DNA of 64,000 nt from the NCBI GenBank assembly GCA_965655315.1, contig CBFHGJ010000004.1, positions 4,382 through 68,381 of the forward strand. Reading direction: 5' to 3'. Positions 1-64,000 of the stretch are shown in pieces. The translations under genes and the position numbers were made by a program. The stretch is from Bacteroidia bacterium. Its GTDB lineage: Bacteria > Bacteroidota > Bacteroidia > NS11-12g > UBA9320. How positions within the stretch are numbered: position 1 is the first letter of the stretch; the number at the start of each line of letters is the position of its first letter. Below the pieces are notes generated by a model. The model saw only the letters and a program-made list of their open reading frames with translations. It ran no database searches and had not been told where the DNA came from.

Positions 1-206
1 ATGTTCCATTTGAAGGTCCGGAATTTTTTAAAATAATGGAGAGTTATTGTTCTCAGGTCGAAGACTTTGATCATCAATCTCAGTTAATGGAAACTTTGCT
101 GTATGATCAACCTTTTCAAAGCTTTAAACGAAAGGTTTATGACCTTAGAATAGCTGATGACTGGATAGCTTATCGCACCAAATTTATAGCTGACATCATC
201 GGTTAG
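1..206 (+). CDS. 3' end of a gene that starts upstream of the window (frame 3 is open from nt 3 to TAG at 204-206; ...FEGPEFFKIMESYCSQVEDFDHQSQLMETLLYDQPFQSFKRKVYDLRIADDWIAYRTKFIADIIG*); product unknown
   Basis: Frame is open from the window edge. Stop overlaps the hflX end by 4 nt, which is a typical convergent arrangement. No family recognised. Confidence 0.3.
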   Translation, partial: VPFEGPEFFKIMESYCSQVEDFDHQSQLMETLLYDQPFQSFKRKVYDLRIADDWIAYRTKFIADIIG

Positions 207-1369
207 CTCAAGTTCTTACGTATTACATCTTTAAGCTCTTGGATATTGTCTCCCTTTGCTGCAGAAATAAAAACTACGTCACCTTCTAGCTTCGCCATCC
301 ATGTCTTCTTGAGCTGTGCTAGATCATAGATAGCTTCATCCTCAAAAATGTCATCAGACGTTGGTTCTGGATGATACTTATCTATTTTGTTGAATACAGT
401 AATTGTTGTCTTATCTCCTGCCCCAATTTCGGTTAACGTTTTCGTGACAGTATTCATCTGTTCTTCAAATTGAGAATGACTAACATCTACAACGTGAAGA
501 AGTATATCCGCTTCAATTACCTCGGCCAATGTACTCTTAAAACTCTCTACTAGTTGGTGGGGTAGTTTTCTTATGAAACCTACAGTATCTGACAATAAAA
601 ATATACAAGGTTTGTAAGTAATAGGGTCAGGCGGGAATACTACTTTTCTAACTGTACTGTCTAAGGTAGCAAACAACTTGTCTTGTGCTAATACGTCAGC
701 TTTGGCTAACAGATTAATCAATGTAGACTTGCCAACATTGGTATACCCTACTAACGCTACTCGCTTTTGTGATTCTCTATTCTTTCTACGAGTAACACTT
801 TGACTGTCTATGTGATCTAGTTCCTTTTTCAGCTTCGATATCTTATCCCTAATGACACGTCTATCAGTTTCAATCTCCTTCTCCCCCGGACCTTTCATAC
901 CTATACCCCCTTTTTGTTTCTGAAGGTGTGTCCACATCCGAGTTAGTCTTGGAAGTAGGTATTCGCTTTGAGCAAGTTCTACTTGTGTCCTGGCTTGTGC
1001 AGTTTTAGCATTTTTTGCAAAAATGTCGAGTATAAGGCTACTTCTATCTACTATCTTACAATGCACAAACTCTTCCAAATTTCTTATTTGTGAAGGACTT
1101 AATTCATCATCAAAAATGGCTAAGTCTATCTCATGTTGTTTTACATAAGAAGCGATATCCTCTAGTTTACCTTTACCTATGTACGTTTTAGGATTCGGAT
1201 GATCTAACCTTTGAGTGAATCGTTTCGCAGTTTCTGCTCCAGCAGTATAAGCTAAAAATTCGAGCTCGTCTAAAAATACGGTATTGGTCTTAAGTGGGAC
1301 ATTTTTAGGTTCCACACCGATAAGAATCGCTTTCTCTGCTTGTTTATTTTGGTTGACTTGAAATTCCAA
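203..1369 (-). CDS. hflX: GTPase HflX
   Basis: 388 aa. G1 motif GYTNVGKSTLINLL, DTVGF, NKID. HflX-type N-terminal domain. Confidence 0.88.
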   Translation of the reverse strand: MEFQVNQNKQAEKAILIGVEPKNVPLKTNTVFLDELEFLAYTAGAETAKRFTQRLDHPNPKTYIGKGKLEDIASYVKQHEIDLAIFDDELSPSQIRNLEEFVHCKIVDRSSLILDIFAKNAKTAQARTQVELAQSEYLLPRLTRMWTHLQKQKGGIGMKGPGEKEIETDRRVIRDKISKLKKELDHIDSQSVTRRKNRESQKRVALVGYTNVGKSTLINLLAKADVLAQDKLFATLDSTVRKVVFPPDPITYKPCIFLLSDTVGFIRKLPHQLVESFKSTLAEVIEADILLHVVDVSHSQFEEQMNTVTKTLTEIGAGDKTTITVFNKIDKYHPEPTSDDIFEDEAIYDLAQLKKTWMAKLEGDVVFISAAKGDNIQELKDVIRKNLS

Positions 1370-1423
1370 GATTGGTACTTATACGTTTATAATATTCGTT
1401 ACTTTGTAAAATAGTAATTCTGC

Positions 1424-2878
1424 TTGCAAAAATACATCCAAAATATAGGCTTATTGGTCTTGCTGACTCTATTATCACACGGATACGCAATTGCTCAATC
1501 TCTGCAATGGAGTAATCCAACAAAACTGAAAGGTGCAACAGTTTTTTCTCAAGTTATAGGTGAAAATGAAGAAGGAATTTTTGTTTTAAGGTATCGAAAT
1601 CGATTTTACAGTAAAAATATAATAATAGAAAAATATGACCACCGATTAGCACTTAAGACGGGTAAAAGTATTGACCTTAGACAATCTAGGTTACTCAAGC
1701 TCTATATGCAACAGAATAGTATGCTTTTGATTAAAGCAAAGTATGATAAATCAAAGCGAATTATTCAGGTAATTAGCCAGTCCTATGACTTCAATCTTAA
1801 ACCTATAAATAAACCTGAAATTTTAGCCGTTGCACAACCTATAGAGTTTGGTGATAAAGGAAACTTTAGACTCCGAATAAGTGACAATCGAGCATTTATT
1901 TCGCTCTTGTATTCCGAAAAAAGTGACCAGGGCACCTATATTCTGCATCATAAGCTATTATCGGATAGTTTGACTCTCCTTCACGAGCAAAACATAGAGC
2001 TTCCATACTTATATAATAATTTTTTAGTTTCAGATTTTCTAGTAAGCAATTCCGGAGTCGTAGATCTTGCTTGTGGAGTATATACTCGAAGAAAAAAAAA
2101 AATAGTCGCTAGTGAAGTAAGACTTTTTAGATTTAGAGAGAATACGTTGTCTGATGTATCAGTGGCTCCTGACTTGGATATCAAAACAGCTAAACTGGTC
2201 CATGATCGCTTGCTCGACCGAACTACGTTAATAGGACTATATGGGGACAAAAACGAATACGGGCTTGTTGGTAGCTTTAATTTTTATGCTGATAGTTTAA
2301 GTAAACCTAATTTGCTCGTCAGTAGTTTTTCAGAATCATTTGTAGAAGCTATGAATTTGAATAATAGTAGTACTAGTAACATTTCTGAAGGTTTTGAGGT
2401 GATAAAAGCTATACCTCGCTCCGATGGAGGAGTTTTACTCATTGCTGAGCAAAAAGACATTGCAACTGAAGATGATATCATTTTGGTAAATGGTATCCCA
2501 CAAAGCACATCAAATAACATCTTCAACTTTAACGAACTACTTTTACTAAATATTGATGCTGAGGGGTTCCTTGATTGGCACAAAGTGATAACTAAAAACC
2601 AAACTACGGTAAATGACGGCGGGTATTTTAGTTCTGCAGTAGTATATATAGGTGACAAGTTTGTTCAACTACTTTACAATGATCAGCTTAGAAATACTGG
2701 TGAGGTGATGAAATACACAATTTACAACAACGGAGCAGAGGAAAGCACGAAGTTGTTTAAAACCTCTGTAGATGACGTGGCCATTATTCCTTCAGAGTCT
2801 TTACAAGTTTCGTCAAACAAGCTAATTATTCCAACTTCCAAAAACAGACGATTCGCATTACTCAAACTTCAGTATTAG
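1424..2878 (+). CDS. hypothetical secreted protein with N-terminal signal peptide
   Basis: 484 aa. Hydrophobic N-terminus LLVLLTLLSHGYAIAQ. No recognisable family. Contains an A11 homopolymer at 2092-2102. Confidence 0.55.
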   Translation: MQKYIQNIGLLVLLTLLSHGYAIAQSLQWSNPTKLKGATVFSQVIGENEEGIFVLRYRNRFYSKNIIIEKYDHRLALKTGKSIDLRQSRLLKLYMQQNSMLLIKAKYDKSKRIIQVISQSYDFNLKPINKPEILAVAQPIEFGDKGNFRLRISDNRAFISLLYSEKSDQGTYILHHKLLSDSLTLLHEQNIELPYLYNNFLVSDFLVSNSGVVDLACGVYTRRKKKIVASEVRLFRFRENTLSDVSVAPDLDIKTAKLVHDRLLDRTTLIGLYGDKNEYGLVGSFNFYADSLSKPNLLVSSFSESFVEAMNLNNSSTSNISEGFEVIKAIPRSDGGVLLIAEQKDIATEDDIILVNGIPQSTSNNIFNFNELLLLNIDAEGFLDWHKVITKNQTTVNDGGYFSSAVVYIGDKFVQLLYNDQLRNTGEVMKYTIYNNGAEESTKLFKTSVDDVAIIPSESLQVSSNKLIIPTSKNRRFALLKLQY

Positions 2879-3780
2879 TGATTAGAACTTTAACAGATAA
2901 TAAAGCAACCGCTTTCATTTTTTCATTTGCTTTACTGATAGGATATCAAGTGATTTTGGATACAGTTTCTTTAGCTAGTATCCTTAAAACGGTCTTGTTA
3001 TTTGCTGAAGGGTTATTGCTTAATTACCTATGCAGTAAATACAAAATAATTGGTCAAAAAAATAACTTAGTACTAATAGTATTCTGCCTATTAAGTGTTG
3101 TTGTTATTCCAGATTTGTCCTTTAATGATCTAGTTTACGGGCTAGTTTGGTTAGCAGGTTTCCTTTTTGCATTTGAGAGCAGTGAAAACCCAAGTCAAAC
3201 GGATAACTACCTGATCTATTTTGGTATCTTATTGGGATTTTCACAAACTGTGAATCCTATAAGTGTCCTTTTGTTTATACCTGTTTATCTCCTTTTCATT
3301 CAAACTGGTACGCGAAATATCAGAAGTTTGATTCTTGGTTTACTTTACTTTTCTATGGTAATTTTTGCTTATGAGTGTGTCCTTTACGTCATAGAACTAG
3401 AGGGCGAGATTCTGTCTCTTATCCCAAAATTGACTTTTGAATATTCAGCCTTTGATAATATTTTGATCAAACTACTATTCCCAATTGTCATTGTGAGTAT
3501 CATTATTCATCTCCTTTCGTTAAACACGTATAAGTTTAGATTCCCAAATAAATCTAAAATTCTAAACTTCACCCTGCTAATTCAACTATCCATTGCTGTA
3601 GTTTTAATTGTTCTTACCTCTCAGTCAGACCTGCTTATTTATGCTCTAATGGCTTCGGCAATTTTATTAAGTTTTGGGTTTACATATAAAAGTGAATCTA
3701 TATTCGTAAATGCAGCTTTTGCGAGTTTACTCTGTATAGCATTAGCTTCACTCTACTTACATAAGATATTAATCTTGTAA
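2878..3780 (+). CDS. polytopic integral membrane protein, unknown function
   Basis: 300 aa with about 8-9 hydrophobic helices. GTG start overlaps the stop of the previous gene (TAGTG), suggesting a two-gene operon. Confidence 0.5.
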   Translation: MIRTLTDNKATAFIFSFALLIGYQVILDTVSLASILKTVLLFAEGLLLNYLCSKYKIIGQKNNLVLIVFCLLSVVVIPDLSFNDLVYGLVWLAGFLFAFESSENPSQTDNYLIYFGILLGFSQTVNPISVLLFIPVYLLFIQTGTRNIRSLILGLLYFSMVIFAYECVLYVIELEGEILSLIPKLTFEYSAFDNILIKLLFPIVIVSIIIHLLSLNTYKFRFPNKSKILNFTLLIQLSIAVVLIVLTSQSDLLIYALMASAILLSFGFTYKSESIFVNAAFASLLCIALASLYLHKILIL

Positions 3781-3836
3781 CAGTAGTAATTATTAATTTT
3801 CTTTGTGGAACAAAAATTGTACTTGAATCTATAGAT

Positions 3837-4400
3837 ATGAATGAGGATATAAAATCAGTATTAGAAGAACTTCGCACAAGCTCAGATAAGAGTCTAACAC
3901 ATGTAGCTAGCGAAGTAGGAAAACTAAGAGCAGGAAAAGCTACTCCATCTATGCTTGATAGTGTAATGGTAGAGTACTATGGCAGTAAAGTACCTTTGAG
4001 TCAAGTCGCCAATGTAAATACTCCTGATGCCAAAACACTAATGGTTAAACCTTGGGAAAAGGCAATGATTGATGAAATAAGCAAAGGTATCATGGTAGCT
4101 AATCTCGGCCTAAATCCTCAGAACGATGGAGAGCAAGTTATCATAAATGTACCACCGCTTACAGAAGAACGAAGAAGACAGCTCGTAAAACAAGCTAAGG
4201 GGGAATCAGAACACGGTAAAATAGGATTAAGAAGTGCACGAAAAGATGCAATAGACATGATAAAACTACTGGAAAAAGATGGACTCAGTGAAGATATGGC
4301 TAAAGATGCTGAAGCAGATGTACAGAAAATAATAGATGATTACAGTAAGAGAATAGATGAGGTAATCAGCAATAAAGAAAAAGAAATAATGACAATCTAA
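3837..4400 (+). CDS. frr: ribosome recycling factor
   Basis: 187 aa, full-length similarity to RRF (…VEYYGSKVPLSQVANV…RRRQLVKQAK…). Confidence 0.92.
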   Translation: MNEDIKSVLEELRTSSDKSLTHVASEVGKLRAGKATPSMLDSVMVEYYGSKVPLSQVANVNTPDAKTLMVKPWEKAMIDEISKGIMVANLGLNPQNDGEQVIINVPPLTEERRRQLVKQAKGESEHGKIGLRSARKDAIDMIKLLEKDGLSEDMAKDAEADVQKIIDDYSKRIDEVISNKEKEIMTI

Positions 4401-4424
4401 ATCCATAGAAGGGATAAGAATATG

Positions 4425-4460
4425 AAAAGAGGGTTCTTTAGAGTCCTCTTTTTTATTTTA
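4425..4460 (+). terminator. rho-independent terminator after frr
   Basis: Stem AAAAGAGG / CCTCTTTT around a 12-nt loop, followed by TTTTTTATTTT. Confidence 0.6.
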
Positions 4461-4471
4461 AATTTGCAAGC

Positions 4472-4780
4472 ATGGATGAGACAGAGTATGTCAAACAGTT
4501 TAAGAAGAAATATCATACGTATTCTGTAAGCAATATACTTAGAGAAGCAGCAATAATGATCCCAGTATTAGTGTTTTCAGTAGGAGTTACTTCTGGTTTT
4601 AGCTGGAAATTGATAGTCTTTGCAATACTGAGTAGTCTTTTGTTCGGGATTTTTCAGATAACACTTCAACGCTACCTATACAAAAGAGGATACAGTAAGA
4701 TACCTCCACAGTCTAAATACTCTAATAAATCCTATAAACAGATACAAGAGGAGAAAGCCTCTAAATCCAAAGATGTTTAG
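4472..4780 (+). CDS. small membrane protein (2 TM), hypothetical
   Basis: 102 aa with two hydrophobic segments and a lysine-rich tail. Confidence 0.35.
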   Translation: MDETEYVKQFKKKYHTYSVSNILREAAIMIPVLVFSVGVTSGFSWKLIVFAILSSLLFGIFQITLQRYLYKRGYSKIPPQSKYSNKSYKQIQEEKASKSKDV

Positions 4781-5381
4781 AACAATTCTGCTCCACTACT
4801 TGAAATGATTGTCCATCATATTCCACCACATAAAGACACAAGTTGTTGTGCTTAAATTCATCCATTTGTTGAAGTGGCGTTTTGGTAAGTAAACATAGGA
4901 AGCTTCGCATAGCTCTGCCGTGCATAGCGATTAAGACAGTTCTTTCACTTTCCTTTTGTAGTAGTTTGTTGAGTCCTATACTCTGTCGTTTTTGCATTGC
5001 GTTTGGTGTCTCACCACCCTCCACAGCCCTATCTAGTAGTCCAGCTTTCCAGTCTCGGATCATTGCTTGATATTCTTTAAAACTATCAGGTGTTCCTTTT
5101 AGTCCTTCAAACTTGCCCCAGTTAATCTCATTAAACTCTGGCATAACCTCCATTGCTACACCTTGTTTGATGAATTTTTCGACACTCTGCTGTGTCCGTT
5201 TTAACTCGCTTGTATAAATTTTATCAAAAGAAATATGGTGATAGGCTTTGTAAAACTGCTCAGCTTGTTTTCTACCTGTTTCATTTAGGCTACTATCTAT
5301 TCCGCTACCTTGAATTACCCCCTGTTTGTTATAATCGGTTTGCCCATGTCTAATGATATAAATCGTTTTCTTTGCGGTCAC
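4761..5381 (-). CDS. histidine phosphatase family protein (phosphoglycerate mutase-like)
   Basis: 206 aa. RHG motif at the N-terminus (YIIRHGQTDYN), and a conserved His later (AMHGRAMR). Confidence 0.8.
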   Translation of the reverse strand: MTAKKTIYIIRHGQTDYNKQGVIQGSGIDSSLNETGRKQAEQFYKAYHHISFDKIYTSELKRTQQSVEKFIKQGVAMEVMPEFNEINWGKFEGLKGTPDSFKEYQAMIRDWKAGLLDRAVEGGETPNAMQKRQSIGLNKLLQKESERTVLIAMHGRAMRSFLCLLTKTPLQQMDEFKHNNLCLYVVEYDGQSFQVVEQNCSKHLWI

Positions 5382-5398
5382 TTCGGTAGAATAAGCGT

Positions 5399-5818
5399 AT
5401 GATTCCCTACAAAACTATAAACAAATCAGACTTAAACGAGTTTGCTAAAAACAGCATGTCGGATTATCTGGATATGGAGGTTATCAAGATAACGGAATCT
5501 TATGTAATTATGCGTATGCCTGTAGTGCCGAAGGTAAAGCAACCAATTGGTCTGTTACACGGAGGGGCTGCCGCCGCATTAGCTGAGAATGTAGCGAGTC
5601 TAGCAGGTTCACTAGTGGTTCGTCCTGAGAATAAAGTTGCCGTAGGCTTATCCCTAAATATAAATCATCTCAAAAGTGTACATGAAGGATATATCTATGC
5701 TAAAGCTGAACCTGTTCATCTAGGAAAGAAAACACAAGTGTGGGAGGTGAAAACAAGCACAGATAATGGTACGTTAATAAATGTAGCACGAATGACCTTA
5801 GCCGTAATCAAAAAATGA
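5399..5818 (+). CDS. hotdog-fold PaaI/YdiI-type thioesterase (possible DHNA-CoA thioesterase MenI)
   Basis: 139 aa. Motif GLLHGGAAAALAENVASLAG is typical of PaaI/4HBT thioesterases. Overlaps menF by 4 nt. Confidence 0.7.
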   Translation: MIPYKTINKSDLNEFAKNSMSDYLDMEVIKITESYVIMRMPVVPKVKQPIGLLHGGAAAALAENVASLAGSLVVRPENKVAVGLSLNINHLKSVHEGYIYAKAEPVHLGKKTQVWEVKTSTDNGTLINVARMTLAVIKK

Positions 5819-6792
5819 CTGCAGATATAGAAAAAATAGGTGCGTTGGTATACTTACCAGAGGAAAAGGAAATAAAGAAATACAATGCAGAGCATTTAGA
5901 GTCATTTAAAGAAATAGACAGCTATTGGATGCAACGGGAGGGCCTACTTTTCTATCCGTTTGACCGAAGTAAGCAGGCCTACTTTTTTGGTGAAAACAAA
6001 CCAGAAAACCCTATCAAAGAGTTTGATCTGGCACCCAATGATGTTTTAACTCAGTCAGAGTATGAGACAAGTGTTTTTATGGCAAAAGCGGAAATGGCAG
6101 ATGAGGAACTTGAGAAGGTTGTACTTGCAAGAAACTTAATTTTAGAAGGAGACTATGACCCAATGGAGTCTTTCAAGAAAGCTGTTGAGTACTATCCAAA
6201 CTGTTTCGGCTACTACATTGATATAGGTCCGGAAGTATGGGTTGGTGCTTCACCAGAACTTTTGTTGCATTTCGAAGACGATGTTTTATACACAGTAGCA
6301 CTTGCCGGAACCAAATCATTAAGCGATTCTTTTACTGATAAGGAGAGAGAGGAGCAAGATATGGTAGCTCAGTTTATTGAAGATAAACTCAATCTGATAG
6401 GTATAATGAGTTACAATAAGAGTGAAACTACGGAAGCTCATTTTGGGGAGATTAAACATCTTAAAACCACTTACGCTATGGCGGCTGATAAAGATGTAGC
6501 TCTAGAGCTATTAAAGCATCTACAACCAACTAGTGCCGTTTGTGGACTACCTAGAGATAAGAGCTTTTCATTCATACAAGAGTTTGAAACGATGAATCGT
6601 AGTTTTTACTCAGGTATAACTGGTATTCTGACTGAGACCAAGGCAACTTTCTTCGTTAATTTGAGATGTATGCGATTCTTTGGAGATAAGATTGAGTTGT
6701 TTGCTGGAGCTGGCATTACGTCTGAATCTGACCCTCTATCAGAATGGGGAGAAACCGAAAGGAAGCTAGAAGGTATTAGAAAATTTTTATAG
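5815..6792 (+). CDS. menF: isochorismate synthase (chorismate-binding enzyme; menaquinone pathway)
   Basis: 325 aa. C-terminal chorismate-binding signature (…FFVNLRCMRF…AGAGITSESDPLSEWGETERK…). Confidence 0.72.
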   Translation: MTADIEKIGALVYLPEEKEIKKYNAEHLESFKEIDSYWMQREGLLFYPFDRSKQAYFFGENKPENPIKEFDLAPNDVLTQSEYETSVFMAKAEMADEELEKVVLARNLILEGDYDPMESFKKAVEYYPNCFGYYIDIGPEVWVGASPELLLHFEDDVLYTVALAGTKSLSDSFTDKEREEQDMVAQFIEDKLNLIGIMSYNKSETTEAHFGEIKHLKTTYAMAADKDVALELLKHLQPTSAVCGLPRDKSFSFIQEFETMNRSFYSGITGILTETKATFFVNLRCMRFFGDKIELFAGAGITSESDPLSEWGETERKLEGIRKFL

Positions 6793-6795
6793 AGT

Positions 6796-7431
6796 TTAAT
6801 CTTGGGAAGAAATAGCATTCGCTAACATTTCCTCATATAACTCATTTGGGACCTCTTTTGCACCAAACTGAAGTAAATGATTATTTAAGTATTGGGTGTC
6901 TAACAACTTATAATCTTGTCGCTTCAGAAAATCTACTAGATATACAAGTGCTATTTTGCTTGCATCAGTTTCCTTGTGAAACATGCTTTCTCCAAAAAAG
7001 GCTTTTCCAATAGATACTCCATATAAGCCACCAACTAGCTCATCTTCTCTCCACGTTTCGAAACTAAAGGCATAACCCATCTCCTTGAGCTTACTATAAG
7101 TATGAATGATCTCCTCGCTTATCCAGGTATCATTTCTATCAGCACAACCTCTTATAGTCCCTTCGAAATCGTAATTGATTCTAAGATCAAAATAGTTCTT
7201 CTTATAGAGCCGTTTTAAGTTCTTAGAGAGATGGAACTCATCCAATGGAATAATTCCTCTCATATCTGGTTTGAACCAAAAAATCTCATTGTCATCTTCT
7301 GGAACAGCCATAGGAAAATAGCCTTGTGAGTATGCATATAGTAATTCTCCTGGGTCAAGCATATGGTTACTTTTGCAAAAGAAATCATATTCATGAAGAT
7401 AATTTGTATAGGAAGAAATTATAGTAAACAC
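6796..7431 (-). CDS. aat: leucyl/phenylalanyl-tRNA--protein transferase
   Basis: 211 aa. Aat family motifs (LLYAYSQGYFPM, WFKPDMRGIIPLDEFH). Confidence 0.85.
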   Translation of the reverse strand: MFTIISSYTNYLHEYDFFCKSNHMLDPGELLYAYSQGYFPMAVPEDDNEIFWFKPDMRGIIPLDEFHLSKNLKRLYKKNYFDLRINYDFEGTIRGCADRNDTWISEEIIHTYSKLKEMGYAFSFETWREDELVGGLYGVSIGKAFFGESMFHKETDASKIALVYLVDFLKRQDYKLLDTQYLNNHLLQFGAKEVPNELYEEMLANAISSQD

Positions 7432-8001
7432 GCTAGAGAACTAGGGAATGAAATTCCATCAGAACCCGTGATATTTATGAAACCAGACTCATCCATTTTT
7501 CGACAACGGGATGCCTTCTACATCCCAGATTGGACCCAAGAAGTTCATTATGAGTTAGAAATAGTTATGAAAATGAATCGACTCGGCAAAAACATTGAAT
7601 CTAAATTCGCTCATAAATATTTCGAGGAATTCACCGTAGGTATAGACTTCACTGCACGAGATGTACAAAAATCGTTGAAAGAAAAAGGCCTTCCTTGGGA
7701 AAAATCTAAAGCCTTTGATCAAAGTGCAGTCTTGGGTGATTTTCTAAAAGTCAAAGATTATGATCTATCAAATTTAAACTTTGAGCTTCTGAAAAATGGA
7801 GAAAAAGTTCAGTCAGGGAATTCCAGAGAAATGATATTTTCCATTCCAGAAATCATAGAACACTGCTCACAATATTTTACAGTTAAAATAGGGGATCTGT
7901 TTTTTACAGGGACTCCAGAAGGAGTAGGTAAAGTAGAAAGTGGAGATATTTTAGAGGGTTATATAGAAGGAAAGAAGGTGCTTGCAGTGAAAATAAAATA
8001 G
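7363..8001 (+). CDS. fumarylacetoacetate hydrolase (FAH) family protein
   Basis: 212 aa. FAH-fold motifs (GRNYSKHARELG…, EIELEIVM, GTPEGVG). Confidence 0.78.
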   Translation: MVTFAKEIIFMKIICIGRNYSKHARELGNEIPSEPVIFMKPDSSIFRQRDAFYIPDWTQEVHYELEIVMKMNRLGKNIESKFAHKYFEEFTVGIDFTARDVQKSLKEKGLPWEKSKAFDQSAVLGDFLKVKDYDLSNLNFELLKNGEKVQSGNSREMIFSIPEIIEHCSQYFTVKIGDLFFTGTPEGVGKVESGDILEGYIEGKKVLAVKIK

Positions 8002-8025
8002 GTGTTAAAATCAGTAAACAAAAAA

Positions 8026-8055
8026 AGGGTGCAATCAAATAATTGATTGCACCCT
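8026..8055. terminator. bidirectional intrinsic terminator between convergent genes
   Basis: Perfect 13-bp stem AGGGTGCAATCAA / TTGATTGCACCCT with loop ATAA. A7 on one side gives a U-tract for the minus-strand giant gene; TTTAAT on the other side serves the plus-strand gene. Confidence 0.78.
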
Positions 8056-8076
8056 TTAATATTTAACAAGGCCGTG

Positions 8077-11000
8077 TTATGGTTGTCTTATTAACTCTAC
8101 CTGTCCTTCTATAGGACCCTGACCTTCATTTTCTTCTCCAAACTCAAACTTGTAGTTGATAATGTAGAAGTAGGTTCCTTCTGGGCAGTCCGATTTAGTA
8201 TTATCTACTTTACCATTCCAAGAAGTATTTATATCATCTGATTCAAATACTTTTTCGCCCCATCTGTTATATATCTTAATATTATATTCTTCAAGACCCT
8301 CTCCGTCTATAACAAACTCATTGTTTCTTATATCACCTTCAGGAGTAAATACATTATATACAACTAGTCTTCTTACATAAGAGTTATTAACTAATTGACA
8401 TACAGTATCCATACATCCTATTGAGCTTTGAGCTATTAAACATACTTCATAAGTACCAGTTCTATTATCCCAATTATAGCACGGATTTACTTCGTTGCTA
8501 CTTCCTGGAAGTGGGTCATCTTCAAATGACCATTCATATTTAGTAGAATCAGCATCTACCGATTCATTTATAAAGCAGAAGTTTGGTCGGTCGGAAGAAT
8601 CTATCGAGAACTTAGCTTCAACACCTGCAACTCTTACGAATACACTATCTCGTCCCCAACATCTCGGTAAGATATCATATTCAGGAGCTTGTGCTACCCA
8701 ATAGTTACCAGGACTACTAAAGCTTCTTGACCAAGTTCTATCCGTTGTTGTAGCTCGATTTAATGAATCTCCTTCGCTAGACAACCACACTAATCTGGTG
8801 TAACGCTCATCTAAGCTATCGATAGTAAAGTTAATTACTTCATTTGGACAGACAAGTGTGTCATCCGCTGAAATATGTACTTCTGGTAGCGGTTTGACGA
8901 TAGCAACCATTCTACGTTGCACCAATTGGGACTCACTACTATCTGGGAACACCCTTGTACAACTATTGCCATCTGGCATAACATCCTGCATAGCTAACCA
9001 TAGAATGAATGTGTCTGCTCTTTGGTAAACGTGACCATACTTCTCTGAACCAGCTGGTGGATCTGAGAAATTACCATCACCCCAGTTCATTAATAAACTT
9101 GGGTTGTTACCGTCACTCGTACTTAAGTTTTTCAAGAAAACTGAATCTCCTAAACAAATTTCAATAGTATCTGTCAAACCACCCAAATCAAATTCAAATT
9201 CTGGTCTAGGTCCAGGTATATAGATACGCTTGGTGATAGAGTCTTCACAACCCAGCTCTGACCACACCTTTAATGTTACATCAAAACTACCTCCAGAGGT
9301 ATAGTTATGAGATGGATTCTGCAGTAAACTCTTACGAGTACCATCCCCGAAATCCCATTCCCATCGTATTACTTTTTCACAACTAAGAATAGTTCCATCA
9401 GCACACGTATCTCTACACGGATCATCTACCCAGCTACTATCTGTAAAGTTTACAATAGACTCACAGCTAATTACAGAATCACCTAAAAAGTCAGGATGTA
9501 ACCTTGAAATGTACGCAGTGAGTACAGAGGTATCTCTACAACCAATACTATCCTTAGCTATAATAGTAATGTCGTACTTTCCAGGATTTTTATATCTGTG
9601 ATTTAGTACAATCGAACCTACAGAGCTATCTCCATCACCCCAAAAGGCTTTGTGGAACTCTATCAAATTCGCAACTCTATCAGGAGTTTGCCAGAAAGGA
9701 ATTTCCTTAATAGGATAAGTGAACGGATCTTCCTCTCCATACTGATAATACCTAAGTGAATCCTCTACAAGAAGAGAAGCACCCTCACACAGGTTCTCGT
9801 TTTCTAACCAATATTCATTATAAAAACCTACGTTCAATAGATTACCTGATCTAGCTTCACATCCATCTGTATTATTTAAGAACAGAGTAGGAATCATAGG
9901 TCCGTTGCCTGCACGGAATATAGTATCCTTAGCTCCTGGGAAACACGGATCTGGAGTAACTTCTTCCGGGAAAACATACTGTTTTCTCCATACACCTGCA
10001 ATGGTATCTAACTGTCCATTACCAGATGTATCTTGAAGGAGTGTATCGTAACCTTGTAAAGAAGAATCCCTAAAGTGTAAAATTTGAGAAACTTCATAAG
10101 AATTAACACAATCATCTCTATTGTAATTGTTAGTAGAATCAATAACATTTACTTGTACATTTTCCTGTCGAGTCTGAATACTAGTTATGGAATCTTGGGT
10201 CGGGTCTACCTGAGATTTAACTCTGTTACCTGCCATATCTGTGAAAAAGGTAGTATCTGGAACTGTGATAGATTCTGCAGTTACAGTAGTATCATACAAG
10301 AACATTGGAGAATAAACTCTACACCTCATTCTTCTATCACCTTCTACCCATACATCAGGGTCCACTTTCTCAGAGTAAGCCTTCTTGCCAAACCTAAAGA
10401 ACTGACTCAAACCAGTTGTATCAAGACAACCACTTGTTCCATCACCAAGGTAAAGTGGGATATCTTCAGGTGGCAATTCAGAATAATTTAACCCTAATAA
10501 TTGCTCAAATGCATCCTTTACAGCTCCATCAGCGTTTCTAGTGTCAGCTACGATTCTATAATCTTTTATAATCGTTGTTACTATCGTATCAATTATTTCT
10601 AAGCCTCCAAAATCTGTTATAGTTTGTCTAATAACATAGTTATACAACCAATCATCAGAAGGACTCCAGATTACATTTGCATCATTTCTGCCTGCTACAG
10701 GTCCATTGTATTTCTCATAATACTTGAATTGCTCAACATAAATATCTAGTGTAGGTCCTCTTCCAATACCTTGGTAACCCCAAGCCCATCTCAACACAGA
10801 TATACTGTCTTGAATTGGCTCATTTATTCGGAATACAGCTTCACCACCAGCACAAATCACTTTTCTAGGTGTAGTAGGCTCTAATATGGTAAATCCTGAA
10901 TTTAAATATAAAATTCTGAATAAATCATTATACCAAAATGTATCAAGACATTCCGGTAGCATTCCTCCTCCTTGTTGAGGTACCATTCTACCATTACCTA

Positions 11001-14000
11001 CTATCAGGCCTAACGTAAATGAACCGTTCGGATTTCTCAAAGTTGGATCATTACCTATCTCCCCTGGAGTATAGCCTTTCACAAACTCTCCACCTAAGTT
11101 CCCCCTAATATCGTAAGGTAAAACAAATGGGATAGGAAGTCCTGGAGGAGGAGGAGCAAGAAGTCCACCATTATATGGAATGAAGTTATTTGGATCCGCT
11201 AAAGAATCAAGATTAGCTGCAAACCAGCGTTGTGTACAACCAGGTTTAGTTTCCGTTATGTTAAAGGTTAATATATAATTTAAGTTACTCCCGTCAAACG
11301 GACAAGGCAATCCAGAAGCCCACTCTAATCCATTTGCATTTGGTGGAATAAGTGCTAGAGATTTTGTCCCTTCAGACTCGCACATTAGAGGATGAATAGT
11401 ATCCTGTTGCCAAAGTGTTACGTTAAAGCATTGAGCATTTTCTAAGAACCATTCTTCCCTATGCTTAGCCGAATCCACAATTATCTGAGAAATCTCAGTC
11501 TCAACCAAAATACCAAACTGTTCTCTAAGCACTGGAATTCTAGAAGGCGTTGCAAACGTAGTATCAGACTCATTTTCTTCGATCTTTATAAGAACCTTAA
11601 TAGAATCATTACTTGATATTTCAAACTGTTCGTTTGCGTCAAGCGTAACTGTTTGTGGTCCTGTGAAGCTTCGAGTTCTTCCTACATTAGCTCCACCGCC
11701 ACCAGGAGCAGCTAACTGAAGTGTATTTATCGTTACACCAGCTGGAATGAACACATCCATCTCGTGGAATGCAGCCGTCCAAGTAGTTTTAGCATTGCCC
11801 GCAGTAATATTATTCCTACCTAACCAATCCTCAGTATGATATGTAGTATCTGTAAGATTATTAACTGCTACAAATGTGTCTAGAGCAGGATCCCAGTATA
11901 ATTCGGTTCCAATGAAACAAGATGGTGGCCTTTTAACTATCCAATTCCCAAGTCGATTCTGAGGGTAAATTACTCCTGGTTTGATTGTATCCCCTCGATA
12001 AATCAAAGTAGAATCCAAAGGAACAGTAAGTACTGTATCTCCCTGAACTATCATAGGATTTGAAGGGAATATATTTACTTGATAACATCTAGATCTGTCA
12101 CCATTTTTGAATAGTCTTGTTTCTCTAATTGGTGTAGTATAATTTCTACCATCTTGGAATGTTTGATATATCTCATCCCAAGGGGTATACCAGTGAACCG
12201 GAGTACTATCAATTGTCCAATTACAATTGATTCCTACATTCTTATTTACCCAAGGCCTACTGTCTGTGGTACACTGCGGAGCATATTGGTCTCCCATTTC
12301 CCATACACGCCACACGTTGGGGTTGTAGTTTCTGATAATTGGAGTCAATGGATCTACCGCAGTTTGATCTCCAATACCTACACCGCCTTTACCCACTGGA
12401 GGAGTGTAGTTAAACACCCATCTTCTTCGTGGATTCACTCCAAATCTATAACTCTTCCCACCTTTAGCAGGATCATACACTAGTCTATGCCAGGTAGTAT
12501 CCCCCAAACGGATAGCCGCAATGGAATCTTTTGCAGTATCAAAATAAACCTTGTAAGCTTTCTTTTTTATAGTATCCGTGGGAGCATAAGTACTATCTAA
12601 AGTCTTAGTGTTCCCTCGATTCAATTCTTCATATTCTCGGTAATGCAAGGAATAGAAACCACTGGTATAGTCATACTGATAATCAAAGGTGCAGTCATAG
12701 TAATACACTGCTGAATCTTCATCAAACCTGTTCCAATCATTTTGATAATAACTAGAGTTGTTAGGGAAATGAATAGAATCTCTAATCAAACACTGATACG
12801 TTTCATCTTCTGCAACACGGTCAAATGCCACTTCTATAGTAGAACCAGGTCCTATAAGCTGAACAGTATCGTATATAGTAATATCACAAGGCCCAGCAAA
12901 TAATCTTAGACTAATCATCCACGGTCCTGGACCGTAAGCTTTATTAGGAGTTAAAGTCTTGTCATTAAAATTAGCAGGACCTGCTGGTGGATCACCAAAA
13001 TTCCATAAAAATCTATCCACGGGAGTACCGTCCAGATTCTCAACCGAAAACTCTATCGGATTATCAGGTGTACAAGCAGGGTCAGGATCTGCCACTATTC
13101 TAGGGTCAAGAATAATATTACCTACAGCAGATTTCCATGTGAATACGTCTACACAACCATATGCTTCTACAATAAGACTACCATCAAATAAGCCTTGTGT
13201 TCTATACATATGTGAAACTTTATTGTCATTGTCTGGACCAAACCACCATTCAGTATTTGTAGTTCGGTTACCTCCTACAGATTCTCCATCTCCCCAATCC
13301 CAATAAAAACTATCGATATCAGCTAACGGGACTGTACTTGTATTTTCAAAAATACCTAAGGTAGAATCACAACCAGGATTAGGTCTAGGTGTAATATTGT
13401 TGAACTCGGCTCCTATCTTAGGATGAACATAGATGATGTCTTTATACTCAACACGTGCAATACAACCACTTTCATCTTCCACTTCAACTACTAAATCAAA
13501 AGAACCACCCGACGGATCTAAAATAGTGTGACAAATAGTATTGTCTAACTTTTTCCGAACTTGTCCATCATTGAAAATGGTATCATATCTCTGACCATCA
13601 CTGAATAAGTAAGTCACACGAATGATATTTCCTTCCGGTGCAGAAGATGTATCCCTAAAACAAAATCTATTGTCTTTAAAACACTGTGTGTCTCTGTCAA
13701 TCACAAATGCGTCTACATCTGGAGAAGGTTTAATTACTACACTTAGGTCTGTATTAGTACACTGACCTGCGGGTCCATCTCCTTTAAACGTAATAGTAAA
13801 TGTTCCTGAAGTCTGGTATGCATAGGTAGGATTCTGTTGAACAGAATTTCCGACACCATCACCAAAATCCCACTGCGGAGCTGTGGTATAACCAGGTGAA
13901 TTTGCTCTGAAACTAATAATCTCACCTACGCAAAAAGTATCCATAACCCCTTGTTGACCGTCTTTCATGGTCAACTGCGGTGAACACTGTGAATAAGCAA

Positions 14001-14154
14001 AACTACTCACAAAAATGAGCAGCGTAGATAGAACATACTTGTACAGTATATTCTGGATTGATGGTTTGTTCATATCTATATTCATTTGATAGTTGTCTTT
14101 TGTATTTAGCCTATAAAAGCTTGTAAATTTACTTGTGTTATCTCTATTATTCAA
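8077..14154 (-). CDS. giant (2025 aa) PKD-domain-rich surface protein with C-terminal T9SS type-B sorting domain (gliding motility-associated C-terminal domain)
   Basis: C-terminus …YNVFTPEGDIRNNEFVIDG…IYNRWGEKVFESDDINTSWNGK…GTYFYIINYKF… matches the type-B CTD. Repeated PKD-like WDFGDG…/WNFGD… motifs. The signal peptide lies at residues 38-55 of the track ORF, so the true start is probably ATG at about 14085 or 14073. Confidence 0.85.
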   Translation of the reverse strand: MNNRDNTSKFTSFYRLNTKDNYQMNIDMNKPSIQNILYKYVLSTLLIFVSSFAYSQCSPQLTMKDGQQGVMDTFCVGEIISFRANSPGYTTAPQWDFGDGVGNSVQQNPTYAYQTSGTFTITFKGDGPAGQCTNTDLSVVIKPSPDVDAFVIDRDTQCFKDNRFCFRDTSSAPEGNIIRVTYLFSDGQRYDTIFNDGQVRKKLDNTICHTILDPSGGSFDLVVEVEDESGCIARVEYKDIIYVHPKIGAEFNNITPRPNPGCDSTLGIFENTSTVPLADIDSFYWDWGDGESVGGNRTTNTEWWFGPDNDNKVSHMYRTQGLFDGSLIVEAYGCVDVFTWKSAVGNIILDPRIVADPDPACTPDNPIEFSVENLDGTPVDRFLWNFGDPPAGPANFNDKTLTPNKAYGPGPWMISLRLFAGPCDITIYDTVQLIGPGSTIEVAFDRVAEDETYQCLIRDSIHFPNNSSYYQNDWNRFDEDSAVYYYDCTFDYQYDYTSGFYSLHYREYEELNRGNTKTLDSTYAPTDTIKKKAYKVYFDTAKDSIAAIRLGDTTWHRLVYDPAKGGKSYRFGVNPRRRWVFNYTPPVGKGGVGIGDQTAVDPLTPIIRNYNPNVWRVWEMGDQYAPQCTTDSRPWVNKNVGINCNWTIDSTPVHWYTPWDEIYQTFQDGRNYTTPIRETRLFKNGDRSRCYQVNIFPSNPMIVQGDTVLTVPLDSTLIYRGDTIKPGVIYPQNRLGNWIVKRPPSCFIGTELYWDPALDTFVAVNNLTDTTYHTEDWLGRNNITAGNAKTTWTAAFHEMDVFIPAGVTINTLQLAAPGGGGANVGRTRSFTGPQTVTLDANEQFEISSNDSIKVLIKIEENESDTTFATPSRIPVLREQFGILVETEISQIIVDSAKHREEWFLENAQCFNVTLWQQDTIHPLMCESEGTKSLALIPPNANGLEWASGLPCPFDGSNLNYILTFNITETKPGCTQRWFAANLDSLADPNNFIPYNGGLLAPPPPGLPIPFVLPYDIRGNLGGEFVKGYTPGEIGNDPTLRNPNGSFTLGLIVGNGRMVPQQGGGMLPECLDTFWYNDLFRILYLNSGFTILEPTTPRKVICAGGEAVFRINEPIQDSISVLRWAWGYQGIGRGPTLDIYVEQFKYYEKYNGPVAGRNDANVIWSPSDDWLYNYVIRQTITDFGGLEIIDTIVTTIIKDYRIVADTRNADGAVKDAFEQLLGLNYSELPPEDIPLYLGDGTSGCLDTTGLSQFFRFGKKAYSEKVDPDVWVEGDRRMRCRVYSPMFLYDTTVTAESITVPDTTFFTDMAGNRVKSQVDPTQDSITSIQTRQENVQVNVIDSTNNYNRDDCVNSYEVSQILHFRDSSLQGYDTLLQDTSGNGQLDTIAGVWRKQYVFPEEVTPDPCFPGAKDTIFRAGNGPMIPTLFLNNTDGCEARSGNLLNVGFYNEYWLENENLCEGASLLVEDSLRYYQYGEEDPFTYPIKEIPFWQTPDRVANLIEFHKAFWGDGDSSVGSIVLNHRYKNPGKYDITIIAKDSIGCRDTSVLTAYISRLHPDFLGDSVISCESIVNFTDSSWVDDPCRDTCADGTILSCEKVIRWEWDFGDGTRKSLLQNPSHNYTSGGSFDVTLKVWSELGCEDSITKRIYIPGPRPEFEFDLGGLTDTIEICLGDSVFLKNLSTSDGNNPSLLMNWGDGNFSDPPAGSEKYGHVYQRADTFILWLAMQDVMPDGNSCTRVFPDSSESQLVQRRMVAIVKPLPEVHISADDTLVCPNEVINFTIDSLDERYTRLVWLSSEGDSLNRATTTDRTWSRSFSSPGNYWVAQAPEYDILPRCWGRDSVFVRVAGVEAKFSIDSSDRPNFCFINESVDADSTKYEWSFEDDPLPGSSNEVNPCYNWDNRTGTYEVCLIAQSSIGCMDTVCQLVNNSYVRRLVVYNVFTPEGDIRNNEFVIDGEGLEEYNIKIYNRWGEKVFESDDINTSWNGKVDNTKSDCPEGTYFYIINYKFEFGEENEGQGPIEGQVELIRQP

Positions 14155-14156
14155 AT

Positions 14157-15413
14157 CTAAGGTCGTATTAAAGTTAGTCTTACATTTTCGGTCTTACTAT
14201 TTTCTCCTTTGAGCTGATATTTTATACGTGCAATATACTCTCCTGGAAGACACTCTTCTCCCACGTTAAATTCTCTTCCATTCCACTTATTATCAGGATT
14301 TTGCGAAGTGAAAATCATTCTACTGTTTCTGTCAAAAATCTGAACAGTGAAGTTATCGTAGTCTCTAATTTCAATAGGATATTCATCATTATGACCATCC
14401 CCATTTGGAGTGAATGTATTGTATGTTTTTAAGTATCCAGTTGATTTTTTGGTCAGTGATACACTTACATTTTCAGCACAAGACAATCCCGTTGGTATTC
14501 CAACTAAATTGTATTGACCTACCATGTCTAACGTTACAGTCAAACTGCTCGAATTATTTTTGATTGACGCTCCGTTCAGAATCCAGTCAACCAATACGCC
14601 ACTAGGCTGTGTTTGGAAGCTATAATTATCCTTACCCTTTTGTGTTTTCGTTATTGTGAATGAATTATCCAATACTTGAATAGATTCCTCTGCACTAGCA
14701 AGTCCTGCTTGAAGGCTAACGAGCACTTCACCCGCCTCGTTGCACAGATAAGTTAACTCACTTGAATTACTAACTACTCTCTCTCCGTTAATGTACCAAT
14801 CCCCTGCAAAACTGCTGCTTAAAGTTACCGTTTCACCTTTACAAGGAGTGTTTTTCGATACCCTAATAGTTAATTCTTTCCTTTCTAAAATGTTAGACGC
14901 TTCATCTAATGTTTTAGATTTTTCGTAACCTATAGACTTATCAAGTACATCTGACGGGCTATCCTCAATTTTATCCTTGATTCCAGTTGTCTGGCCATTG
15001 TTTTCTAGAGTTTTTGGACGCTCAACAGAGCTATTTGTAGGAGTTGCACCTTTAGAGTCAGCGTTTTCAGAATTTTCATTAACAAGAATCTCTGTTTCTT
15101 CATAACCTTCGGTGTTTTCAGCTATTAGAGAATCAACTACCAAAACTTCAGGAGAATTTGGCACCTGATCTTGGGTCTTGTTTTCGTTGTAAACAACAAT
15201 ACCTATAGCTGCTATACCACCTGCAAAAAGGCCTACTTTCAGCAGATTCGTAGCAGATTTGAAAAAACTAACTGTTTGAGCTAATCCGCTAGCTCCTTGA
15301 GTTGTAGATGCAGATACATCAGTCCACACGTCTGAAGGAGGCGAAGATGTATGACCATCTAGTTGCTTTTTTAGCAGCTGCTCAAACTCATTTATATCCT
15401 CAAACTTCTTCAT
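14157..15413 (-). CDS. single-pass membrane protein, anti-sigma-factor-like N-terminus, Ig-like extracytoplasmic region and C-terminal T9SS type-B sorting domain
   Basis: 418 aa with about 55 aa of hydrophilic N-terminus, one TM (VGLFAGGIAAIGIVVY), and an acidic S/T/N-rich linker. C-terminus …YNTFTPNGDGHNDEYPIEIRDYD…IFDRNSRMIFTS…NKWNGREFN… matches the type-B CTD. ATG directly follows the TAA of the upstream sigma gene (TAAATG). Confidence 0.6.
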   Translation of the reverse strand: MKKFEDINEFEQLLKKQLDGHTSSPPSDVWTDVSASTTQGASGLAQTVSFFKSATNLLKVGLFAGGIAAIGIVVYNENKTQDQVPNSPEVLVVDSLIAENTEGYEETEILVNENSENADSKGATPTNSSVERPKTLENNGQTTGIKDKIEDSPSDVLDKSIGYEKSKTLDEASNILERKELTIRVSKNTPCKGETVTLSSSFAGDWYINGERVVSNSSELTYLCNEAGEVLVSLQAGLASAEESIQVLDNSFTITKTQKGKDNYSFQTQPSGVLVDWILNGASIKNNSSSLTVTLDMVGQYNLVGIPTGLSCAENVSVSLTKKSTGYLKTYNTFTPNGDGHNDEYPIEIRDYDNFTVQIFDRNSRMIFTSQNPDNKWNGREFNVGEECLPGEYIARIKYQLKGENSKTENVRLTLIRP

Positions 15414-15959
15414 TTATTTAAACCAATCTTTTAGCCAGACTTGAAGCTGTTTACGAGCTTTAAACAGTTGTGATTTAGATGTATTCTCATTCACACCTAA
15501 AGCTTCACTTATCTCTTTGTGAGAGTAACCATCGACGACAAACATGTTAAACACGGTTCTATATCCCGCTGGCAGCTTTTGCACTAGCATCATCATTTTT
15601 TCGGCGTCCATACTCCCTACATTTATGTTCGTTGTGAGTTTAACATCCGTTGAATTCAATTCGCTTACATCAAGATGCTTTTTTCGTTTTCGGAACTGCT
15701 CGATACTGGTATTTACGAATATTCGTTTTAGCCATCCTTCGAAGCTTCCAGAAAACGAGTAGCTACCTATCTTATTGAACACTTTTATAAAGCCTTCCTG
15801 CAGAGCATCTTTGGCTTCATCTTCATTGTTCATATATCTCAAGCATATGCTGTACATCGTGGCAGAGTGTCTATCGTATATCTTCTTAAACGCTTTGTTA
15901 TCTCCTTTTCCACAAGCCTTAATTAATGATGTTTCATCATATGTTTCGCTATGGCTCAT
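15414..15959 (-). CDS. RNA polymerase sigma-70 factor, ECF subfamily
   Basis: 181 aa. Region 2 (…YDRHSATMYSICLRYMNNEDEAKDALQEGFIKVF…) and region 4 HTH (…SHKEISEALGVNENTSKSQLFKARKQL…). Confidence 0.85.
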   Translation of the reverse strand: MSHSETYDETSLIKACGKGDNKAFKKIYDRHSATMYSICLRYMNNEDEAKDALQEGFIKVFNKIGSYSFSGSFEGWLKRIFVNTSIEQFRKRKKHLDVSELNSTDVKLTTNINVGSMDAEKMMMLVQKLPAGYRTVFNMFVVDGYSHKEISEALGVNENTSKSQLFKARKQLQVWLKDWFK

Positions 15960-16009
15960 GGTGGAGTTGGTATAAAGATGGACTCAAGACTGAGATGGTT
16001 GCCTATAAA

Positions 16010-16477
16010 TTATATTTTTTTTACGTGGTATTTCTCTGCCAGATATTCTTTTAAATTTTCAGCATAATAACCAACGGCTTCTAGTGGTTCCACTATCTCT
16101 ACTTCATTCAGGCCATGGGTCACCCTTTTATACTGTATACTAACCACTCTTTGCTCAGAATTTGCAATAAATCGTGCTCCAAATAAATGAAAATTCAAGT
16201 GAGCTAGTTCTTCCATGAACATTGCCAAATACTCATCTGCAGGGTAATGGCAAACTGGCGATACAACCTGAAATATTGCAGCTACATTATCTCTATCAAA
16301 ATACTGCCATTGACTAGCAACGTCCGGCTGCCATATATCAATATATAGCTCAGTTGAATCCCCTCTTTTGATAATATACTCGCCTTCGTTTTCACATCTG
16401 ATCTGCTCTGGCTTCAATTGCAAGTGCTTATTAACCGTCTCCTGGAAAACCTTGATTGCTTCCTTGATTTGCATCAC
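16010..16477 (-). CDS. hypothetical cytoplasmic protein (possibly YbjN-like)
   Basis: 155 aa with no signal peptide. The family assignment is a weak guess from size and composition. Confidence 0.35.
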   Translation of the reverse strand: MMQIKEAIKVFQETVNKHLQLKPEQIRCENEGEYIIKRGDSTELYIDIWQPDVASQWQYFDRDNVAAIFQVVSPVCHYPADEYLAMFMEELAHLNFHLFGARFIANSEQRVVSIQYKRVTHGLNEVEIVEPLEAVGYYAENLKEYLAEKYHVKKI

Positions 16478-16515
16478 GCAAATATAATTGCTCTACCCCC
16501 GTTTAGAGTATATTT

Positions 16516-19296
16516 TCACTTGATAATCCATGAGGTTGAATCTGACTGATCCTTCTGAGATACACTAATCTGATAAGTGCCTTTTTTAGGGTATGGATTA
16601 TTTTTATTATTAAATTTTACAGGGATTTTTAATTGATTTATTCCTCTGCGTGGTACGAAAGAATGTGTGAACAACGTTTCGTCCTCCTTTTTAATTTTCA
16701 AAACTACCTCAGCTACATCAGCAACTACAACATCTAGCATCAATTGAGGCTGTAGTATATTCCAATTGTAAGACCTCTCACCCCAAATATTGTTGAATTC
16801 TACTTCCTCAGGACTAAATACCGTAAGTCCAGAATCCTGATACTCAATAAGTAGGTTTAGACATTGGAGTTCTACTTTGTACAAGCTCCTCCCATGAGTT
16901 GCAATTAGAAGATCATTATTCACTTCATTTATAGTCAAATCATGAACTGGGACTACAGGTAAATCTGAAAGTGTTTGAAACGTTCCTCCACCATCAGAAC
17001 TAAACATTAAGCCTGCATCGGAGCCAACGTAAATCCTTGAAGTATTATGGACATCTTCACGTATAACGTTTAATGATTCCTCAGGCAAATCCTTACCAAG
17101 TTGTTTCCATGTTTCACCGAAGTTTTCGGAACAATAAATAAGGGCTGAGGTGTTATCCCAATTATGGCCATTTAAAATCAGATACACCTTAGATTTAACA
17201 TGTCTGGACGCGACTAATCTCTTTACCCAATACCCCTTAGGGAGTCCGTCAGATCTATCGAGCCAGTTATTGCCTCCATCTTTGGTACAAAAGACCTTCC
17301 CGTCATCACTGCCGGTATATATAAGTCCAAATTTCAATGGGCTCTCACTTATATCTGTCAATGTGCCATAGCTTACATCGCCCTTTGCAGACCCATTAGT
17401 TAAATCATCACTTATCGCCTCAAACGTCTCGCCCCTGTCCATACTCCTATGCAGTTTGTTGCTCCCCATATAAAGTATCTGTTGATTATGTGAGCTTAGT
17501 AAAATTGGTGTTTGCCAATTCCACCTTAATGGATCTTCTTTTAATTCATGCTTTGGGTGAATATATTTTCTCTTCCCATTTTTATCAATTCTGTAGTAAT
17601 GCCCAAATTGATATCCGGTGTAGATAGAACCTTGATCATCTATTTCTATTCGCATGCCATCTCCGCCTAAAAGTCTGCGATAGGGATATCTACCCTCTTG
17701 GTGCCAATAGGAAGATGCTTTGTAGTTTGGGGAGCCTTCCCAAACACCATTATCCTGAAGACCACCATAAACATAGTAGTTTTCCTTTTGGCTAACAGCT
17801 ACGGTATAAAACTGCCCTACTGCAGGAGAATTACATTTGATCCAATTCTCCCCTCCATCATAACTTATGTTAATTCCCCCATCATTTCCATTGATTAGGT
17901 GATTGGAATCGTTTGGGTTTATCCAAACATAATGGTGATCTACGTGGACATTATCTCCTCCTACAAATGAAAAATTCTTTCCGTGATCCGATGATTTTAA
18001 CAAAGGCACTCCAGCTATATAGACTTGCGATGGGTATGTTGGATTTACTTGAACCGTACCGAAGTAATAACCGTAAGTATAACACACCCGTTCTAAGACT
18101 TCGTTATGCGTTCTTTTCCAAGTCTGTCCAAAATCATTGCTTCTATAAAGCTCAGCTCCCTTCACATTCGTATCAAATAAATCGGCATTACTATCAGTCA
18201 AATAATCATATAATAGTTTAGGCTCAATTTCTCTTTTTCTTACTTGCTTTTTGAGATTTTTAGCATCGTGCTTTTTGGGAAATCCATTCTTCTTTAAAAA
18301 TGTATTTAGTGTGGAATCGCTTAAATTCATAAAGCTATCTACCGTCATTTCTAGAAATGCTTTTTTCTCTATCCCTTCCTGCCTTTTTTCAGGTTTCTCA
18401 AATTCTTCTTGGTTATCCACTAAGGCGTATACTACTCCACCAGTGGCTGTTGTAAGCCCTATACGACCTACGTTTTCTGAAGACAAGAAAGTAGTGCTAA
18501 CGTTCCAAGATTCTCCTCCATCTTGGCTGATATAAATACCACTTTCTGGACCACCTTCCCAAAAATTCCATGCTCTACGAGACTTCTCCCATGAAGATGC
18601 TATCAATTGTTGAGAATTCTCTGGATTAAACTCCATATCAATTACACCAGTATTTTCAGAAATATATAAAGTTTGCTTCCAGGTCTTTCCGCCATCTCCA
18701 CTTTTATATACTCCTCTTGCCTTACTTGTTGAAAACAGGTTGCCAATAGCAGCCACGAATATTGTATTCTTATCAGCAGGGTCTATGAGTATCCTTGCTA
18801 TATGTTGCGTACCTTCTAACCCTAAATGTTCCCAACTATACGTGCCATTGGAAAATGAAGATTTAAAAACGCCCAAACCTGCGTAGCTAGATCGACTACT
18901 ATTTGCTTCTCCAGTTCCTACATATATTTCTTGACTTGACCAATTTACGGCAAGAGCTCCGCAATTATTGGTCAATCCATTGTTGTCAAAAATCGGGGCG
19001 AATGACTGTCCGTTGTTTTTTGTTTCCCAAACACCTCCCGTGGCATAGGCCACAAAAAAGTGTTTTGAATTGTTAGGATTTACAGCTACGTCTACTACCC
19101 TACCACTCATTATAGTCGGTCCTATATTTTTACTTTTGATTGATGTGTAGATTGATTTAGACCGCTCCATCGATCTTTTCTCAGCTACCTCTAACCTAAC
19201 TTTATCTGAACTGGGTTTTACTGAATTTATGGGGTACTGAGCAGAAACATTGAATAAATGGAACAGAACGACTAGAATTAAAGTGAGCCTTTGCAT
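16516..19296 (-). CDS. secreted BNR/Asp-box repeat protein with sortilin/VPS10-like beta-propeller (glycosyl-hydrolase-like)
   Basis: 926 aa with a signal peptide. Multiple S-x-D-x-G-x-T-W-type Asp-box motifs (SGDGGKTWK, SQDGGESW, SNDFGQTW, SYDGGENW, TKDGGNNW, SENFGETW, SSDGGGTF). Confidence 0.7.
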   Translation of the reverse strand: MQRLTLILVVLFHLFNVSAQYPINSVKPSSDKVRLEVAEKRSMERSKSIYTSIKSKNIGPTIMSGRVVDVAVNPNNSKHFFVAYATGGVWETKNNGQSFAPIFDNNGLTNNCGALAVNWSSQEIYVGTGEANSSRSSYAGLGVFKSSFSNGTYSWEHLGLEGTQHIARILIDPADKNTIFVAAIGNLFSTSKARGVYKSGDGGKTWKQTLYISENTGVIDMEFNPENSQQLIASSWEKSRRAWNFWEGGPESGIYISQDGGESWNVSTTFLSSENVGRIGLTTATGGVVYALVDNQEEFEKPEKRQEGIEKKAFLEMTVDSFMNLSDSTLNTFLKKNGFPKKHDAKNLKKQVRKREIEPKLLYDYLTDSNADLFDTNVKGAELYRSNDFGQTWKRTHNEVLERVCYTYGYYFGTVQVNPTYPSQVYIAGVPLLKSSDHGKNFSFVGGDNVHVDHHYVWINPNDSNHLINGNDGGINISYDGGENWIKCNSPAVGQFYTVAVSQKENYYVYGGLQDNGVWEGSPNYKASSYWHQEGRYPYRRLLGGDGMRIEIDDQGSIYTGYQFGHYYRIDKNGKRKYIHPKHELKEDPLRWNWQTPILLSSHNQQILYMGSNKLHRSMDRGETFEAISDDLTNGSAKGDVSYGTLTDISESPLKFGLIYTGSDDGKVFCTKDGGNNWLDRSDGLPKGYWVKRLVASRHVKSKVYLILNGHNWDNTSALIYCSENFGETWKQLGKDLPEESLNVIREDVHNTSRIYVGSDAGLMFSSDGGGTFQTLSDLPVVPVHDLTINEVNNDLLIATHGRSLYKVELQCLNLLIEYQDSGLTVFSPEEVEFNNIWGERSYNWNILQPQLMLDVVVADVAEVVLKIKKEDETLFTHSFVPRRGINQLKIPVKFNNKNNPYPKKGTYQISVSQKDQSDSTSWIIK

Positions 19297-19370
19297 TGAT
19301 ACAAAAGTAGTTTAAGTAATACAGTATTGTTTTCCGGATTGTGGCTCTAAGAAAGAAAAACCATTCAGTT

Positions 19371-19997
19371 TTATTCTAACTGCCCGGCTCGTATAGAATT
19401 GCCCACAGTCATATTGATTCCATATGATTCAATTCCATATGCTCGCCTAGGATAAGGTCGGCTAATCCATTTACTTTTCATCCAAACCATCCGACCATTA
19501 GTTATAAAACCAAGGTATAGATTATCCCTATAAAAAAGGCTCGGCGGAGATATTCCAGACATCATAATTTCATCACCAGTTAATTTTATTAGCTCATTGT
19601 TTTTATACAATTTAGGCCCATCATTTGAAAAGCCTACCAAATATCCGTTTACTGCGGATATCCTTACAGAACTTTGATAGTTAGCTCCCGGCGTACTATT
19701 ACTGTTGAATTCGTACCATCTTCTATAAGAAATCTGAAAATCATCTAAAGAATCTCCATCTACGTCAAAGCCTAAAACAGCACTAGTGTCGTAAGGCATC
19801 AGTAATGAATCATAATCGGGGAATCCTTTATATCCGATATAATCGTAAGGAAATTCTAACACTAGATTGAAAGAATCGTTGGAGACTATATTGTCTGGTG
19901 CAACAGGTGTAACCTCCATTTCACCTGAGTCATCCTTGCAAGACAAAAGTGCCAAAACACAGCAGATGAGAACACCATAAACTTTCATTATTCTCAA
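19371..19997 (-). CDS. hypothetical lipoprotein
   Basis: 208 aa with a lipobox-like LLSCKDD after the signal peptide. Confidence 0.45.
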   Translation of the reverse strand: MRIMKVYGVLICCVLALLSCKDDSGEMEVTPVAPDNIVSNDSFNLVLEFPYDYIGYKGFPDYDSLLMPYDTSAVLGFDVDGDSLDDFQISYRRWYEFNSNSTPGANYQSSVRISAVNGYLVGFSNDGPKLYKNNELIKLTGDEIMMSGISPPSLFYRDNLYLGFITNGRMVWMKSKWISRPYPRRAYGIESYGINMTVGNSIRAGQLE

Positions 19998-20044
19998 AGT
20001 TAATGAAATAATTTCACCTTATCTCTTTGAGTTCTAGTTTGAGG

Positions 20045-21382
20045 TTACCTATTAAAAAGCAGCCTTTCTCCTAATTGACTTTCATCGAAGCTGCCATTGG
20101 AATAAGCTAGATGACCAGATACAATAGTACTTTCAATCACATGGCTAAATTCTTTCCCGTCTAGCGGACTCCACCCACATTTGTAATGAAGATTCGACTT
20201 GGCTACTTTTTCATTTGCGTTTGGATTTACAATCACCACATCTGCATAATACCCTTCTCTCAAATATCCTCTTTTCTCTACCGCAAATAGCTCTGCCGGG
20301 GCGTGACACATCTTATGAATAACCCGGGGAACGGATATCCTTCCTTCTTTAGCGTGTTCTAACATGAGCTGCAAGCTATGCTGCACTAGAGGTAATCCAC
20401 TTGGAGCTTTAGCATACTTATTTTGCTTTTCTGCCCAGGTATGTGGAGCGTGATCTGTAGCGATTATATCAAAATGATCGTCATTCAGTGCTTTCCACAA
20501 TGCATCTTGATCACTAGCTGATTTAATAGCTGGGTTACACTTTATCTGGCTTCCTTTTGTCTCATAAAAAGTATCGTTGAAACTTAAGTGATGTACGCAA
20601 ACTTCAGCCGTAAGTCTTTTCTCGGCCATTGGAATCTTATTTGTGAATAGCTCTACCTCTTTTGCGGTGGAGATATGTAAAATATGTAACCTGGCATTGT
20701 ATTCTTTGGCCAAGTCACTAGCCATTTTACTGCTTAAATAACAAGCTTCCTCATCTCGGATTATCGGATGAGCACTTATAGGAATATCTTCTCCATATTT
20801 TTCAACGAACTTGGCTGTATTTCGTCTTACGGTACCTTCATCTTCACAGTGTGTAGCAATCAGCATAGGTGTCTGAGAAAAGATACCACGGAGCGTAGTT
20901 TCATTGTCTACAAGCATATTTCCTGTGCTACTTCCCATAAATAACTTTAGCCCGCATACGTCACGTGAATTGGTCTTTAGGACTTCCTCTATGTTGTCAT
21001 TGGTTCCTCCCATAAAAAAAGAGTAGTTGGCCAAAGAACACTGACTTGCTCTATCATATTTTTTTGCTAATTCTTCCTGAGAAGTACTTTGGGGTACTGT
21101 GTTGGGCATTTCCATATAACTGGTTGTTCCACCAGCAACAGCTGCTTTTGCTTCTGTATAAATTTCTGCTTTGTGAGTAAGTCCAGGTTCTCTGAAGTGT
21201 ACTTGATCATCTATCACTCCAGGAACAATCCACTTCCCTTGGGCATTTATTAACTTATCTGCACTCTTGTTAATTCCCTTTTCCGATATTTCTGCTATGT
21301 ATTTGTCTTCTATATAAATATCAGCTTGGTACTGCTTACCCTCATTTATCAGAAGTCCGTTTTTAATTAATATTGATGCCAT
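20045..21382 (-). CDS. pyrC: dihydroorotase (cyclic amidohydrolase family)
   Basis: 445 aa. Metal-binding HxH region (DDQVHFREPGLTHK) and amidohydrolase-fold motifs. Confidence 0.8.
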   Translation of the reverse strand: MASILIKNGLLINEGKQYQADIYIEDKYIAEISEKGINKSADKLINAQGKWIVPGVIDDQVHFREPGLTHKAEIYTEAKAAVAGGTTSYMEMPNTVPQSTSQEELAKKYDRASQCSLANYSFFMGGTNDNIEEVLKTNSRDVCGLKLFMGSSTGNMLVDNETTLRGIFSQTPMLIATHCEDEGTVRRNTAKFVEKYGEDIPISAHPIIRDEEACYLSSKMASDLAKEYNARLHILHISTAKEVELFTNKIPMAEKRLTAEVCVHHLSFNDTFYETKGSQIKCNPAIKSASDQDALWKALNDDHFDIIATDHAPHTWAEKQNKYAKAPSGLPLVQHSLQLMLEHAKEGRISVPRVIHKMCHAPAELFAVEKRGYLREGYYADVVIVNPNANEKVAKSNLHYKCGWSPLDGKEFSHVIESTIVSGHLAYSNGSFDESQLGERLLFNR

Positions 21383-21469
21383 ATTGTTAAACCTTACAAA
21401 TCAACAGTAGAATCAATAATTATCCTACTTCAATACCAAATAATTGTAGTTTGAAAAGTGATTCTAAAC

Positions 21470-23998
21470 TTAAAACAGCGGAGTAACTGTCCCTTTTCTA
21501 GTCCTTGCTTGCCCATCACATCCTCTATAGTATGCGTAATAGATATAAGCAGCCTGAGTAGCTCGCTTGCCTTTATAAAAACCATCCCAGTTGGGAGTAT
21601 CTGAAGTTCTGGAGTCAAAGACTTTTTCTCCCCATCTATTAAAAATAAGTATATAGTATTCAGTCTGTTTAACAGACTCACTGAATGGGAACATATCATT
21701 CAGTTGATCATCGTTTGGAGTAAAGCTATTCGGGATATAAATATCATTGGGCAACGCTCCTTCGTCAACTATGACCTCGAGTGTATCAATATCGAAACAT
21801 CCTGAATCGTCCGTAATTTTCACTGAATAAGATCCACCATCTCTAATAGAAATTTGTTGTTCATTACTTCCTACATTCCACTCGTAAGCAAATCCTGCTG
21901 GAGCTGACAATAGCGTAGGACTGTTCTTACAAATAGTGGTATCATTTCCTAGTGAAAGTCTTGGAGACTGAGACAATGTCAATGTTACAGAATCCACAGC
22001 TACACAACCATTTGTATCTCTCACCTCTACTTTATAAAATCCAGGTTGATTTACTTGAATAGTTTTAGATACGTCATTTGTGTTCCAGTTATAAAATGCT
22101 CTATCAGTTCCTGCATCTAGTACAACATTTAATGAATCACAGTAATTGCGGTCTTCCCCTAAATCTAAACTAACTACTGGATTTAGAATATTAAATGTAT
22201 CTCGTTTTCTACAATGCTTTTGCTGTGATTCCACCCAATATTGCCCAAATATGCTGATTTGGCTAGTAAGTCCTTGATCACCATTTGACCAAGAATAAGT
22301 TGCGTCAGGGAATTGTTCTACGGTAGCTGTATGAATGAACTCATTGCAGTACAATGCATCTGGCACCTCGGGTTGATCTGCTACCCTTACTGTCATATCT
22401 TTAGACAAAGCACAATTGCCATTGGCTGCGGTCACAGAATATGTTCCCGGCTCAGTAATTGTCACTGTAGTAAATGTATCTTGTGGACTCGTCGTCCACG
22501 CAAACTTGATCTCAGGACGTTTATTTGGCATTTGTAACTCAGCCTCGAGTAAAACCTCATCACAGAAGAGCGTATCTTCAATGAGTGAAAAGTCAGGTAT
22601 TGCATCTAGTCCAATATTGATTTCATCTGTATACGAGCACTCACCATAGGATACGGTAACAGAATATGTTCCCGTATCTCTTACGGTAATGGAATATCGA
22701 GTAGAACCTGTATTCCATAATATATCTGGAGCATCCGGATCTCTAGTATATAGATCTAGCACAAAATCATTACAGTATACTTTGTCTTCACCAAGATCAA
22801 ACGGAGGAGAAGACCTAATACGTACTTGATATTCATACTCATCTTCGCATTCATCAGATTTTACAGTAAGAGTAATAGTATAGTCCCCATTCCCTGGATA
22901 GGCATACTCCACGGGATCATTGATATCATAAGTTATTAACTTATCATCTTCTGTATCTGGAACCCCAAAGTCCCAATGAAACTCTGCGGATATACTAGGC
23001 TCTACAAAACTTAGATTCGTGAGCTTTACAGTATCTTCACATCCAAAAGAATAAATTCCATTTTCTACATCTCCTCCGTTTAGCCTATAATTTGCTAGAA
23101 TATTAAAATCACATTGAATTACGCTTATTTGGTAATCTCTTCTAGTAACTCCTAAAAGTAGACCATCTCTCCATTCTTCTACCAGCAATCCAATGACGTA
23201 GACTCCTCTTTCAGTTGGTGTCATAGTCAATCTTCCGGTTCGTGCATCAAGATTTAGTGCTGGTTCACCTGGAATAGGATTCTTAGAATCATACCCGTTG
23301 GCCCAAAATACACTTTGAAAATCAGGTCTATCATACCATTGTTGTGAACTTGGTCTGATCCGTTCATCAGGTGCTCGTGCTCCACCTCTGTACGGCGTAG
23401 ACATTTTGTAAGCTAGAGAGTCTCCATCAAAATCAAACGCCTCTTGCGTAATATCTAAAGGAGCATCCACGCAGATATAAATCGGAGGTATATCAGTGAA
23501 TAATGGACTGCTGTTTTCTATTCGACTAGGGGGAATGGTTGTCCAAGCAGTAAATCCAGTAGCTTCAGGAGTCACGATATTATCAATTATCCTATTTCTG
23601 CAACACCGTTGCCACGCTAAAATTACACCATTTTCACCTGGATCTATTTGTACTTCTGCACTGTACAGATATGCCGTTACACAAACATTTCTTGGACCAT
23701 TTATGCATGCATAATCCTCACTCTTGGTTACCTGAGTTTGATTGAATGTACTGACAGTAAAGTCTCTTTGAAACTGTTTTGTCTTAGCATCCCACTGGGA
23801 AATGTACAACGTCTGATCTGAGGCGATTGCTTGAGGATTCCCATTTTCACAATCAAAAAATATCTGAGCAGTAACTCTATAGGTATTCGTTTCTCGGTCT
23901 AGTAACCTGTACATCAATTCACCTCCAACTATATGTGTAGCAAAGCCTAAGGTGGCTTGAACTAGTAAAATTGATATGAATATTAACCGATAAATCAC
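21470..23998 (-). CDS. T9SS type-B C-terminal-domain cargo protein (gliding motility-associated C-terminal domain protein)
   Basis: 842 aa with a signal peptide. C-terminus …IYIPNSFTPNDDQLNDMFPF…ILIFNRWGEKVFDS…NWDGFYKGK… matches the type-B CTD. Confidence 0.85.
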   Translation of the reverse strand: MIYRLIFISILLVQATLGFATHIVGGELMYRLLDRETNTYRVTAQIFFDCENGNPQAIASDQTLYISQWDAKTKQFQRDFTVSTFNQTQVTKSEDYACINGPRNVCVTAYLYSAEVQIDPGENGVILAWQRCCRNRIIDNIVTPEATGFTAWTTIPPSRIENSSPLFTDIPPIYICVDAPLDITQEAFDFDGDSLAYKMSTPYRGGARAPDERIRPSSQQWYDRPDFQSVFWANGYDSKNPIPGEPALNLDARTGRLTMTPTERGVYVIGLLVEEWRDGLLLGVTRRDYQISVIQCDFNILANYRLNGGDVENGIYSFGCEDTVKLTNLSFVEPSISAEFHWDFGVPDTEDDKLITYDINDPVEYAYPGNGDYTITLTVKSDECEDEYEYQVRIRSSPPFDLGEDKVYCNDFVLDLYTRDPDAPDILWNTGSTRYSITVRDTGTYSVTVSYGECSYTDEINIGLDAIPDFSLIEDTLFCDEVLLEAELQMPNKRPEIKFAWTTSPQDTFTTVTITEPGTYSVTAANGNCALSKDMTVRVADQPEVPDALYCNEFIHTATVEQFPDATYSWSNGDQGLTSQISIFGQYWVESQQKHCRKRDTFNILNPVVSLDLGEDRNYCDSLNVVLDAGTDRAFYNWNTNDVSKTIQVNQPGFYKVEVRDTNGCVAVDSVTLTLSQSPRLSLGNDTTICKNSPTLLSAPAGFAYEWNVGSNEQQISIRDGGSYSVKITDDSGCFDIDTLEVIVDEGALPNDIYIPNSFTPNDDQLNDMFPFSESVKQTEYYILIFNRWGEKVFDSRTSDTPNWDGFYKGKRATQAAYIYYAYYRGCDGQARTRKGTVTPLF

Positions 23999-24011
23999 GT
24001 AAACTGACTTA

Positions 24012-24019
24012 CAAATATA
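24012..24019 (-). promoter_or_regulatory. candidate Bacteroidetes -7 promoter box TATATTTG (minus strand) for the 842-aa T9SS cargo gene
   Basis: Plus-strand CAAATATA is TAnnTTTG on the minus strand, 14-21 nt upstream of the ATG. Embedded in a region with nested inverted repeats (CTGAC…GTCAG, CTTACA…TGTAAG). Confidence 0.3.
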
Positions 24020-24206
24020 TGTACTGTAAGTTTGGTCTGTCAGACTTAATATAATTATGACAAAACCTAGATGAAAACAATTCTATCTATATATAGACAA
24101 TTGGAATAACTAAAAGGTTGAAAACTTGGCCTTATTAAGCCAATAGACATCAATAATTTCTTAAAAATTACTAATTCAAGACTACATATACTGTAATTTA
24201 GCTAGC

Positions 24207-25070
24207 CTAAAAATTGAAAATTCTGGCAATGTTAAACCCAAATCTTACATCACCGTCTAACCATTTGGCATTTGTATCAGTGATAAAGGCTTTTTCAAAC
24301 GGACCGCTGCTATTAGTGAAAAATAGCTGAAATACATGTCCTCCAGTTTCTATATCAAAACCAAGTGATAATACGTTAGTTCTATTGGTCTCAAGTTGAT
24401 CGGGAAGCACATAAAAGTACTCAAAGTTTAGCGTAGTTCTAGTTGTAAGCTTCTGACGAATCCCAACCCCGAGTGAAAATATATCATTTGCCAAAGAATC
24501 AGCTGACACTAAATTTTCATGGACTAAAGTCGGAGTAAGTTGCACACTTAATCCTTCGGTAAACTTCCGTGCAAGTAGCAGCTGATGTACATAGTGTAAT
24601 CTGCTAGAAAAAAGATTTTCTCTTTCTGGCTGGGTGAATCTTAAGGTGCTCACTCCAGCATGACTCATCCAAACCGCTGATACGGGCATTTCTTTAGCCC
24701 CACTAGACTGCCTTAGGAATTTGTACTTGACAAAACCATCATAAGTTTTATCGACCGTGCTTCGCCCAAGGCCAATGTTTAGATTGTCGGTAATACCATA
24801 ATCGCCTCCTATTCTCATAGTCGCTTGATCTAGACCAAACAACTCATACGCACCGCCACTTAAGAAACCAAATCTATGTGATATCTTGAAGTCAAACTCT
24901 CGCTTAGCTACAGTCTCTATACTATGTCCATTGACTACTCTATTTGTTTTGAAAGTCGCTGTAGTATAATTCGTAATAGGCTCATCATCATCCAGTAAAT
25001 CTAGACCTTGGCCATAACTCGCATGTATAAAGAAACAGATTAGGAAACCGAACAGTATTCTACTCATCAT
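24207..25070 (-). CDS. outer-membrane beta-barrel-like protein, unknown function
   Basis: 287 aa with a signal peptide and alternating amphipathic beta-strand pattern. The C-terminus ends in F (…RIFNF), typical of OM barrels. Confidence 0.5.
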   Translation of the reverse strand: MMSRILFGFLICFFIHASYGQGLDLLDDDEPITNYTTATFKTNRVVNGHSIETVAKREFDFKISHRFGFLSGGAYELFGLDQATMRIGGDYGITDNLNIGLGRSTVDKTYDGFVKYKFLRQSSGAKEMPVSAVWMSHAGVSTLRFTQPERENLFSSRLHYVHQLLLARKFTEGLSVQLTPTLVHENLVSADSLANDIFSLGVGIRQKLTTRTTLNFEYFYVLPDQLETNRTNVLSLGFDIETGGHVFQLFFTNSSGPFEKAFITDTNAKWLDGDVRFGFNIARIFNF

Positions 25071-25105
25071 ATCAATTTAGGCAAAGCTAAAGGAGGCAGT
25101 TCGTA

Positions 25106-25687
25106 CTAGTGTGAGTGCGTATAATCAGCATCTACCGTAATTTCAATTTCACGGGAGATCTTATTACTGACTACTTTCGGTATTTCGATATTATAGTCCT
25201 CAGGATTAAGGATAAACTTAGTCATTCCATTTACGGTGCTATTGTTTACTTTGAAAGTAGACGTAGTTGAAACCTCTTTAGTTACTCCTTTAATAGTTAA
25301 TTCACCCATCACGGTGGCAGTATAATTTCCGTTTGTGGAAAAATCAATAGCCTCTACGTTTTCAATCATTCCATTAAAAGTTGCCTTTGGGAACTTGGTA
25401 CTTTCCATGTAATTCTCATTAAAATGCTCCTGCATCAGTGCTTTAGCAAATTCAAAATCTTTTACCAAAACACTGAATTGAATCTTACCTGAGCTCGCAT
25501 CAAATGCAGTTTTAACCTTATGGTTGATGGCTGAGATATCTTCTACATTAGTATGACTGAAAAAACTGATGTTTCCTGTATTTGTCTTATACACCCCGCC
25601 ACCGTGGTTGGTAAATGCAAAAAGTGCTAGAGCAGCAAAGCCTACTAATATCATAGTTAAGCGTCTGGTTTGTTTATTTTTATTCAT
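25106..25687 (-). CDS. YceI family periplasmic protein (polyisoprenoid-binding)
   Basis: 193 aa with a signal peptide and YceI-like motifs (…ISFFSHTNVEDISA…DASSGKIQFSV…KFPKATF…). Confidence 0.78.
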   Translation of the reverse strand: MNKNKQTRRLTMILVGFAALALFAFTNHGGGVYKTNTGNISFFSHTNVEDISAINHKVKTAFDASSGKIQFSVLVKDFEFAKALMQEHFNENYMESTKFPKATFNGMIENVEAIDFSTNGNYTATVMGELTIKGVTKEVSTTSTFKVNNSTVNGMTKFILNPEDYNIEIPKVVSNKISREIEITVDADYTHSH

Positions 25688-25699
25688 ATCTATATTTTG

Positions 25700-26140
25700 T
25701 TATTCAATAATTATGCAGTTTGACATTACTACGTCTATATCCGCTAGTAAGTCCAGTTCTTCAGAACCATTTATTCCTTTACACAGTCCTTTCACTTTTA
25801 CGCTCTGACCCTCCTTGATTTTTTCGAGTTTACTTTTCTCCTCAGGTTTAAAACCGCATCTAATATAACCGTTGTCTCCATTGGCTTCTAATACAATTTG
25901 GGGTTCCAGTTCGTTGCCGAAATCTTTTTGATAAACGACCCCATTTACTCCAATAACTTGATCCGCAAACTGTGCCATTGCTTGTGCTTCTCCAAGATCA
26001 AAAACCGTGAATAACTCTTCAGCCGAAAAGGATTTTAGTACTTCTGTTGCCTGCACATCAGTGTGAGGTTTATTGTACATTTTATATCCTATAAACCCTA
26101 CGGCTAGTATGGCAATTAGTATAATTAGGGTTTTTTTCAT
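25700..26140 (-). CDS. membrane-anchored OB-fold-like protein (tRNA_anti-like/DUF family), hypothetical
   Basis: 146 aa with an N-terminal TM/signal anchor. Resembles small Bacteroidetes OB-fold lipoprotein families. Confidence 0.4.
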   Translation of the reverse strand: MKKTLIILIAILAVGFIGYKMYNKPHTDVQATEVLKSFSAEELFTVFDLGEAQAMAQFADQVIGVNGVVYQKDFGNELEPQIVLEANGDNGYIRCGFKPEEKSKLEKIKEGQSVKVKGLCKGINGSEELDLLADIDVVMSNCIIIE

Positions 26141-26146
26141 AGTCTA

Positions 26147-26551
26147 TTAGTTATTTTGAGCTCCGTCATAGATCCAAGCCTCGATCTGGTCTATAGAGCA
26201 CTGATTTATCGTACTTGGACTTCCTTGAGGCATTGCTTTAAAACCGTCACTATGCTTTATACTTCCTAGAAGGCGTCCATTGTCAACATATATTTTTACA
26301 TCAGTGTAGTTGTCCAGATTTATACTTCCCCCTGGATTAGTAGTATTATGGCAACTGATGCATCCGTTATTTTCTAAAATACCAATCACTTCAGCAGTAT
26401 AGGATATACCTTCAGTTTCACAATCACTTTTTTCGTACAAATCCTCTTCGTTGTTATAAACACAAGCTGATATTGAAATCAACACTAACCCTAAAATATA
26501 TATCCGTATTGCAGACATTCGGTCAAATATAGTCAGGAATGCGTTTGTCAA
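26147..26551 (-). CDS. small monoheme c-type cytochrome-like lipoprotein
   Basis: 134 aa with a signal peptide and Cys (ISACVYN). Heme-binding CxxCH motif (CISCH) and a downstream Met (KAMPQG) as a plausible axial ligand. Confidence 0.55.
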   Translation of the reverse strand: MTNAFLTIFDRMSAIRIYILGLVLISISACVYNNEEDLYEKSDCETEGISYTAEVIGILENNGCISCHNTTNPGGSINLDNYTDVKIYVDNGRLLGSIKHSDGFKAMPQGSPSTINQCSIDQIEAWIYDGAQNN

Positions 26552-26577
26552 TCTTCTGAATAAAACATTTGACCTTA

Positions 26578-28116
26578 TTATAACGGAATGTTGCCGTGTT
26601 TCTTTTTAGGCAGATGATCCACTTTGTTTTCTAGCATTGCAAATGCTTTTATAAGTTTTATTCTCGTTTGTTCCGGGAAAATCACTTCATCTACAAACCC
26701 ACGCTCAGCTGCTCTATAAGGATTTGCAAATATCTCAGCATATTCAGCTTCCTTTTCTGCCAAGGCTTTTGCTGGATCATCTGACGCTTGAATCTCTCTT
26801 CTAAAAATAATCTCTGCGGCACCTTTTGCTCCCATAACTGCAATCTCAGCACTTGGCCAAGCAAAATTCATATCTGCCCCGATATGCTTACTGTTCATTA
26901 CATCATAAGCCCCGCCATACGCCTTTCTTGTAATCACTGTGATACGAGGAACTGTAGCTTCACTAAAAGCATATAACAGCTTTGCTCCATTGGTAATTAT
27001 TGCATTCCATTCTTGGTCAGTACCAGGCAAAAACCCGGGTACATCTTCAAATACCAATAGTGGAATATTAAAGCAATCGCAGAATCGAACAAAACGAGCT
27101 CCTTTTTGAGATGACGACACGTCTAAAACCCCTGCCAGGTATGCAGGTTGATTTGCTACAATTCCAATACTTCTGCCCGCTAAACGAGCAAAACCAACTA
27201 CAATATTTGGGGCAAAATTCTCATGTATTTCAAAGAAACTATCTAGATCAATAGTACCTTTTATGACGTCTCTTATATCGTAAGGCTGGTTCGCATTATC
27301 TGGAACTATAGATGACAACTCAGCACGCTCTTCATCTCCAAGTTCAAAATCTTGTTTTGGAGCTTGTCCCTCACAATTTTGAGGCATGTAGCTGAGTAAC
27401 TTTTTAATATCTTCTATTGCTTCTAAATCATTGGCTGCAGTGAGGTGAGCTACACCACTTTTCTCTGAATGTACACTGGCTCCCCCAAGGTCTTCTGAAG
27501 TCACCTCCTCATTTGTGACAGTCTTCACTACATTCGGCCCTGTAACAAACATATAGCTCGTATCCTCTACCATCAATATGAAATCTGTAATCGCAGGTGA
27601 GTAAACTGCTCCACCAGCACAAGGTCCCATAATGGCACTAAGTTGTGGTATTACTCCACTGGCTTGTGTGTTTCTATAAAAAATGTCTGCGTAGCCACCC
27701 AATGAAACTACCCCTTCCTGTATTCTGGCACCCCCGCTATCATTTAGTCCTATGACAGGAGCTCCATTTTTCATAGCCATATCCATCACTTTACAAATCT
27801 TCTCCGCATGCGTTTCTGATAATGAGCCACCAAAAACAGTAAAGTCTTGTGAAAAAACATAAACTAAACGTCCTGAAATAGTACCATATCCTGTTACTAC
27901 ACCATCTCCAGGATAATGCAACTTATCCATTCCAAAATCTGTACTCCTATGTTTTACGAGAGCCCCTATTTCTTCAAAGGAATTTCTATCCAACAGTAAA
28001 TCTATTCGTTCTCTAGCCGTCAGTTTATTCTTTCCATGCTGGGCAGCAATTCGTTGTTCTCCTCCTCCCAGTTTTGACTCGGCTAGTTTTTGATTTAATA
28101 TGTCTCTTTTATCCAT
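26578..28116 (-). CDS. acyl-CoA carboxylase carboxyltransferase beta subunit (propionyl-CoA carboxylase beta / methylmalonyl-CoA carboxyltransferase family)
   Basis: 512 aa, full-length carboxyltransferase similarity (…RERIDLLLD…GGARIQEGV…[13 protein letters not shown]…). Confidence 0.9.
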
Positions 28117-28871
28117 TATTCTTCCAGTTTTGATAGGAGCTCTTCAGTAAGCTCCAAGTTATGATAAACTACCTGCACGTCGTCATCTTCTTCGAACTTG
28201 TCTAAGATTTTTAAAACGTCTTGGGCTTGTTCCACACTAAGTGCGGTTGTTGATTTAGGTATTTGTTGAATTTCGGTACTTTTAGAGTCTATAGAGAGTT
28301 CTGCCAGTTTATTTTGCATCGTTCCATAATCATCAAACGAAGTGTATAGTGTAGTAAGTTCTTCGTCTTGTTCCACTTCTTCAGCTCCTCCATCTATGAA
28401 CTCCAATTCTAGCTCATCTTTATCTTTCCCCTCTAGCACTATATTCTCGATGGTAAATACTCCTTTGGTATCAAATAAAAAACTTAACGAGCCATTGGTC
28501 CCTAAGCTCCCACCATTTTTTGTAAATATAGACCTAACAGCCGCCACAGTTCTATTGATATTGTCTGTGGTAGCTTCTACAAAAATGGCAATACCATGTG
28601 GACCATACCCTTCATAGGTTACCGTTTGAAGGTTTGCTGCTTCTGCTCCAGAACCTTTTTTTATTGCACGTTCTATTGTGTCTTTTGGAAGGTTTGCTCC
28701 TTTTCCGTTCTGCACTGCTAGTCTAAGTGCAGGGTTTGAATCTAAGTCAGGACCACTATCTCTTGCGGCTATTGTTATTTCCTTAATTATACGAGTCCAG
28801 ACTTTAGCCCTTTTTTTATCTTGAGCTGCTTTTCTGTGTTTTATATTAGCCCATTTACTATGTCCTGCCAT
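28116..28871 (-). CDS. yebC: YebC/PmpR family DNA-binding transcriptional regulator
   Basis: 251 aa. N-terminus [14 protein letters not shown] is diagnostic. Confidence 0.92.
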
Positions 28872-28911
28872 AATACCCTTTCAGTAGGCAAACTTAATCT
28901 AATTGCATAAA

Positions 28912-28940
28912 AAAAGCTGACTGCAATGCAGCCAGCTTTT
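28912..28940. terminator. intrinsic terminator between the type-A CTD gene and yebC
   Basis: Hairpin GCTGaCTGC-AAT-GCAGcCAGC flanked by A5 and T4 tracts. Confidence 0.55.
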
Positions 28941-28961
28941 GGATTTTAAATTTTTAAGTCG

Positions 28962-29726
28962 TTAGTGTGAAACAGTAACTTTAGTAGTACTTACCTCTTC
29001 TCCGTTTGTTAACTTCAAGATGTAGATCCCATTTTCAACATCTGAAACGTTGAGCTGGATAGCACCTTGACCTAGCAAATCAGAAACTAAAGCTGACTCA
29101 ACAACTTTACCTGTAAGATCTACAAGTTCAACTTTGGTGTTGTCTAAGTTAGCATAAAGTATTTCTACGTTCAATATATCCTTTGCTGGATTAGGATATG
29201 CAGCAATTTTTCCATTGTAAGAAACTTCATTTACAGAAACCCCATTTTGATATTGGTTGTACCAAATTCCAGTAGTTGCCGATACATTATTGCTTGAATC
29301 ACTATCAACTTGAGGATTACTACGATCAAAATGATAAGCAGTAATACCTATTATTATATCAAATGAATTTCGTGCTATCAATGTAGTGTTAAGTGGTGTT
29401 TCAATTGTATATGTCCCCCCTGCGGCCATTTCTTCGGTCAATAGCGTTAGAGCAAGATTACCGGCAGCAGCGTTTTGAGGATACTGAGTTATTAGATTTT
29501 GACCTGGTTGACCATTTGGATCTAATATTAGCATAGAATATGCTATAGTATCCCCTGCACTTATAGCCCCAGTACCATTATTTTCTAAAACAATTTCCAA
29601 TGGAATTTGAGTTCCGCTAGCGGTTGATTCAAGGTTTGTTGGAGATACTGATCTTATTCCTACTTCAACCTGAGCATAGGTTAAACCAGTAATAGCCAAT
29701 AAAAATAGAGTAAGTGTTTTTTTCAT
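28962..29726 (-). CDS. small secreted protein with T9SS type-A (Por secretion system) C-terminal sorting domain
   Basis: 254 aa with a signal peptide. C-terminal about 80 aa …AAYPNPAKDILNVEI…VELVDLTGKVV…GIYILKLTNGEEVSTTKVTV matches the type-A CTD. Confidence 0.75.
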   Translation of the reverse strand: MKKTLTLFLLAITGLTYAQVEVGIRSVSPTNLESTASGTQIPLEIVLENNGTGAISAGDTIAYSMLILDPNGQPGQNLITQYPQNAAAGNLALTLLTEEMAAGGTYTIETPLNTTLIARNSFDIIIGITAYHFDRSNPQVDSDSSNNVSATTGIWYNQYQNGVSVNEVSYNGKIAAYPNPAKDILNVEILYANLDNTKVELVDLTGKVVESALVSDLLGQGAIQLNVSDVENGIYILKLTNGEEVSTTKVTVSH

Positions 29727-29769
29727 ATTTTATTAAGTTATTATTAATTCAAATTTATCGAAAAATACG

Positions 29770-32652
29770 TTACGCAAGTAAAAACTGCAGTTCATTTATG
29801 TCAAGATTTGCTAGAACATTGTTTTCTGACACAATGATGTCTTTGGAAAATCGCTGTTTTTTCTGCTGCAAAGAGACTATCTTTTCCTCAATCGTATCAA
29901 CGGAAATGAACTTATAGCTAAACACAGCTTGTGTCTGCCCTATTCTGTGCGTGCGATCCCTGGCTTGAGCTTCTGCAGCTGGATTCCACCACGGATCTAC
30001 AATAAAAACATAGTCTGCCGAAGTAAGGTTAAAACCCGTTCCTCCAGCTTTAAGAGAAATAAGGAAGACTTTAGGACTCTCCTGTTCTTGAAAATCTGCA
30101 ACCAATTGAGCTCTTTTCTCTTTCGGTGTAGAACCAGTTAAAGCGAAAAAATCTATATTCCTAGCTATGAGGTCTTTTTCTATTATCTTCAAATAGCTCA
30201 CAAATTGAGAAAATACTAGCACTTTATGATTATCTGATATAGCGGTAGAAATTTTCTCAAGCAAAACCAGGTGTTTCCCACTAGTTCCTTTATAATCTTT
30301 ATCAACTAGTTTAGGATGATTTGCTAATTGACGGAGCTTAGATAAACCCTGAAGAATAGAAAACTTTGACTGACTCAGGCCTTCTTTTTCTACCACTTCC
30401 AATATAGAGTTTCTATAGGCAGATTTCACTTCTTCGTATTGCTCTTTTTGCTCAGATGACAGCTCACAATAGATGATGTTCTCTGACACAGGAGGTAAGT
30501 CTGAGGCCACCTCTGCTTTTGTTCTTCGCAGTAAAAAAGGCTTTATCCTTTTCTGTAGTTCATCAGCTTTTTCCTTATCATTTTTCTTCTCAATACTTTT
30601 TACGTAATTATCCTCAAATGACCTTAAACTTCCCAGTAAACCTTTATTGAGAAAATTCATCTGACTCCAAAGATCTTTCACTGTATTTTCAATCGGTGTT
30701 CCTGTTAACGCAACGCGACAATCTGCAGTAAGACTTTTTATATATTGAGTAGTTTTGGCTGTATGATTTTTTATGTTTTGACTTTCATCTAACATAATTA
30801 CCTCGAATAGTTTCCCCTCAAATAGAAGTGCATCATTTCTGACCAATCCATAACTTATTACTAATACATCTATCTTTTTCAAATCTGAAAGATCCTTTAC
30901 TCGTTTAGGACCAGCGTGTAAATGAACTGAAAGATCAGGTGTGAAAACTGCAGCCTCTTGTTTCCAATTATAGAGCAACGAAGTAGGAGCCACTAATAAG
31001 AACCTAGGATATTCATTATGCCATTCTTGTTGGTATTTCAGTTTTTGAATAAAGGCCAACGTTTGTACTGTTTTGCCTAATCCCATATCATCAGCCAGAA
31101 TTCCTCCAAAACGATTATTTCGCAAGAACATGAGCCAGCTTAAGCCTTCTACTTGGTAAGATCTAAGTGTTCCATTGAACTTTGTATGAGGCGTTTCTTT
31201 TTTTATGTTGACTAGCTTAGTCAGGTGTTGTTTTATCTTATCTGATTTAATAAGACCAAGGATATCGACCTGATATTTCTTAACACTAAACGTATTTGCA
31301 TTGGACTTTGCACCAATCAATGCTTCTCCTAGTGCAAACCATTCCTTCGGAAAAACAAATAACTCTCCATTTGGAAGTTCTATTTCTGTCTGATCTTGCT
31401 TTATTGCTTTTACTATTCTTTTAAAGGGAATTTTAAACTCTCCAATAGTGATGATGACATTGAGATCAAACCAATCTATTTTATCTTTTATTTCATAATT
31501 TATACTTGCAGTCTCGAAACTGTATGCTTTTTTTAAGCTAGAACCAAGCTCAAAATGACCGGCTTCTAGGAGTTCTCGATGCTGCCTGATCCACGTTAAA
31601 GCCTCCATCAAGGTTCCATCTGATAAACTGAATAAAGAATCAGATTCCCACTTTAAATCAAGTTTGTACAGAGCTTTTACCCGGTTCTCTTCCCATATCG
31701 TTGATCTTCGGTATTTCTTAAAGTATGGTTCGTTTTCTTTCCACTCATAAGCAACATGAAATAGTTTATTTGGGGAGTACTTAAACTCTTTATTGCTGTA
31801 CTTTAGAAGAAAGTCAAAACCATATCTTTTCTCTTTTTTTGAAAGCACTAGAATGGGTTTTGCATCCTCTTTTAATGTTTCAATTTCAAAACCTTGAGCA
31901 AACACAGGAGCAGTCTCCATAAGTGATCTCACAAATTTGCTGTAATAGGTCCTTTCACTTTCTGGCTTTACGTGTACGTATTTTTTATGAAGGAATACTG
32001 CTAGTTTCTTCCCATCCACAAAATCATAAAACTTATAAAGTCGTCCGTGAACGATCATTCTTGCTTTCTGAGTAGTAAGCATAACTGCACCTTGCTTCAT
32101 AAAAGGTATGCGATCATCATCATGTTTTAGTGTGACGAAATATGATGTACCATTCTCATTTCTCCGAAAGTGAAAAAGTACCTTAGTGAAATTGGTATTT
32201 ATTGCAATTGGTATAGCCGCGGGGTTTATATCATCTGCTTCATACAACACTTGTTCTTTGCTATCTAATGAGTCTAAGAATTGTAGCAAGTGCTTTTCTA
32301 TATATGGCCTAATTATTTGATCTCTAAGTTCAGAGGTGAAGTGTTTTCTAAAGAATTCTTTAGGGCGAATTTTTTGAACAGGTGAAAATTTCTTAATCAA
32401 GTGCTCAACCATAAGTGGATCTAAAATCTTAATTAGATCAAGTTCTTCAGAAGTTAGCTTTGTGTAATGGGTTGCGTTTCCGGAAAATAATTTCTGATAG
32501 GTAAGAGATAAGGTGTTTAATGACGTATACTCTACAACATATGGGTGCACCATCACTCCGAGATTTGGGTGTCTGTGTACTGAAAATATTAGTTTATATT
32601 TTGCTTGATTATCGACTTTCACCAGAAATAATTCTTGGATAAAATCAAGCAA
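29770..32652 (-). CDS. SNF2-family DNA-dependent ATPase/helicase with long N-terminal extension
   Basis: 960 aa. The C-terminal half carries SNF2 motifs (YQVEGLSWL…LADDMGLGKTVQ…DESQNIKN…helicase C region). The N-terminal about 480 aa is not assignable. Confidence 0.85.
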   Translation of the reverse strand: MLDFIQELFLVKVDNQAKYKLIFSVHRHPNLGVMVHPYVVEYTSLNTLSLTYQKLFSGNATHYTKLTSEELDLIKILDPLMVEHLIKKFSPVQKIRPKEFFRKHFTSELRDQIIRPYIEKHLLQFLDSLDSKEQVLYEADDINPAAIPIAINTNFTKVLFHFRRNENGTSYFVTLKHDDDRIPFMKQGAVMLTTQKARMIVHGRLYKFYDFVDGKKLAVFLHKKYVHVKPESERTYYSKFVRSLMETAPVFAQGFEIETLKEDAKPILVLSKKEKRYGFDFLLKYSNKEFKYSPNKLFHVAYEWKENEPYFKKYRRSTIWEENRVKALYKLDLKWESDSLFSLSDGTLMEALTWIRQHRELLEAGHFELGSSLKKAYSFETASINYEIKDKIDWFDLNVIITIGEFKIPFKRIVKAIKQDQTEIELPNGELFVFPKEWFALGEALIGAKSNANTFSVKKYQVDILGLIKSDKIKQHLTKLVNIKKETPHTKFNGTLRSYQVEGLSWLMFLRNNRFGGILADDMGLGKTVQTLAFIQKLKYQQEWHNEYPRFLLVAPTSLLYNWKQEAAVFTPDLSVHLHAGPKRVKDLSDLKKIDVLVISYGLVRNDALLFEGKLFEVIMLDESQNIKNHTAKTTQYIKSLTADCRVALTGTPIENTVKDLWSQMNFLNKGLLGSLRSFEDNYVKSIEKKNDKEKADELQKRIKPFLLRRTKAEVASDLPPVSENIIYCELSSEQKEQYEEVKSAYRNSILEVVEKEGLSQSKFSILQGLSKLRQLANHPKLVDKDYKGTSGKHLVLLEKISTAISDNHKVLVFSQFVSYLKIIEKDLIARNIDFFALTGSTPKEKRAQLVADFQEQESPKVFLISLKAGGTGFNLTSADYVFIVDPWWNPAAEAQARDRTHRIGQTQAVFSYKFISVDTIEEKIVSLQQKKQRFSKDIIVSENNVLANLDINELQFLLA

Positions 32653-32690
32653 TATACACGTAAAAGCTGAATACCTATTTGGATATTTTT

Positions 32691-33248
32691 CTAGATTTCG
32701 AGATACTTCGTTTCCAAAAGATCAAGAATATCTTCTGGTCTCCTATTCCTCCAATTTATCTCATTTAGGTTACCCCCAAAAGACAAAGCATATTGAAGAT
32801 TATACCTTTCCATTTCCTCTAATACGTGATCAAGAGCATTAATGACATATACATTCCCATCAATATCGTCCTTCCACTCTTGGTAGTAATCATCTCCATC
32901 TGCATGAAAATTAAGTACATTTTCTGCGATCAATGCAAAGTTTTCGATTCCTAAATCTATTAAATGATCAATGAGCTCTTTTTTAAGCCACATGATGTCA
33001 TTATTGATAGCATCGTTCCATTCCCCAATAAGTTCTATGATGCAAAACCCGTTGTCATAATCAACGAACAGTAACTTATAAAACAGTGTTTCACTCCCAA
33101 AACTATCCCATTGTGGGTGGAGCAAATAATTGTAGACTTTGTTCGTATAATGAAACTCAGAATACTCTGCTTGGTAGTTTAGAGCATTGGGATCTCTGTC
33201 TGAACTATAGATATCTCGCCAAAGAAAAAAAGGTTCTATGCTATGCAT
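32691..33248 (-). CDS. hypothetical acidic cytoplasmic protein
   Basis: 185 aa, very D/E-rich, no family recognised. Start overlaps the upstream GT2 gene by 8 nt. Confidence 0.45.
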   Translation of the reverse strand: MHSIEPFFLWRDIYSSDRDPNALNYQAEYSEFHYTNKVYNYLLHPQWDSFGSETLFYKLLFVDYDNGFCIIELIGEWNDAINNDIMWLKKELIDHLIDLGIENFALIAENVLNFHADGDDYYQEWKDDIDGNVYVINALDHVLEEMERYNLQYALSFGGNLNEINWRNRRPEDILDLLETKYLEI

Positions 33249-34185
33249 CTGTATCTATGTCAGTATCTGCAATTAGATAGAGCGGACGATTTTTAACATT
33301 ATCATTGATTCTGCTCACGTATTCTCCAATCATGCCTATTCCTAAGAGTTGAATTCCTCCTAAAAAAACTATTGTAATCATAAGTGATGGCCACCCTGGC
33401 TCGTAGACTTTTAATATAAATCTGGCATACAGAGTCCATATAATCAAAATAAAACCTAAAAATGCACACACAAAACCAGATATAGTTGCCAGCCTAAGTG
33501 GCCAGTTTGAAAAAGAAGTAATGGCATCCAATGCAAGTCTGATCATTTTACGATACGTATACCCCGTTTCTCCAGCTACTCTTCCTCTTCTTTCATATTG
33601 TACAGAAGTCTGGTTGAAACCTAGCCAAGCAATTTGACCTCGCAAGTATCGCTGTTTCTCTGGCATCTGCTTAAGAGCATTTACCACCTTCCTATTCATC
33701 ACCCGAAAATCTCCAGTATCTACTGGAATCTCTATGCTCGTAATTCTATTTAAAAGTTTGTAGAAAAACTTTGCCGTAGCCTTTTTCAAAAATGATTCAT
33801 CTTTCCGCTTAATTCTTTGGGCATAGACTACATCAAATCCACCATTCATTTTGTCCAACATTTCAGATATCAACTCAGGAGGATCTTGACCATCGCTATC
33901 TATTAAAATAACTTGATCCCCTTTTGCATAATCGATTCCTGCTGAAACTGCAATTTGATGTCCGAAATTTCTGCTTAGATTAATATAATTAAATGAAGTG
34001 TCTGTCAAACATAATTGTCGAATCAAGGACAATGAGTTATCTGTACTGCCATCATTGATAAAAATTACTTCATAATCTTGACCATATTTTTCTAAATGTT
34101 CTTGGAGCAGAACAACAAAGCTACTTAGCCCCAGCTCTTCATTATATATAGGAAGAATGACGGATATCACGTACCTGCAAATCAA
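33241..34185 (-). CDS. family 2 glycosyltransferase (polyprenyl-phosphate sugar transferase, DPM1/ArnC/GtrB-like) with C-terminal TM helices
   Basis: 314 aa. GT2 motifs (ILPIYNE…, INDGSTDNS, DSDGQDPP) plus two C-terminal hydrophobic helices. Confidence 0.85.
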   Translation of the reverse strand: MICRYVISVILPIYNEELGLSSFVVLLQEHLEKYGQDYEVIFINDGSTDNSLSLIRQLCLTDTSFNYINLSRNFGHQIAVSAGIDYAKGDQVILIDSDGQDPPELISEMLDKMNGGFDVVYAQRIKRKDESFLKKATAKFFYKLLNRITSIEIPVDTGDFRVMNRKVVNALKQMPEKQRYLRGQIAWLGFNQTSVQYERRGRVAGETGYTYRKMIRLALDAITSFSNWPLRLATISGFVCAFLGFILIIWTLYARFILKVYEPGWPSLMITIVFLGGIQLLGIGMIGEYVSRINDNVKNRPLYLIADTDIDTDA

Positions 34186-34231
34186 CAGTATTTTTTAAAA
34201 ATAACTGTCATCTAAGCGACAATTGTATTGA

Positions 34232-34462
34232 CTACAACAACCTCCTAGTAGCTTTCTCAATAAACATCCGAGTGGTGCTATCATCAGGGCACAAGTAAAT
34301 AACTTCGACCTGGTCTACAGGGTCTATCACTAATAATGAATCGCTTAATTGTGCCACTTCTGGAGTATTTACAACGTTTTCACTCCTTGGGCCAATTAGA
34401 ATAAACTGTAAACTAAATAAGCCAGCTAAAAGTATGATGCCTATAAACGCGATTTTTTTCAT
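34232..34462 (-). CDS. small secreted hypothetical protein
   Basis: 76 aa with a signal peptide. Weak support. Confidence 0.3.
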   Translation of the reverse strand: MKKIAFIGIILLAGLFSLQFILIGPRSENVVNTPEVAQLSDSLLVIDPVDQVEVIYLCPDDSTTRMFIEKATRRLL

Positions 34463-34509
34463 GTTGAGAACTGATATTTTCGTAAAACGAAGATAACAAC
34501 TAAATAGTA

Positions 34510-35832
34510 TTGAAACGGATACACTTAATAGCAGTTGGCGGTGCCATCATGCACAATATGGCAATTGCCTTACAAAACAGAGGTTATAAGGTAACGGGTA
34601 GTGATGACGCTATATACGATCCTGCAAAAACTAACTTGGATAACGCTCAAGTCTCGACCTATATCGGTTGGGATACGGATAAAATAAATGCAGATATAGA
34701 TTATATCATTCTGGGCATGCATGCTAGAGCAGATAATCCTGAACTCCTCAAAGCTCAACAATTAGATTTGAATATTCAATCTTTTCCAGAGTTTGTAGCT
34801 GCAGAATGTAAAGACAAAAAACGAGTGGTGGTAGCCGGTAGTCACGGAAAAACTACAACTACAGCGATGATAATGCACGTACTCTCTGAGCTAAATCTCG
34901 ACTTTGATTACCTAGTAGGAAGTTCGATAGAGGGATTTAACCTATCGGTAAAACTTACCGATGCTCCATTAGTCATAATTGAAGGAGACGAGTATCTTTC
35001 TTCACCTCTAGACTTGCGTTCTAAATTCCTCTGGTACCAACCACATATTTCCATAATAACTGGAATAGCCTATGACCATATCAATGTGTTCCCAACTTTT
35101 GAATCTTATTTAGAAACATTTGATAAATTTATCAAATCCCATGCAGATGGAGGTAAATATTTTTGGTTTAAAAAGGACCAATACTTAGATAAGATGGCGA
35201 ATGCAAATCATACCATAAATCAAACCTACGACACTCCTGAATTTATATCTAATCGGAATGGAAGTAAGTTATACATCAATGAAACTGAGCACGAAGTATC
35301 AGTAGTTGGAAAACATAATCTAGAAAATCTCAAGGCCGCTGAATTAGTCTGTAAAGAACTAGGTATTACTACAAATAGATTTTATGAAGCAGCATCCAGT
35401 TTTACTGGAGCTGGAAGGAGAATGGAAAAAATAGTAGACCTCCCAAATCAAGTAGTATATAGAGACTTTGCTCATTCTCCAAGTAAACTAAAGGCTACTA
35501 CAGAAGCAGTTAAGGAAACTTATACAGGCAAGCTACTCGCAGTATTTGAATTGCATACATTTAGTAGTCTTACGGAAGACTTTTTACCACTATACAAAAA
35601 CGCGATGGAAAGTGCAGACAGAGCTATTGTATTTTATAGTGAAGCTATATTTACCCACCGTAAGATGAAAGTCCTCACACCAGAATATGTACGTAAATGC
35701 TTTGGGGAGGTAGAAGTAATAAACCATCCTAACGAGTTAGAATCCATTGTAAATTCTGCATTCAATGAAAAACAGAATATTCTACTAATGAGTTCAGGAA
35801 AATTTGAAGGATCTTCCTTTTCTTTTGACTAG
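34510..35832 (+). CDS. mpl: Mur ligase family protein, Mpl-like (UDP-N-acetylmuramate:L-alanyl-gamma-D-glutamyl-meso-DAP ligase)
   Basis: 440 aa. N-terminal MurC/Mpl-like Rossmann region and ATP-binding GSHGKTTTT. Confidence 0.7.
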   Translation: MKRIHLIAVGGAIMHNMAIALQNRGYKVTGSDDAIYDPAKTNLDNAQVSTYIGWDTDKINADIDYIILGMHARADNPELLKAQQLDLNIQSFPEFVAAECKDKKRVVVAGSHGKTTTTAMIMHVLSELNLDFDYLVGSSIEGFNLSVKLTDAPLVIIEGDEYLSSPLDLRSKFLWYQPHISIITGIAYDHINVFPTFESYLETFDKFIKSHADGGKYFWFKKDQYLDKMANANHTINQTYDTPEFISNRNGSKLYINETEHEVSVVGKHNLENLKAAELVCKELGITTNRFYEAASSFTGAGRRMEKIVDLPNQVVYRDFAHSPSKLKATTEAVKETYTGKLLAVFELHTFSSLTEDFLPLYKNAMESADRAIVFYSEAIFTHRKMKVLTPEYVRKCFGEVEVINHPNELESIVNSAFNEKQNILLMSSGKFEGSSFSFD

Positions 35833-36830
35833 AGCTGTTTGACTAGTAAGGAAATACTATAATTTGATGGCCCTGTCCTAGCAAATGAAGTGGCCCGAAT
35901 GGCATAGTATTTATCTTCCTTATTGAGAAGTAAGGTTAGTTCATCTGCCAATTCTAATGCATTATTCTCTCTATCCCAATGGACGAAGGTATTGAAGAGC
36001 TGATCTGTTTTATAAAACTCAAGTTTAGAGGCGTAGAAATAATCAATATTCTCAAACCCTGCTGTAGTATCTAAATAGAGAAAATTTGTTCTATAATTCA
36101 CAAGAAGTCCATTATAGATGCCAAAATTAGGGTTGATTGTATATTGCTCTGGAAAAATCTGATGAGTCTGAATAGAATCTTGGAGGTAAGTAAAGCATAA
36201 ATCCCAAGCACCTATTTGAGGTTCTACATTCTGAACTTTCTTATGCTTTTTAAATGAAAAATATGAATGAGCATAGTCAGAATCTTTATTAATCCAAACA
36301 GAATAAGTTGTATCATTATTAAGGGGTCCGTATCTCAAATGATAGGCATTTACCGTAGCATCAAGAAGCTGCAATTTATATAAGTAAGATGTGTCTTGAT
36401 CATTCCATAGTATTAAAAAAACATCCTTGAATGATTTAGGGTTGTCAAAGCTAAAGTCACCCCATTCACCTAATGCTGGAGAGAGCCCTTCTGGGGTAGG
36501 AACATCCATTTGCCAAACCACTTCAGGACCAAAACTACTCGCATCTACCGCGTCAAAGTCTGTTTGAGTAGTGTTATGTATCACAACATTATCCAACGTA
36601 TTTAAGTAAATACCCCAGCCTTGATTTGTGTTTTGAAATTTCAAATGCCAAGCCGGTTCTGATTCATTGTATTCGGGTAGTATTGAGCCCAAATCGATAT
36701 AGGCTGACTGATTTTCATCGATGCTAAGATTAACAGTAGTTTCTTGCGGAGCTATAGGAGGCAGTACTTCGTCTGGACGAAAACATGAAACAAGAAATAA
36801 ACAAAGCGTTATGTAACCTAGAGACCTCAT
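35829..36830 (-). CDS. lipoprotein encoded directly downstream of a TonB-dependent receptor (possibly HmuY-like accessory protein)
   Basis: 333 aa with lipobox LVSCF. Start overlaps the receptor gene stop. The HmuY-like call rests only on context and a W-D-L-x-F segment. Confidence 0.4.
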   Translation of the reverse strand: MRSLGYITLCLFLVSCFRPDEVLPPIAPQETTVNLSIDENQSAYIDLGSILPEYNESEPAWHLKFQNTNQGWGIYLNTLDNVVIHNTTQTDFDAVDASSFGPEVVWQMDVPTPEGLSPALGEWGDFSFDNPKSFKDVFLILWNDQDTSYLYKLQLLDATVNAYHLRYGPLNNDTTYSVWINKDSDYAHSYFSFKKHKKVQNVEPQIGAWDLCFTYLQDSIQTHQIFPEQYTINPNFGIYNGLLVNYRTNFLYLDTTAGFENIDYFYASKLEFYKTDQLFNTFVHWDRENNALELADELTLLLNKEDKYYAIRATSFARTGPSNYSISLLVKQL

Positions 36831-38746
36831 TTTATGTTTAGCCTGATATTGAAGAAAAAAGATCTTTCTTTATTTACGGTTAGTTTTTCTGAGTTTACTA
36901 AAACAGGTACTATATCTATAAATTCGTATTCATTCCTATTCATTTCTGTTGAGGAACCGAAATTGCTTATTCCAAAACTAATCATCATACTTTCATCTAA
37001 AAAACTACGCGAAACGGACATAGAACTTGTACGAAGTCGTTCCTCTTCCAACAAGCGTAACTCTCCTTGTTCAAAAGTCTGGTAATTCCTCTCCCCAATG
37101 AATCTATAAGTCCATCCAAACTTAAATTTAGAATTTGGCACTACTAGTTGTAAATAGCTATTGGCCTCAGGATAGAAGAATGTAAGTGCGTTGGTATCTC
37201 TTGTAGTATTAATGCCGTGAAGGATAACACTCGGCCTCCAATCAATCCAACTATTATTATAACTAGCTCTCAAATAGGTCATTGTACTCCTACTGCTCCC
37301 ATCATTTACAGCGGAAATAGAACTTGAAACTCTATGATTATTACGCCTATTCAGTAGCATCATCCCACTTTCAAAAGTGATATTCTTCCTATTGATTAAG
37401 ACTCTAACATTTGTCGAACTCAAGTCTACGGGTCTAAGTGTTAAATTATTTTTTGTCCCACCTGATAATTCTGCTGGATAAAAGATATTATCAAACATAG
37501 GATATGCAATAGATTGCTGATAGGAACCTAGAAGTTGTAAATTATTCTTTGGAGCAAGAGTAATTTTGAATGATGGAAGAAAATAACTGTTTGTCAAACT
37601 ATTCGTGAGTACTTTCATGCCTCCTTCTAAAAGGAAAGTTTTTCTAAACTCATACTGAAATAATCCTAGTGCAGAGTAGTCAGAATATGCCGGAGTTATT
37701 GCATTAATCTCTTCAAATTGATTATCCTTTACATTATTAAACTCTAAACCTAATGAGTAGTTAAAAGCTTTGTTTTTAGAAGTTAATAGCACAGATAAAA
37801 ATCCTTGGTCATAGCCTCTGACCGAAGACTGTTGTTCGTTTTGCTGTTCTTCCTGTATCCCTTTAGTTAGATCCTTGTCTATTATTGAGGGACGATTACT
37901 ATATCTGTTAATAAGGCCAGTAATAACTACACTATGATTCTTGGAAAGTTCTGTTTCTAAACTGCTGTATAAGTTGTTTCGATTGATCCGTTGCTCTATA
38001 TCTCTTACTCTAGTAGTACCCAAAAATACATTGCCTTTTTGCTGTGTTCTAAGTCTACTGTTATCACTTCCTACTGTCAATTTTACTGTCCTAAGAATGT
38101 TAAATTTATACCTTAGGTTTAGGTCGTATCTCTCCGAACCGCTAACTACTGTTCCCCTGTCTTCTATATCAGCATAAATAGGTGACAAAAAGCTTCTATT
38201 TAGACTAACTTGACCAATGTGTCTTCTGTTACTCAAGCTTATTGTTGTACCGATATGAAAATCGCTAGTCGAAGAATTTATAGCATAAGCATTGGCTGAG
38301 AACGGTTGGTCTGCAATAGATCTGCTATACAAATGAATTACTACACCCGCAATATTCTTAACTAAACTGGTGTGTGGTGAAAAATGGACTTCTATTCGAT
38401 CTATGTCAAACGTAGCAATGGACCGAAGATCATAGCCTACATTGTTATCCATCATCAGCGGAAGGCCATCCTTAAAAATTGCTATTTCGTTTAGTCTAAG
38501 AATACCGCTTCTAGTTTCTTGATCTCCTTCTTCAAAATACTGATATAATGAAGGTATCCTGAGTGCCTCTTCTAGATTTGTGATGTTATTTGTAAGCATG
38601 TCTGCTTGTGTGAGTACAAAGAATGCACTAGAATCCTGTCCAAAACCCAGGTAACTAAGAGATGTTAAGCTAAAGAATAAGATGTACTTTCTTAAAATCA
38701 CTATACGTTCGACAATCTTCAGTACAATGATACTTGTAAAGGCCAA
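36827..38746 (-). CDS. small TonB-dependent outer-membrane receptor
   Basis: 639 aa. Plug-domain signature (…IDRIEVHFSPHTSLVKNIAGVVIHLYS…) and a beta-strand-rich remainder. The N-terminus of the track ORF is probably extended upstream of the signal peptide. Confidence 0.65.
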   Translation of the reverse strand: MAFTSIIVLKIVERIVILRKYILFFSLTSLSYLGFGQDSSAFFVLTQADMLTNNITNLEEALRIPSLYQYFEEGDQETRSGILRLNEIAIFKDGLPLMMDNNVGYDLRSIATFDIDRIEVHFSPHTSLVKNIAGVVIHLYSRSIADQPFSANAYAINSSTSDFHIGTTISLSNRRHIGQVSLNRSFLSPIYADIEDRGTVVSGSERYDLNLRYKFNILRTVKLTVGSDNSRLRTQQKGNVFLGTTRVRDIEQRINRNNLYSSLETELSKNHSVVITGLINRYSNRPSIIDKDLTKGIQEEQQNEQQSSVRGYDQGFLSVLLTSKNKAFNYSLGLEFNNVKDNQFEEINAITPAYSDYSALGLFQYEFRKTFLLEGGMKVLTNSLTNSYFLPSFKITLAPKNNLQLLGSYQQSIAYPMFDNIFYPAELSGGTKNNLTLRPVDLSSTNVRVLINRKNITFESGMMLLNRRNNHRVSSSISAVNDGSSRSTMTYLRASYNNSWIDWRPSVILHGINTTRDTNALTFFYPEANSYLQLVVPNSKFKFGWTYRFIGERNYQTFEQGELRLLEEERLRTSSMSVSRSFLDESMMISFGISNFGSSTEMNRNEYEFIDIVPVLVNSEKLTVNKERSFFFNIRLNIK

Positions 38747-38782
38747 GACTTTTCCGACAAAAAATCGGTCTTGACACTTAAT

Positions 38783-39643
38783 CTAGGCAGATATTACATC
38801 TACCTTACTTTTTCTCAGTTTTGTGAAGATAAATGCTAGGGCAAAGAGTATTCCGATGACTGCTGAGATAGCTCCTGCCACTGAAACATCCATTGCTTTA
38901 GCAAAATAATAGCCTATAAAGGAACAAACTATCCCAATAGCTGCGGACAAGAATAGCATCTTTTTAAAATCCTCAGTAAGCAAATAAGCGATAGCAGGAG
39001 GACCTGATAAAAATGCAATCACTAGTATGGCACCAACAGATTCGAAGCTAACAACAGTAGTAAGCGACACTCCACCCATCAAAAAGTAATGCCAAAAACT
39101 AACGGCGACTCCGGTAGACAAAGCAAAATTTGGATCAAAAGTGGTAATAAATAAACCCTTATATCCCCAAGCTACTGCCGAAACTAATACCACACAAACT
39201 ACCAATAAAATAACTGCTTGTCTAGGTAATGAAAAACCACCAATAATTGGTTGTAGCCATAAAGATACGTACTCAATCTCTCCATAAAGAACACATTGCT
39301 GATCTAAATCAGCATTTGCACCATATTTTGATATGAGGATAATACCTAGAGCAAATAATAGGGTATACGAAATTCCAATAGAAGCATCGCTCTGCAATTT
39401 TGCCTTTTTGGTAAACCACTCTATCATCAGTGTTGCTAAAATTCCACTTCCTGCAGCTCCGATGAGCATAGGGAAACTAGCTGTGGAACCTGAAAAATAA
39501 TAAGCAATGAAGATTCCCGGCAGGACAGCATGAGAAATAGCATCCCCAATCATAACCATTCTACGCATAACAAGGAAACTTCCCATTAAAGAGCAATTAA
39601 TCGCTACCAAGCAAGCTGTGAATATGACATAGAAATCGTTCAT
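38783..39643 (-). CDS. metal (Mn/Zn/Fe) ABC transporter permease, TroD/ZnuB family
   Basis: 286 aa, 8-9 TM, ABC-3 family pattern. Confidence 0.85.
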   Translation of the reverse strand: MNDFYVIFTACLVAINCSLMGSFLVMRRMVMIGDAISHAVLPGIFIAYYFSGSTASFPMLIGAAGSGILATLMIEWFTKKAKLQSDASIGISYTLLFALGIILISKYGANADLDQQCVLYGEIEYVSLWLQPIIGGFSLPRQAVILLVVCVVLVSAVAWGYKGLFITTFDPNFALSTGVAVSFWHYFLMGGVSLTTVVSFESVGAILVIAFLSGPPAIAYLLTEDFKKMLFLSAAIGIVCSFIGYYFAKAMDVSVAGAISAVIGILFALAFIFTKLRKSKVDVISA

Positions 39644-40929
39644 TAGTATGGTATTTTACTTTTGTGAGGATCTACTTCTGGCCTATCTAGTAACTTTATT
39701 AGCTCCTTCTCTATTTCAGGAGTGATGATATGTTCGATACCTTCAGCATCGTCGTGTATATGGTCTGCGTCTAGCTGGAAAAATTTGGTTAGATAGATCT
39801 CCCATAGTCTGTGCTTCCTAATTACCTCTTGAGCTGCTAACTTTCCCTTTTCATTTAGTATTATAAATCCTCTTACCAGATCAATCAAGTCTTTTTTCTC
39901 CAATCTATTGAGTACAGTCCGAACCTTAACTGGAGAGTACTTTTCTTTTTCAATTAACTCAGCTAAAGGCAATGAATTCTGTCCTTCGTTGCCCAGTTTA
40001 TATATATCTTTTAGAACATTCTCATTATTAATTTTTATATGATTTGACTGACGAATTCTCATCCTTGCAAAAACTCCTTTCCTTTTTCCAAATAGAATTC
40101 CAACAAGTGCAAAAACAGAAAGTACCACAACGATCCACGGTCCAGTGGGCATTCCATTGCCAGTATAACTAATTACAACACCCGTAATACCGCTTAAGAA
40201 ACCAAAACTGCCGGCATAAATCAACATGAGCTGTATAGAATTTGTAAGAAATCTAGCCCCGGCAGCCGGTGTAATAAGAAGTGCAGCCATGAGTACCACC
40301 CCTACAGCTTGAACTCCAATTGCTACCGTAACCACGGTCAATATGGCAAGGAGCGATTTTATAAGTGATACGTTAAGCCCTATGCTTTTGGCATAATGCT
40401 CATCAAAACTGATAGTACTAAATCCTCGCAGGAATATGCTTACACAGATAACATTGAGTATTGCTATAGCTGAAAATACTTGTATATCCAGCATTCCCAT
40501 AGATGCTGCCTTACCAAAAAGAAAACTATCCAAACCACTTTGAGCCGCATTCCCACTATGCTGTATCTTGGTAAGTAAAACTATCCCAATACCAAAGAAA
40601 ACGCTTAACGTAAGAGCTAAAATAGTGTCTGGTTTTAGCTTTGAGTTAGACTGAACATAGTCCACGACCCAAATAGAAATAAGTCCAGATATTATAGCTC
40701 CAGTAAGAAAGTAGAATGGATTTTTGACACCAGATAACATAAAAGCTATTGCCACACCTGGAAGAACAGAATGAGATATCACATCACCAATAAGAGCTCG
40801 TTTCCTCAAATAGGTAAAAGTTCCTACAACTCCAGCAGCTAGACATAATACACCAGAACCAATACTGACTACAAAAAGAGTAAAATTCTCAGCCGAAAAG
40901 AAGGTAGTTATATGTTCCCAAAAACTCAT
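39643..40929 (-). CDS. metal ABC transporter permease (TroC/ZnuB-like) fused to a C-terminal DtxR/TroR/MntR-type metal-dependent repressor domain
   Basis: 428 aa. Residues 1 to about 290 form an ABC-3 permease. Residues from about 300 carry a winged-HTH plus the DtxR metal-binding/dimerisation region (…RKHRLWEIYLTKFFQLDADHIHDDAEGIEHIITPEIEKELIKLL…PHKSKIP), colinear with DtxR (HRLAERFL…EEACRLEH…PHG). Confidence 0.78.
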   Translation of the reverse strand: MSFWEHITTFFSAENFTLFVVSIGSGVLCLAAGVVGTFTYLRKRALIGDVISHSVLPGVAIAFMLSGVKNPFYFLTGAIISGLISIWVVDYVQSNSKLKPDTILALTLSVFFGIGIVLLTKIQHSGNAAQSGLDSFLFGKAASMGMLDIQVFSAIAILNVICVSIFLRGFSTISFDEHYAKSIGLNVSLIKSLLAILTVVTVAIGVQAVGVVLMAALLITPAAGARFLTNSIQLMLIYAGSFGFLSGITGVVISYTGNGMPTGPWIVVVLSVFALVGILFGKRKGVFARMRIRQSNHIKINNENVLKDIYKLGNEGQNSLPLAELIEKEKYSPVKVRTVLNRLEKKDLIDLVRGFIILNEKGKLAAQEVIRKHRLWEIYLTKFFQLDADHIHDDAEGIEHIITPEIEKELIKLLDRPEVDPHKSKIPY

Positions 40930-41705
40930 TATTTATGACGAATTGGGAAATCTTTGTTTTCTAATTCTTGACTAATCTTAGCTATGGTAGTCAATCGACC
41001 TCCATAAGTGTCTGTTAGTATGTTATCTGTAAAAACATCTTTCACTGGACCAGAAGCTACCAATCTAGTATTTAATAGAACAAGGTAGTCAAAATAAGAC
41101 TGTGCGGTATGTAAATCGTGATGAACGATAACCAAGGTTTTCCCAGCTTCTTTCATATCCTTGAGAAGAGATATAATCATCTCTTCTGTGGCGATATCAA
41201 CCCCTGCAAAAGGCTCATCCATCAGGAACAAATCTCCTTGCTGTGCGATTGCTCTAGCCAAAAACACTCGCTGCTGTTGCCCACCAGATAACTGACTAAT
41301 TTGCCTCTTTGCAAAACCAAGCATGTTTACCTTCTCCAAGCTTTCTGCTACTATATCTTTATCTTCAGATGTTAGCTTTTTAAACAGTCCTCTTTTTTGA
41401 AATCTTCCCATGGATACAATATCCCAAACACTAGCAGGGAAATCCCAGTCTATCTCCTGTCTCTGTGGGACATAACTGACTCTATCCCTCACATCATCAA
41501 GCTCTTGATCATAGATTCTCGTAAACCCACTTGTTGGCTCTACTACTCCCATTATTGACTTGAGAAGTGTGCTCTTCCCACTCCCATTGGGTCCCATTAT
41601 ACCAATAACCTGTTTCTCAGGTAATTCGAAATCTACATTCCATAATGCAGGTTTTCTACCATAGACCACCGTCAGATTATGAGCTTCAATAATCGTTTTG
41701 CTCAT
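40929..41705 (-). CDS. metal ABC transporter ATP-binding protein (TroB/ZnuC-like)
   Basis: 258 aa. Walker A GPNGSGKST, signature LSGGQQQR, Walker B LFLMDEP. Confidence 0.9.
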   Translation of the reverse strand: MSKTIIEAHNLTVVYGRKPALWNVDFELPEKQVIGIMGPNGSGKSTLLKSIMGVVEPTSGFTRIYDQELDDVRDRVSYVPQRQEIDWDFPASVWDIVSMGRFQKRGLFKKLTSEDKDIVAESLEKVNMLGFAKRQISQLSGGQQQRVFLARAIAQQGDLFLMDEPFAGVDIATEEMIISLLKDMKEAGKTLVIVHHDLHTAQSYFDYLVLLNTRLVASGPVKDVFTDNILTDTYGGRLTTIAKISQELENKDFPIRHK

Positions 41706-42616
41706 TTCAATCCAGCTATTATTGTTTTGACATTGGCATTTAACATACCGAGATAAGTCCCCTCCATTGAATTCGTAGCACCAAGAGCATCGCTGTAGAG
41801 CGTGCCACCAATATTTAATTCGTACCCTCTTGCATTAGCCCCCTCTATCACTGCAAAAAGATTTTTATCATTCACACTAGTTTCCACAAAGACTGACTTT
41901 ATCTGGTTATCAATAATGAAATCAATCAGATCCTTAACATCTTTTGCTCCATATTCAGCTGCTGTAGATACTCCTTGCAGACCTCGCACTCGGAAGCCAA
42001 AAGCATCTCCAAAATATGAAAATGCATCGTGACTAGTTATCAAAATACGTCTTTCACTTGTTAGATTACTATCGAGGATAGCTTTTAAATCAGACTTAGT
42101 GTCCAATATTTTTTTGCCAAATAGTTCAGCGTTTTTATCAGTTCCCTCAAGTCCTTCTATTTTGCTAAGTTCTTTTGCAACCCCTATAATTCCCTGACTC
42201 CATAAGCTTGGGCTAAACCAAATGTGAGGATCAACTAAATCAGATTTATCATCCACTCTTTTAAGGTCTTCCTGAGTAACAAAATCTCCTAACGCAAAGA
42301 CCGACTTCTGCTTGGCATAATTCTCAAGCATCTTGGCCATTTTACCTTCAAGGTGGAGTCCATTATAAACAATGATATCAGCTTCACTTAGTTTAGCTAT
42401 ATCACCTTGCGTAGCTTTATATAGGTGAGGGTCCACACCTGCACCCATTAAGGAAATAACTTCTGCTTGGTCTTTAACAATTTCAGAAATGCAATCGCCA
42501 ATAATCCCTGTAGTAGTTACGATCACTATTTTGTCTGACTGCTCAGAAGAGTTGCACCCTAGAAATAAAAAAGGTACGGCAAACAGAACTAACGCAATAC
42601 TTTTGAGTTTTAGCAT
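41702..42616 (-). CDS. metal ABC transporter substrate-binding lipoprotein (TroA/ZnuA cluster 9 SBP)
   Basis: 304 aa with lipobox LFLGC. TroA-like fold motifs (DPHIW, HDAFSYF). Confidence 0.88.
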   Translation of the reverse strand: MLKLKSIALVLFAVPFLFLGCNSSEQSDKIVIVTTTGIIGDCISEIVKDQAEVISLMGAGVDPHLYKATQGDIAKLSEADIIVYNGLHLEGKMAKMLENYAKQKSVFALGDFVTQEDLKRVDDKSDLVDPHIWFSPSLWSQGIIGVAKELSKIEGLEGTDKNAELFGKKILDTKSDLKAILDSNLTSERRILITSHDAFSYFGDAFGFRVRGLQGVSTAAEYGAKDVKDLIDFIIDNQIKSVFVETSVNDKNLFAVIEGANARGYELNIGGTLYSDALGATNSMEGTYLGMLNANVKTIIAGLK

Positions 42617-42710
42617 AGAGCAAAGTTAAGTAGAATTGACACAGGACTAATACTTCGAAAGTGGATTCTATGCAAGCCTCTTAGACTTTTCTATAAACCA
42701 ATGATGACTT

Positions 42711-43262
42711 TTGATAGTAAATTTGTGCAACATAAGTCAAATGCGTTTTTACAGTTTATACATTTTTATGGCAATGAGTATAGTTGCAAGTGCACAGCTG
42801 TATGAACTTAAAAATCCAAAACGCGACAGTGCTAATATTATTCATTATTACGACCGAGTACCCGAACTGGCGGATTCTTTCTACGTAGTATTCATAAAAA
42901 AAGACCTTAATGGGATTAAAAAATTTGTTCCAAACGTAAGATATCTCCGTGCCACTTTTGATACTCTAGGTATTGAATATAGGGAAGAACAGGTCATCTA
43001 CAGACAACAGATGCTTCTTAGAGGGCTTCAAAAAGACTATCACAAAATCCTAAAAAGAGCTGAAAAAAAACGTATTACTTTAACCAAAATAGAGGTCGTA
43101 AACACGCATTATGATTACGGCATAGATGAAAAAAATAATGAGTATTGCTATGTGACTGTTATGGCAAAACGGAGAAAAAAAAGCTATGAGTTAAAATATT
43201 TAGCCATAAAGTTAAATAATAAGTGGTTTGTTGGAGATGAATTAAGTTTTCAAGAAGTATGA
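42711..43262 (+). CDS. hypothetical secreted protein
   Basis: 183 aa. A TTG start is used by the track; a signal peptide follows the internal Met (MRFYSLYIFMAMSIVASAQ). Confidence 0.45.
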   Translation: MIVNLCNISQMRFYSLYIFMAMSIVASAQLYELKNPKRDSANIIHYYDRVPELADSFYVVFIKKDLNGIKKFVPNVRYLRATFDTLGIEYREEQVIYRQQMLLRGLQKDYHKILKRAEKKRITLTKIEVVNTHYDYGIDEKNNEYCYVTVMAKRRKKSYELKYLAIKLNNKWFVGDELSFQEV

Positions 43263-43876
43263 GACTATTTTTTGCAGCAAGTATTAGTTGTATTCTTTTA
43301 GTTTCAAACGCACAGCATTGGCAAATAACTAAGCACCCAAATCTGCATAGGTATGCAATCTCTACAGATACCTTTACTAGTGATTATTTATACTCAGAAG
43401 TTAGCGAGCTATGCGAGGGCAAAGCTTACGTTGCAAAAGGTGAATTATATGCCTATGTGAACAAAGACTTAAAAGAATTGACACCATATGTATTTGTAGA
43501 AGCTCATAATTTCATAGATGGATACGCTATAGTAGGAGATAGTATCAGTAAAAATCTACTCAATAGCCGAATGCAGGTCATCCTACCCATTGGCGTTGCT
43601 CAACTTCGACTTCCAACAGATGGATTAATTATAGTAAAATCACATTCAGAGACTTGGGGTATATATGATGTAAGAGGCAACCAAAAATTGCCAATGATTT
43701 ATGACATTCCGCCAGTAGTAATCAATAGAGAAACCATTATAGTAAGGAAGGAGGAGGTCTATGGAGTAGTAAATGATTGCAATGAAATAATCCACCCTAT
43801 AGGATTTCAGTATATTTCAAAAAATGGCCTTGGTTATAAACAAGGCAAGTATCTACGTCTGTTTAATAGAAAATAG
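43259..43876 (+). CDS. hypothetical secreted protein with WG-like repeats
   Basis: 205 aa with a signal peptide. Repeated …YAxV…DG.A.V… units reminiscent of KWG/WG repeats. ATG overlaps the upstream stop (ATGA). Confidence 0.45.
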   Translation: MRLFFAASISCILLVSNAQHWQITKHPNLHRYAISTDTFTSDYLYSEVSELCEGKAYVAKGELYAYVNKDLKELTPYVFVEAHNFIDGYAIVGDSISKNLLNSRMQVILPIGVAQLRLPTDGLIIVKSHSETWGIYDVRGNQKLPMIYDIPPVVINRETIIVRKEEVYGVVNDCNEIIHPIGFQYISKNGLGYKQGKYLRLFNRK

Positions 43877-43877
43877 A

Positions 43878-44477
43878 ATGAAATTACGGTATTCCATTAT
43901 TCTTATGATTGCGGTTATTTCTGTGTCCTCTTGTGGAACCTTGTATCAGAAACATACAACTACGGTAAAGAAATCTAGCCGAAATCATGGATACTCTTAT
44001 GACTCAAAAGAAAATCATAAGAATATATCTCAGATTGATTTGAAGACTCAAAGATTATCCGTTCACATAAAAAAAGACTTGAAAGAAGTTCCAATATCAG
44101 TCAGTAAGAAAGAAGAGATTGCTAACTGGCCGGATACTGAGTTGAAAGTCAACATTCTCAAAGTAGACAGCCCTGAACACCCATTATCAAACTCAATATC
44201 CCCAGTTGAACAAAGAGCTTATAAGTTAAATTCTAAAGCCAATATCCTCACAGTGAGCTCTATTGTACTGCTTATATTCTCTTTTTTGGGGATAACAATA
44301 ATTGCTGCAACGATTCTAAGCCAATATGCTTTGAAGATTTACGATTCTGTTTATTTGCCTCAGTCAATGCAACTCCTTGGACTCGCTAAAGTAGTCAATT
44401 GGGTCGCTAAGTTTTTACTAATAACTGCTCTTATTTACCTTATTCTCGCACTGCTATTCCTAGCGATTGTGTTGTAA
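43878..44477 (+). CDS. hypothetical lipoprotein with two C-terminal TM helices
   Basis: The track ORF starts at 43824, but the probable true start is the MKLRYSIILMIAVISVSSC signal/lipobox. Two C-terminal hydrophobic helices. Confidence 0.4.
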   Translation: MKLRYSIILMIAVISVSSCGTLYQKHTTTVKKSSRNHGYSYDSKENHKNISQIDLKTQRLSVHIKKDLKEVPISVSKKEEIANWPDTELKVNILKVDSPEHPLSNSISPVEQRAYKLNSKANILTVSSIVLLIFSFLGITIIAATILSQYALKIYDSVYLPQSMQLLGLAKVVNWVAKFLLITALIYLILALLFLAIVL

Positions 44478-44525
44478 TCAAAAGTTCTATCTTACATTCT
44501 AAATTTATCTCATTTTATTTGCGGT

Positions 44526-45785
44526 ATGCAAGTGACTTCAAGCCTAGACTATGCCAAAGAAGCTGATAAGAATGACCCACTAGCCTCCTATAGAAGCCTA
44601 TTCTATATGCCTCCTGGAAAAACTAGAGCGGAACAGCTTTATTTCACAGGCAACTCCTTAGGATTGCAACCAAAATCTGTAGGATCTTACATCCAGCAAG
44701 AATTGGATGATTGGAAAAAATACGGTGTAGAAGGTCATTTTCACGGAAAGAATCCCTGGTTTAGCTATCATCATTTTTTTGATAAGGAAGCTAAGATAGT
44801 AGGTGGTAAAAAAGAAGAAGTAGTAGTCATGAATAACCTTACCGTTAACCTACACTTGCTGCTCGTTAGCTTTTATCGACCCACAAAATCTAGATACAAA
44901 ATCATTATGGAGGCTGGAGCTTTCCCAAGTGATATGTACGTAATAGAAAGTCAAGTAAAACATCAAGGTTACGCGTACGATGATGCCGTTATAGAGCTGC
45001 ACCCTAGAGAAGGAGAGCATCATCTTAGAACGGAAGACATAGTTAAAGCAATTAATGACATTGGGGATGAACTTGCATTGCTATTCTTTAGTGGAGTGCA
45101 GTACTACACTGGTCAGGCTTTTGATATAAAAACATTGACAGCTGCGGCACATGATGTAGGTGCTATAGCTGGATTTGACTGTGCACACGCGGCAGGAAAT
45201 GTCAAAATGGAGTTGCACGACTGGGATGTGGATTTCGCTGCTTGGTGTACCTACAAGTATTTAAATAGCAGCCCTGGAGGAGTGAGTGGGATTTTTGTTC
45301 ATGAGAAACATGGTAATAACTCAGAAACTCCTCGTTTTGCTGGATGGTGGGGTCACAAGGAAAGCGAACGATTCCAAATGAAAAAGGGATATATCCCAGA
45401 ACCTGGAGCTGCTGGTTGGCAACTTAGTAACGCTCCAGTGCTTGCAATGGCAGCTCACAAAGCCTCGCTAGATATGTTTGACAAGGTAGGGATGGACGCA
45501 TTAGTAGAAAAAGGAGGTAGACTAAATGCTTTTCTAGAGCAAGTGGTAAAAGATGCCCAACTATCAAACACTAAACTTGAATTTGAGATCATTACGCCAG
45601 AGGAAAGAGGATGTCAGCTAAGTATGCTAACGAATGAAAATGGCAAAGCACTTTTTGACTTCCTTACTGAAAACGATGTGATTGCTGATTGGAGAGAACC
45701 AAATGTAATTCGTCTTGCTCCCGTTCCAATGTACAACTCATTTATGGACATCTGGGAGTTCGGAGAATTGCTACGAAAGTTTTAA
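44526..45785 (+). CDS. kynU: kynureninase
   Basis: 419 aa, full-length match to the kynureninase family (…YFTGNSLGLQPK…, PLP-fold class V). Confidence 0.88.
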   Translation: MQVTSSLDYAKEADKNDPLASYRSLFYMPPGKTRAEQLYFTGNSLGLQPKSVGSYIQQELDDWKKYGVEGHFHGKNPWFSYHHFFDKEAKIVGGKKEEVVVMNNLTVNLHLLLVSFYRPTKSRYKIIMEAGAFPSDMYVIESQVKHQGYAYDDAVIELHPREGEHHLRTEDIVKAINDIGDELALLFFSGVQYYTGQAFDIKTLTAAAHDVGAIAGFDCAHAAGNVKMELHDWDVDFAAWCTYKYLNSSPGGVSGIFVHEKHGNNSETPRFAGWWGHKESERFQMKKGYIPEPGAAGWQLSNAPVLAMAAHKASLDMFDKVGMDALVEKGGRLNAFLEQVVKDAQLSNTKLEFEIITPEERGCQLSMLTNENGKALFDFLTENDVIADWREPNVIRLAPVPMYNSFMDIWEFGELLRKF

Positions 45786-45820
45786 GTTGGGACTGATTTA
45801 TGGAAAGCCATTCCAAGCTT

Positions 45821-46087
45821 TTAAGGCAAAAACGAAATATAAATCTTAGGTAAATCCATATGAGATTTCCCGTCTACCACGTCTAAGTCTTGACCGCCAA
45901 AGTATCCATCTTTATTTAGATCCTCAAAATTCCAAGTATTTGCTACATTAAATGTAATCAATACTGTATTACCTTCCCCTTCTACATAATTCAGTAACTC
46001 TTGCTTAGAGTAAGGTCTGGGAACACTGTTCCAAAACGACATCGTTCCATGAGGTCCAAAATACTCTCCAGATTTATCAGCAAACAT
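45821..46087 (-). CDS. orphan 88-aa ORF, doubtful (possible gene remnant)
   Basis: Stand-alone ORF with no recognisable family. Sits at the edge of a roughly 500-bp AT-rich non-coding stretch. Confidence 0.2.
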   Translation of the reverse strand: MFADKSGEYFGPHGTMSFWNSVPRPYSKQELLNYVEGEGNTVLITFNVANTWNFEDLNKDGYFGGQDLDVVDGKSHMDLPKIYISFLP

Positions 46088-46597
46088 CCACCAATTATCG
46101 AGAGGTGACTACTTACTTACAGACGAATTCCATTAAAGTAGTATAGTGGTTGTTAGACTTTATTCTTAACTACTTTATAGGAATAAACCTAAATTCATCC
46201 TGAATTGACATTTTAAAGTCGTATTTTCATCCGTGATAGATTCGTAACAACTTCCACAAATTAGAACATCTGGCTTATTCGCAATATCTTAAATATTGTA
46301 AAGTCTCTAACAAAGAAACCAAAATAAAAAAGTCATCTAGAGAAAATATCAGCTAGAATATCTTCTAAATGGTCACGGAAAACTCCTATTGTGAATGCTT
46401 AGATGAAAGAAATTCCGTGTAAATCAATATTTTTTTTATTTTTTTTTGGAAATATATTTTAACATAATATATATATCTAAAGCTCTGTTTACTAGACAAT
46501 TAATTAATAATTAAATGTATTAAAACTTAATATGGAATACTTCTTGTCCACTTAAATTATCTATTAATCAAACAAAAATCATAATTATTGAGTTTAT

Positions 46598-47380
46598 TTG
46601 ATGAACAAAATAAACCAATTTAATATGACTTTTTTAGACGTTTTAACAATTCCAAAGGATGATGCGGTTGCATTTACTTTTTTCACTGGTTACATGGCCA
46701 TGATGGCAGCTTCAGTGTTTTTCTTTTTTGAGCGTTCACGTGTTGCGTACAAGTGGAAGCTATCTCTATTAGTGTCTGCACTGATTACTTTTATCGCTGC
46801 TGTTCACTATTACTACATGCGTGATTATTACCTAGCAACAGGTGAAAATCCTACAGCACTAAGGTATATCGACTGGACTTTAACGGTCCCATTGATGTGT
46901 GTTGAGTTTTACCTATTAACTAAAGCAGCCGGTGCAAAGCAAAGCCTAATGTGGAAGTTAATTTTCGCTTCAGTTGTAATGCTTGTATTTGGCTACATCG
47001 GTGAAGCTTTCAACCCAGAAGGCGGAAGTACTTCTCACTCTGTAATGTATGGTGTGCTTTCTACCGTTGGTTACATTTACATTCTCTACACTGCGTGGAT
47101 AGGGGAAGTTGCACAATTGGCAAAAGCTAGCGATAACGCTGCAATCCAGCGAAGCGTTAAAATCTTAGCTTGGTTCGTGCTTGTAGGTTGGGCTATCTAT
47201 CCAATAGGATACATGTGCATGCCAGGTGGATGGTTAAACACTTCACTAGGATGGGAATCTAATAACGTAGACCTGTTCTACAACATAGCAGATGCTATTA
47301 ACAAGATCGGATTCGGTCTTGTGGTATACAGTCTAGCTATTGGACAAAGTAGCGAAGAGAATGCCAATGCTACTGCTTAG
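46598..47380 (+). CDS. proteorhodopsin, green-light-absorbing proton pump type
   Basis: 260 aa, 7 TM. Helix C RYIDWTLTVPLMCVEFYLL carries the D-T-E triad (D97/T101/E108 equivalents) with Met at the tuning position 105. Schiff-base Lys in NIADAINKIGFG. The track starts at TTG 46598; ATG at 46601 is more likely. Confidence 0.9.
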   Translation: MMNKINQFNMTFLDVLTIPKDDAVAFTFFTGYMAMMAASVFFFFERSRVAYKWKLSLLVSALITFIAAVHYYYMRDYYLATGENPTALRYIDWTLTVPLMCVEFYLLTKAAGAKQSLMWKLIFASVVMLVFGYIGEAFNPEGGSTSHSVMYGVLSTVGYIYILYTAWIGEVAQLAKASDNAAIQRSVKILAWFVLVGWAIYPIGYMCMPGGWLNTSLGWESNNVDLFYNIADAINKIGFGLVVYSLAIGQSSEENANATA

Positions 47381-47408
47381 TCAGCTTGGCGTAAAATAAA
47401 ATTAATTA

Positions 47409-47445
47409 AGGAGATGGAATAGTTTATTTCATCTCCTTTTTTTTA
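47409..47445 (+). terminator. intrinsic terminator immediately downstream of proteorhodopsin and 3 nt upstream of blh
   Basis: Stem AGGAGATG / CATCTCCT with a 13-nt loop followed by T7. Confidence 0.65.
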
Positions 47446-47447
47446 TT

Positions 47448-48344
47448 ATGAACATCAGCAGTATATATTATCTTGCTAGCAGTTTAATCATTTTTCAACT
47501 TTTAGGGTTAAACAATGAGCTAATGAATCAAACAGTCTATCTGTTTTGTGCTTTAGGAATAGCGACTTTAGGAGTTGCACACGGTGCAATAGATCACGTA
47601 TTAGAAGGGTCCACAAGTGGAAGTCTTAAGAGACGATTCATCTACCGTTACTTGCTAGCAATTCTAATTGCACTCATTTTATGGTGGTTTTTCCCGAGCA
47701 TTGGACTCACCTCGTTTATTCTATTTTCAGCTTTTCATTTCGGCCAAACTCAATTAAGTAAAATTAAAGTTCAGCAGAAAAAGTTGAATTCTGTTTACTA
47801 TTTAAGTTGGGGAATACTAGTGCTTTCCTCATTGCTATTCTTGAATACCACAGAGCTTAGTAATGAGCATAATCTTCTTTTAATTCTTCCAAATGTACTT
47901 AACTGGATGATACAACACTCCTCACATTTTTTACTCATAAGTGGTCTCACCTTTATAGGACTGTCTATCTATTTTTTAATAAAGCACAATATGGAGATAG
48001 AAGATTTTTTAAGTGAAATCTATGTTTTGGCTTTAATTACATTGGGCTCATACCTATTACCACCTTTTGTGGCTTTCTCACTTTTCTTTATTTTCATACA
48101 CTCATTACGAGCAATCAACCAAGAGTATACTTATTGTATCAAACAGAAAATTGTACAGTCTAAGAAGCAACTCTTCATGCTGTTCGTCCCCTTAACCTCA
48201 GTTTCTATTATTGGTAGCATAGCTATACTAGGAGGGCTTTTTTTTCTCAATCAAACCGATTACATCCCCTATGCTATAATTCTAATCACTGCTTGTGTTA
48301 CTGTTCCACATACTTTCGTAATGAACTATTTCTACTCAAAGTAG
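47448..48344 (+). CDS. blh: Brp/Blh family beta-carotene 15,15'-dioxygenase (retinal synthesis)
   Basis: 298 aa, polytopic membrane protein with conserved His residues (…GVAHGAIDHV…, …SAFHFGQTQ…, …FIHSLRA…, …PHTF…). Immediately follows the opsin. Confidence 0.78.
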   Translation: MNISSIYYLASSLIIFQLLGLNNELMNQTVYLFCALGIATLGVAHGAIDHVLEGSTSGSLKRRFIYRYLLAILIALILWWFFPSIGLTSFILFSAFHFGQTQLSKIKVQQKKLNSVYYLSWGILVLSSLLFLNTTELSNEHNLLLILPNVLNWMIQHSSHFLLISGLTFIGLSIYFLIKHNMEIEDFLSEIYVLALITLGSYLLPPFVAFSLFFIFIHSLRAINQEYTYCIKQKIVQSKKQLFMLFVPLTSVSIIGSIAILGGLFFLNQTDYIPYAIILITACVTVPHTFVMNYFYSK

Positions 48345-48428
48345 ATTAATTTTAAGTTCCATTCTGGGTTTCATTAAAGCGTAATCGCTTCACTTTTGGG
48401 TTTCTAATTTCTTATATTCTATATTATT

Positions 48429-49232
48429 TTACTCCTTTTTTCTCAAAACATACGATACCATATCAGTTTGGTTGTAATCCACTCCAAATACATAGGCTAA
48501 ATCATTCCTTTCTCTGCTATGGGTATTTACAACCGCTATTTTTAAATTAACCGCACGAGCCGAATCTATCCTATTTTGAGTTAGTAAATCTACATCGGTG
48601 GTGATTCCATCAAATCCGTATTCAATATTCATTGACAAAGCTTTGCCCCAATTTCGGTATACAAATACTTCTATACTAGGGTCTAGTTGTTTTACCAATA
48701 GTCCTATCTCCTCTGTTCTTACCTCAACCGTCGTATTAGTAAGTCCAAAGTTTTTTATTGTAGATACCAACTGATTGATAAGTGACTGCAAATGAGCTCC
48801 TGTGGTATCCGGCGAGAATGCCTTTACATCAAAAAAGTATTTCTTATCCTTAAATTCAGGTAGATTGGTGAACAGGTCATTTAGTTTGATTACTTCATAT
48901 TCTGAATACAAGCGTTTACTATACTCTAGGTTCTTAATCTCATTCCAGTTATGATTGTGAATGCTTCCAGATGCAGTGGTTAGTTTACTCAGTTCTTCAT
49001 CGTGGTATGCCACCAAAATTGAGTCTTTTGTCATTTGTACATCTATCTCAACGCCATCAGCACCTTTATTTAGACATAAAGCTAAAGACTCAAAACTATT
49101 TATTGGGAATTCATGCGTGATTCCCATTCCTCCATGTCCAATTATCTTAGTTTGACTATCATAATTTACATCATATCTAGAGCACGAAAACACAATAAGA
49201 ACTATGACTAGAGAAAATATACCCTTCATCAT
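48429..49232 (-). CDS. glycerophosphodiester phosphodiesterase family protein
   Basis: 267 aa with a signal peptide. GDPD motifs (IGHGGMG, ESLALCLNKGADGVEIDVQMTKDSILVAYHD). Confidence 0.8.
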   Translation of the reverse strand: MMKGIFSLVIVLIVFSCSRYDVNYDSQTKIIGHGGMGITHEFPINSFESLALCLNKGADGVEIDVQMTKDSILVAYHDEELSKLTTASGSIHNHNWNEIKNLEYSKRLYSEYEVIKLNDLFTNLPEFKDKKYFFDVKAFSPDTTGAHLQSLINQLVSTIKNFGLTNTTVEVRTEEIGLLVKQLDPSIEVFVYRNWGKALSMNIEYGFDGITTDVDLLTQNRIDSARAVNLKIAVVNTHSRERNDLAYVFGVDYNQTDMVSYVLRKKE

Positions 49233-49807
49233 TTACCAAATCTATAGCGTGCTGATAACCCTCCCCAAGGTCTTAGAACTTCAAAATCATCTAGAATGCC
49301 ATAGACTGCTATCCTGTAAACCCAATTTTTCCCAGCACCGTATCTGTAAGCTGCACCTAATGCTAAATTGAACTCATGATCTCTTTTTTCGGCACTAAAT
49401 TCTGTACTAAACCTACTATAACTCGTATACACCTGACCGCCTGATATTTCATAGTGATGTTTCTTTTCTCCAAAAACTGCTTCAAACATCGTAGGAATCG
49501 CGATGTCTGGATTAAACTTATTTTCAAAATTAATGAACCGCATCACACCAATTCCAGTTCTGAAATAGTACTGCATTGAGCTGTCTCCAACAATCAACCG
49601 TTGATACCCAACAGACCCATACCTCCCAAGTCCAAGTACTTCAATAGAAACCGAATTTGATAGATTTGTCCTTGACTGAGCCTTTAAAAATAAGGTACTT
49701 ATCATAAGGCAACAGATGTATAGTAATCGTCTCAATAGTCCGGTTTTCAAAATTAGGAAACAACCTGCCTTGGCAAAACGTTTCGTTGAAAAGAAATAGA
49801 GAACCAA
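49229..49807 (-). CDS. hypothetical outer-membrane-like beta-strand protein
   Basis: 192 aa. The probable true start is the internal Met with signal peptide (MISTLFLKAQS). The track start overlaps the riboswitch-side intergenic region. Confidence 0.4.
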   Translation of the reverse strand: MVLYFFSTKRFAKAGCFLILKTGLLRRLLYICCLMISTLFLKAQSRTNLSNSVSIEVLGLGRYGSVGYQRLIVGDSSMQYYFRTGIGVMRFINFENKFNPDIAIPTMFEAVFGEKKHHYEISGGQVYTSYSRFSTEFSAEKRDHEFNLALGAAYRYGAGKNWVYRIAVYGILDDFEVLRPWGGLSARYRFGK

Positions 49808-49836
49808 TAATGATTCGTAGAGTGCGTCAGTTTAAT

Positions 49837-49844
49837 TAAATTTG
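49837..49844 (+). promoter_or_regulatory. candidate Bacteroidetes -7 promoter box TAAATTTG for the metH leader
   Basis: Exact TAnnTTTG match ending about 7 nt before the first nucleotide of the riboswitch P1 helix. Confidence 0.35.
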
Positions 49845-49851
49845 CACTCAA

Positions 49852-49965
49852 CTTATAAAGAAAGACAGAGGGATTAGGCCCATAGAAGTCTTAGCAACCT
49901 GAAAGCATTCTGCAATACTCAAGGTGCTACATCCTATCAAGACATTATCGTCTTGAACAGATAAG
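49852..49965 (+). promoter_or_regulatory. SAM-I (S-box) riboswitch candidate in the metH leader
   Basis: Conserved S-box blocks appear in the canonical order: 5' P1 strand CUUAUAAAGA, GAGGGA-UUA-GGCCC, GCAACC, GGUGCUACAUCC (consensus GGUGCUAAAUCC), P4 hairpin CAAGAC-AUUAUC-GUCUUG, and 3' P1 strand AGAUAAG complementary to CUUAU. About 40 nt upstream of the metH start. Confidence 0.6.
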
Positions 49966-50004
49966 TTTCTATAACCACCTAATCTTTTCTAGACAGACAG
50001 CTGA

Positions 50005-52662
50005 ATGGCACGTAAAATAGAAAAGTATCTTAGACTAAGTGGTCTAGAACCTATGGTTCAAACTCCAGAGACCAATTTCATAAACATCGGTGAACGTACA
50101 AACATCACTGGTTCTAGAAAATTTGCCCGCCTCATTCTAAATGAACACTATGATGAAGCCTTGGATGTAGCACGTCAGCAAGTAGAGAATGGTGCACAGA
50201 TCATAGATATAAATATGGATGAGGGAATGCTCGATGGCAAAGCTGCCATGGTGAAATTTCTAAATCTCATAGCATCTGAACCAGACATCTCTAGAGTACC
50301 TGTGATGGTAGATTCTAGTAAATGGGAAATAATTGAAGCTGGACTAAAAACCTTACAGGGAAAAGGAATAGTAAATTCTATCAGTCTGAAAGATGGAGAG
50401 GAAGCCTTCATAGAACGAGCAAATAGAATTCGTAAATATGGAGCTGCTACGGTAGTTATGGCTTTTGACGAAAATGGACAGGCAGATTCTTATGAACGAA
50501 GAATTGAGATCTGTAAAAGGAGTTATGACATACTCACTCAAAAAGTAAAATTCCCAGCAACTAACATCATATTTGATCCAAATATTCTTACCGTAGCTAC
50601 TGGGATAGAAGAACATAATAATTATGCTGTAGACTTCATTAAAGCTACCCAGTGGATAAAAGAGAATCTTCCTGGAGCGAAGGTTAGCGGAGGGGTAAGT
50701 AACATCTCTTTTAGCTTTAGAGGAAACAACGTCGTTAGAGAGGCAATGCACTCTGCTTTTTTATATCACGCTATTCGAGCTGGGTTAGACATGGGTATAG
50801 TAAATGCAGGGATGATAGAAGTCTATGAAGAGATTCCTAAGGATCTACTTATCGCTGTAGAGGATGTTTTATTAAACAGAAGACCTGATAGTACCGAAAG
50901 GTTAGTAGATTTAGCCGAAACGGTAAAGGGAGACGGTAAAAAAATAGTTCAAGATCTTAGTTGGAGAGAGCAGGATGTTCACGAAAGACTAAAACATTCG
51001 TTGGTAAAAGGTATCACTGAATATATAGACGAAGACACGGAAGAAGCTCGTCAACAATATGCAAAACCTTTAGAAGTGATAGAAGGCCCGCTTATGGCAG
51101 GAATGAGTGTGGTTGGAGATCTATTTGGTAGTGGGAAAATGTTTTTACCCCAAGTAGTAAAAAGTGCTCGAGTAATGAAAAAGTCAGTAGCCTACTTACA
51201 GCCTTACTTGGAAGCAGAGAAAAGCGAAGGGAATACTCAAGGTAAGATATTACTCGCAACAGTAAAAGGTGACGTACATGATATTGGAAAGAATATCGTA
51301 GGGGTTGTGCTTGCCTGTAATAATTATGAGATTATTGACTTAGGAGTAATGGTTCCTACAAATAAAATTCTTGATGCTGCCCAAGAACACAATGTTGATA
51401 TTATTGGACTGAGTGGTCTAATAACCCCTAGTCTGGACGAGATGGTAGATGTGGCTAAGGAAATGGAACGTAGAGGCATAAGATTACCTTTACTAATAGG
51501 AGGTGCAACTACAAGTAGAATGCATACAGCAGTAAAAATTGCACCGCAATACAATGGTCCTGTAGTTCATGTGTTAGACGCATCCCGTTCTGTACCAGTT
51601 GCAGGAAAACTTGTAGGAGAAAATGTAACGGGCAAATATGCTGCAGATATCAAAGCGGAGTATGAAGATCTCGCTGTACAACACGCTTCTCGCCAAGCAG
51701 ATAAAGTCATTCTTACCTATGAACAAGCTCTAGCGAACAAACTTACTTTGGATTGGGATGATTTTGAGTCAACTGCACCTAACCAACTTGGAGTAACAGT
51801 ATTTGATGACATTGATTTAAATACTATCAAAGAATACATAGACTGGACGCCCTTCTTTCAGACCTGGGAACTCAGAGGTAAGTATCCTAATATCTTTAAA
51901 GACGAGTATGTAGGTGAAGAAGCGAAGAAGCTTTTCAAAGATGCTACTGCAATGCTTGACGATGTGATTGCAAATCACAAATTAAAAGCAAAGGCTGTAA
52001 TTGGCATCTTTAAGGCTAATGAGATCAATGGTGATGTGATTTTACCAGAAGAAAAAACTACCTTTAATTTCCTGCGGCAACAAAGAAAAATGGGAAATAA
52101 CATCCCGAATATATCGTTAGCTGATTTTGTAGCACCTGACAGTAGTAGAAAGCAAGATTATCTAGGTGCCTTTGCGGTAACTGCTGGTCTAGGAATCGAA
52201 CCTCTAATAGCAAAGTTTGAAGAAGATCACGACGATTATAATTCTATAATGATAAAGGCTATAGCAGATAGGCTTGCCGAAGCTCTCGCCGAATATATGC
52301 ACCAGAAGACAAGAAAAGAACTTTGGGGTTATGCCAAGGAAGAATCTCTAGATAACACTGAACTCATAAGGGAAAAATACCAAGGAATAAGACCGGCAGC
52401 TGGATACCCTGCGTGTCCAGACCATACAGAAAAGGCTAAACTCTGGGAGCTACTCAACGTAGAAGAGTATACCGGAATATCTCTCACAGAGAGTTTTGCT
52501 ATGTATCCTACAGCTTCTGTTTCAGGTTTGTATTTTGCACATCCGCAGAGTAAGTATTTTGCCGTCGGAAAGATTTCAGATGATCAAGTAGAGGACTACG
52601 CAAACAGAAAAGGGGAATCTTTAGACCGTATGAAAAAATGGTTAGGGCCCAGCTTGTTCTGA
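50005..52662 (+). CDS. metH: methionine synthase, pterin-binding + cobalamin-binding + AdoMet-activation modules (lacks the homocysteine-binding module)
   Basis: 885 aa. Colinear with E. coli MetH residues from about 345 to the end (…[23 protein letters not shown]…, B12 cap and DxHxxG region [13 protein letters not shown]-terminal activation domain). Starts directly in the methyltetrahydrofolate-binding domain. Confidence 0.9.
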
Positions 52663-52727
52663 CAACATAAGAGGAATATCAGGCATTAGTTTTTGAACTA
52701 ATTTGCCTACATATTTGTCCTATATCT

Positions 52728-53831
52728 ATGAACATTGGAATCGTATGTTACCCTACCTTCGGTGGTAGTGGTGTAGTAGCCACCGAATTAGGAAAAGCAT
52801 TAGCACATAAAAATCACGAAGTTCATTTCATCACGTACAATAGACCTGTAAGGCTAGATGCTTTCACTGAAAACACCTTTTATCATGAGGTGAGTTTTAA
52901 TAATTACCCTTTGTTCAAATTTGCTCCCTACGAAATCGCTCTTACGAGTAAGATAGTCGATATTGTAAAAGCTCACGATATTTCTGTACTGCACGTACAT
53001 TATGCAATACCTCATGCAGCAGCGGCCGTCACCGCAAAGCACATTTTAGCTCGTGAAGGAATAAAGCTGAAAATTGTAACTACCTTGCATGGAACGGATA
53101 TTACGCTTGTAGGTAAAGACAAAAGCTATGAACCTGTAGTAAGTTATTCCCTGCACGAAAGTGACGTGGTAACTTCAGTATCAGAAAGCCTAAAGAAAGA
53201 CACCTATGACAACTTCAGTTTTGATGGACCTATTGAAGTGATTCCAAACTTCATTGACTTTGAACGTTTCAACAAACAACCTAAAGACCACTTCAAGAAA
53301 GTAGTGGCTCCTAACGATGAAAAAATCATTGTTCATACTTCTAACTTTAGGGAGGTGAAACGTGTGCCAGATGTTGTAGAAATCTACAGGACTGTTGCTA
53401 CCCAAATCCCTGCAAAACTTATCCTAATTGGAGACGGACCAGAACGACAAAAAGTAGAGGCTATGTGCCGAAACTGTGAAGTCTGTAAGGATGTTATTTT
53501 CTTAGGCAAGCAAGAAGCAGTTGAAGAGATATTAAGCATTGCAGACTTATTTGTTATTCCTTCGGAAACTGAAAGTTTTGGACTAGCTGCTCTAGAAGCT
53601 ATGGCATGTGAGGTGCCAGTCATTTCTACGAATACAGGAGGTTTACCAGAAGTAAACATAGATGGATTGACCGGCTACACGAGTAACACTGGAGATGTAG
53701 AGAAAATGGCAAACGACGCTTTGACTATTCTAAAAGATGAAAATCTTGCTCAGTTTAAAGCACATGCGAAGGAGCACTCGTTGAAATATAACCTGGAGAA
53801 TATCCTTCCTTTGTATCAGGAACTGTACTAA
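52728..53831 (+). CDS. bshA: N-acetyl-alpha-D-glucosaminyl L-malate synthase BshA (GT4; bacillithiol biosynthesis)
   Basis: 367 aa. Strong colinear similarity to Bacillus BshA (MNIGIVCYPTFGGSGVVATELGK…VHYAIPHA…KIVTTLHGTDIT…ISNFR.VKRV…GDGPE…). Confidence 0.85.
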   Translation: MNIGIVCYPTFGGSGVVATELGKALAHKNHEVHFITYNRPVRLDAFTENTFYHEVSFNNYPLFKFAPYEIALTSKIVDIVKAHDISVLHVHYAIPHAAAAVTAKHILAREGIKLKIVTTLHGTDITLVGKDKSYEPVVSYSLHESDVVTSVSESLKKDTYDNFSFDGPIEVIPNFIDFERFNKQPKDHFKKVVAPNDEKIIVHTSNFREVKRVPDVVEIYRTVATQIPAKLILIGDGPERQKVEAMCRNCEVCKDVIFLGKQEAVEEILSIADLFVIPSETESFGLAALEAMACEVPVISTNTGGLPEVNIDGLTGYTSNTGDVEKMANDALTILKDENLAQFKAHAKEHSLKYNLENILPLYQELY

Positions 53832-53869
53832 CTATTGTCTGGCACAGTTTTCTTGGAAGTTTATTCACT

Positions 53870-54394
53870 GTGCGATTATCACATACACTTATACTGCTAC
53901 TTTTAGTTCTGACCGCTATAGGTCAACAGGATACTCTGGAATTTCCCACGATTCAGACGTCTGAGGTCAGCAAGAGAGTTGCAAAAAGTTGTGAAAGACT
54001 GAATGTCCCATTTCATAAAGAGGCTAACCTAGCCCTATTAGAATTTGCTATTGATTGGGAAGGTACTCCTTACAGTTATGGAGGTTCTAGTAAGAAAGGT
54101 ACAGACTGTTCAGGATTTACCTTAAACGCCTATTCTCAAATTTTCAATAAGAATATCCCTCGCATATCTAGAGAAGTGTATACTAATTGTTTACCCATCA
54201 AAAAACACGCATTATATCAAGGAGATTTAGTGTTTTTCGCTACGGCCGGAGGTGAACGTGTGTCCCACTTAGGGATCTATCTCTGGGATGGATACTTTGT
54301 GCACGCTTCTTCTAGTAAAGGAGTGATGATTAGTAATCTCAAACAGAACTATTGGCAACGAACTTTTGTAAGTGGCGGTGCCTGGCTAGACTAG
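53870..54394 (+). CDS. NlpC/P60 family (C40) peptidase
   Basis: 174 aa with a signal peptide. Catalytic Cys context GTDCSGF and His (VSHLGIY). Confidence 0.8.
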   Translation: MRLSHTLILLLLVLTAIGQQDTLEFPTIQTSEVSKRVAKSCERLNVPFHKEANLALLEFAIDWEGTPYSYGGSSKKGTDCSGFTLNAYSQIFNKNIPRISREVYTNCLPIKKHALYQGDLVFFATAGGERVSHLGIYLWDGYFVHASSSKGVMISNLKQNYWQRTFVSGGAWLD

Positions 54395-54395
54395 A

Positions 54396-54953
54396 CTATT
54401 TTTCAACAGTGAAAATTACCGTTGCATTAGCTTCAACAGCTCCAGCTGGCAGCGTAATTTCTTCTGTAAAATCACCTTCAAAAACTATTTCAGATTCACT
54501 ACTGGATACTACATTTACATCATTACCAGCATCATCTATTAGCTTAAGCTTGCCATCCACTTCTTCCCAGGTACCGGTACTTGTTCTTTCTTCCACAGGT
54601 AGGTCTTGAGTCTGCCCAAAAACAGATATCTCAGCCGTAAATGCAACTGTAGTTGTATAGATGTTGGGATTCTGTGCTATTGCAATACGACCCACAATAT
54701 CTTTACCCTTTCCTGTAAAACTACCGACCGGTGAGCCGTCTAATTCTAAGGTTCCATTTTGCATGTCAATATCTGAATAACTCCAAAATCCAACATATGG
54801 ACTAAGCTCTTGCTCAACGAAAACCGTATCTCTAATAATCACTTGTTCTGGATCAGGAACTTCTGTTTCTTTACAGCTAAACATTGCTATAGTCATCAAT
54901 CCTAAAAACAACAAATGGACAATCTTCATATTCATACTATGCAAGGTAAACAA
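54396..54953 (-). CDS. hypothetical lipoprotein
   Basis: 185 aa with lipobox MFSCKE. Confidence 0.4.
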   Translation of the reverse strand: MFTLHSMNMKIVHLLFLGLMTIAMFSCKETEVPDPEQVIIRDTVFVEQELSPYVGFWSYSDIDMQNGTLELDGSPVGSFTGKGKDIVGRIAIAQNPNIYTTTVAFTAEISVFGQTQDLPVEERTSTGTWEEVDGKLKLIDDAGNDVNVVSSSESEIVFEGDFTEEITLPAGAVEANATVIFTVEK

Positions 54954-54956
54954 AAT

Positions 54957-55682
54957 CTAGTATGACCATATCCTCCAAGCTTCTTCAGCTTGAATTTCTA
55001 GCATTTTTAACCCATTCATGACTTTTGACCCTCTTCCCTTAGCCTTTCTTAAGAAAACAGTCTCTTCTGGATTGTATACTAAATCAAAGCATAAATGTCT
55101 TTCCGAAATACCGCCGTATGGAATAGATAACGCGTCTTCAACATCAGGATACATCCCAACTGGAGTTGTATTGATAAGTAGCTTGTGTTCTGCTATGATT
55201 ACTTCATTTATGTCACTATATGTTACTCCAATTCCCTTAGATCGAGAGACATATGTATACAAAATCCCTAGTTTATTAAGCACATATTTGATAGCTAAAC
55301 TAGACCCACCTGTACCAAAGATTAAGGCTCTAGTCTGCTTCGGATCCAAAGCTCCTAGGATACTTTTACTGAATCCCAGATAATCCGTGTTATATCCGAT
55401 CCACTTACTGTCTAATACTTTTACGGTGTTTACGGCATTTATTGCCGAGGCAGAATGACTTATCTCATCTAGATAGGGAATGATTGACTGCTTATATGGT
55501 ATAGTTACATTAAACCCAGACAAGGAAAATGGTTTAAGTTGTTGTCTAACCGTTGTGATATCGGTTATGTGAATCGCCTTATAGCTATGATTATCTAAGT
55601 GAAGATTTTCAAACTTTTTTCTAAAATAAGCTGGAGACCACGAATGCTCAATAGGGTTGCCGATTACTCCATAGTTTCTCAT
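54957..55682 (-). CDS. aroE: shikimate dehydrogenase
   Basis: 241 aa. The N-terminal substrate-binding motif (YGVIGNPIEHSWSP) and overall length fit AroE. Confidence 0.78.
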   Translation of the reverse strand: MRNYGVIGNPIEHSWSPAYFRKKFENLHLDNHSYKAIHITDITTVRQQLKPFSLSGFNVTIPYKQSIIPYLDEISHSASAINAVNTVKVLDSKWIGYNTDYLGFSKSILGALDPKQTRALIFGTGGSSLAIKYVLNKLGILYTYVSRSKGIGVTYSDINEVIIAEHKLLINTTPVGMYPDVEDALSIPYGGISERHLCFDLVYNPEETVFLRKAKGRGSKVMNGLKMLEIQAEEAWRIWSY

Positions 55683-56650
55683 TTCTCCTCAGCTCCAAAT
55701 CGGTCCAGTAAAAAGACAATTAGAGCTGCAATAATCATTATCGCAATAGCAGCTGCTAGATGTGCATCTGTTCCATACAAGAAATTACTCTCTAGACTCT
55801 CAAAAGTTCTAGGAGAAACGCTATTTGAGAACTTAACCACTTCCAATCCCTTACTATTCGTTCTTGTTTCCAGTACTTCTTGCCACGGCCACACCTTGTT
55901 CAATGAACCTATGAGGAAACCTGTCAGTAATGCCATAGTTGGATTGGGGTACTTTTTGAATGTAAACGAAAGAAATTTTGCAAAGGTCAGCAGCCCGATA
56001 ATCATTCCTCCTCCAAAAGCTAAAATCACATAAGTATCTGGTCCAAAAGGATCATGTGTAAATTCCTCAATAGCCGGCATAATTATCGTGTACATCCCCA
56101 TAAGTAGTAGAACAAAACTACCTGATAGACCAGGAAGCATCAATGCAGAAACTCCAATGACACCAGATAAAAATACGATGGCCAAATGCTCACTTCCTTG
56201 AGACGGAGCAGCCACAGTCACCCAATAGACCAATATGGCACCAACTATGAGTAAAACTATTTCTACAACTCCCCATTTCTTTACCTGCTTACCTATGAGT
56301 GGGATAGAAGCTAAAATTAGTCCAAAGAAGAAACTCCAAATATGTACAGGATGTGTTTCAAGTAATCTAACTACAAGCTTTAGTCCTAGAATAAAACCAA
56401 TCCCCATTCCTACTAAAAGTTTAACTAAAAAAGTCCCATCAATTCGTTTCCAAACTGCCGAAAACCCTTCAGATTTGAACAAAGAAATTAGCTCTAAATT
56501 GATACTGCTGATTGCCGCAAGCAACCGTTCATAAATGCCTGTGATAAAAGCCAAAGTACCACCAGAAACTCCAGGGATAACTTCTGCTACTCCCATAGCA
56601 GCTCCTTTAAACATTGTTTTTATGGTTTCATTCATACCGTTAGTGGACAA
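55679..56650 (-). CDS. DUF368 family membrane protein
   Basis: 323 aa, polytopic. Characteristic N-terminus (…GVAEVIPGVSGGTLAFITGIYERLL…). Overlaps aroE by 4 nt. Confidence 0.72.
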   Translation of the reverse strand: MSTNGMNETIKTMFKGAAMGVAEVIPGVSGGTLAFITGIYERLLAAISSINLELISLFKSEGFSAVWKRIDGTFLVKLLVGMGIGFILGLKLVVRLLETHPVHIWSFFFGLILASIPLIGKQVKKWGVVEIVLLIVGAILVYWVTVAAPSQGSEHLAIVFLSGVIGVSALMLPGLSGSFVLLLMGMYTIIMPAIEEFTHDPFGPDTYVILAFGGGMIIGLLTFAKFLSFTFKKYPNPTMALLTGFLIGSLNKVWPWQEVLETRTNSKGLEVVKFSNSVSPRTFESLESNFLYGTDAHLAAAIAIMIIAALIVFLLDRFGAEEK

Positions 56651-56694
56651 AAGTACTAACTATGGGGCTGTATCGTTCTATATTCGCATCAGCA

Positions 56695-56817
56695 ATGAAA
56701 AAAACATTTGCACTCATACTTTTAGCTCTTAGTCTAGTCCTAGTTTTCGATAGCTGTAAGGCTAAGAAACAATACCGTTACAAAGGACCAAATAAAGGCT
56801 GCAATTGTCCGCACTGA
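56695..56817 (+). CDS. unannotated 40-aa lipoprotein-like small ORF (MKKTFALILLALSLVLVFDSCKAKKQYRYKGPNKGCNCPH)
   Basis: A classic signal peptide plus lipobox FDSC within an otherwise empty 240-bp intergenic region. Too short for the ORF track. Coding status unproven. Confidence 0.25.
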   Translation: MKKTFALILLALSLVLVFDSCKAKKQYRYKGPNKGCNCPH

Positions 56818-56890
56818 TACTTTCTATTCATTGATTTTGTCTTGATACAGAACGGAGCAAAATACTAAAGAGTAAGAAGCCATACATTTC

Positions 56891-58015
56891 CTAATCCAAC
56901 TTTACTTCCCTTTTCCCAGTGGTAAAATGCCACCTGAGGTAATTCTCCATTGTAACATCTAGCGTAACGGAATGTACATTATAATTGAACCCCAGTCTAT
57001 TTAAGAAAATAAGATTCTTACCAATAGTCACTTCATACCCTACCCTAGCTCCTAGCATCTTGCGAAAGTCTTGTGCCGAAGGCCAATTTTTATTCCCTAA
57101 AGAATGATACAACTGTTCTCCCCAAGGACCTTGATACTGATAGCTGTCCCAGTAATTGAGTACAAACTGATAGTCATGGTGTGTGAGTCTTAATACACCT
57201 AAGTGACCTACGCCATCTATTACTCCATTAACTAGATTATCGCTTAGGTCTTCATACAAGGCAACATGACCACTCATAAACAAGTCAGTCTTATCAGAAA
57301 AACTATGCGTATATTCTAGTCCATAGGCGAAATTGTATTCCACAGAATTAGGTGCACTGTTTTTATCTATTTCTCCTGCACTATGCACTGTGATTCCTTG
57401 AGCATTCAGACTCAACTTGTCTGTTTCCTTATTAACTGGATTAAAATAGAAATTATATCCGGCTACAAACTTTTCGTTTTTTGGATCATTCTCATAGATC
57501 ATATCATGCCAGTCTATCCAAATATCATAGTCCAACACTTTACCTGGTTTAGTGATTTGTAATCCTTGCTCAAATCGATCTGTTATAGCTTTTTCGTAGT
57601 CATAGAGTGGTTCTATCATTCGATGCTGCAACGTACCATCTAGGCTACCGAAAACAATGTTGTGTTTCAGTACATCCTCATAAGTGAACTTGAAGTAGGG
57701 CTCAATACTTCGAATCTCTGGATTACCAAAATCGTATCTCAAATTGATTCCTCCATAGATTTGAGCCTTTTTATTTATAGAATATTGGACGTAAGGCAGC
57801 AGTTGAAACCCAATGTAAGTGGACCCTTTGTCAATCGGTGAAAGGTACTCTGCATTTCGAAAATAACTGAGATTATCAAAATGAAAAAGTAGGTGTGAAG
57901 AGTCAATAGTGTTTTCATATTTGTTATGATCAAAGAATGAATTTTCATACTGACTGTACACATTACTGCACATCAAAAGTAAGATGATACTGCTCTTTAT
58001 TACTCTACCTAACAC
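56891..58015 (-). CDS. hypothetical outer-membrane protein
   Basis: 374 aa with a signal peptide and an aromatic-rich beta-strand pattern. Confidence 0.45.
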   Translation of the reverse strand: MLGRVIKSSIILLLMCSNVYSQYENSFFDHNKYENTIDSSHLLFHFDNLSYFRNAEYLSPIDKGSTYIGFQLLPYVQYSINKKAQIYGGINLRYDFGNPEIRSIEPYFKFTYEDVLKHNIVFGSLDGTLQHRMIEPLYDYEKAITDRFEQGLQITKPGKVLDYDIWIDWHDMIYENDPKNEKFVAGYNFYFNPVNKETDKLSLNAQGITVHSAGEIDKNSAPNSVEYNFAYGLEYTHSFSDKTDLFMSGHVALYEDLSDNLVNGVIDGVGHLGVLRLTHHDYQFVLNYWDSYQYQGPWGEQLYHSLGNKNWPSAQDFRKMLGARVGYEVTIGKNLIFLNRLGFNYNVHSVTLDVTMENYLRWHFTTGKREVKLD

Positions 58016-58123
58016 TTGTCCGTTGGTTAAATTCGTTGCAAATAAGCAACTTTGTAATCGGATATGCTAGCAAACATGATTTTGGCATATCTCTTGGACT
58101 AATTCTATCAAACTAAGTAACTC

Positions 58124-58918
58124 ATGAAATCGAAACATATCTTTACATTGCTATTCATCATGCTAGTAGGTAGTGCATATACTACTGATATGCGACGTAA
58201 TGATGCCATGCGTTCTCAAATAAACAATGCATTTACCTATGGGGAAGAGCTCACTTACAGAGTTCACTACGGATGGATAAATGCCGCTAGTGTAAAAATA
58301 AAAGTAGCAGATAAGCCTACTATGGTTAATGGTAGAGAAACCTTCAGAATAAGTGCCTTTGGAAAAACGTTTAAGTCCTTCGATTGGGCATTTAGGGTGA
58401 GAGACCATTTTGTGAGTTATGTAGACGCAAGGAGTATTGCCCCTTTAAAGTACTACAAAAAGGTAGAAGAAGATAACTACCGAGATGAAGATCTGGTATA
58501 CTACGACCACGAAAATGGCAAGCTGAAAGGCTCTCAAGAAAACATGGACATGCCGGCATACGTACAAGATATTATTAGCGGTTCTTTCTATGCCAGGACG
58601 ATTGATTTTGAAAGTGCCAGTATAGGACAATCTTTCCCAATAAACATATATCTAGATCAGGAAATATATGACCTCAAGTTCAAGTATCTAGGAAAAGAAG
58701 TGATAAAAACTGACTTGGGCAAAGTAGAGTGTTATAAGCTTAGACCACAACTGGTTGTAGATCGCGTATTTAAAGACGAAGACGATATGACCATCTGGAT
58801 ATCTGCTGATGAAAACAAAGTGCCGATGAGAGTGCAGGCTGCAATCTATGTTGGTAGCGTAAAAGTCTCAATCACTAAAGCTAAGGGATTAAGAAATCCG
58901 TTTAGTAGTAAAAGATAG
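58124..58918 (+). CDS. DUF3108-like secreted protein
   Basis: 264 aa with a signal peptide. The N-terminal GEELTYRVHYGWINAASVKIKV block resembles the DUF3108 signature. Confidence 0.45.
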   Translation: MKSKHIFTLLFIMLVGSAYTTDMRRNDAMRSQINNAFTYGEELTYRVHYGWINAASVKIKVADKPTMVNGRETFRISAFGKTFKSFDWAFRVRDHFVSYVDARSIAPLKYYKKVEEDNYRDEDLVYYDHENGKLKGSQENMDMPAYVQDIISGSFYARTIDFESASIGQSFPINIYLDQEIYDLKFKYLGKEVIKTDLGKVECYKLRPQLVVDRVFKDEDDMTIWISADENKVPMRVQAAIYVGSVKVSITKAKGLRNPFSSKR

Positions 58919-59047
58919 AGAGCACTTCTAATTGAGATATCCTTTCTGTAGAAATTGAATAGAGGGGACTAATAAGTTCCAATTTATACTCGTTGCTCTA
59001 ACTATTTGCTTGGTTTATTGCTTATCCTACCTTTACCACCTATTTAA

Positions 59048-60934
59048 ATGAACTACCTCAACGGAGAAAATCTGTATAAAGATCTTGGAGAACGTATCCT
59101 ATTCAAAGACCTAGATATAAGCATCAACAAGGGGGATAAAATAGCTCTTGTAGCGAATAATGGTACGGGAAAGAGCTCACTGCTTAAAATACTTGCTCAA
59201 GTAGAAGAACCTGATGATGGCATAGTGAGACTGCGTAAAGGAGTAAGATCGGCTTATCTAAGCCAAGAACCCAATTTCGATGAATCATTGACCATTCAGG
59301 AGTTGATTGATGAAAGTAGCACGCATATCATGGCTACTATTAGGTCATACGAAGCCGCTCTAGACGCCCAAACGGCTGATTATAATAAAGACACTCAACG
59401 TGTCTTTCAAAATGCCTCTGAGGCAATGGACAGAATGGATGCGTGGGATTTTGAAAGAAAACTAAAAGAATTACTGACTCGTTTCGGTATCGTTGACTAC
59501 AAACTACCCATTGCTTCACTAAGCGGTGGACAGAAAAAACGTTTGGCCATCAGTCTAGCACTTCTTCAAAATCCAGATTTACTGCTCTTAGACGAACCCA
59601 CCAATCACCTGGACTTAGAAATGATAGAGTGGTTAGAACAGTACCTGAATCGTTCCACTATAAGCATATTAATGGTAAGTCACGACCGCTATTTCCTAGA
59701 TGCGGTATGCAATAGAATAATTGAACTCAAAGACCAAAGTCTCCAAAATTATTCAGGAAATTACGCTTACTTCTTAGAAAAGAAAGCAGAAATGGAAGCA
59801 GCCCAAGCCGCAGAAATAGGCAAGGCTCAAAAGCTTATGAAGACGGAACTAGAATGGATGAGAAGAAGTCCTGCTGCACGTACTACCAAAAGTAAATCTC
59901 GTCAACAAGCATTTTACCAAACAGAAGCAAAAGCCAAAAGTGGGAAACACGAGCAAGAGCTAGATCTAGCTGTGAAAATGACTCGTATCGGTGGAAAAAT
60001 TCTAGAATTGAAAAAAGTATATAAGTCCTACGGAGAAAAGACGATACTTAAAGGATTTGACTACACCTTCAAAAAAGGGGAACGCATAGGCATAGTAGGT
60101 AAAAACGGTTGCGGTAAATCTACGATGCTCAATATGATAATGAATCTAGAGGCTCCAGATAGTGGGAAGATAAATCGTGGGGATACCATAGTATTCGGAT
60201 ACTACAGTCAAGAAGGAATGAAAAATCTAAAACCTGGAAAACGAGTCATAGAAGTCCTCAAAGATGTAGCAGATGTCATAACGCTTGCAGATGGAAGCAA
60301 AGTGACTGCAAATCAGCTACTTAATTTATTTCTATTTCCTCCTCAAATGCAAAATCAGTTTGTAGCTAAACTAAGTGGTGGAGAGAAACGCAGGTTATAT
60401 CTGCTTACCGTTCTAATGAAGAACCCTAACTTTCTTATCCTAGATGAGCCCACAAATGATTTGGATATTCTTACTTTAAATAAGCTTGAAGGGTTTCTAG
60501 CAGAATTTGCTGGATGTATCTTACTTGTGAGTCACGATAGGTATTTTCTAGACCGATTGGTGGACCATTTATTTGTATTTGAAGGCGATGGAAAAATAAA
60601 AGATTACAACGGTAGCTACAGCGAGTATCGTTTAGAGCAAGAAGCTAAGGAGAAAGAGATTAAAAAGGTAGCTAAGCTCGAAAATGAATCAACAGCTAAA
60701 GTCAAAACAGAAAAGCCAAAAACGAAACTGAGCTTTAAAGAAAAATACGAGTTTGAGAATCTAGAACAAGAACTAGAAGATCTAGAAACTGAAAAGGGTC
60801 TACTAGAGGCAGAGCTAGCGGCAAACCCTACTGATTTTGATGTTATTTCTAAAGCGAGCGGTAGACTAACCGAAGTGATAAAGCTTATCTCTGAAAAAAC
60901 AGATAGATGGTTGGAGTTGAGTGAGTACGACTAA
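59048..60934 (+). CDS. ABC-F family ATPase (two tandem ABC domains, no TM domain)
   Basis: 628 aa. Two Walker A sites (NGTGKSS, GKNGCGKST), two LSGG signatures, an inter-domain linker and a charged C-terminal coiled coil. Confidence 0.88.
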   Translation: MNYLNGENLYKDLGERILFKDLDISINKGDKIALVANNGTGKSSLLKILAQVEEPDDGIVRLRKGVRSAYLSQEPNFDESLTIQELIDESSTHIMATIRSYEAALDAQTADYNKDTQRVFQNASEAMDRMDAWDFERKLKELLTRFGIVDYKLPIASLSGGQKKRLAISLALLQNPDLLLLDEPTNHLDLEMIEWLEQYLNRSTISILMVSHDRYFLDAVCNRIIELKDQSLQNYSGNYAYFLEKKAEMEAAQAAEIGKAQKLMKTELEWMRRSPAARTTKSKSRQQAFYQTEAKAKSGKHEQELDLAVKMTRIGGKILELKKVYKSYGEKTILKGFDYTFKKGERIGIVGKNGCGKSTMLNMIMNLEAPDSGKINRGDTIVFGYYSQEGMKNLKPGKRVIEVLKDVADVITLADGSKVTANQLLNLFLFPPQMQNQFVAKLSGGEKRRLYLLTVLMKNPNFLILDEPTNDLDILTLNKLEGFLAEFAGCILLVSHDRYFLDRLVDHLFVFEGDGKIKDYNGSYSEYRLEQEAKEKEIKKVAKLENESTAKVKTEKPKTKLSFKEKYEFENLEQELEDLETEKGLLEAELAANPTDFDVISKASGRLTEVIKLISEKTDRWLELSEYD

Positions 60935-61000
60935 GCGTTCCTCATCTTCCTTCTCTTTTTTATATACCTCACTACGAGGACAACAAGTACAGGCATAAAC

Positions 61001-63811
61001 TTATATTCTAAAACTCACACCAAATAAGAGTTGACGAGGAGCTAGATATCTAGCAGGATTATTTGGAGGAGCTCCGTTTTCTTCAGGACCTACGTATCGT
61101 GGATCTCTTTGTGAGTTGGGTAAGTCATCACCTGGCTCCCACGCTCTTCCTGTCACAGGATTTATGATTTGAGCGTTCTTATTGTTAAACAAGTTTCTTG
61201 CTTCTACACTTAGTGTTATTCCCTTCCCTTTTTTATTGGCAATAGTCTTGGTGAATTTCATATCTGCGTTTATCCATGGAGTGCCTCGTTCCTCCAGGAA
61301 ACTATTGAAATCTGATACATACTCCGGTCTTCCCAAAGGATTTTCTCCTTCTCTAATTTGTGGTGTATAACGCAGTCCACTTTGATATGACCAACTAAAG
61401 AATACTTGAGTTCTACTCATCCATTTCTTATAAAAAGATAGTGTAGAGTCCGGTGAAAACACAACACCAAGATTTATATTCCAAGGTCTATCCCAAGCCA
61501 AGAAATTCTCTGTGCTCAATGGAACTTCACCATTTTGTTCTATCTGTAAACTACTCTCTCTAGCACTATTACTTTTTCCTTTTGCTAGCTGATATGCGAT
61601 GTTTGTAAAGGTTCTAAAATAGTTAGTTGCATTCCAAATGATATTTGCTTCAGCACCCTGCACTTTTGCATAGTCCTGATTGATATACATCGTCTTACTT
61701 ACTGGCCTTCCTGTTTGGTCATTTACCAGTACTCTTCTACTTACGATGTAGTCAAATCTATTGTTATTATACGCAGCTAGAGTTAGGCCTATGGTCTTTT
61801 TTATCTGAGCTTTAAATCCTATTTCATACGATACATTCACCTCTGGGTTTAGGTCTGGATTGCCTAGGAAAGAAAGAAAACTTCTGTCTTGAAACTCTGG
61901 ATCAAGACCAGCATAAACGAATCTTGGATGCGGCAATCTCATACTATGACTATAGTTAAAATAGAGCACGTTATTACTAGTTACTGGAAAAGAAACATTA
62001 ATCTTTGGAAGCAATCTAGCCTTGTATCTAAGTCCTCCAATTTTGACTGTATTCTTCACATAGTCTTCTCTCACCTGGTCTATTACCGGTGCTTGAGGAT
62101 TTTCTATAGCATCATCTGCAAACTGTCCGGGTGCCCAATAGTTAAATCGCATACCCAAACTAGCTATGATGCCCTTGTACTGTATTTTATCAGAGAAGAA
62201 GAAACCTCCATTATTCGGTTTCACTCTCCATATATCATTACTAGAACCTATGCTTATACTAGGAGTGGAAGTACTATCATTGATTTGAATAGGAGCTCCT
62301 ACCCATGGTCTAGTAACATCTACCCATTGATACTCATTTAGTTTTTGTTCCCAACCAAAGTTCATCTGATGAGCCTCCTTTTCAGGATAGTATTTGAAGT
62401 TCAGCTTTATCGTGTACTCTCGTGCAAAGTGGTCGTGCCAAGTAGGCGTTATGCCACCATTATTGATAAGTCCAGGCCCAGGAAGCACAAATTGAATTGG
62501 TCCTTGAGGATTAAATACCTGAACAGGGTCAGTCACGATACTTTCTTCATCAAATACCTGTCCTACGGTCTCTGTTCTAAAAGGCCTTCCATTAGCATCA
62601 GCTCTCAGGTTTGTAAATAATCTTCCAAGTGATAACGTACCAATAAGACGTTCATTAATTGTTCTACGCAGATTTATTGCAGTTAGGTTGGAGTGATGAG
62701 TGTAGGTAGTTCCGTTATCTAGATTCAGACTTCTATCGAACTGAAATCCTGGTGCTAGAATAGCATCAAATCCAACAATCTGAAGTGTTCTAGTATTCTG
62801 ATTGATACTCAAACTGTGTTGGTTTGTTACTGTGATTTTGGTTTTTTGGTTGATCTCGTGGCTAAGCTTTAGCGTGTGTGTAAACTGATTGGCTTGTCTA
62901 GGAGCCCAAATACTGTCATTCGTGAAGAGTGAGCTGTGCAGTTGGTTAGCGGTTGGGCCAAAATAGTAATCAGTGAGATTCGTAGTTACGTTATTGAAAA
63001 AATAAAACTTACGCTTCTTGATTTTTATTTTTCCTCCAAAGGATAGTTCTGCTATATCTGTGTTCCAACCGAAACTAGGATTACCTCCAAAATTATCCCG
63101 TTGCCAGCTACCTGCAACTTCAAACTCGTCTGAACCCTCTTTAATCGTGGTACTAATGACACCCGCAGTACCACCATCATGTTCTGCCCCTGCTCCACCA
63201 GTAATCAGTTCAAGTTCTCCGATTGAACCACTTGCTACTTGCACACCAAAACCAGTACCTGCTAGTGGATCCTGTGCACTAATGTTATCTACGTTAAATG
63301 AAGTTTCATAAACACGAGCTCCACGAATCTGAAGACCATCCGGAGACTTAGAAACACCAGCTTGTAAAGCCACCACTTCTTGAACGTCTCTCACATTCAT
63401 TTCAGCAATGTCTTTTTTATTCAGTGTAATGGTGCTTTTTGCATCATCTAAATCAACAGCCTTTCTCTTACCTACTACCTTCACAGTCTCAAAAGTGTTG
63501 GTCTGTGGTGTCATTTCGATATTAAGCTTTTTCGTCTGCTTGGCCTTAATATCTATGTTGTTATAGATCTTTTGCTGATAGCCCATAAACTGGATGTTTA
63601 CGGAATATCTTCCTGGCTTGATATTCTCAATGAGGTAAGAACCGTCAGGTTCTGAAATGGCAGCTCCATATGTACCTACTACCCGAATTACTGCCCCTAC
63701 CAATGGCTCTCCAGAATCTTCATCTGTAAGCGTACCCATAAGCCTACCACTTTGTGCTATAGCGGATACAGAGACTAACAGAAAGAGTATACTACCAATT
63801 AAATTCTTCAT
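61001..63811 (-). CDS. TonB-dependent receptor with N-terminal carboxypeptidase-regulatory-like domain
   Basis: 936 aa with a signal peptide. CarbopepD_reg-like region (…GAVIRVVGTYGAAISEPDGSYLIENIKPGRYSV…), a plug region, and a long beta-barrel. Confidence 0.82.
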   Translation of the reverse strand: MKNLIGSILFLLVSVSAIAQSGRLMGTLTDEDSGEPLVGAVIRVVGTYGAAISEPDGSYLIENIKPGRYSVNIQFMGYQQKIYNNIDIKAKQTKKLNIEMTPQTNTFETVKVVGKRKAVDLDDAKSTITLNKKDIAEMNVRDVQEVVALQAGVSKSPDGLQIRGARVYETSFNVDNISAQDPLAGTGFGVQVASGSIGELELITGGAGAEHDGGTAGVISTTIKEGSDEFEVAGSWQRDNFGGNPSFGWNTDIAELSFGGKIKIKKRKFYFFNNVTTNLTDYYFGPTANQLHSSLFTNDSIWAPRQANQFTHTLKLSHEINQKTKITVTNQHSLSINQNTRTLQIVGFDAILAPGFQFDRSLNLDNGTTYTHHSNLTAINLRRTINERLIGTLSLGRLFTNLRADANGRPFRTETVGQVFDEESIVTDPVQVFNPQGPIQFVLPGPGLINNGGITPTWHDHFAREYTIKLNFKYYPEKEAHQMNFGWEQKLNEYQWVDVTRPWVGAPIQINDSTSTPSISIGSSNDIWRVKPNNGGFFFSDKIQYKGIIASLGMRFNYWAPGQFADDAIENPQAPVIDQVREDYVKNTVKIGGLRYKARLLPKINVSFPVTSNNVLYFNYSHSMRLPHPRFVYAGLDPEFQDRSFLSFLGNPDLNPEVNVSYEIGFKAQIKKTIGLTLAAYNNNRFDYIVSRRVLVNDQTGRPVSKTMYINQDYAKVQGAEANIIWNATNYFRTFTNIAYQLAKGKSNSARESSLQIEQNGEVPLSTENFLAWDRPWNINLGVVFSPDSTLSFYKKWMSRTQVFFSWSYQSGLRYTPQIREGENPLGRPEYVSDFNSFLEERGTPWINADMKFTKTIANKKGKGITLSVEARNLFNNKNAQIINPVTGRAWEPGDDLPNSQRDPRYVGPEENGAPPNNPARYLAPRQLLFGVSFRI

Positions 63812-64000
63812 TCAGTATTTTAGAAATGACCTGGTTTTGGTTGTCTTTTAGTTTATCTAGTAGATGCAACTGAATAGTGAATAGAATTAGATTCGTATTC
63901 CCAGCTGCATTACTTCTCTTTATTGCAATGGTATTGGGTCCCGTCCAACCTCCACTTGGTGTTAGTTGTGCCTGATAGAATGGCTCGGCACCTACTGAAG

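Follow-up and report, generated by a model that had tools for sequence, protein, structure and literature searches.

A predicted ECF sigma/anti-sigma/cargo operon of Bacteroidota in which the anti-sigma-like protein ends in a type IX secretion C-terminal domain

Results

Three minus-strand genes look like one transcription unit

Within the window (the whole stretch of 64,000 nucleotides that was analyzed, from an uncultured organism), three genes lie head-to-tail on the minus strand: those for an ECF sigma factor, a 418-aa membrane protein and a PKD/CHU_C cargo protein of ~2000 aa (Table 1), and all three open reading frames reported in an initial annotation of this DNA are present at the coordinates it gave. 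The sigma stop and the following start form the junction TAAATG, as that annotation had noted, and in all related loci the two genes likewise overlap or abut at this point. The second gap, which had been put at no more than about 70 nt, is indeed short but smaller than that, because the frame of the giant gene is open upstream of ATG 14085 as far as a TTG start; across orthologs, this conserved TTG lies 2-9 nt beyond the stop of the 418-aa gene, and the junctions ahead of the giant gene measure 2-15 nt, so that the two genes nearly abut. We found no terminator-like site between the three genes. The hairpin beyond the giant gene had been described as a perfect 13-bp terminator at 8026-8055; the hairpin is there, but it has 15 pairs, spans 8024-8057 and is followed by a T-run, which makes it stronger than described, and it is common to the operon and a convergent FAA-hydrolase gene. 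Since there is one conserved ECF-type promoter, no internal terminator, a series of overlapping or abutting genes and a terminal hairpin, the sigma, anti-sigma and giant genes look like a single transcription unit, as had been proposed. We infer both the co-transcription of the three genes and their regulation from computation.

Table 1. Features of the locus, by position in the window
Feature	Position	Strand	Remarks
Putative ECF-type promoter motif GGCAAC(C)-N17-CATCT	15976-16003	-	-35 at 16003-15998, -10 at 15980-15976
ECF sigma gene	15414-15959	-	181 aa
418-aa anti-sigma-like gene	14157-15413	-	start abuts sigma stop
Predicted anti-sigma N-terminal cytoplasmic module	15246-15413	-	residues 1-56, core F..LLK..L....PP.DVW..V
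Single transmembrane helix	15189-15245	-	residues 57-75, LLKVGLFAGGIAAIGIVVY
Low-complexity tether, predicted disordered	14874-15188	-	~residues 76-180
Two Ig-like (PKD-like) beta domains	14445-14873	-	~residues 181-323
T9SS type B CTD (CHU_C / TIGR04131) and stop codon	14157-14444	-	residues 324-418
Giant cargo gene	8077-14154	-	2025 aa from TTG 14154; 2002 aa from ATG 14085; also ATG 14073
Intrinsic terminator hairpin	8024-8057	.	15-bp stem, 4-nt loop, T-runs on both sides

An ECF sigma factor with a conserved candidate promoter

The first gene encodes an ECF sigma factor, in agreement with the initial annotation. Its 181-aa product consists of regions sigma-2 and sigma-4 only, as in ECF sigma factors (~180 aa), with Pfam matches to Sigma70_r2 (residues 27-94, 3.2e-14) and Sigma70_r4_2 (residues 121-172, 5.2e-17), and it scores 85.4 bits against TIGR02937 (cutoff 42.9). 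It falls below the cutoffs of the FecI-like model TIGR02985 (89.2 bits vs 126.4) and of the PG0214-type models. The sigma is 76-82% identical to its orthologs and 39-49% identical to sigmas that adjoin barrel-type, Dma-like partners; in a neighbor-joining (NJ) tree, sigmas with the two types of partner interleave. It is probably ECF21-like (Das/EcfO-like), a link that we draw through the sigmas adjoining Dma-architecture partners rather than through Das1/EcfO sequences or an ECF21 model.

A candidate promoter motif ends 16 nt upstream of the sigma ATG and is kept in 18 of 18 aligned orthologous loci, with the flanking intergenic bases varying around it. The 64-kb window contains a single strict match to this motif, against 0.14 expected, although one or more matches also arise in 13 of 100 shuffles. 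Moreover, motifs of the type GCAAC-N16/17-CATCT precede related sigma genes, whether their partners are CTD-type or barrel-type. Locus L058 has exactly two copies of the motif within 20.5 kb (0.01 expected), one before the sigma gene and one before an upstream gene for a CHU_C cargo of 1292 aa, and a second locus (L063) has the same pattern, with a cargo gene upstream of sigma behind its own motif copy. Thus, since these upstream cargo genes bear their own copies of the sigma's promoter motif, the sigma appears to be wired to cargo.

The 418-aa protein resembles membrane anti-sigmas of the Dma type

The initial annotation had called the second gene anti-sigma-like, and the N-terminal module of its product bears this out. 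This module is the best-conserved region of the protein in the ortholog alignment, and an hhalign comparison of 36 CTD-type with 22 barrel-type N-modules gave 97.9% probability (E = 6e-13, residues 5-40), the barrel-type set being Dma-architecture proteins found here and not the Dma1 or Reo sequences themselves. Searched against 1.84 billion representatives, a profile built from CTD-type N-modules only retrieved 34 CHU_C proteins and three OMP_b-brl_2 proteins. Pfam detected none of the known anti-sigma domains zf-HC2, RskA and FecR in the 418-aa protein. Sigma binding by this N-terminal region has been shown in both Dma1 and Reo, and the first 40 residues of Dma1 suffice to bind Das1 (PMC10927553). 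From homology to residues 1-40 of Dma1 we infer that the N-module binds sigma, and we consider that the 418-aa protein is very probably the membrane anti-sigma of the adjoining sigma factor.

The transmembrane segment (mean hydropathy 2.05 over 19 residues) is nearly invariant in the ortholog alignment (A1), has an equivalent at position 55-61 in every ortholog and is modeled by AF2 as a helix at 43-63. The tether that follows is hypervariable and unalignable among orthologs, and its AF2 pLDDT is 25-33 over residues 64-177. The Ig-like domains, in contrast to this predicted disorder, are modeled with pLDDT >90 as an all-beta fold; their Foldseek matches are tandem Ig/FnIII strings, with GhpA of Aureispira at the top, and their Pfam matches to PKD_3 and BiPBP_C are weak. 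Minimal relatives of 290-298 aa (L033, L038, L039) have no Ig-like domains and keep a tether of at least 100 disordered residues. Because these relatives are made up of the N-module, transmembrane helix, tether and CTD only, we suggest that the CTD, and not the Ig-like domains, is the essential distal element.

A distinct subclass of type B CTD

The T9SS CTD of the 418-aa protein is a key feature that the initial annotation had overlooked. The CHU_C match covers residues 329-407 (E = 3.8e-16), with scores of 59.4 bits for PF13585 (cutoff 27) and 40.8 bits for TIGR04131 (cutoff 35). The CTDs of anti-sigmas keep the FTPNGDGxND, W..G, G.Y and L.R elements, and they are a distinct subclass without the RWG motif: 56 of 62 cargo CTDs have it, compared to 1 of 36 CTDs from anti-sigmas and none of 37 independent representatives; the conserved last-strand Gly of cargo CTDs is missing as well. 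In SprB, each of the CTD motifs A-E is necessary for secretion, according to a text that gives no motif sequences (PMC12618676). Because RWG and the last-strand Gly have been lost and every motif of the SprB CTD is needed, the anti-sigma CTDs may not be secretion-competent at all.

T9SS substrates normally need a cleaved signal peptide. The 418-aa protein has no cleavable Sec signal peptide, since its hydrophobic segment starts at residue 57, after the conserved polar module, and no A-x-A-type cleavage site was seen in it by eye; for a protein anchored in the inner membrane, crossing the translocon is topologically problematic. No PorP/SprF-like shuttle gene is present among the annotated neighbors in the window or in the syntenic loci; F. 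johnsoniae has orphan type B substrates that are served by an unlinked shuttle.

A giant type B cargo with a conserved N-terminal extension

As had been recognized, the third gene encodes a giant, PKD-rich T9SS type B cargo, with Pfam matches to PKD_4 (6.5e-42), PKD and CHU_C (1.3e-18); the PKD domains occupy ~residues 1590-1900 and CHU_C residues 1932-2004. Its orthologs are 47-74% identical. The role in gliding or adhesion that had been ascribed to it was read from the PKD/Ig content of the protein, and we do not adopt it here.

The giant protein has a typical signal peptide, …VLSTLLIFVSSFAYS|Q (…FVSSFAYS|Q), preceded by a conserved N-terminal extension of ~25 aa. In 17 of 18 orthologs, the 26 codons from the conserved TTG on are free of stops in the giant's frame, compared to 0 of 18 and 1 of 18 for the other two frames; the single exception (L025) is an anchoring artefact and is open when read from its stop codon. 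Moreover, indels in the extension keep the frame, and most orthologs share an ATG at codon 4-5. From the difference among the frames, we conclude that the extension is translated. The sequence where the giant gene begins is also similar to housekeeping promoters of Bacteroidota, with TTG-N20-TAAATTTAC resembling the -33/-7 consensus (PMC9723704), and owing to this resemblance sigma-independent expression of the cargo is possible.

The pair recurs across Bacteroidota, usually beside a large cargo gene

We assembled a close-ortholog set of 21 species-representative genomes with sigmas at least 62% identical to this one, 19 of which have sequence downstream of sigma. A gene encoding a transmembrane segment and CHU_C directly follows sigma in 19 of these 19 genomes, and the giant gene then follows in 18, the remaining contig (L024) breaking off within the anti-sigma gene. 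Of these 18 giant genes, 14 are complete and include CHU_C, one is split in two and three are cut by a contig end. The linkage on which the initial annotation had wanted its proposal judged is therefore conserved among sigma orthologs, and the three-gene arrangement is far beyond chance. The close orthologs have much of their upstream gene order in common and so do not count as independent of one another. On the downstream side, synteny ends precisely at the giant gene, beyond which lies MetH at some loci and FAA hydrolase at others.

Beyond this set, the sigma/CTD-anti-sigma pair is found in more than 40 species-level genomes of several Bacteroidota orders, including the cultured Salibacter halophilus KCTC 52047. 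A large CHU_C cargo gene usually adjoins the pair; it is then part of the operon or has a promoter motif copy of its own. The same gene order is found again in unrelated genomic contexts (L010), and non-homologous giant CHU_C genes adjoin the pair in unrelated contexts (L010, L034 and L039). In some lineages the pair persists as a stand-alone two-gene unit, and five loci of three lineages have no CHU_C cargo within the up to 10 kb examined on each side. The initial annotation had taken the arrangement to be uncommon, but the system is no isolated case; it recurs in dozens of genomes and appears to be a variant of the Dma/Reo-ECF21 family. The proposed dedicated control of a single cargo does not hold generally: the motif copies at L058 and L063 speak for the wiring of sigma to cargo, whereas the cargo-less lineages speak against "single".

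Discussion

Relation to known systems

Judged by architecture and by homology to the Dma-architecture proteins found here, the locus appears to belong with the published Dma/Reo-ECF21 family as a variant (PMC10927553). In the literature, we found no paper describing this system and no mention of T9SS in the Dma papers. As in the family, an ECF sigma gene is followed directly by a co-oriented partner gene, and the partner consists of a short cytoplasmic N-module, one inner-membrane helix and a long disordered periplasmic tether, with a C-terminal domain that would be destined for the outer membrane. Both systems are restricted to Bacteroidota, and whichever partner type a sigma has, it is preceded by the same type of promoter motif; on the sigma tree the two groups are intermingled. 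The difference lies at the distal end, where Ig-like domains and a T9SS type B CTD replace the defining 8-stranded OMP_b-brl_2 barrel. Pfam finds no PF13568 or PF13505 barrel in the 418-aa protein, and AF2 models Ig-like domains and a beta-sandwich; relatives with ~40% sigma identity do carry an OMP_b-brl_2 barrel partner by Pfam. Delivery to the outer membrane would here depend on T9SS rather than on BAM-type insertion. Moreover, the known Dma regulons comprise NigD lipoproteins, vesiculation and stress, whereas the linked gene here encodes a giant T9SS cargo.

The resemblance to FecI/FecR/FecA and to SusC-linked pairs is that an ECF sigma is placed under an anti-sigma that crosses the inner membrane once and is informed from the outer membrane, but here the element directed to the outer membrane and the anti-sigma are a single polypeptide. 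We agree with the initial annotation that the pair is not FecI/FecR-like: no FecR or DUF4974 domain was found in the 418-aa protein with Pfam, TIGR02985 remains below cutoff, and no SusC/TonB-dependent receptor is present among the annotated genes around the operon or in the syntenic loci, the nearest receptor-like genes scanned being at 36827-38746 and 61001-63811.

Other systems resemble this one in concept. RsgI/SigI operates in Clostridium thermocellum, a Gram-positive without an outer membrane, with substrate-binding carbohydrate-binding modules as sensor domains. There too, the extracytoplasmic domain of the anti-sigma is of the same kind as those on large secreted proteins under sigma control, but it is not a secretion signal, and the sigma and anti-sigma families are unrelated to those described here. 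FlgM, the anti-sigma of sigma-28, is small and soluble, and the flagellar T3SS exports it whole. The likeness to FlgM is that an anti-sigma is a substrate of the machine whose late cargo the sigma controls, such that expression reports secretion competence; however, the anti-sigma here is membrane-anchored and would need proteolysis, its T9SS export is hypothetical, and the two have no sequence relationship. In the PorA-PorXY-SigP pathway of Porphyromonas gingivalis, a T9SS-CTD protein likewise informs an ECF sigma that controls T9SS-related genes (PMC7712824, PMC12152298). PorA, however, is secreted in the normal way of CTD proteins and acts via the PorY/PorX two-component system, which stabilises SigP; it is not an anti-sigma and is without an inner-membrane anchor or sigma-binding module, and the pathway controls T9SS components rather than a cargo gene (PMC7712824, PMC12152298).

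Proposed mechanism and alternatives

We favor, as the probable reading, an autoregulated sigma/anti-sigma/cargo ECF operon in which the anti-sigma is wired to T9SS or the outer membrane. The first ~40-56 residues of the 418-aa protein would keep sigma at the inner membrane, while the CTD would bring the distal end of the tether into contact with T9SS or with an outer-membrane partner of the PorP/SprF type. How this distal connection stands would decide whether the tether is cut, and what counts might be secretion competence, translocon load, or pulling on or loss of an outer-membrane anchor. Upon cutting, the membrane stub would be degraded and sigma released, and free sigma would transcribe from GGCAAC-N17-CATCT, yielding more sigma, fresh anti-sigma as a reset, and the giant type B cargo. 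Proteolytic release is suggested by analogy to Dma1, which undergoes proteolytic processing (PMC10927553), and autoregulation is likewise a deduction. The parts of this model differ in strength. We hold with considerable confidence that a sigma/anti-sigma pair is co-transcribed with a cargo gene; a functional coupling of the anti-sigma to T9SS or the outer membrane through its CTD falls slightly short of an even bet. T9SS or the outer membrane as the thing sensed is the most speculative element, and a FlgM-like coupling, in which secretion releases sigma, is a tentative idea that we would not expect to hold.

We considered that the 418-aa protein might instead be a conventional single-pass anti-sigma whose "CTD" is a degenerate beta-sandwich of the CHU_C fold, a periplasmic sensor or binding module that T9SS does not handle; its ligand might be a periplasmic compound, cargo that has not been secreted or, approached from the periplasm, a PorP-like protein, and signal-dependent regulated proteolysis would free sigma as it does in standard ECF systems. 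The loss of RWG and of the last-strand Gly fits this alternative, given the requirement of SprB secretion for all conserved type B motifs (PMC12618676), as do the missing cleavable signal peptide, the awkward topology imposed by the inner-membrane anchor and the missing adjacent shuttle gene. Nonetheless, the domain lies well above the curated thresholds of CHU_C and TIGR04131 with four of its elements kept, and genes for type B cargo are found again and again beside that of the partner. Furthermore, because the sister architecture has an outer-membrane beta-barrel at the same position (PMC10927553) and the long tether is kept, even in minimal versions, the distal domain seems meant to reach the outer membrane. 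We thus regard the degenerate domain as an unlikely explanation, albeit the most serious competitor. Far less probable is that the 418-aa protein is a small T9SS type B surface protein with an unusually long or uncleaved signal anchor, a co-expressed accessory or adaptor of the giant cargo, and that sigma is regulated otherwise. Its CHU_C and Ig-like domains do recall the neighboring giant, and it has no known anti-sigma Pfam domain, but its most conserved part, the first ~56 residues, precedes the hydrophobic segment, unlike a signal peptide, and is homologous to the N-module of barrel-type partners, which in Dma1 and Reo binds sigma (PMC10927553); moreover, its gene invariably begins at or overlaps the end of the sigma gene, and the two genes are retained on their own where there is no cargo.

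The adjacency of the giant gene could also be inherited synteny, such that the giant is expressed mainly from its own housekeeping-type promoter (TTG-N20-TAAATTTAC), which would overlap the 5' end of the gene, and the ECF pair controls genes elsewhere. The conserved match to the Bacteroidota consensus (PMC9723704) lies exactly at the junction of the two genes, the close orthologs are not independent, and some lineages have the pair but no adjacent cargo. However, conservation at the junction is explained by coding, as the open frame, the in-frame indels and the ATG at codon 4-5 indicate. Moreover, downstream synteny breaks exactly after the giant gene, non-homologous giant CHU_C genes adjoin the pair elsewhere, and separately transcribed cargo genes carry the sigma's promoter motif, so that we consider inherited synteny improbable. 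Our preferred reading, the autoregulated operon, has a stricter form in which T9SS itself is the input and the anti-sigma a tethered pseudo-substrate, its CTD being grabbed, and possibly also pulled, by the gliding machinery or by T9SS, which is PMF-driven, or else passed on to an anchor of the PorP/SprF type. Engagement of the CTD, if successful, or mechanical tension on the ~100-residue tether would then lead to cleavage and free sigma, and the 2000-residue cargo would be made only when the secretion machine can take it. This form is possible, though we put its chances well below even.

Implications

To our knowledge, very little is known about how the expression of type B cargo and adhesins is regulated. 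Here, the same sigma-binding module, membrane helix and tether appear joined to a different outer-membrane-directed ending, a type IX secretion signal, and CTD-type anti-sigmas are repeatedly wired to very large type B cargo genes. The locus raises the topological question of how T9SS would handle a substrate anchored in the inner membrane, and the RWG-less subclass offers a natural handle to separate the features of a CTD that serve to "recognise" from those that serve to "translocate". Experiments are feasible, since the cultured Salibacter halophilus strain has the pair. Should the CTD prove functional, we know of no earlier case of an anti-sigma as a T9SS substrate or pseudo-substrate, and the system would provide a direct transcriptional read-out of secretion competence. 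If T9SS is indeed the input, the system would serve type IX secretion as a mechanosensor or as a checkpoint like that of FlgM, and it would form, with the barrel-type Dma proteins, a wider class of Bacteroidota anti-sigmas that span the envelope by different outer-membrane targeting routes.

Three adjacent genes are predicted to form one ECF operon

The positions and minus-strand orientation reported in the initial annotation for the ECF sigma gene, the middle gene and the giant gene were reproduced here (see table), as were the TAAATG junction, at which the sigma stop abuts the middle-gene start, and the hairpin beyond the giant gene. The reading placed upon them in that annotation, a sigma factor and an anti-sigma-like protein controlling a single T9SS giant, held in part. 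The gene roles, assigned by Pfam and NCBIfam, and the operon both stood, but it had missed the CHU_C domain of the middle protein and its relation to a known (Dma) family, and the regulation of the giant gene is something that we infer.

We found no terminator-like sites in the intervals between the three genes. At the start of the giant gene, a conserved TTG located 2-9 nt past the anti-sigma stop begins a stretch of 26 open codons in the giant frame in 17/18 orthologs (the single exception, locus L025, is an anchoring artefact), compared to 0/18 and 1/18 for the remaining two frames. Thus, the giant gene begins almost at the anti-sigma stop, and encodes a conserved N-terminal extension of ~25 aa (…KFT(N)F(L)…) ahead of a typical signal peptide. 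Indels at this junction are in-frame, and most orthologs have an ATG at codon 4-5, which is missing from the window and from L002, where only the TTG is present. The extension recalls the signal peptide regions of very large autotransporter/TPS adhesins, which are likewise extended.

Features of the window and of related sigma loci (L-handles) in other genomes
Feature	Position	Strand	Basis or remark
ECF sigma, 181 aa	15414-15959	minus	ORF; sigma-70 regions 2 and 4 (Pfam, NCBIfam)
Middle protein (probable anti-sigma), 418 aa	14157-15413	minus	ORF; CHU_C at residues 329-407
Middle protein, zone 1	residues 1-56		Polar, highly conserved N-module, F..LLK..L….PP.DVW..V; alignment
Middle protein, zone 2	residues 57-75		Hydrophobic helix, nearly invariant; alignment
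Middle protein, zone 3	~residues 76-180		Low-complexity, hypervariable; alignment
Middle protein, zone 4	residues 181-418		Beta-rich, conserved; alignment
Anti-sigma CTD subclass	14160-14444	minus	Also L002-L063 and protein homologs P0021-P0073
Giant ORF	end 8077; 2025 codons from TTG 14154, or 2002 from ATG 14085	minus	PKD-rich, terminal CHU_C / TIGR04131
Giant N-terminal extension, ahead of signal peptide	14074-14154	minus	Equivalents in L002-L031
Hairpin, 15 bp, T-runs on both flanks	8024-8057		Terminator-like
Putative ECF promoter motif	15976-16003		Strict match
155-aa ORF	16010-16477	minus	No Pfam or NCBIfam match
Sortilin/Vps10-BNR (Asp-box) repeat protein, 926 aa	16516-19296	minus	Weak NCBIfam similarity to F510_1955-family glycosylhydrolase
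Second type B cargo, 842 aa	21470-23998	minus	PKD + CHU_C
DUF5777 protein	24207-25070	minus	By synteny with L002, L011
L004 giant, split (387 + 1419 aa)	11260-16690		No CTD detected
L032 giant, split (304 + 1734 aa)	11804-17992
L060 anti-sigma, split	2753-4030		TM part and separate CTD ORF
L036 peptidase (Bacteroidales)	11676-12980		M16 family (insulinase-like)
L049 peptidase (Lentimicrobiaceae)	11616-12938		M16 family (insulinase-like)
L067 lytic transglycosylase	11940-12878		SLT
L067 ABC ATPase	12888-15722		UvrA-like

The middle protein joins an N-terminal module to a type IX sorting domain

The C-terminal domain of the middle protein scores well above cutoff with both PF13585 (59.4 bits; cutoff 27) and TIGR04131 (40.8 bits; cutoff 35). 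An alignment of nine full-length homologs with 33-92% identity, drawn from 5.8 billion proteins, divides the protein into four zones (see table). An AlphaFold2 model built on the homolog alignment has short helices at residues 7-19 and 27-37, a long helix at 43-63, a region of very low pLDDT (25-33) at 64-177, and a confidently modeled part (pLDDT >90) at 181-418, consisting of two Ig-like domains and the CTD beta-sandwich. We took the extent of the tether from this modeled disorder, since a composition-based estimate of its length was erratic and was discarded. Foldseek searches with the folded part recovered nothing but generic strings of tandem Ig-like domains, headed by the Aureispira giant protein GhpA; the matches in the PDB were of the same generic kind and uninformative on the CTD or the N-module.

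Within the orthologous clade, identity is 76-82% for the sigma factor and 47-74% for the giant protein (64-74% in L002 and L011; ~51% in L006 and L008), but 35-39% for the middle protein, in which the N-module is far better conserved than the rest. Moreover, the minimal relatives in L033, L038 and L039 (290-298 aa) consist of N-module, TM helix, tether and CTD only. Since they keep the CTD without Ig-like domains, the CTD, rather than the Ig-like domains, appears to be the essential distal element.

The probable anti-sigma resembles Dma proteins but lacks their barrel

At loci with ~39-49% sigma identity, the gene following the sigma gene is similar in size and has the same kind of N-terminus, with a TM helix at ~43-54, but its product ends in an aromatic residue and its C-terminus matches the outer-membrane beta-barrel family OMP_b-brl_2. 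This is the architecture of Dma1 (BT_4721; PMC10927553): a single helix in the inner membrane, a long stretch of disorder, and a barrel of eight strands, which is found in outer-membrane vesicles. Dma1 is encoded after the ECF21 sigma Das1, pulls down Das1 with its first 40 residues, and is proteolytically processed. Orthologs are Reo/EcfO in B. fragilis and P. vulgatus. In Rikenellaceae and related Bacteroidales (L064-L091), two genes, of 312 aa and ~942 aa, come after the barrel-type (Dma-like) pair. At L067, the single scanned locus, they encode a lytic transglycosylase and an ABC ATPase (see table), and genes of the same sizes follow the pair in related loci.

In a profile-profile alignment, N-modules from CTD-type partners (36) and from barrel-type partners (22) matched with 97.9% probability (E 6e-13) over residues 5-40 of the middle protein. 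A profile built from the CTD-type N-modules only, searched against 1.84 billion representatives, gave 56 matches; among the 42 longer matches that were scanned, 34 carried CHU_C and three OMP_b-brl_2. Searching with the barrel-type partners returned 209 PF13568 proteins, and a word-indexed search with the combined N-module alignment returned six short matches. In a neighbor-joining tree of the sigma factors, CTD-type and barrel-type partners are interleaved, but its deep branches are long and poorly resolved, so the tree demonstrates interleaving only and gives no count of domain swaps.

Our link to Dma and ECF21 is indirect: it is suggested by architecture, by homology to proteins of Dma architecture, and by the literature statement that ECF21 sigmas are encoded beside Dma proteins. 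The window system is like the Dma/ECF21 pair in N-module, TM helix, tether, gene order and promoter type, but its anti-sigma lacks the C-terminal outer-membrane barrel that defines Dma. Therefore, we consider it a variant of Dma rather than a member of the Dma family. By the tests for FecI/FecR systems, it is not one of these. In a full-text literature search, most subscription journals being outside its coverage, we found no paper joining anti-sigma factors with type B CTDs or CHU_C, and none joining Dma and type IX secretion; T9SS is never mentioned in the 2024 Dma paper or in the Dma2 follow-up preprint.

The sigma/anti-sigma pair is conserved and recurrently linked to type B cargo

In five homolog neighborhoods, the sigma gene is followed by the middle gene and then by a PKD/CHU_C gene of 1970-2024 aa, which is split or truncated in L004/L005. 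All five share upstream synteny (YceI, DUF5777, a ~800-aa CHU_C protein, amidohydrolase, a Sortilin/BNR protein and a 155-aa ORF), and thus represent one lineage; synteny breaks directly after the giant gene, with MetH in some loci and FAA hydrolase in others. The distant homolog P0010 (28% identity) lies in an entirely different context, with the same gene order and a second giant CHU_C gene upstream.

The initial annotation had proposed surveying the neighborhoods of orthologous sigma genes for the triad. Using a sigma alignment as query against a single genome from each GTDB species, we obtained 80 loci, whose neighbors we classified with a custom CHU_C HMM and hydropathy. Among the 21 representatives with sigma identity of at least 62%, 19 have sequence downstream of the sigma gene, and in 19/19 a TM+CHU_C gene of 405-425 aa comes next. 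The giant gene follows in 18 of these (14 complete with CHU_C, 1 split, 3 truncated at a contig end); the contig of the remaining one, L024, stops within the anti-sigma gene. At 43-51% identity, ~20 more loci keep the sigma/TM+CHU_C pair, in Salibacter (including the cultured S. halophilus KCTC 52047), Crocinitomicaceae, Lentimicrobiaceae, Bacteroidales and others.

Most of the 36 CTD-type loci have a large CHU_C gene directly downstream. In L058, L063 and L062 it is directly upstream, and in L036, L049 and the L036-like L035 and L037 it lies downstream past one further gene. We found no large CHU_C gene within up to 10 kb on each side in L042, L043, L046, L048 and L054; in the two of these inspected, L042 and L046, the pair stands alone between convergent genes. 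The window and L010 (a distant triad) giants align only in the PKD+CTD end, with 25% identity, and by such comparison the giants of different lineages are not orthologous, so the conserved core is the sigma/CTD-protein pair. This pair is often and repeatedly linked to large type B cargo, though such linkage is not obligatory.

Several other features of these loci were noted. The gene between anti-sigma and cargo in L036 and L049 encodes an M16-family peptidase, and a gene of the same size occupies this position in L035 and L037; the peptidase is a candidate processing protease for tether or cargo. The split genes in L004, L032 and L060 could reflect pseudogenisation or assembly/frameshift errors. 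Directly upstream of the putative ECF promoter is the 155-aa ORF, whose 3' end aligns in 18/18 orthologs; a 154-155-aa gene without a Pfam match is at the same position in the five syntenic loci with listed genes, and it is missing from L010. Just upstream of it, the 926-aa Sortilin/BNR protein is syntenic across the orthologous clade. The 842-aa cargo gene lies 5.5 kb upstream of the operon and is preceded by that for the DUF5777 protein, a pairing kept in most orthologous loci. Finally, L018 and L019 are from MAGs deposited as 'Chitinophaga pinensis'; since their sigma is 77% identical to that of the window and their syntenic triad is that of other Bacteroidia MAGs, this label is probably wrong.

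A conserved motif before the sigma gene points to autoregulation

In sigma-gene upstream regions (130 nt) aligned from 18 orthologous loci, GGCAAC(C)-N17-C(A/G)TCT stands out as conserved within an intergenic region of ~50 nt that is variable elsewhere, and it ends 16 nt before the ATG. As judged from its sequence, this bipartite motif is a classic ECF -35/-10 pattern. The window copy is the sole strict match in 64 kb (0.14 expected; at least one match in 13 of 100 shuffles), with no second copy before the giant gene or before the 842-aa CHU_C gene; relaxed matches elsewhere in the window fall inside genes. A motif of this type also lies ahead of related sigma genes, both where the partner is CTD-type (L033, L034, L038, L040-L043, and as an AGTCT variant L046, L048 and L054) and where it is barrel-type (L047, L064, L067, L078, L087, L089).

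Loci whose cargo gene lies on the upstream side of the sigma gene offer an independent test of sigma-to-cargo wiring, and two of these have motif copies consistent with it. In L058, GCAACC-N15/16-CGTTT occurs exactly twice in 20.5 kb (0.01 expected), once 30 nt before the 1292-aa CHU_C gene and once before the sigma gene. Similarly, in L063, CAAY-N17-TGTCT precedes both the 1932-aa CHU_C gene and the sigma gene; there are three matches in all, one being a reverse-strand overlap (0.28 expected). The second, upstream cargo gene of L010 has no convincing motif copy upstream.

We considered that the giant gene might have its own housekeeping promoter, since its 5' end includes a conserved TTG-N20-TAAATTTAC that resembles the Bacteroidota sigma-A pattern (-33 TTG, -7 TAnnTTTG; as cited in PMC9723704). 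The conservation of this element is largely explained by coding constraint, but we keep it as a caveat, since TTG-N20-TAAATTTAC might have promoter activity alongside coding. Together, the abutting genes, the lack of internal terminators, the terminal hairpin and the promoter data support a single sigma-dependent transcript that would span all three genes.

Anti-sigma CTDs differ from cargo CTDs

In alignments to the CHU_C model, the final 100 residues of 62 cargo CTDs and of 36 anti-sigma CTDs alike retain FTPNGDGxND, W..G, G.Y and, at the terminus, L.R. In contrast, the (N/D)RWG motif of cargo CTDs (R 98%, W 90%, G 98%) is nearly confined to cargo, with RWG in 56/62 cargo CTDs compared to 1/36 anti-sigma CTDs, and a last-strand Gly present in 97% of cargo CTDs is not conserved in anti-sigma CTDs. 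In an independent set, RWG was found in 0/37 N-module+CTD representatives compared to 7/10 ordinary signal-peptide CHU_C proteins. Thus, the CHU_C domains attached to N-modules form a distinct subclass without (N/D)RWG and the last-strand Gly.

In F. johnsoniae, type B CTDs pair with specific PorP/SprF shuttles and have five conserved motifs, each needed for SprB secretion (PMC12618676, the text of which gives no motif sequences). We also considered that the anti-sigma CTD might mimic that of its own cargo, but it is no closer to its own than to others: own-locus identity is 23-44%, while cargo CTDs from elsewhere average 24-36%, and we rejected this idea.

A model for control of type B cargo expression

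The best-supported interpretation of these observations is an autoregulated ECF operon, whose anti-sigma would be a Dma-like envelope-spanning tether with its outer end directed by a type IX sorting domain. Residues ~5-40, by homology, would keep the sigma factor at the inner membrane. On the analogy of Dma1 processing, a signal at the far end of the tether would trigger cleavage, after which the stub would be degraded and the sigma factor set free; it would then act at its own promoter to yield more anti-sigma and the giant type B cargo. As to what is sensed, our preferred hypothesis is the state of engagement of the CTD with the T9SS or a PorP/SprF-type anchor, so that cargo synthesis would follow secretion capacity. 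Such coupling is conceptually like FlgM/sigma-28, and sensing of CTD engagement is related to the idea of PorA-PorXY-SigP in P. gingivalis (PMC7712824).

In the main rival model, the RWG-less CTD would be a degenerate fold that serves as a periplasmic sensor and is never handled by the T9SS. This would fit with the middle protein lacking the signal peptide expected of a normal T9SS substrate, and with the topological problem of translocating a chain anchored in the inner membrane. However, targeting to the outer membrane is favored by the barrel of the sister architecture, by the conservation of a tether of such length and by the repeated occurrence of linked type B cargo.

An anti-sigma factor carrying a T9SS sorting signal would be surprising to specialists in either ECF signaling or the T9SS, and the finding opens direct experiments on how expression of type B cargo is controlled and on CTD recognition as against translocation.

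Follow-up and report, generated by a model that had tools for sequence, protein, structure and literature searches.

The window considered here, the whole 64-kb stretch of DNA that was analysed, carries on its reverse strand an ECF sigma factor gene, a partner gene encoding a candidate anti-sigma, and a gene for a giant T9SS type-B cargo (Table 1). At the junction of the first two genes (TAAATG) the TAA stop of the sigma gene abuts the ATG of the partner. The sigma factor matches the Pfam models Sigma70_r2 (E=3.2e-14) and Sigma70_r4_2 (E=5.2e-17) and scores 85 bits against TIGR02937 (cut-off 42.9); no curated subfamily model in the Pfam and NCBIfam scan scored above its own cut-off. Its close homologs form more than 120 clusters at 54-98% identity. 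The sole database annotation of the partner is 'gliding motility-associated C-terminal domain-containing protein'. A sequence-only reading had described this ORF as an N-terminus followed by a TM helix, a linker, Ig-like repeats and a T9SS CTD, and both the ORF and its layout were borne out: a conserved N-terminus of about 56 aa, the helix, an acidic linker, two Ig-like domains and a type-B CTD follow one another.

Table 1. Features of the sigma-partner-giant unit, with positions numbered along the window
Feature	Position	Strand	Remarks
Putative autoregulatory ECF-type promoter, GGCAAC-N17-CATCT	15976..16003	(-)	~45 nt upstream of sigma ATG
ECF sigma factor gene	15414..15959	(-)	181 aa
Partner gene (candidate anti-sigma)	14157..15413	(-)	418 aa, ATG start
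N-terminal module, candidate sigma-binding domain, residues 1-56	15246..15413	(-)	Conservation
Single TM helix, residues 57-75	15189..15245	(-)	Mean Kyte-Doolittle 2.05 over 19 residues
Acidic low-complexity disordered linker, about residues 76-180	14874..15188	(-)	Presumed periplasm-spanning tether
Two Ig-like/PKD-like beta-sandwich domains, about residues 181-325	14439..14873	(-)	
T9SS type-B CTD, about residues 326-418 and stop codon	14157..14438	(-)	Specialised subclass
Conserved non-coding element, TTTGA-N20-TAAATTTAC	14123..14155	(-)	Directly 3' of partner stop
Giant T9SS type-B cargo gene	8077..14085	(-)	About 2,000 aa; PKD domains, CHU_C, ordinary signal peptide
Intrinsic-terminator-like hairpin	8024..8057	(-)	15-bp stem and T-run; ends sigma-partner-giant unit

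The transcription unit and its recurrence

The giant cargo is matched by PKD_4 (E=6.5e-42) and CHU_C (E=1.3e-18), and its translation probably begins with the ATG of position 14085 or 14073, yielding MNKPSIQNILYKYVLSTLLIFVSSFAYSQ. Its gene is likely to be the last in the operon; in related loci metH comes next after the giant gene. Among the ORFs scanned in the window there were no genes for an SprF/PorP-like carrier, for the T9SS core or for a site-2 protease.

The putative promoter before the sigma gene is the sole match to GGCAAC-N17-CATCT in the window. Its two boxes are present in all 26 family loci that contain the region, at a fixed position and nowhere else, separated by a spacer that varies in sequence. 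Loci of the wider class have related GCAAC-N16-17-C(A/G)TC boxes upstream of sigma, and the cargo gene of L039 and of L049 has, past a terminator, a second ECF-like box in front of it. The non-coding element that follows the partner gene also occurs only once in the window; an exact regular expression located it at the same place in 22 of 28 family loci, and the remaining ones have near-variants. We take it to resemble the Bacteroidota housekeeping promoter consensus, with its -33 (TTTG) and -7 (TAnnTTTG) elements. From the start of sigma to the start of the giant gene there are no terminator-like sites, and the first terminator lies past the giant gene. The layout allows read-through from the ECF-type promoter. 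On the other hand, a housekeeping-like element directly before the giant gene means that cargo expression may not depend on the ECF sigma. The initial idea that sigma drives transcription of the giant cargo is therefore compatible with the gene order, but as a claim for sigma acting alone it is weakened by this promoter-like element.

The arrangement is not peculiar to this locus. The sigma gene lies directly upstream of the partner in 29 of 29 family loci, with a gap of -4 to +4 nt, and wherever a family contig extends far enough an ORF of 1,948-2,083 aa lies directly 3' of the partner. The same sigma-partner-cargo module, with a gap of -20 to +3 nt, was found in at least nine further loci of other Bacteroidota lineages (L007, L035, L039, L044, L049, L051, L081, L111 and L112), which span Flavobacteriales, Crocinitomicaceae, Bacteroidales and unclassified Bacteroidia. 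Sigma stop and partner start abut or overlap in 38 loci, and the repetition of this junction rules out a chance co-location with sigma. The anti-sigma-like position first read from the window alone is upheld by the tight coupling in the family and in the nine further loci.

As a background we used 80 unrelated CHU_C loci from a genome-contig scan with full-length alignment, a scan that was dominated by the generic FTPNGDGxN pattern and in which orthologs of the partner were not found. Nine ECF sigma genes occur in these loci, seven of them paired with a protein of the partner type and two with classical RskA anti-sigmas. A survey of 74 complete CHU_C proteins gave 69 without an upstream sigma gene, of which a single one has a late hydrophobic segment, probably owing to an over-extended ORF start.

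Architecture and topology of the partner

The N-terminal module consists of an amphipathic helix (residues 7-19), a P26/V29/W30 motif and a juxtamembrane helix. In nine full-length homologs of 33-92% identity the residues M1, K3, F4, I7, E11, L14, K15, H21, P26, V29 and W30 are invariant, and a hydrophobic stripe is formed by positions 4, 7, 10, 13/14 and 18. AlphaFold2 places helices at residues 7-19, 27-37 and 43-63 with low confidence (pLDDT 40-59). Searching 1.84e9 proteins with a profile of the module yielded just 44 representatives, almost all of which share the architecture of the partner. Judged by its conservation, the module is translated and under selection. Residues 1-80 have no Pfam or NCBIfam match even at E<=1. 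A comparison with known anti-sigma domains (zf-HC2, RskA, ChrR) had been proposed along with the regulatory role, and it revealed no similarity: a profile search against the PDB found nothing (best E=0.89), and hhalign against RskA-type anti-sigma N-termini gave a probability of 0.2%. With about 40 conserved residues the module is too short for the four-helix class I anti-sigma domain, which has ~80-90 aa. A broader N-terminal profile, run in a large protein search, returned only four short proteins, all fragments of the partner class, and extended neither to Dma-type nor to other architectures.

Conservation continues into the TM region, where N56, K59, G65, G66, G71, E77 and N78 are invariant among close homologs. 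The charges flanking the helix in family members, +0.34 on the N side and -2.03 on the C side, fit an N-in orientation. By heuristic tests the small-x-small cleavage motif is absent after the helix (VVY/NEN), and the partner has no cleavable N-terminal Sec signal peptide, the hydrophobic segment coming late, after the 56 conserved residues. These observations agree with the sequence-only reading, which took the segment to be a signal-anchor and not a signal peptide, and the ordinary signal peptide of the giant gene in the same operon lends this further support. The partner is accordingly predicted to be a single-pass membrane protein with a cytoplasmic N-terminus. We rejected a mis-called start, by which a signal peptide would have been mistaken for a TM helix: the sole alternative in-frame start in codons 1-75 is a GTG at codon 29, which still lies 28 residues before the helix, and the upstream residues are themselves invariant across homologs.

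Beyond the membrane the protein changes in character. The linker has 21 D/E against 9 K/R in 94 residues, and in the AlphaFold2 model residues 61-177 are disordered (pLDDT 25-33), while residues 178-418 form three beta-sandwich domains (pLDDT >90). The Ig-like region gives weak Pfam matches to PKD_3 and BiPBP_C, and a Foldseek search of the PDB with the full model returned generic tandem Ig-like folds only, the top match being GhpA of Aureispira. Across 36 family members mean pairwise identity reaches 0.50 in residues 1-40, 0.52 in the TM helix and 0.48 in the CTD, as against 0.25 in the Ig-like region and 0.13 in the linker. In distant members (P0054, P0060, L035, L044 and L051) the protein is made up of N-terminus, TM helix, linker and CTD alone, and in relatives without Ig domains the distance from TM helix to CTD is 142-160 residues.

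A distinct subclass of type-B CTD

The C-terminal domain of the partner scores above both curated thresholds for type-B sorting domains, with 59.4 bits for Pfam CHU_C (PF13585; residues 329-407, E=3.8e-16, cut-off 27) and 40.8 bits for NCBIfam TIGR04131 (cut-off 35), and it keeps FTPNGDGxND, W377, G379, G391, Y393, L415 and R417. It had been called an unmistakable type-B CTD, and as far as family assignment goes this holds; it is nevertheless an atypical one, in which the R-W-G motif of cargo is absent. In a comparison of 25 anchored-class with 80 cargo CTDs, R-W-G was found in none of the former and in ~90% of ordinary cargo; taken singly, the W has a frequency of 0.00 against 0.88 in cargo and the R one of 0.16 against 0.95. 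The Gly of the last strand is kept in 0.32 of the anchored class and 0.99 of cargo. Neighbour-joining analysis groups 21 CTDs of the anchored class in one clade with no cargo CTD inside it. The CTD of the partner belongs to a distinct subclass.

The secretion of SprB needs all five conserved type-B CTD motifs (SprB CTD study), and it is our inferred mapping that relates the positions compared here to the published motifs A-E. The loss of R-W-G suggests that a CTD of the anchored class may not be a normally transported substrate, and from its residues the partner CTD may not engage the translocon as cargo does.

Comparison with known systems and possible mechanisms

The closest parallel is found in the Dma family. 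The N-terminal 40 residues of Dma1 from Bacteroides suffice to bind the sigma factor Das1; the protein crosses the inner membrane with a single TM helix, continues through the periplasm as a long disordered tether and has an outer-membrane module, so that it spans both membranes, and it is proteolytically processed (PMC10927553). This published layout makes a membrane-anchored topology of the partner plausible. By the published description the two share a restriction to Bacteroidota, a gene adjoining that of an ECF sigma, a very short cytoplasmic N-terminus followed by a single TM helix, a long periplasmic tether that is disordered, and a C-terminal module bound for the outer membrane, and for both a regulation by proteolysis is proposed. 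However, Dma ends in an 8-stranded OMP_b-brl_2 beta-barrel and the partner in two Ig-like domains and a type-B CTD. Neither the Pfam scan nor the AlphaFold2 model revealed an outer-membrane barrel in the partner, so that any link to the outer membrane would go via the T9SS or its carriers and not via BAM. The regulons differ as well, that of Dma comprising NigD or OMV genes, whereas that of the partner appears to include a giant T9SS adhesin.

With type-B cargo, as represented by SprB-SprF and Fjoh_3952-Fjoh_3951 (PMC12618676, PMC9143113, PMC12635249), the partner shares matches to TIGR04131 and PF13585 above the cut-offs, the FTPNGDGxND, W-x-G, G-x-Y and L-x-R positions and, as in many such proteins, Ig/PKD-like domains before the CTD. 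It differs in having, in place of a Sec signal peptide, a conserved cytoplasmic module and then an internal signal-anchor, in lacking an adjacent carrier gene, R-W-G and the last-strand Gly, and in being coupled to a sigma gene. [quoted passage not shown] An adjacent SprF/PorP-like carrier gene is common for type-B substrates but not universal, and 'orphan' substrates exist.

There are also precedents for regulation by a secretion machine. In FlgM/sigma-28 and in ExsE of the Pseudomonas T3SS the inhibitor of a transcription factor carries a secretion signal, and the state of the machine can thereby set how strongly late or large substrates are expressed. Both FlgM and ExsE are soluble proteins that are exported in full, whereas the partner is anchored in the inner membrane and unrelated in sequence, and the likeness is one of analogy only. 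In FecA-FecR-FecI an outer-membrane signal passes to a single-pass inner-membrane anti-sigma and on to an ECF sigma by proteolysis. Sensing and relay there fall to separate proteins, energised by TonB, while the partner would do both, with the T9SS as counterpart. In Porphyromonas gingivalis a CTD-bearing T9SS protein relays T9SS status to an ECF sigma by way of PorA-PorXY-SigP (PMC7712824, PMC12152298). PorA, however, is secreted as normal type-A cargo and signals via a two-component system, and it is neither an anti-sigma nor membrane-anchored nor in direct contact with sigma.

On balance we lean towards the view that the partner is the cognate anti-sigma of the upstream ECF sigma, of a trans-envelope, Dma-like design and coupled to the T9SS. 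The architecture, the gene coupling, the footprinted promoter and the distinct CTD subclass come directly from the analysis; the binding of sigma, the contact with the T9SS and a proteolytic or signal-dependent release of sigma are parts of the proposal that we infer. The amphipathic-helix module (about residues 1-40 or 1-56) would hold sigma at the inner membrane, the conserved TM helix would anchor the partner N-in, and the disordered acidic tether of ~100 residues would span the periplasm together with the two Ig-like domains. The specialised type-B CTD could in this way contact the outer-membrane machinery of the T9SS, that is the SprA translocon and/or an SprF/PorP-like carrier, and the state of this contact, whether engaged, pulled on or vacant, would lead to the release of sigma, most likely through cleavage of the tether and then intramembrane proteolysis. 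The freed sigma would activate its own GGCAAC-N17-CATCT promoter, and read-through from there would raise the expression of the downstream giant type-B adhesin. The analysis suggests that this class of candidate anti-sigma is a recurrent and undescribed route by which, in Bacteroidota, the secretion and gliding machinery is coupled to the transcription of a giant surface protein.

A more far-reaching form of the proposal is that the T9SS is itself the signal. Type-B substrates remain on dedicated carriers and are ejected from the translocon by mechanical force (PMC12635249, PMC12618676). The tethered CTD might be caught by SprA or by an SprF-like carrier on the moving GldK track, and ejection or the force of the track would pull on the tether, expose or tear the anti-sigma for proteolysis and free sigma. 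The module would then be an FlgM-like 'secretion-competence checkpoint' or a mechanosensor of the load on adhesin or track, widespread in Flavobacteriales and Bacteroidales, which licenses giant type-B adhesins only while the machinery runs. We think it unlikely that the system goes this far.

The partner may be an anti-sigma and still have nothing to do with the translocon, its CTD-like domain serving purely as a periplasmic sensor or decoy that binds a free SprF-like carrier, the Energy Chain or accumulated unsecreted cargo, with occupancy setting the stability of the anti-sigma. The sensing of OMP C-termini by RseA/DegS is an analogue. Such an arrangement would explain why CTDs of the anchored class form their own clade, are without R-W-G (the W in 0 of 25) and have mostly lost the last-strand Gly, when SprB requires every conserved type-B motif for secretion, and it agrees with an inner-membrane tether that rules out full export. 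Yet the CTD keeps most of the functional type-B signature positions and exceeds the curated thresholds, the tether and Ig domains are long enough to reach the outer membrane, and the Ig-less relatives have longer linkers, as though the protein must bridge a set distance, which a sensor would not need to do. We hold this to be rather unlikely. The partner could also be a pro-protein, with the N-terminal module and TM helix as its regulatory anchor. The tether would be cleaved constitutively or on a signal unconnected with the T9SS, and the Ig-CTD fragment would be an ordinary T9SS substrate that assists or anchors the giant adhesin at the surface; the T9SS would be the route of disposal or deployment and not the signal. 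Dma1 does yield stable C-terminal fragments that reach OMVs, the Ig and CTD part of the partner is well folded and conserved, and in all cases the partner is encoded together with a giant type-B cargo. This becomes improbable when it is considered that the CTD subclass is without motifs needed for cargo secretion, that Ig-less members would set free a bare CTD with no obvious accessory function, and that the poorly conserved linker has no conserved cleavage motif.

The partner might finally not be a regulator at all, but an ordinary T9SS cargo or accessory with a long or atypical signal sequence that happens to share the operon of sigma. Its N-terminus resembles no known anti-sigma domain, and its database annotation refers only to the C-terminal domain. 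We consider this very improbable, given that few parts of the protein are as well conserved as the 56 residues ahead of the hydrophobic segment and that these residues have a motif found also in distant sigma-coupled relatives, that the sigma and partner codons abut or overlap throughout the 38 loci, that only the one case in 69 of a late hydrophobic segment is seen in CHU_C proteins without an upstream sigma gene, and that the giant protein encoded in this operon starts with a normal signal peptide.

To our knowledge, the matching of giant adhesin expression to T9SS or gliding capacity is known in Bacteroidota only for PorXY-SigP of P. gingivalis. If the preferred reading of the partner as a T9SS-coupled anti-sigma is true, one polypeptide would be a direct and testable wire between a T9SS sorting domain and an ECF sigma. 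The principle of a single anti-sigma that spans the envelope was reported only recently, for Dma, and would be extended to a second route of outer-membrane targeting; the partner would also be an exception to the stated rule of a Sec signal peptide on all T9SS CTD proteins. The unannotated N-terminal module and the CTD subclass without R-W-G could be used to annotate many proteins now described by their 'gliding motility-associated C-terminal domain', and the module would be a natural system in which the recognition of a CTD by the T9SS is set apart from its transport. Between the CTD of the partner and that of the giant cargo, identity averages 33% in cognate and in non-cognate pairs alike.

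Architecture and conservation of the partner protein

The partner, a candidate anti-sigma factor, is the product of a real open reading frame of 418 aa, whose ATG abuts the TAA of the ECF sigma gene (junction TAAATG); the 181-aa sigma has Sigma70_r2 and r4_2 domains. The C-terminus of the partner matches Pfam CHU_C at 59.4 bits (curated cut-off 27) and the NCBIfam model TIGR04131 'T9SS type B sorting domain' at 40.8 bits (curated cut-off 35). Residues 57-75 form a single hydrophobic 19-mer (mean Kyte-Doolittle 2.05), and C-terminal to it lies an acidic stretch with 21 D/E and 9 K/R. An AlphaFold2 model built from a 10-sequence alignment gave three beta-sandwich domains at residues 178-418 (pLDDT >90), disorder at 61-177 and helices of low confidence at 7-19, 27-37 and 43-63, and Foldseek searches with this model returned generic tandem Ig-like folds only. 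Every element described in the sequence-only reading, from the N-terminus and TM helix through the acidic linker and Ig-like part to the type-B CTD, is therefore present.

Nine full-length homologs (33-92% identity) share the invariant residues M1, K3, F4, I7, E11, L14, K15, H21, P26, V29 and W30, and most of the TM helix is also invariant in them (N56, L58, K59, L62, F63, G65, G66, G71, E77, N78). Over 36 full-length members the mean pairwise identity is 0.50 for residues 1-40, 0.52 for the TM helix, 0.48 for the CTD, 0.25 for the Ig domains and 0.13 for the linker. The distant homologs P0054 and P0060 have lost the Ig domains and retain the N-terminal module, TM helix, linker and CTD. A search of 1.84 billion representative proteins with a residue 1-83 profile gave only 44 matches, nearly all of them 400-422 aa long and laid out as the partner is. 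The N-terminal module has a conserved hydrophobic stripe (positions 4, 7, 10, 13/14 and 18, then P26, V29, W30 and V33), a pattern that would be expected of an amphipathic helix binding another protein.

The TM helix has flanking charges of +0.34 N-terminally and -2.03 C-terminally and is not followed by a small-x-small site. The sole alternative start codon is codon 29, and the giant type-B cargo, encoded downstream in the operon, starts with an ordinary signal peptide (MNKPSIQNILYKYVLSTLLIFVSSFAYSQ). For these reasons the segment is predicted to be an N-in signal-anchor. The N-terminus is best described as a genuine module under selection, neither an artefact nor, by this prediction, a signal peptide. 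Conservation of the TM helix matches that of the functional domains. Its invariant residues G65, G66 and G71, small or helix-destabilising and flanked by N56, K59, E77 and N78, form a pattern compatible with site-2 protease recognition or helix-helix packing. In the sub-lineage of comparison loci L081 and L112 the partner carries the N-terminal motif twice in tandem (ELIDLLRDRLGDLEAPVDPALWQGI, TELFRNGLQNAEVPIDPGVWTNI) ahead of the TM helix.

Coordinates of features in the window and in comparison loci
Locus	Position	Strand	Feature
Window	8057..8024		hairpin and T-run
Window	14155..14123	-	TTTGA-N20-TAAATTTAC element
Window	14157..15413	-	partner gene
Window	about 14250..14252	-	C388 codon
Window	15189..15245	-	TM helix
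Window	15414..15959	-	ECF sigma gene
Window	16003..15976		ECF-like promoter footprint
Window	16010..16477	-	155-aa protein
Window	21470..23998	-	second type-B CTD protein
Window	28962..29726	-	type-A CTD protein
Window	39643..40929	-	ABC-3/Fe_dep_repr_C protein
Window	46598..48344	+	rhodopsin gene, then blh
L039	~4815..4900		hairpin and ECF-like box
L049	~4510..4600		hairpin and ECF-like box
L081	4226..5281		partner with tandem N-terminal motifs
L112	6001..7060		frameshifted partner with tandem N-terminal motifs

A recurrent three-gene module and its putative promoters

The sigma, the partner and a giant type-B cargo form a three-gene module that recurs across Bacteroidota. In 29/29 module-bearing loci (the window, L001, L003 and L085-L110) the partner is immediately preceded, on the same strand, by an ECF sigma ORF, the two being -4 to +4 nt apart. 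The giant in the window is an ORF of about 2,000 aa with four PKD domains and CHU_C, and an ORF of 1,948-2,083 aa follows the partner in every family locus with sufficient contig. As background we took 80 generic CHU_C loci from a genome scan, ranked by query similarity. Five of their 74 complete CHU_C proteins have an ECF sigma directly upstream. In all five, a similar N-terminal motif (D-x-L-F-R...P-x-x-x-W-x-x-I) is followed by a TM helix placed internally, at about residues 45-105, then by a long linker and the CHU_C domain. A late hydrophobic segment occurred in one of the 69 proteins without an upstream sigma, where the ORF is probably over-extended. With two more sigma-coupled cases, L039 and L049, which have two PKD domains, an anchored type-B CTD protein is paired with 7/9 ECF sigmas in these loci, and the other two have classical RskA anti-sigmas as partners. 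Because the loci were ranked by query similarity, 7/80 should be read as enriched and not as a prevalence. The layout extends to L111, which has a sigma, a partner of the distant, independent P0010 family and a 2,114-aa PKD/CHU_C giant, and to L112, where the module is present with a frameshifted partner split into 115-aa and 235-aa ORFs. Most wider-class loci, from Flavobacteriales, Crocinitomicaceae, Bacteroidales and unclassified Bacteroidia, have a large type-B cargo gene downstream (1,817, 2,034, 990 and 711 aa).

ECF promoters have -35/-10 elements of the GGAAC...CGTC type. About 45 nt upstream of the sigma ATG stands G(G/A)CAAC-N17-CATCT, its single match in the window; it recurs, with varying spacers, at that place only in 26/26 family loci covering the region, and related boxes precede sigma genes in the wider class. 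We regard it as a phylogenetic footprint of putative promoter function, and its ECF promoter shape makes autoregulation of the sigma likely. No terminator-like site was found from the sigma to the giant gene in the window, and a 15-bp hairpin with a T-run follows the latter. In L039 and L049 a terminator hairpin after the partner is followed by a second ECF-like box ahead of the cargo gene (GCGAAC-N17-CGTCA and GGCAAC-N16-17-CGGTC, respectively), an arrangement suggestive of direct control of the cargo by the sigma in these lineages. Directly after the partner stop, once per locus, is a strongly conserved non-coding element, TTTGA-N20-TAAATTTAC, kept even at only ~31% partner protein identity. 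The Bacteroidota housekeeping promoter consensus is -33 TTTG / -7 TAnnTTTG, and the element resembles it, which makes it a candidate promoter of this kind; if functional, it would allow sigma-independent transcription of the giant gene as well.

Between a 926-aa Sortilin/BNR gene and the ECF promoter lies a gene for a 155-aa protein of no family, with a weak Pfam TY-Chap1 match (T3SS/YbjN-like chaperone; E=0.039). Synteny of this gene extends to L001-L004. Its stop codon precedes the -35 box by just 6 nt, so the gene could be part of the module or lie outside it.

A divergent sorting domain and a possible link to secretion

We aligned 25 anchored-class CTDs, from sigma-coupled CHU_C proteins with an internal TM helix, with 80 ordinary cargo CTDs. 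Both share FTPNGDGxND, W377 (frequency 1.00 in each), G379, G391, Y393, L415 and R417. The R, W and G of the R-W-G motif occur at 0.95, 0.88 and 0.96 in cargo and at 0.16, 0.00 and 0.40 in the anchored class, the last-strand Gly at 0.99 and 0.32, and Cys at query position 388 at 0.12 and 0.76. A neighbour-joining tree, from a short alignment and without support values, placed 21/25 anchored CTDs in a cargo-free clade. By these sequence criteria the anchored CTDs constitute a distinct subclass. Since secretion of the SprB CTD requires each conserved type-B motif (PMC12618676), the subclass may attach to T9SS parts yet not be transported as normal substrates are. C388 (VGEECLPGEY) is the only extracytoplasmic Cys in members without Ig domains; an intermolecular disulfide is conceivable for it, since bonds of this kind (SprF-GldK and PorG-GldK) were recently described in the T9SS/gliding machinery.

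Among known systems the Dma family comes closest. The Dma1 gene adjoins that of the ECF21 sigma Das1, which is bound by the N-terminal 40 residues of Dma1; one TM helix, a long disordered tether and an 8-stranded outer-membrane barrel follow, and the protein, called unprecedented and Bacteroidota-restricted by its authors, undergoes proteolytic processing (PMC10927553). Set beside this published description the partner has a similar plan, but with Ig-like domains and a type-B CTD in place of the barrel. No anti-sigma factor with a T9SS CTD was found in the literature searched on T9SS or type IX secretion combined with anti-sigma or ECF. Our interpretation is that the partner would be a Dma-like trans-envelope anti-sigma using a specialised T9SS type-B CTD.

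Other explanations would make the partner a non-regulatory protein, a purely periplasmic sensor or decoy, or a cleaved pro-protein whose C-terminal fragment serves as a surface accessory. The sequence-only reading had called for comparison of the N-terminus with known anti-sigma domains, and searches by Pfam, NCBIfam, PDB profile and hhalign found no similarity to class-I domains. Its regulatory interpretation is partly supported. That the partner is the cognate anti-sigma of the upstream sigma seems probable from the gene coupling and the conserved module; interaction of its CTD with T9SS components has about an even chance, and control of proteolytic sigma release by that interaction is a tentative step. 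Type-B substrates stay attached to dedicated SprF-like carriers, mechanical force ejects the complexes from the SprA translocon, and on a moving track SprF and GldK are joined by a disulfide (PMC12635249, PMC12618676), so a tethered CTD would meet force or changes in occupancy. Genes for a carrier, a T9SS core component or a site-2 protease were not found within the window.

Other genes of the window

Another type-B CTD protein, of 842 aa with PKD and CHU_C, is encoded beside DUF5777 and YceI genes, and a small 254-aa protein has a type-A CTD (Por_Secre_tail); with both CTD classes present, a T9SS in the host is implied. The host is an uncultured marine Bacteroidia with proteorhodopsin: a bacteriorhodopsin-like gene of proteorhodopsin type (Bac_rhodopsin E=8e-42) is followed by beta-carotene 15,15'-dioxygenase (blh), which points to light harvesting. 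A ZnuA-ABC operon includes an ABC-3 (Znu/Mnt-type) permease with a C-terminal Fe_dep_repr_C, the metal-binding/dimerisation domain of iron-dependent repressors (E=1e-23), an unusual fusion of permease and regulator domain.

Follow-up and report, generated by a model that had tools for sequence, protein, structure and literature searches.

What does a DtxR-type metalloregulator do when it is built into the membrane protein of a metal importer? The question is raised by a gene in the stretch of DNA analysed here (the window, 64 kb in total), which encodes an ABC-3 metal permease that continues in frame into a two-domain DtxR-type module (residues ~300-428); this composition of the protein we regard as close to certain. 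The architecture is already known: it has been described for more than ten years in Chlamydia and in surveys across phyla, and its recurrence here is no discovery. New is the member of this YtgC-YtgR-type family from an uncultured Bacteroidia bacterium; our search for literature specific to permease-DtxR fusions of Bacteroidota found nothing. Chlamydia is a hard system for studying a permease-embedded repressor, and the patterns seen across the family offer testable ways to tell apart three possible functions of the module: repression after release from the permease, repression by the tethered module and gating of the transporter. These patterns are invariant metal sites, a fixed and rigid connector, a hypervariable winged helix-turn-helix (wHTH), canonical regulators that occur alongside the fusion and one case in which both permeases are fused.

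The fused gene and its operon

The fused gene is one uninterrupted open reading frame of 428 amino acids (39643-40929, minus strand). Residues 19-280 match the ABC-3 family (PF00950; E 5.5e-59, 200 bits at a cutoff of 20) and residues 360-427 match Fe_dep_repr_C (PF02742; E 9.9e-24, 83.6 bits at a cutoff of 27). The full-length NCBIfam models for DtxR and MntR match residues 303-427 with their profile positions 9-133, which comprise helix 1, the HTH and the dimerisation domain; the scores are below the equivalog cutoffs of both models (56.7 bits versus 290 for DtxR, 55.6 versus 350 for MntR). The top PDB sequence matches of the regulator module (in the following, R-domain) are SloR (4e-15), followed by DR2539, DtxR, IdeR and ScaR.

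The AlphaFold2 (AF2) model of the fused protein has a mean pLDDT of 83.4, with 86-93 across residues 290-380, and the R-domain adopts the canonical topology of a wHTH followed by a dimerisation domain. In Foldseek searches, the permease part resembles PsaC (7kyp; TM score 0.87, rmsd ~3 Å) and the R-domain resembles DR2539, IdeR and DtxR (rmsd 1.4-2.3 Å across ~130 residues); the closest structural match to residues ~298-428 is DR2539 (8pvt/8pw0; rmsd 1.4-1.8 Å), and the predicted wHTH superposes on the DNA-bound structures of DR2539 and IdeR. The R-domain is presumably located in the cytoplasm. The sequence-only reading of this DNA had proposed an ABC-3 permease and a DtxR/TroR-type module in one protein, and Pfam, AF2, Foldseek and the invariance of the metal ligands (see below) all bear this out.

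The possibility that the fusion is an artefact, with troC and troR run together by a frameshift or an assembly error, is negligible, because the fusion recurs: it is present in all of the best 120 homologues (50-99% identity) and in 19 of 21 independent genome loci. The frame itself is continuous, the permease-regulator junction is modelled by AF2 as a continuous helix and the length of the connector is invariant. In total, the fused architecture of 426-431 amino acids was found in more than 100 independent assemblies, and the 19 genome loci share a syntenic cluster of six genes. Several apparent exceptions were discarded: a seemingly split gene (locus L022) is a homopolymer frameshift in a fused gene and no true split, and the ~135-amino-acid proteins that looked like natural stand-alone R-domains of the fused type sit on contigs of ~1 kb and are artefacts. 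One apparent chimera of a classical HTH and a dimerisation domain of the window's clade (P0122) lies on a 1.1-kb contig and may therefore be an assembly chimera; it was set aside.

The operon encodes a tro/ytg-like Mn/Zn(/Fe) ABC importer, with the fused gene as its first permease. The order of the six genes is substrate-binding protein (SBP), ATPase, permease with R-domain, permease, outer-membrane receptor-like protein and lipoprotein (Table 1).

Table 1. Features of the fused gene and of the surrounding operon (window coordinates)
Feature	Position	Strand	Basis
Bacteroidetes-type -7 promoter box (putative), TAACTTTG	42621..42628	-	4 nt before SBP ATG (42616-42614)
Intergenic/promoter region where an operator was expected	42617..42710	-	no significant DtxR/TroR-like palindrome
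SBP, TroA-like periplasmic metal-binding lipoprotein, cluster A-I	41702..42616	-	Pfam ZnuA 2.6e-65
ABC transporter ATPase, TroB/YtgB/MntA-like	40929..41705	-	Pfam ABC_tran 5.8e-31
Fused gene: ABC-3 permease domain, residues 1-280, 8 TM helices, PsaC/TroC/YtgC-like	40090..40929	-	PF00950, AF2, Foldseek
Fused gene: connector, residues 281-299, short and basic, GKRKG loop then helix	40033..40089	-	AF2, family alignment
Fused gene: DtxR helix 1 (invariant E303-N304, primary-site position) and winged HTH, residues 300-362	39844..40032	-	AF2 topology, column entropy
Fused gene: metal-binding/dimerisation domain, residues 363-428	39646..39843	-	PF02742, invariant columns, ligand mapping
Second ABC-3 permease, unfused, TroD/YtgD-like	38783..39643	-	PF00950 1.1e-49
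TonB-dependent-receptor-like outer-membrane protein	36827..38746	-	weak Plug PF07715 2.4e-05; synteny
Predicted lipoprotein, 333 aa, conserved	35829..36830	-	signal/lipobox ...CLFLVSC; synteny

The SBP has an N-terminal lipobox (LFLGC) and the ligand motifs His/His/His/Asp (DPHLY, DPHIWF, SHDAF, YSDALG). Its top PDB match is TroA of Treponema pallidum (2.2e-63, with the ligand motifs aligned), consistent with the tro-like operon recognised in the sequence-only reading. The best NCBIfam models for the ATPase are those of Mn and Mn/Fe ATPases (~1e-68). The start of the second permease gene overlaps the stop of the fused gene, and its position is syntenic in all loci; in most loci it is followed on its 3' side by the TonB-receptor-like gene. 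The predicted lipoprotein, for which no Pfam family was matched, is encoded by the last gene of the syntenic cluster.

TAACTTTG is probably the -7 box of the operon promoter; the assignment draws on the Bacteroidetes -33/-7 consensus, which we take to apply here. In each of the 18 orthologous loci, the same TAnnTTTG box precedes the ATG by 4-8 nucleotides. Given its distance of four nucleotides from the ATG in the window, the putative -7 box implies that the operon mRNA is leaderless or nearly so.

Metal ligands, connector and winged helix-turn-helix

Every metal-ligand position of DtxR is occupied in the fused protein and invariant among 42 homologues: N304, H373, E377 and H392 correspond to M10, H79, E83 and H98 of DtxR, and E396, E399 and H400 correspond to C102, E105 and H106. 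The dimerisation domain has the invariant motifs RKHRLWE, DHxHDDAEGIEH and DPHxSxIPY, and these motifs as well as the ligand positions are common to the chlamydial-type and the other fused proteins. The alignment to the DtxR signature put forward in the sequence-only reading does not hold for the C-terminal PH motif, as DPHxSxIP aligns with C-P-H-G of SloR/ScaR-type regulators and DtxR has SPFGNPIP in this place. The metal is probably of the Mn/Zn type rather than the Fe type, because the positions of the sulphur ligands M10 and C102 hold N and E; O/N-donors at these two positions are, within the DtxR/MntR family, characteristic of Mn sensors and not of Fe sensors. A third domain (SH3/FeoA-like) is absent, as the fused protein stops at the equivalent of DtxR residue 134. 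Such a domain is restricted to the DtxR, IdeR and SloR subgroup, and its absence places the R-domain with the two-domain members (MntR, DR2539), still within the DtxR/MntR family.

The connection between permease and R-domain is short and, by prediction, rigid: in the AF2 model, TM8 (residues 262-280) is followed by a loop of residues 281-285 and then by a single continuous helix (286-312) that runs into DtxR helix 1. The distance between the TGP motif and the EN motif of helix 1 is 38 (+/- 1) residues in almost all fused proteins (~70 proteins, at most 50% identical). This 38-residue connector is also found in the chlamydial-type member; the wHTH stretch, by contrast, varies between 57 and 93 amino acids. 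Neither a conserved cleavage motif nor an internal start was found in the fused protein (family alignment and -7 box scan): M290, a candidate internal start that would yield a free R-domain, is not conserved, and an internal promoter with the same outcome was discarded, as there is no TAnnTTTG -7 box inside the gene.

The wHTH (helix 2, 322-329; helix 3, 333-345; wing, 349-358 in the AF2 model) is the least conserved part of the fused protein, with a column entropy of 2.29 versus 0.93 for the transmembrane domain and 0.71 for the dimerisation domain. Among 65 fused proteins, the mean pairwise identity is 0.18 for helices 2 and 3 versus 0.49 for the dimerisation domain; for the classical stand-alone relatives from the same search, the respective values are 0.46 and 0.58. 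The HTH model of Pfam (Fe_dep_repress, PF01325) has no match to the fused protein at E<=0.01 and is recorded in just one of the 120 close homologues. From the set of HMM matches anticipated in the sequence-only reading, ABC-3 and Fe_dep_repr_C were therefore recovered and PF01325 was not, while the wHTH fold itself is present in the AF2 model (pLDDT ~90) and is never deleted across the family. The net charge of the wHTH was tried as a proxy for DNA binding and was uninformative.

Operator search, related loci and the function of the R-domain

A DtxR/TroR-like palindromic operator had been predicted upstream of the operon, at 42617-42710. We scanned the region from -110 to +15 of the SBP start for imperfect palindromes (arms of 7-12 nucleotides, spacers of 0-9) in the window and in 17-18 orthologous loci and found no significant one; only the terminators of the upstream genes reached significance. 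The best inverted repeat of the window pairs at seven of nine positions and was equalled or beaten by 95% of the shuffles. The positive controls are weak, as the chlamydial-type locus (L024) has no clear palindrome and a good one is found in L028: this fused operon with no other regulator has a perfect DtxR-box-like palindrome, TTTAGCCTTGGCTAAA, 27 nucleotides before the SBP gene. The motif TTTAG-N6-CTAAA, derived from L028 and L022, occurs in 42617..42710 only with two mismatches, and across the window its frequency is that expected by chance (78 observed, 75 expected). Its sole perfect match (25076-25091) was dismissed: it overlaps a -7 box and the cluster that follows it (DUF5777/YceI) is unrelated.

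Nine lineages have a readable upstream context, and in seven of these, the 64-kb window included, there is no other DtxR-like gene near the operon. In L022 and L025, the same operon is headed by a canonical DtxR-family regulator with a recognisable PF01325 HTH; moreover, in L025 both permeases are fused to R-domains with intact ligands. In most lineages, each heterodimeric transporter has just one R-domain. The fused permease of L029 is an orphan, with no operon in its vicinity that it could regulate. In three loci (L024, L030 and L023) an M50/RseP gene is adjacent. This adjacency is at most a lead towards intramembrane proteolysis: L024 and L030 belong to related lineages, no M50 gene occurs in the 64 kb of the window and dxr and rseP are commonly linked in bacteria generally.

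The only studied member of the family is the YtgC-YtgR protein (YtgCR) of Chlamydia trachomatis, the same permease-DtxR fusion at the same position in its operon (2017 review); similar fusions are reported from 11 phyla (2017 review). YtgR is reported to show metal-dependent binding to the ytg promoter and to act as a repressor in a reporter assay (2017 review and later papers); its cleavage from YtgC, which yields a fragment of ~28-30 kDa, is reported from immunoblots of Chlamydia and E. coli. By analogy with this protein, we favour a mechanism of release and repression for the window's R-domain, to which we assign a probability of about one half. Rising cytoplasmic metal would bind the R-domain at the conserved DtxR/SloR-type sites (N304, E396, E399 and H400; H373, E377 and H392; D420 and H422) and the metal-bound R-domain would feed back negatively on the uptake system: the C-terminal part would be released from the membrane protein by proteolysis, dimerise and repress the operon promoter with the metal as co-repressor. 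The conservation of the fusion, the collinear homology to a chlamydial-type YtgCR, the invariant ligand positions, the preserved wHTH fold, the palindrome of L028 and the seven lineages that have no DtxR-like gene nearby speak for such a mechanism. Against it stand the absence of an operator palindrome, the recognition region being the fastest-evolving part, the failure of PF01325 to match 119 of 120 homologues and the missing M50 gene of the window, as well as the canonical regulators in the operons of L022 and L025 and the double fusion of L025; also, a rigid helical connector of fixed length is not needed by a tether that is simply cut off.

Alternatively, the R-domain may mainly serve as a cytoplasmic metal sensor that stays on the permease and gates the importer to which it belongs (trans-inhibition), an explanation we consider rather doubtful. 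Metal at the primary site would clamp N304 of helix 1 onto E396, E399 and H400 of the dimerisation domain and, as helix 1 is rigidly continuous with TM8, the clamp would stall the permease; another possibility is that the transporter would be locked when R-domains dimerise. Such a gate would have its analogues in the regulatory domains of MetNI and ModBC. DNA binding would then be secondary or lost in this clade, the wHTH vestigial or repurposed and transcription under the control of other regulators. Gating fits the combination of invariant metal and dimerisation motifs with a hypervariable wHTH, and a helical connector that keeps its 38 residues in members of at most 50% identity, the chlamydial one included, next to a wHTH of such variable length. 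It also fits the lack of an operator palindrome, the operons that have a canonical DtxR regulator (with PF01325 HTH) of their own, the two R-domains on one transporter implied by the two fused permeases of L025 and the orphan fused permease of L029. However, the wHTH fold is retained everywhere and with high model confidence, chlamydial YtgR is reported to bind DNA and to repress, L028 has its palindrome at the promoter and most lineages have a single R-domain per heterodimeric transporter; furthermore, fast evolution of the wHTH is also expected of a local autoregulator that co-evolves with one private operator. Were the gating model correct, metal ABC importers would follow a new regulatory principle and a transcription-factor fold would have been reused as an allosteric domain. 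The sequence-only reading had instead proposed a membrane-anchored, ToxR-like repressor of its own operon; in such a model, the fusion would remain uncleaved, occupy the operon promoter from the membrane and shut it down under abundant metal. The physical fusion is confirmed; that the protein acts while anchored is improbable, since the studied YtgR is cleaved off and it is in this cleaved form that Chlamydia shows it. The fixed connector, which does not look degradable, and the absence of a conserved cleavage motif or internal start would suit an R-domain that works while attached; in addition, full-length YtgC also repressed in an E. coli reporter and membrane-anchored repressors, such as LacI fusions, can work (2017 review). 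The ~5 non-helical residues between TM8 and the R-domain nevertheless allow it only a short reach, where ToxR and CadC have long linkers, and no operator was found. DtxR-family proteins bind DNA as dimers, and with the domain on just one of the two permeases, two transporter complexes would need to pair.

Comparison with known systems

The closest known system is ytgABCD of C. trachomatis with YtgCR (CT069/CTL0325): in both operons, the fused protein has an N-terminal ABC-3 permease and a C-terminal DtxR-like domain and is the first of two permeases, encoded after the SBP and ATPase genes, and the second permease is unfused. A direct sequence comparison was made with P0159, a chlamydia-like metagenomic orthologue, which is collinear with the window's fused protein (30% identity over 426 amino acids, E 8e-67); its locus, L024, is chlamydial in context, with a nearby NTP/NDP translocase and the gene order ytgABCD-dxr-rseP. 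By way of this chlamydial-type orthologue, the 38-residue connector, the ligand positions and the DPHxSxIP motif are shared too, whereas the sequences of the recognition helices are unrelated. Further differences are that the window's member comes from a free-living Bacteroidia lineage and lacks the WWW tryptophan-sensor motif, that its operon is extended by the TonB-receptor-like and lipoprotein genes and that its SBP is TroA-like with His/His/His/Asp ligands.

With troABCDR of T. pallidum the window's operon shares the type of transporter, and TroA is the closest solved relative of its SBP. TroR of T. pallidum is reportedly of the short DtxR type that has no SH3-like domain, like the window's R-domain. 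As the sequence-only reading had pointed out, the Treponema operon ends in TroR as a gene of its own; in the window, the regulator is fused in frame to the first permease and precedes the second. Among the Mn-responsive repressors of the DtxR family (Deinococcus DR2539, SloR, ScaR and MntR), DR2539 is the best match in structure and SloR the best match in sequence. Yet, these proteins form soluble dimers on their own and their recognition helix is well conserved, whereas the window's domain is fused to a permease with eight TM helices and has a hypervariable wHTH.

The two remaining comparisons concern function. If the R-domain were a gate, it would resemble MetNI (C2 domain) and ModBC, in which a dimerising cytoplasmic domain that binds a ligand halts import as the substrate accumulates; in these transporters the regulatory domain has an unrelated fold and is part of the ATPase, while in the window it is part of the permease and gating is suggested by sequence patterns. 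The similarity to ToxR and CadC, membrane proteins that likewise carry a DNA-binding domain, does not go beyond a functional analogy: in these proteins, a wHTH of the OmpR type at the N-terminus is joined by a long linker to a single TM helix and a periplasmic sensor, whereas the window's protein has a DtxR-type module C-terminal to a transporter of eight TM helices, with a presumably cytoplasmic sensor and a very short connector.

Domain architecture and conservation of the fusion

The fused gene encodes an ABC-3 permease and a C-terminal DtxR-type module (R-domain) in one reading frame, as the sequence-only reading had claimed, and the results from Pfam, NCBIfam, PDB, AF2 and Foldseek all agree on this. 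In the Pfam scan, ABC-3 (PF00950) covers residues 19-280 (E 5.5e-59) and Fe_dep_repr_C (PF02742) residues 360-427 (E 9.9e-24); the HTH model PF01325, also expected, had no match. Residues 303-427 match the full-length DtxR and MntR models of NCBIfam at profile positions 9-133, an alignment that takes in helix 1, the HTH and the dimerisation domain, and the C-terminal 148 residues match SloR (4e-15), DR2539, DtxR, IdeR and ScaR in the PDB. A third domain of the SH3/FeoA type is lacking.

The AF2 model (42 homologues as input, mean pLDDT 83.4) has eight trans-membrane helices, the last of which (TM8) ends at residue 280 and is followed by a 5-residue loop, a single unbroken helix (286-312), H2 (322-329), H3 (333-345), a beta-hairpin wing (349-358) and the dimerisation helices. 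In Foldseek, the N-terminal part resembles PsaC of the pneumococcal Mn importer (TM 0.87) and the C-terminal part DR2539, IdeR and DtxR, DNA-bound forms included (rmsd 1.4-2.3 A).

An artefact is ruled out: no frameshift was missed, both domains are present in all of the best 120 homologues (mostly from Bacteroidia MAGs, ~428 aa, 50-99% identity) and 19 of 21 genome loci encode the fusion. The fusion-bearing loci share a syntenic cluster of six genes, encoding a TroA-like substrate-binding lipoprotein (SBP), an ATPase, the fused permease, a second permease, a TonB-receptor-like protein and a lipoprotein without Pfam family. In the window, the TonB-receptor-like protein has only a weak Plug match and no match to a barrel model, and the lipoprotein likewise has no Pfam family; as both keep their synteny with the importer throughout the clade, they are probably its outer-membrane uptake stage.

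Coordinates of features in the window and in related loci (L-numbers)
Feature	Location	Strand	Remark
Fused permease-R gene	window 39643-40929	-	continuous ORF, 428 aa
Genes of 639-aa TonB-receptor-like protein and 333-aa lipoprotein	window 35829-38746	-	downstream of transporter genes
-7 box TAnnTTTG	window 42621-42628	-	also in L001-L021
Perfect TTTAG-N6-CTAAA	window 25076-25091		
SAM riboswitch (RF00162)	window 49850-49967	+	74.6 bits, gathering score 44.4
~105-nt element	L011:4153-4258	+	
Fused operon with canonical regulator	L022:1660-6718		
Double-fusion operon	L025:765-5834		
16-bp palindrome TTTAGCCTTGGCTAAA	L028:4291-4306		
Orphan fused permease-R gene	L029:2622-3908		between lgt gene and flagellar genes
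RseP/M50 site-2 protease gene	L030:2884-4911		5 nt downstream of fused operon
RseP/M50 site-2 protease gene	L024:9565-11520		after dxr, chlamydial-type locus
RseP/M50 site-2 protease gene	L023:2633-4849		upstream of fused operon

Metal-binding positions and divergence of the R-domain

The closest solved relative of the SBP is T. pallidum TroA (2e-63), whose His/His/His/Asp motifs are retained; we take these residues to be ligands, as in the TroA structure. All DtxR ligand positions are filled and invariant in the R-domains of the 42 homologues: M10, H79, E83, H98, C102, E105 and H106 of DtxR correspond to N304, H373, E377, H392, E396, E399 and H400 of the window protein. SloR C123 and H125 align with D420 and H422; the C-terminal PHKSKIP, previously aligned with PHG of DtxR, is part of a DPHxSxIP motif equivalent to C-P-H-G of SloR/ScaR and not to DtxR. 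The selectivity determinants of DtxR and MntR are known and, judged by these, N and E at both sulfur-ligand positions, and the fact that the Mn-responsive DR2539 and SloR are the best matches, suggest a sensor of the Mn/Zn type rather than the Fe type. From a strongly basic segment directly past TM8 (GKRKGVFARMRIRQ) and the PsaC-like topology we infer that the R-domain is on the cytoplasmic side.

Conservation in the window clade is lowest in the winged helix-turn-helix (wHTH, residues 313-362), with a column entropy of 2.29 versus 0.93 for the permease membrane domain and 0.71 for the dimer domain. Mean pairwise identity among 65 fused proteins is 0.18 in H2-H3 and 0.49 in the dimer domain, compared to 0.46 and 0.58 among ten classical stand-alone regulators (~220 aa) from the same search. 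Between the TGP motif that precedes TM8 and the EN motif of helix 1, nearly all of ~70 fused proteins (<=50% identical, chlamydial type included) have a spacing of 38 +/- 1 residues, and the wHTH stretch of these proteins varies from 57 to 93 residues.

As for a free R-domain made without proteolysis, M290, a possible internal start, is not conserved among homologues and no internal -7 box was found inside the fused gene. Free R-domain proteins of ~135 aa were rejected as natural forms: they result from truncated gene calls or, in the case of L022, from a frameshift. The stand-alone protein P0122 (134 aa, from a 1.1-kb ENA contig) joins a classical N-terminal half (EENYLKTIF...SASSVTDMYKKL) to a C-terminal half almost identical to the fused R-domain of the window clade; this is a real recombinant paralogue or else a chimeric assembly product.

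Operon start and gene context

The DtxR/TroR-like palindromic operator expected upstream of the operon start (42617-42710) was not found: in a search from -110 to +15, by a method with mixed positive controls, the best window palindrome (7/9) was matched or exceeded by 95% of shuffles, and the significant inverted repeats of 17 orthologues were upstream terminators only. The same method found no clear palindrome at the chlamydial-type promoter. In all loci a Bacteroidetes -7 box lies just 4-8 nt before the SBP start codon, which implies a leaderless or nearly leaderless operon mRNA.

L028, whose fused operon lacks any other regulator nearby, carries a perfect palindrome similar to the DtxR/IdeR box core 27 nt ahead of the SBP gene; L022 has the palindrome TTTAGATGCGTCTAAA. 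Their shared motif, TTTAG-N6-CTAAA, is about as frequent in the window as chance predicts, and the sole perfect copy fits chance (~0.2 expected). That copy sits in a gap of 35 nt ahead of a DUF5777 beta-barrel gene, where it overlaps a -7-type box; YceI-like and cytochrome-c-like genes belong to the same cluster.

A ~105-nt element (ACCGTTAAACTTGTATC...GGCAGCCGACGnGAGTCGGCTGTTTT, preceded by TGACAnTTATnTGACAA) is near-invariant across nine sister-clade loci (L009, L010, L011, L012, L014, L015, L018, L019, L021) with fully diverged flanking intergenic DNA. Single-copy and always directly upstream of the metal-importer operon, it has a fold z-score of -4.1 and ends in an intrinsic terminator with its sole variable base in the loop. 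The window lacks this element, which has no match in Rfam and is a candidate for an sRNA or a leader element. The window also carries a SAM riboswitch.

Among the more diverse fused genes, the first gene of the L022 operon codes for a canonical DtxR regulator of three domains (PF01325, PF02742, FeoA), and the operon also has a fused-type R-domain. An A6/G4 homopolymer frameshift splits the fused gene there, and a 23S_rRNA_IVP ORF interrupts the second permease. The high-GC (69%) L025 operon encodes a canonical DtxR-family regulator, SBP, ATPase and two permeases, both ending in Fe_dep_repr_C with intact ligand motifs. No other DtxR-like gene was found near the fused gene in L023, L024, L027, L028, L029, L031 or the window clade, and no SBP, ATPase or second permease adjoins the fused gene of L029. 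Three loci have an M50 protease gene beside the fused operon, L024 and L030 being from related lineages, and these genes are a lead for the YtgR-releasing protease; none was found in the window.

Possible mechanisms and relation to Chlamydia YtgCR

For Chlamydia trachomatis, the reports on YtgR, the C-terminal domain of YtgC, describe metal-dependent binding to the ytg promoter, repression in a reporter assay and cleavage from the permease as a fragment of ~28-30 kDa. By analogy, the R-domain would be released from the permease and repress its operon. We give this model roughly even odds, given the homology, the retained wHTH fold, the lack of another regulator in most contexts and the L028 dyad. 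The ToxR-like, membrane-tethered repression of the sequence-only reading is improbable and ranks last: the fusion itself stands, but each heterodimeric transporter has a single R-domain, this domain is joined by a very short connector, and the YtgR species seen in Chlamydia is the cleaved one.

Unlikely, but ahead of tethering, is that the permanently attached metal sensor gates the transporter. In favour of this, metal and dimer sites are invariant while the wHTH drifts, the connector to TM8 is fixed and rigid, no operator was found, and canonical regulators co-occur with fusions, one of them double; fast wHTH evolution could, however, simply mean a private, co-evolving operator. Release with repression remains the preferred model, and gating is not exclusive of it. 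The family-wide patterns offer a clear experimental route to settle the mechanism of permease-R fusions.

An R-domain-only search of 1.84 billion cluster representatives gave 3807 matches (E<=1e-3), with ~65 full-length fused proteins (400-506 aa) among the best 150. One of these, P0159, has a chlamydial context (NTP/NDP translocase and the order ytgABCD-dxr-rseP) and aligns end-to-end with the window protein (30% identity over 426 aa, E 8e-67). Some members are already annotated in IMG as permease subunit plus Mn-dependent DtxR-family protein, and the YtgR authors reported permease-DtxR fusions in 11 phyla. The architecture is thus known and the window protein is a new Bacteroidia member of it; we put the probability that it is a YtgCR-type fusion at about 0.95. 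Its closest parallel is YtgC of Chlamydia trachomatis (CT069), which has the same type of fusion at the same position in the operon.
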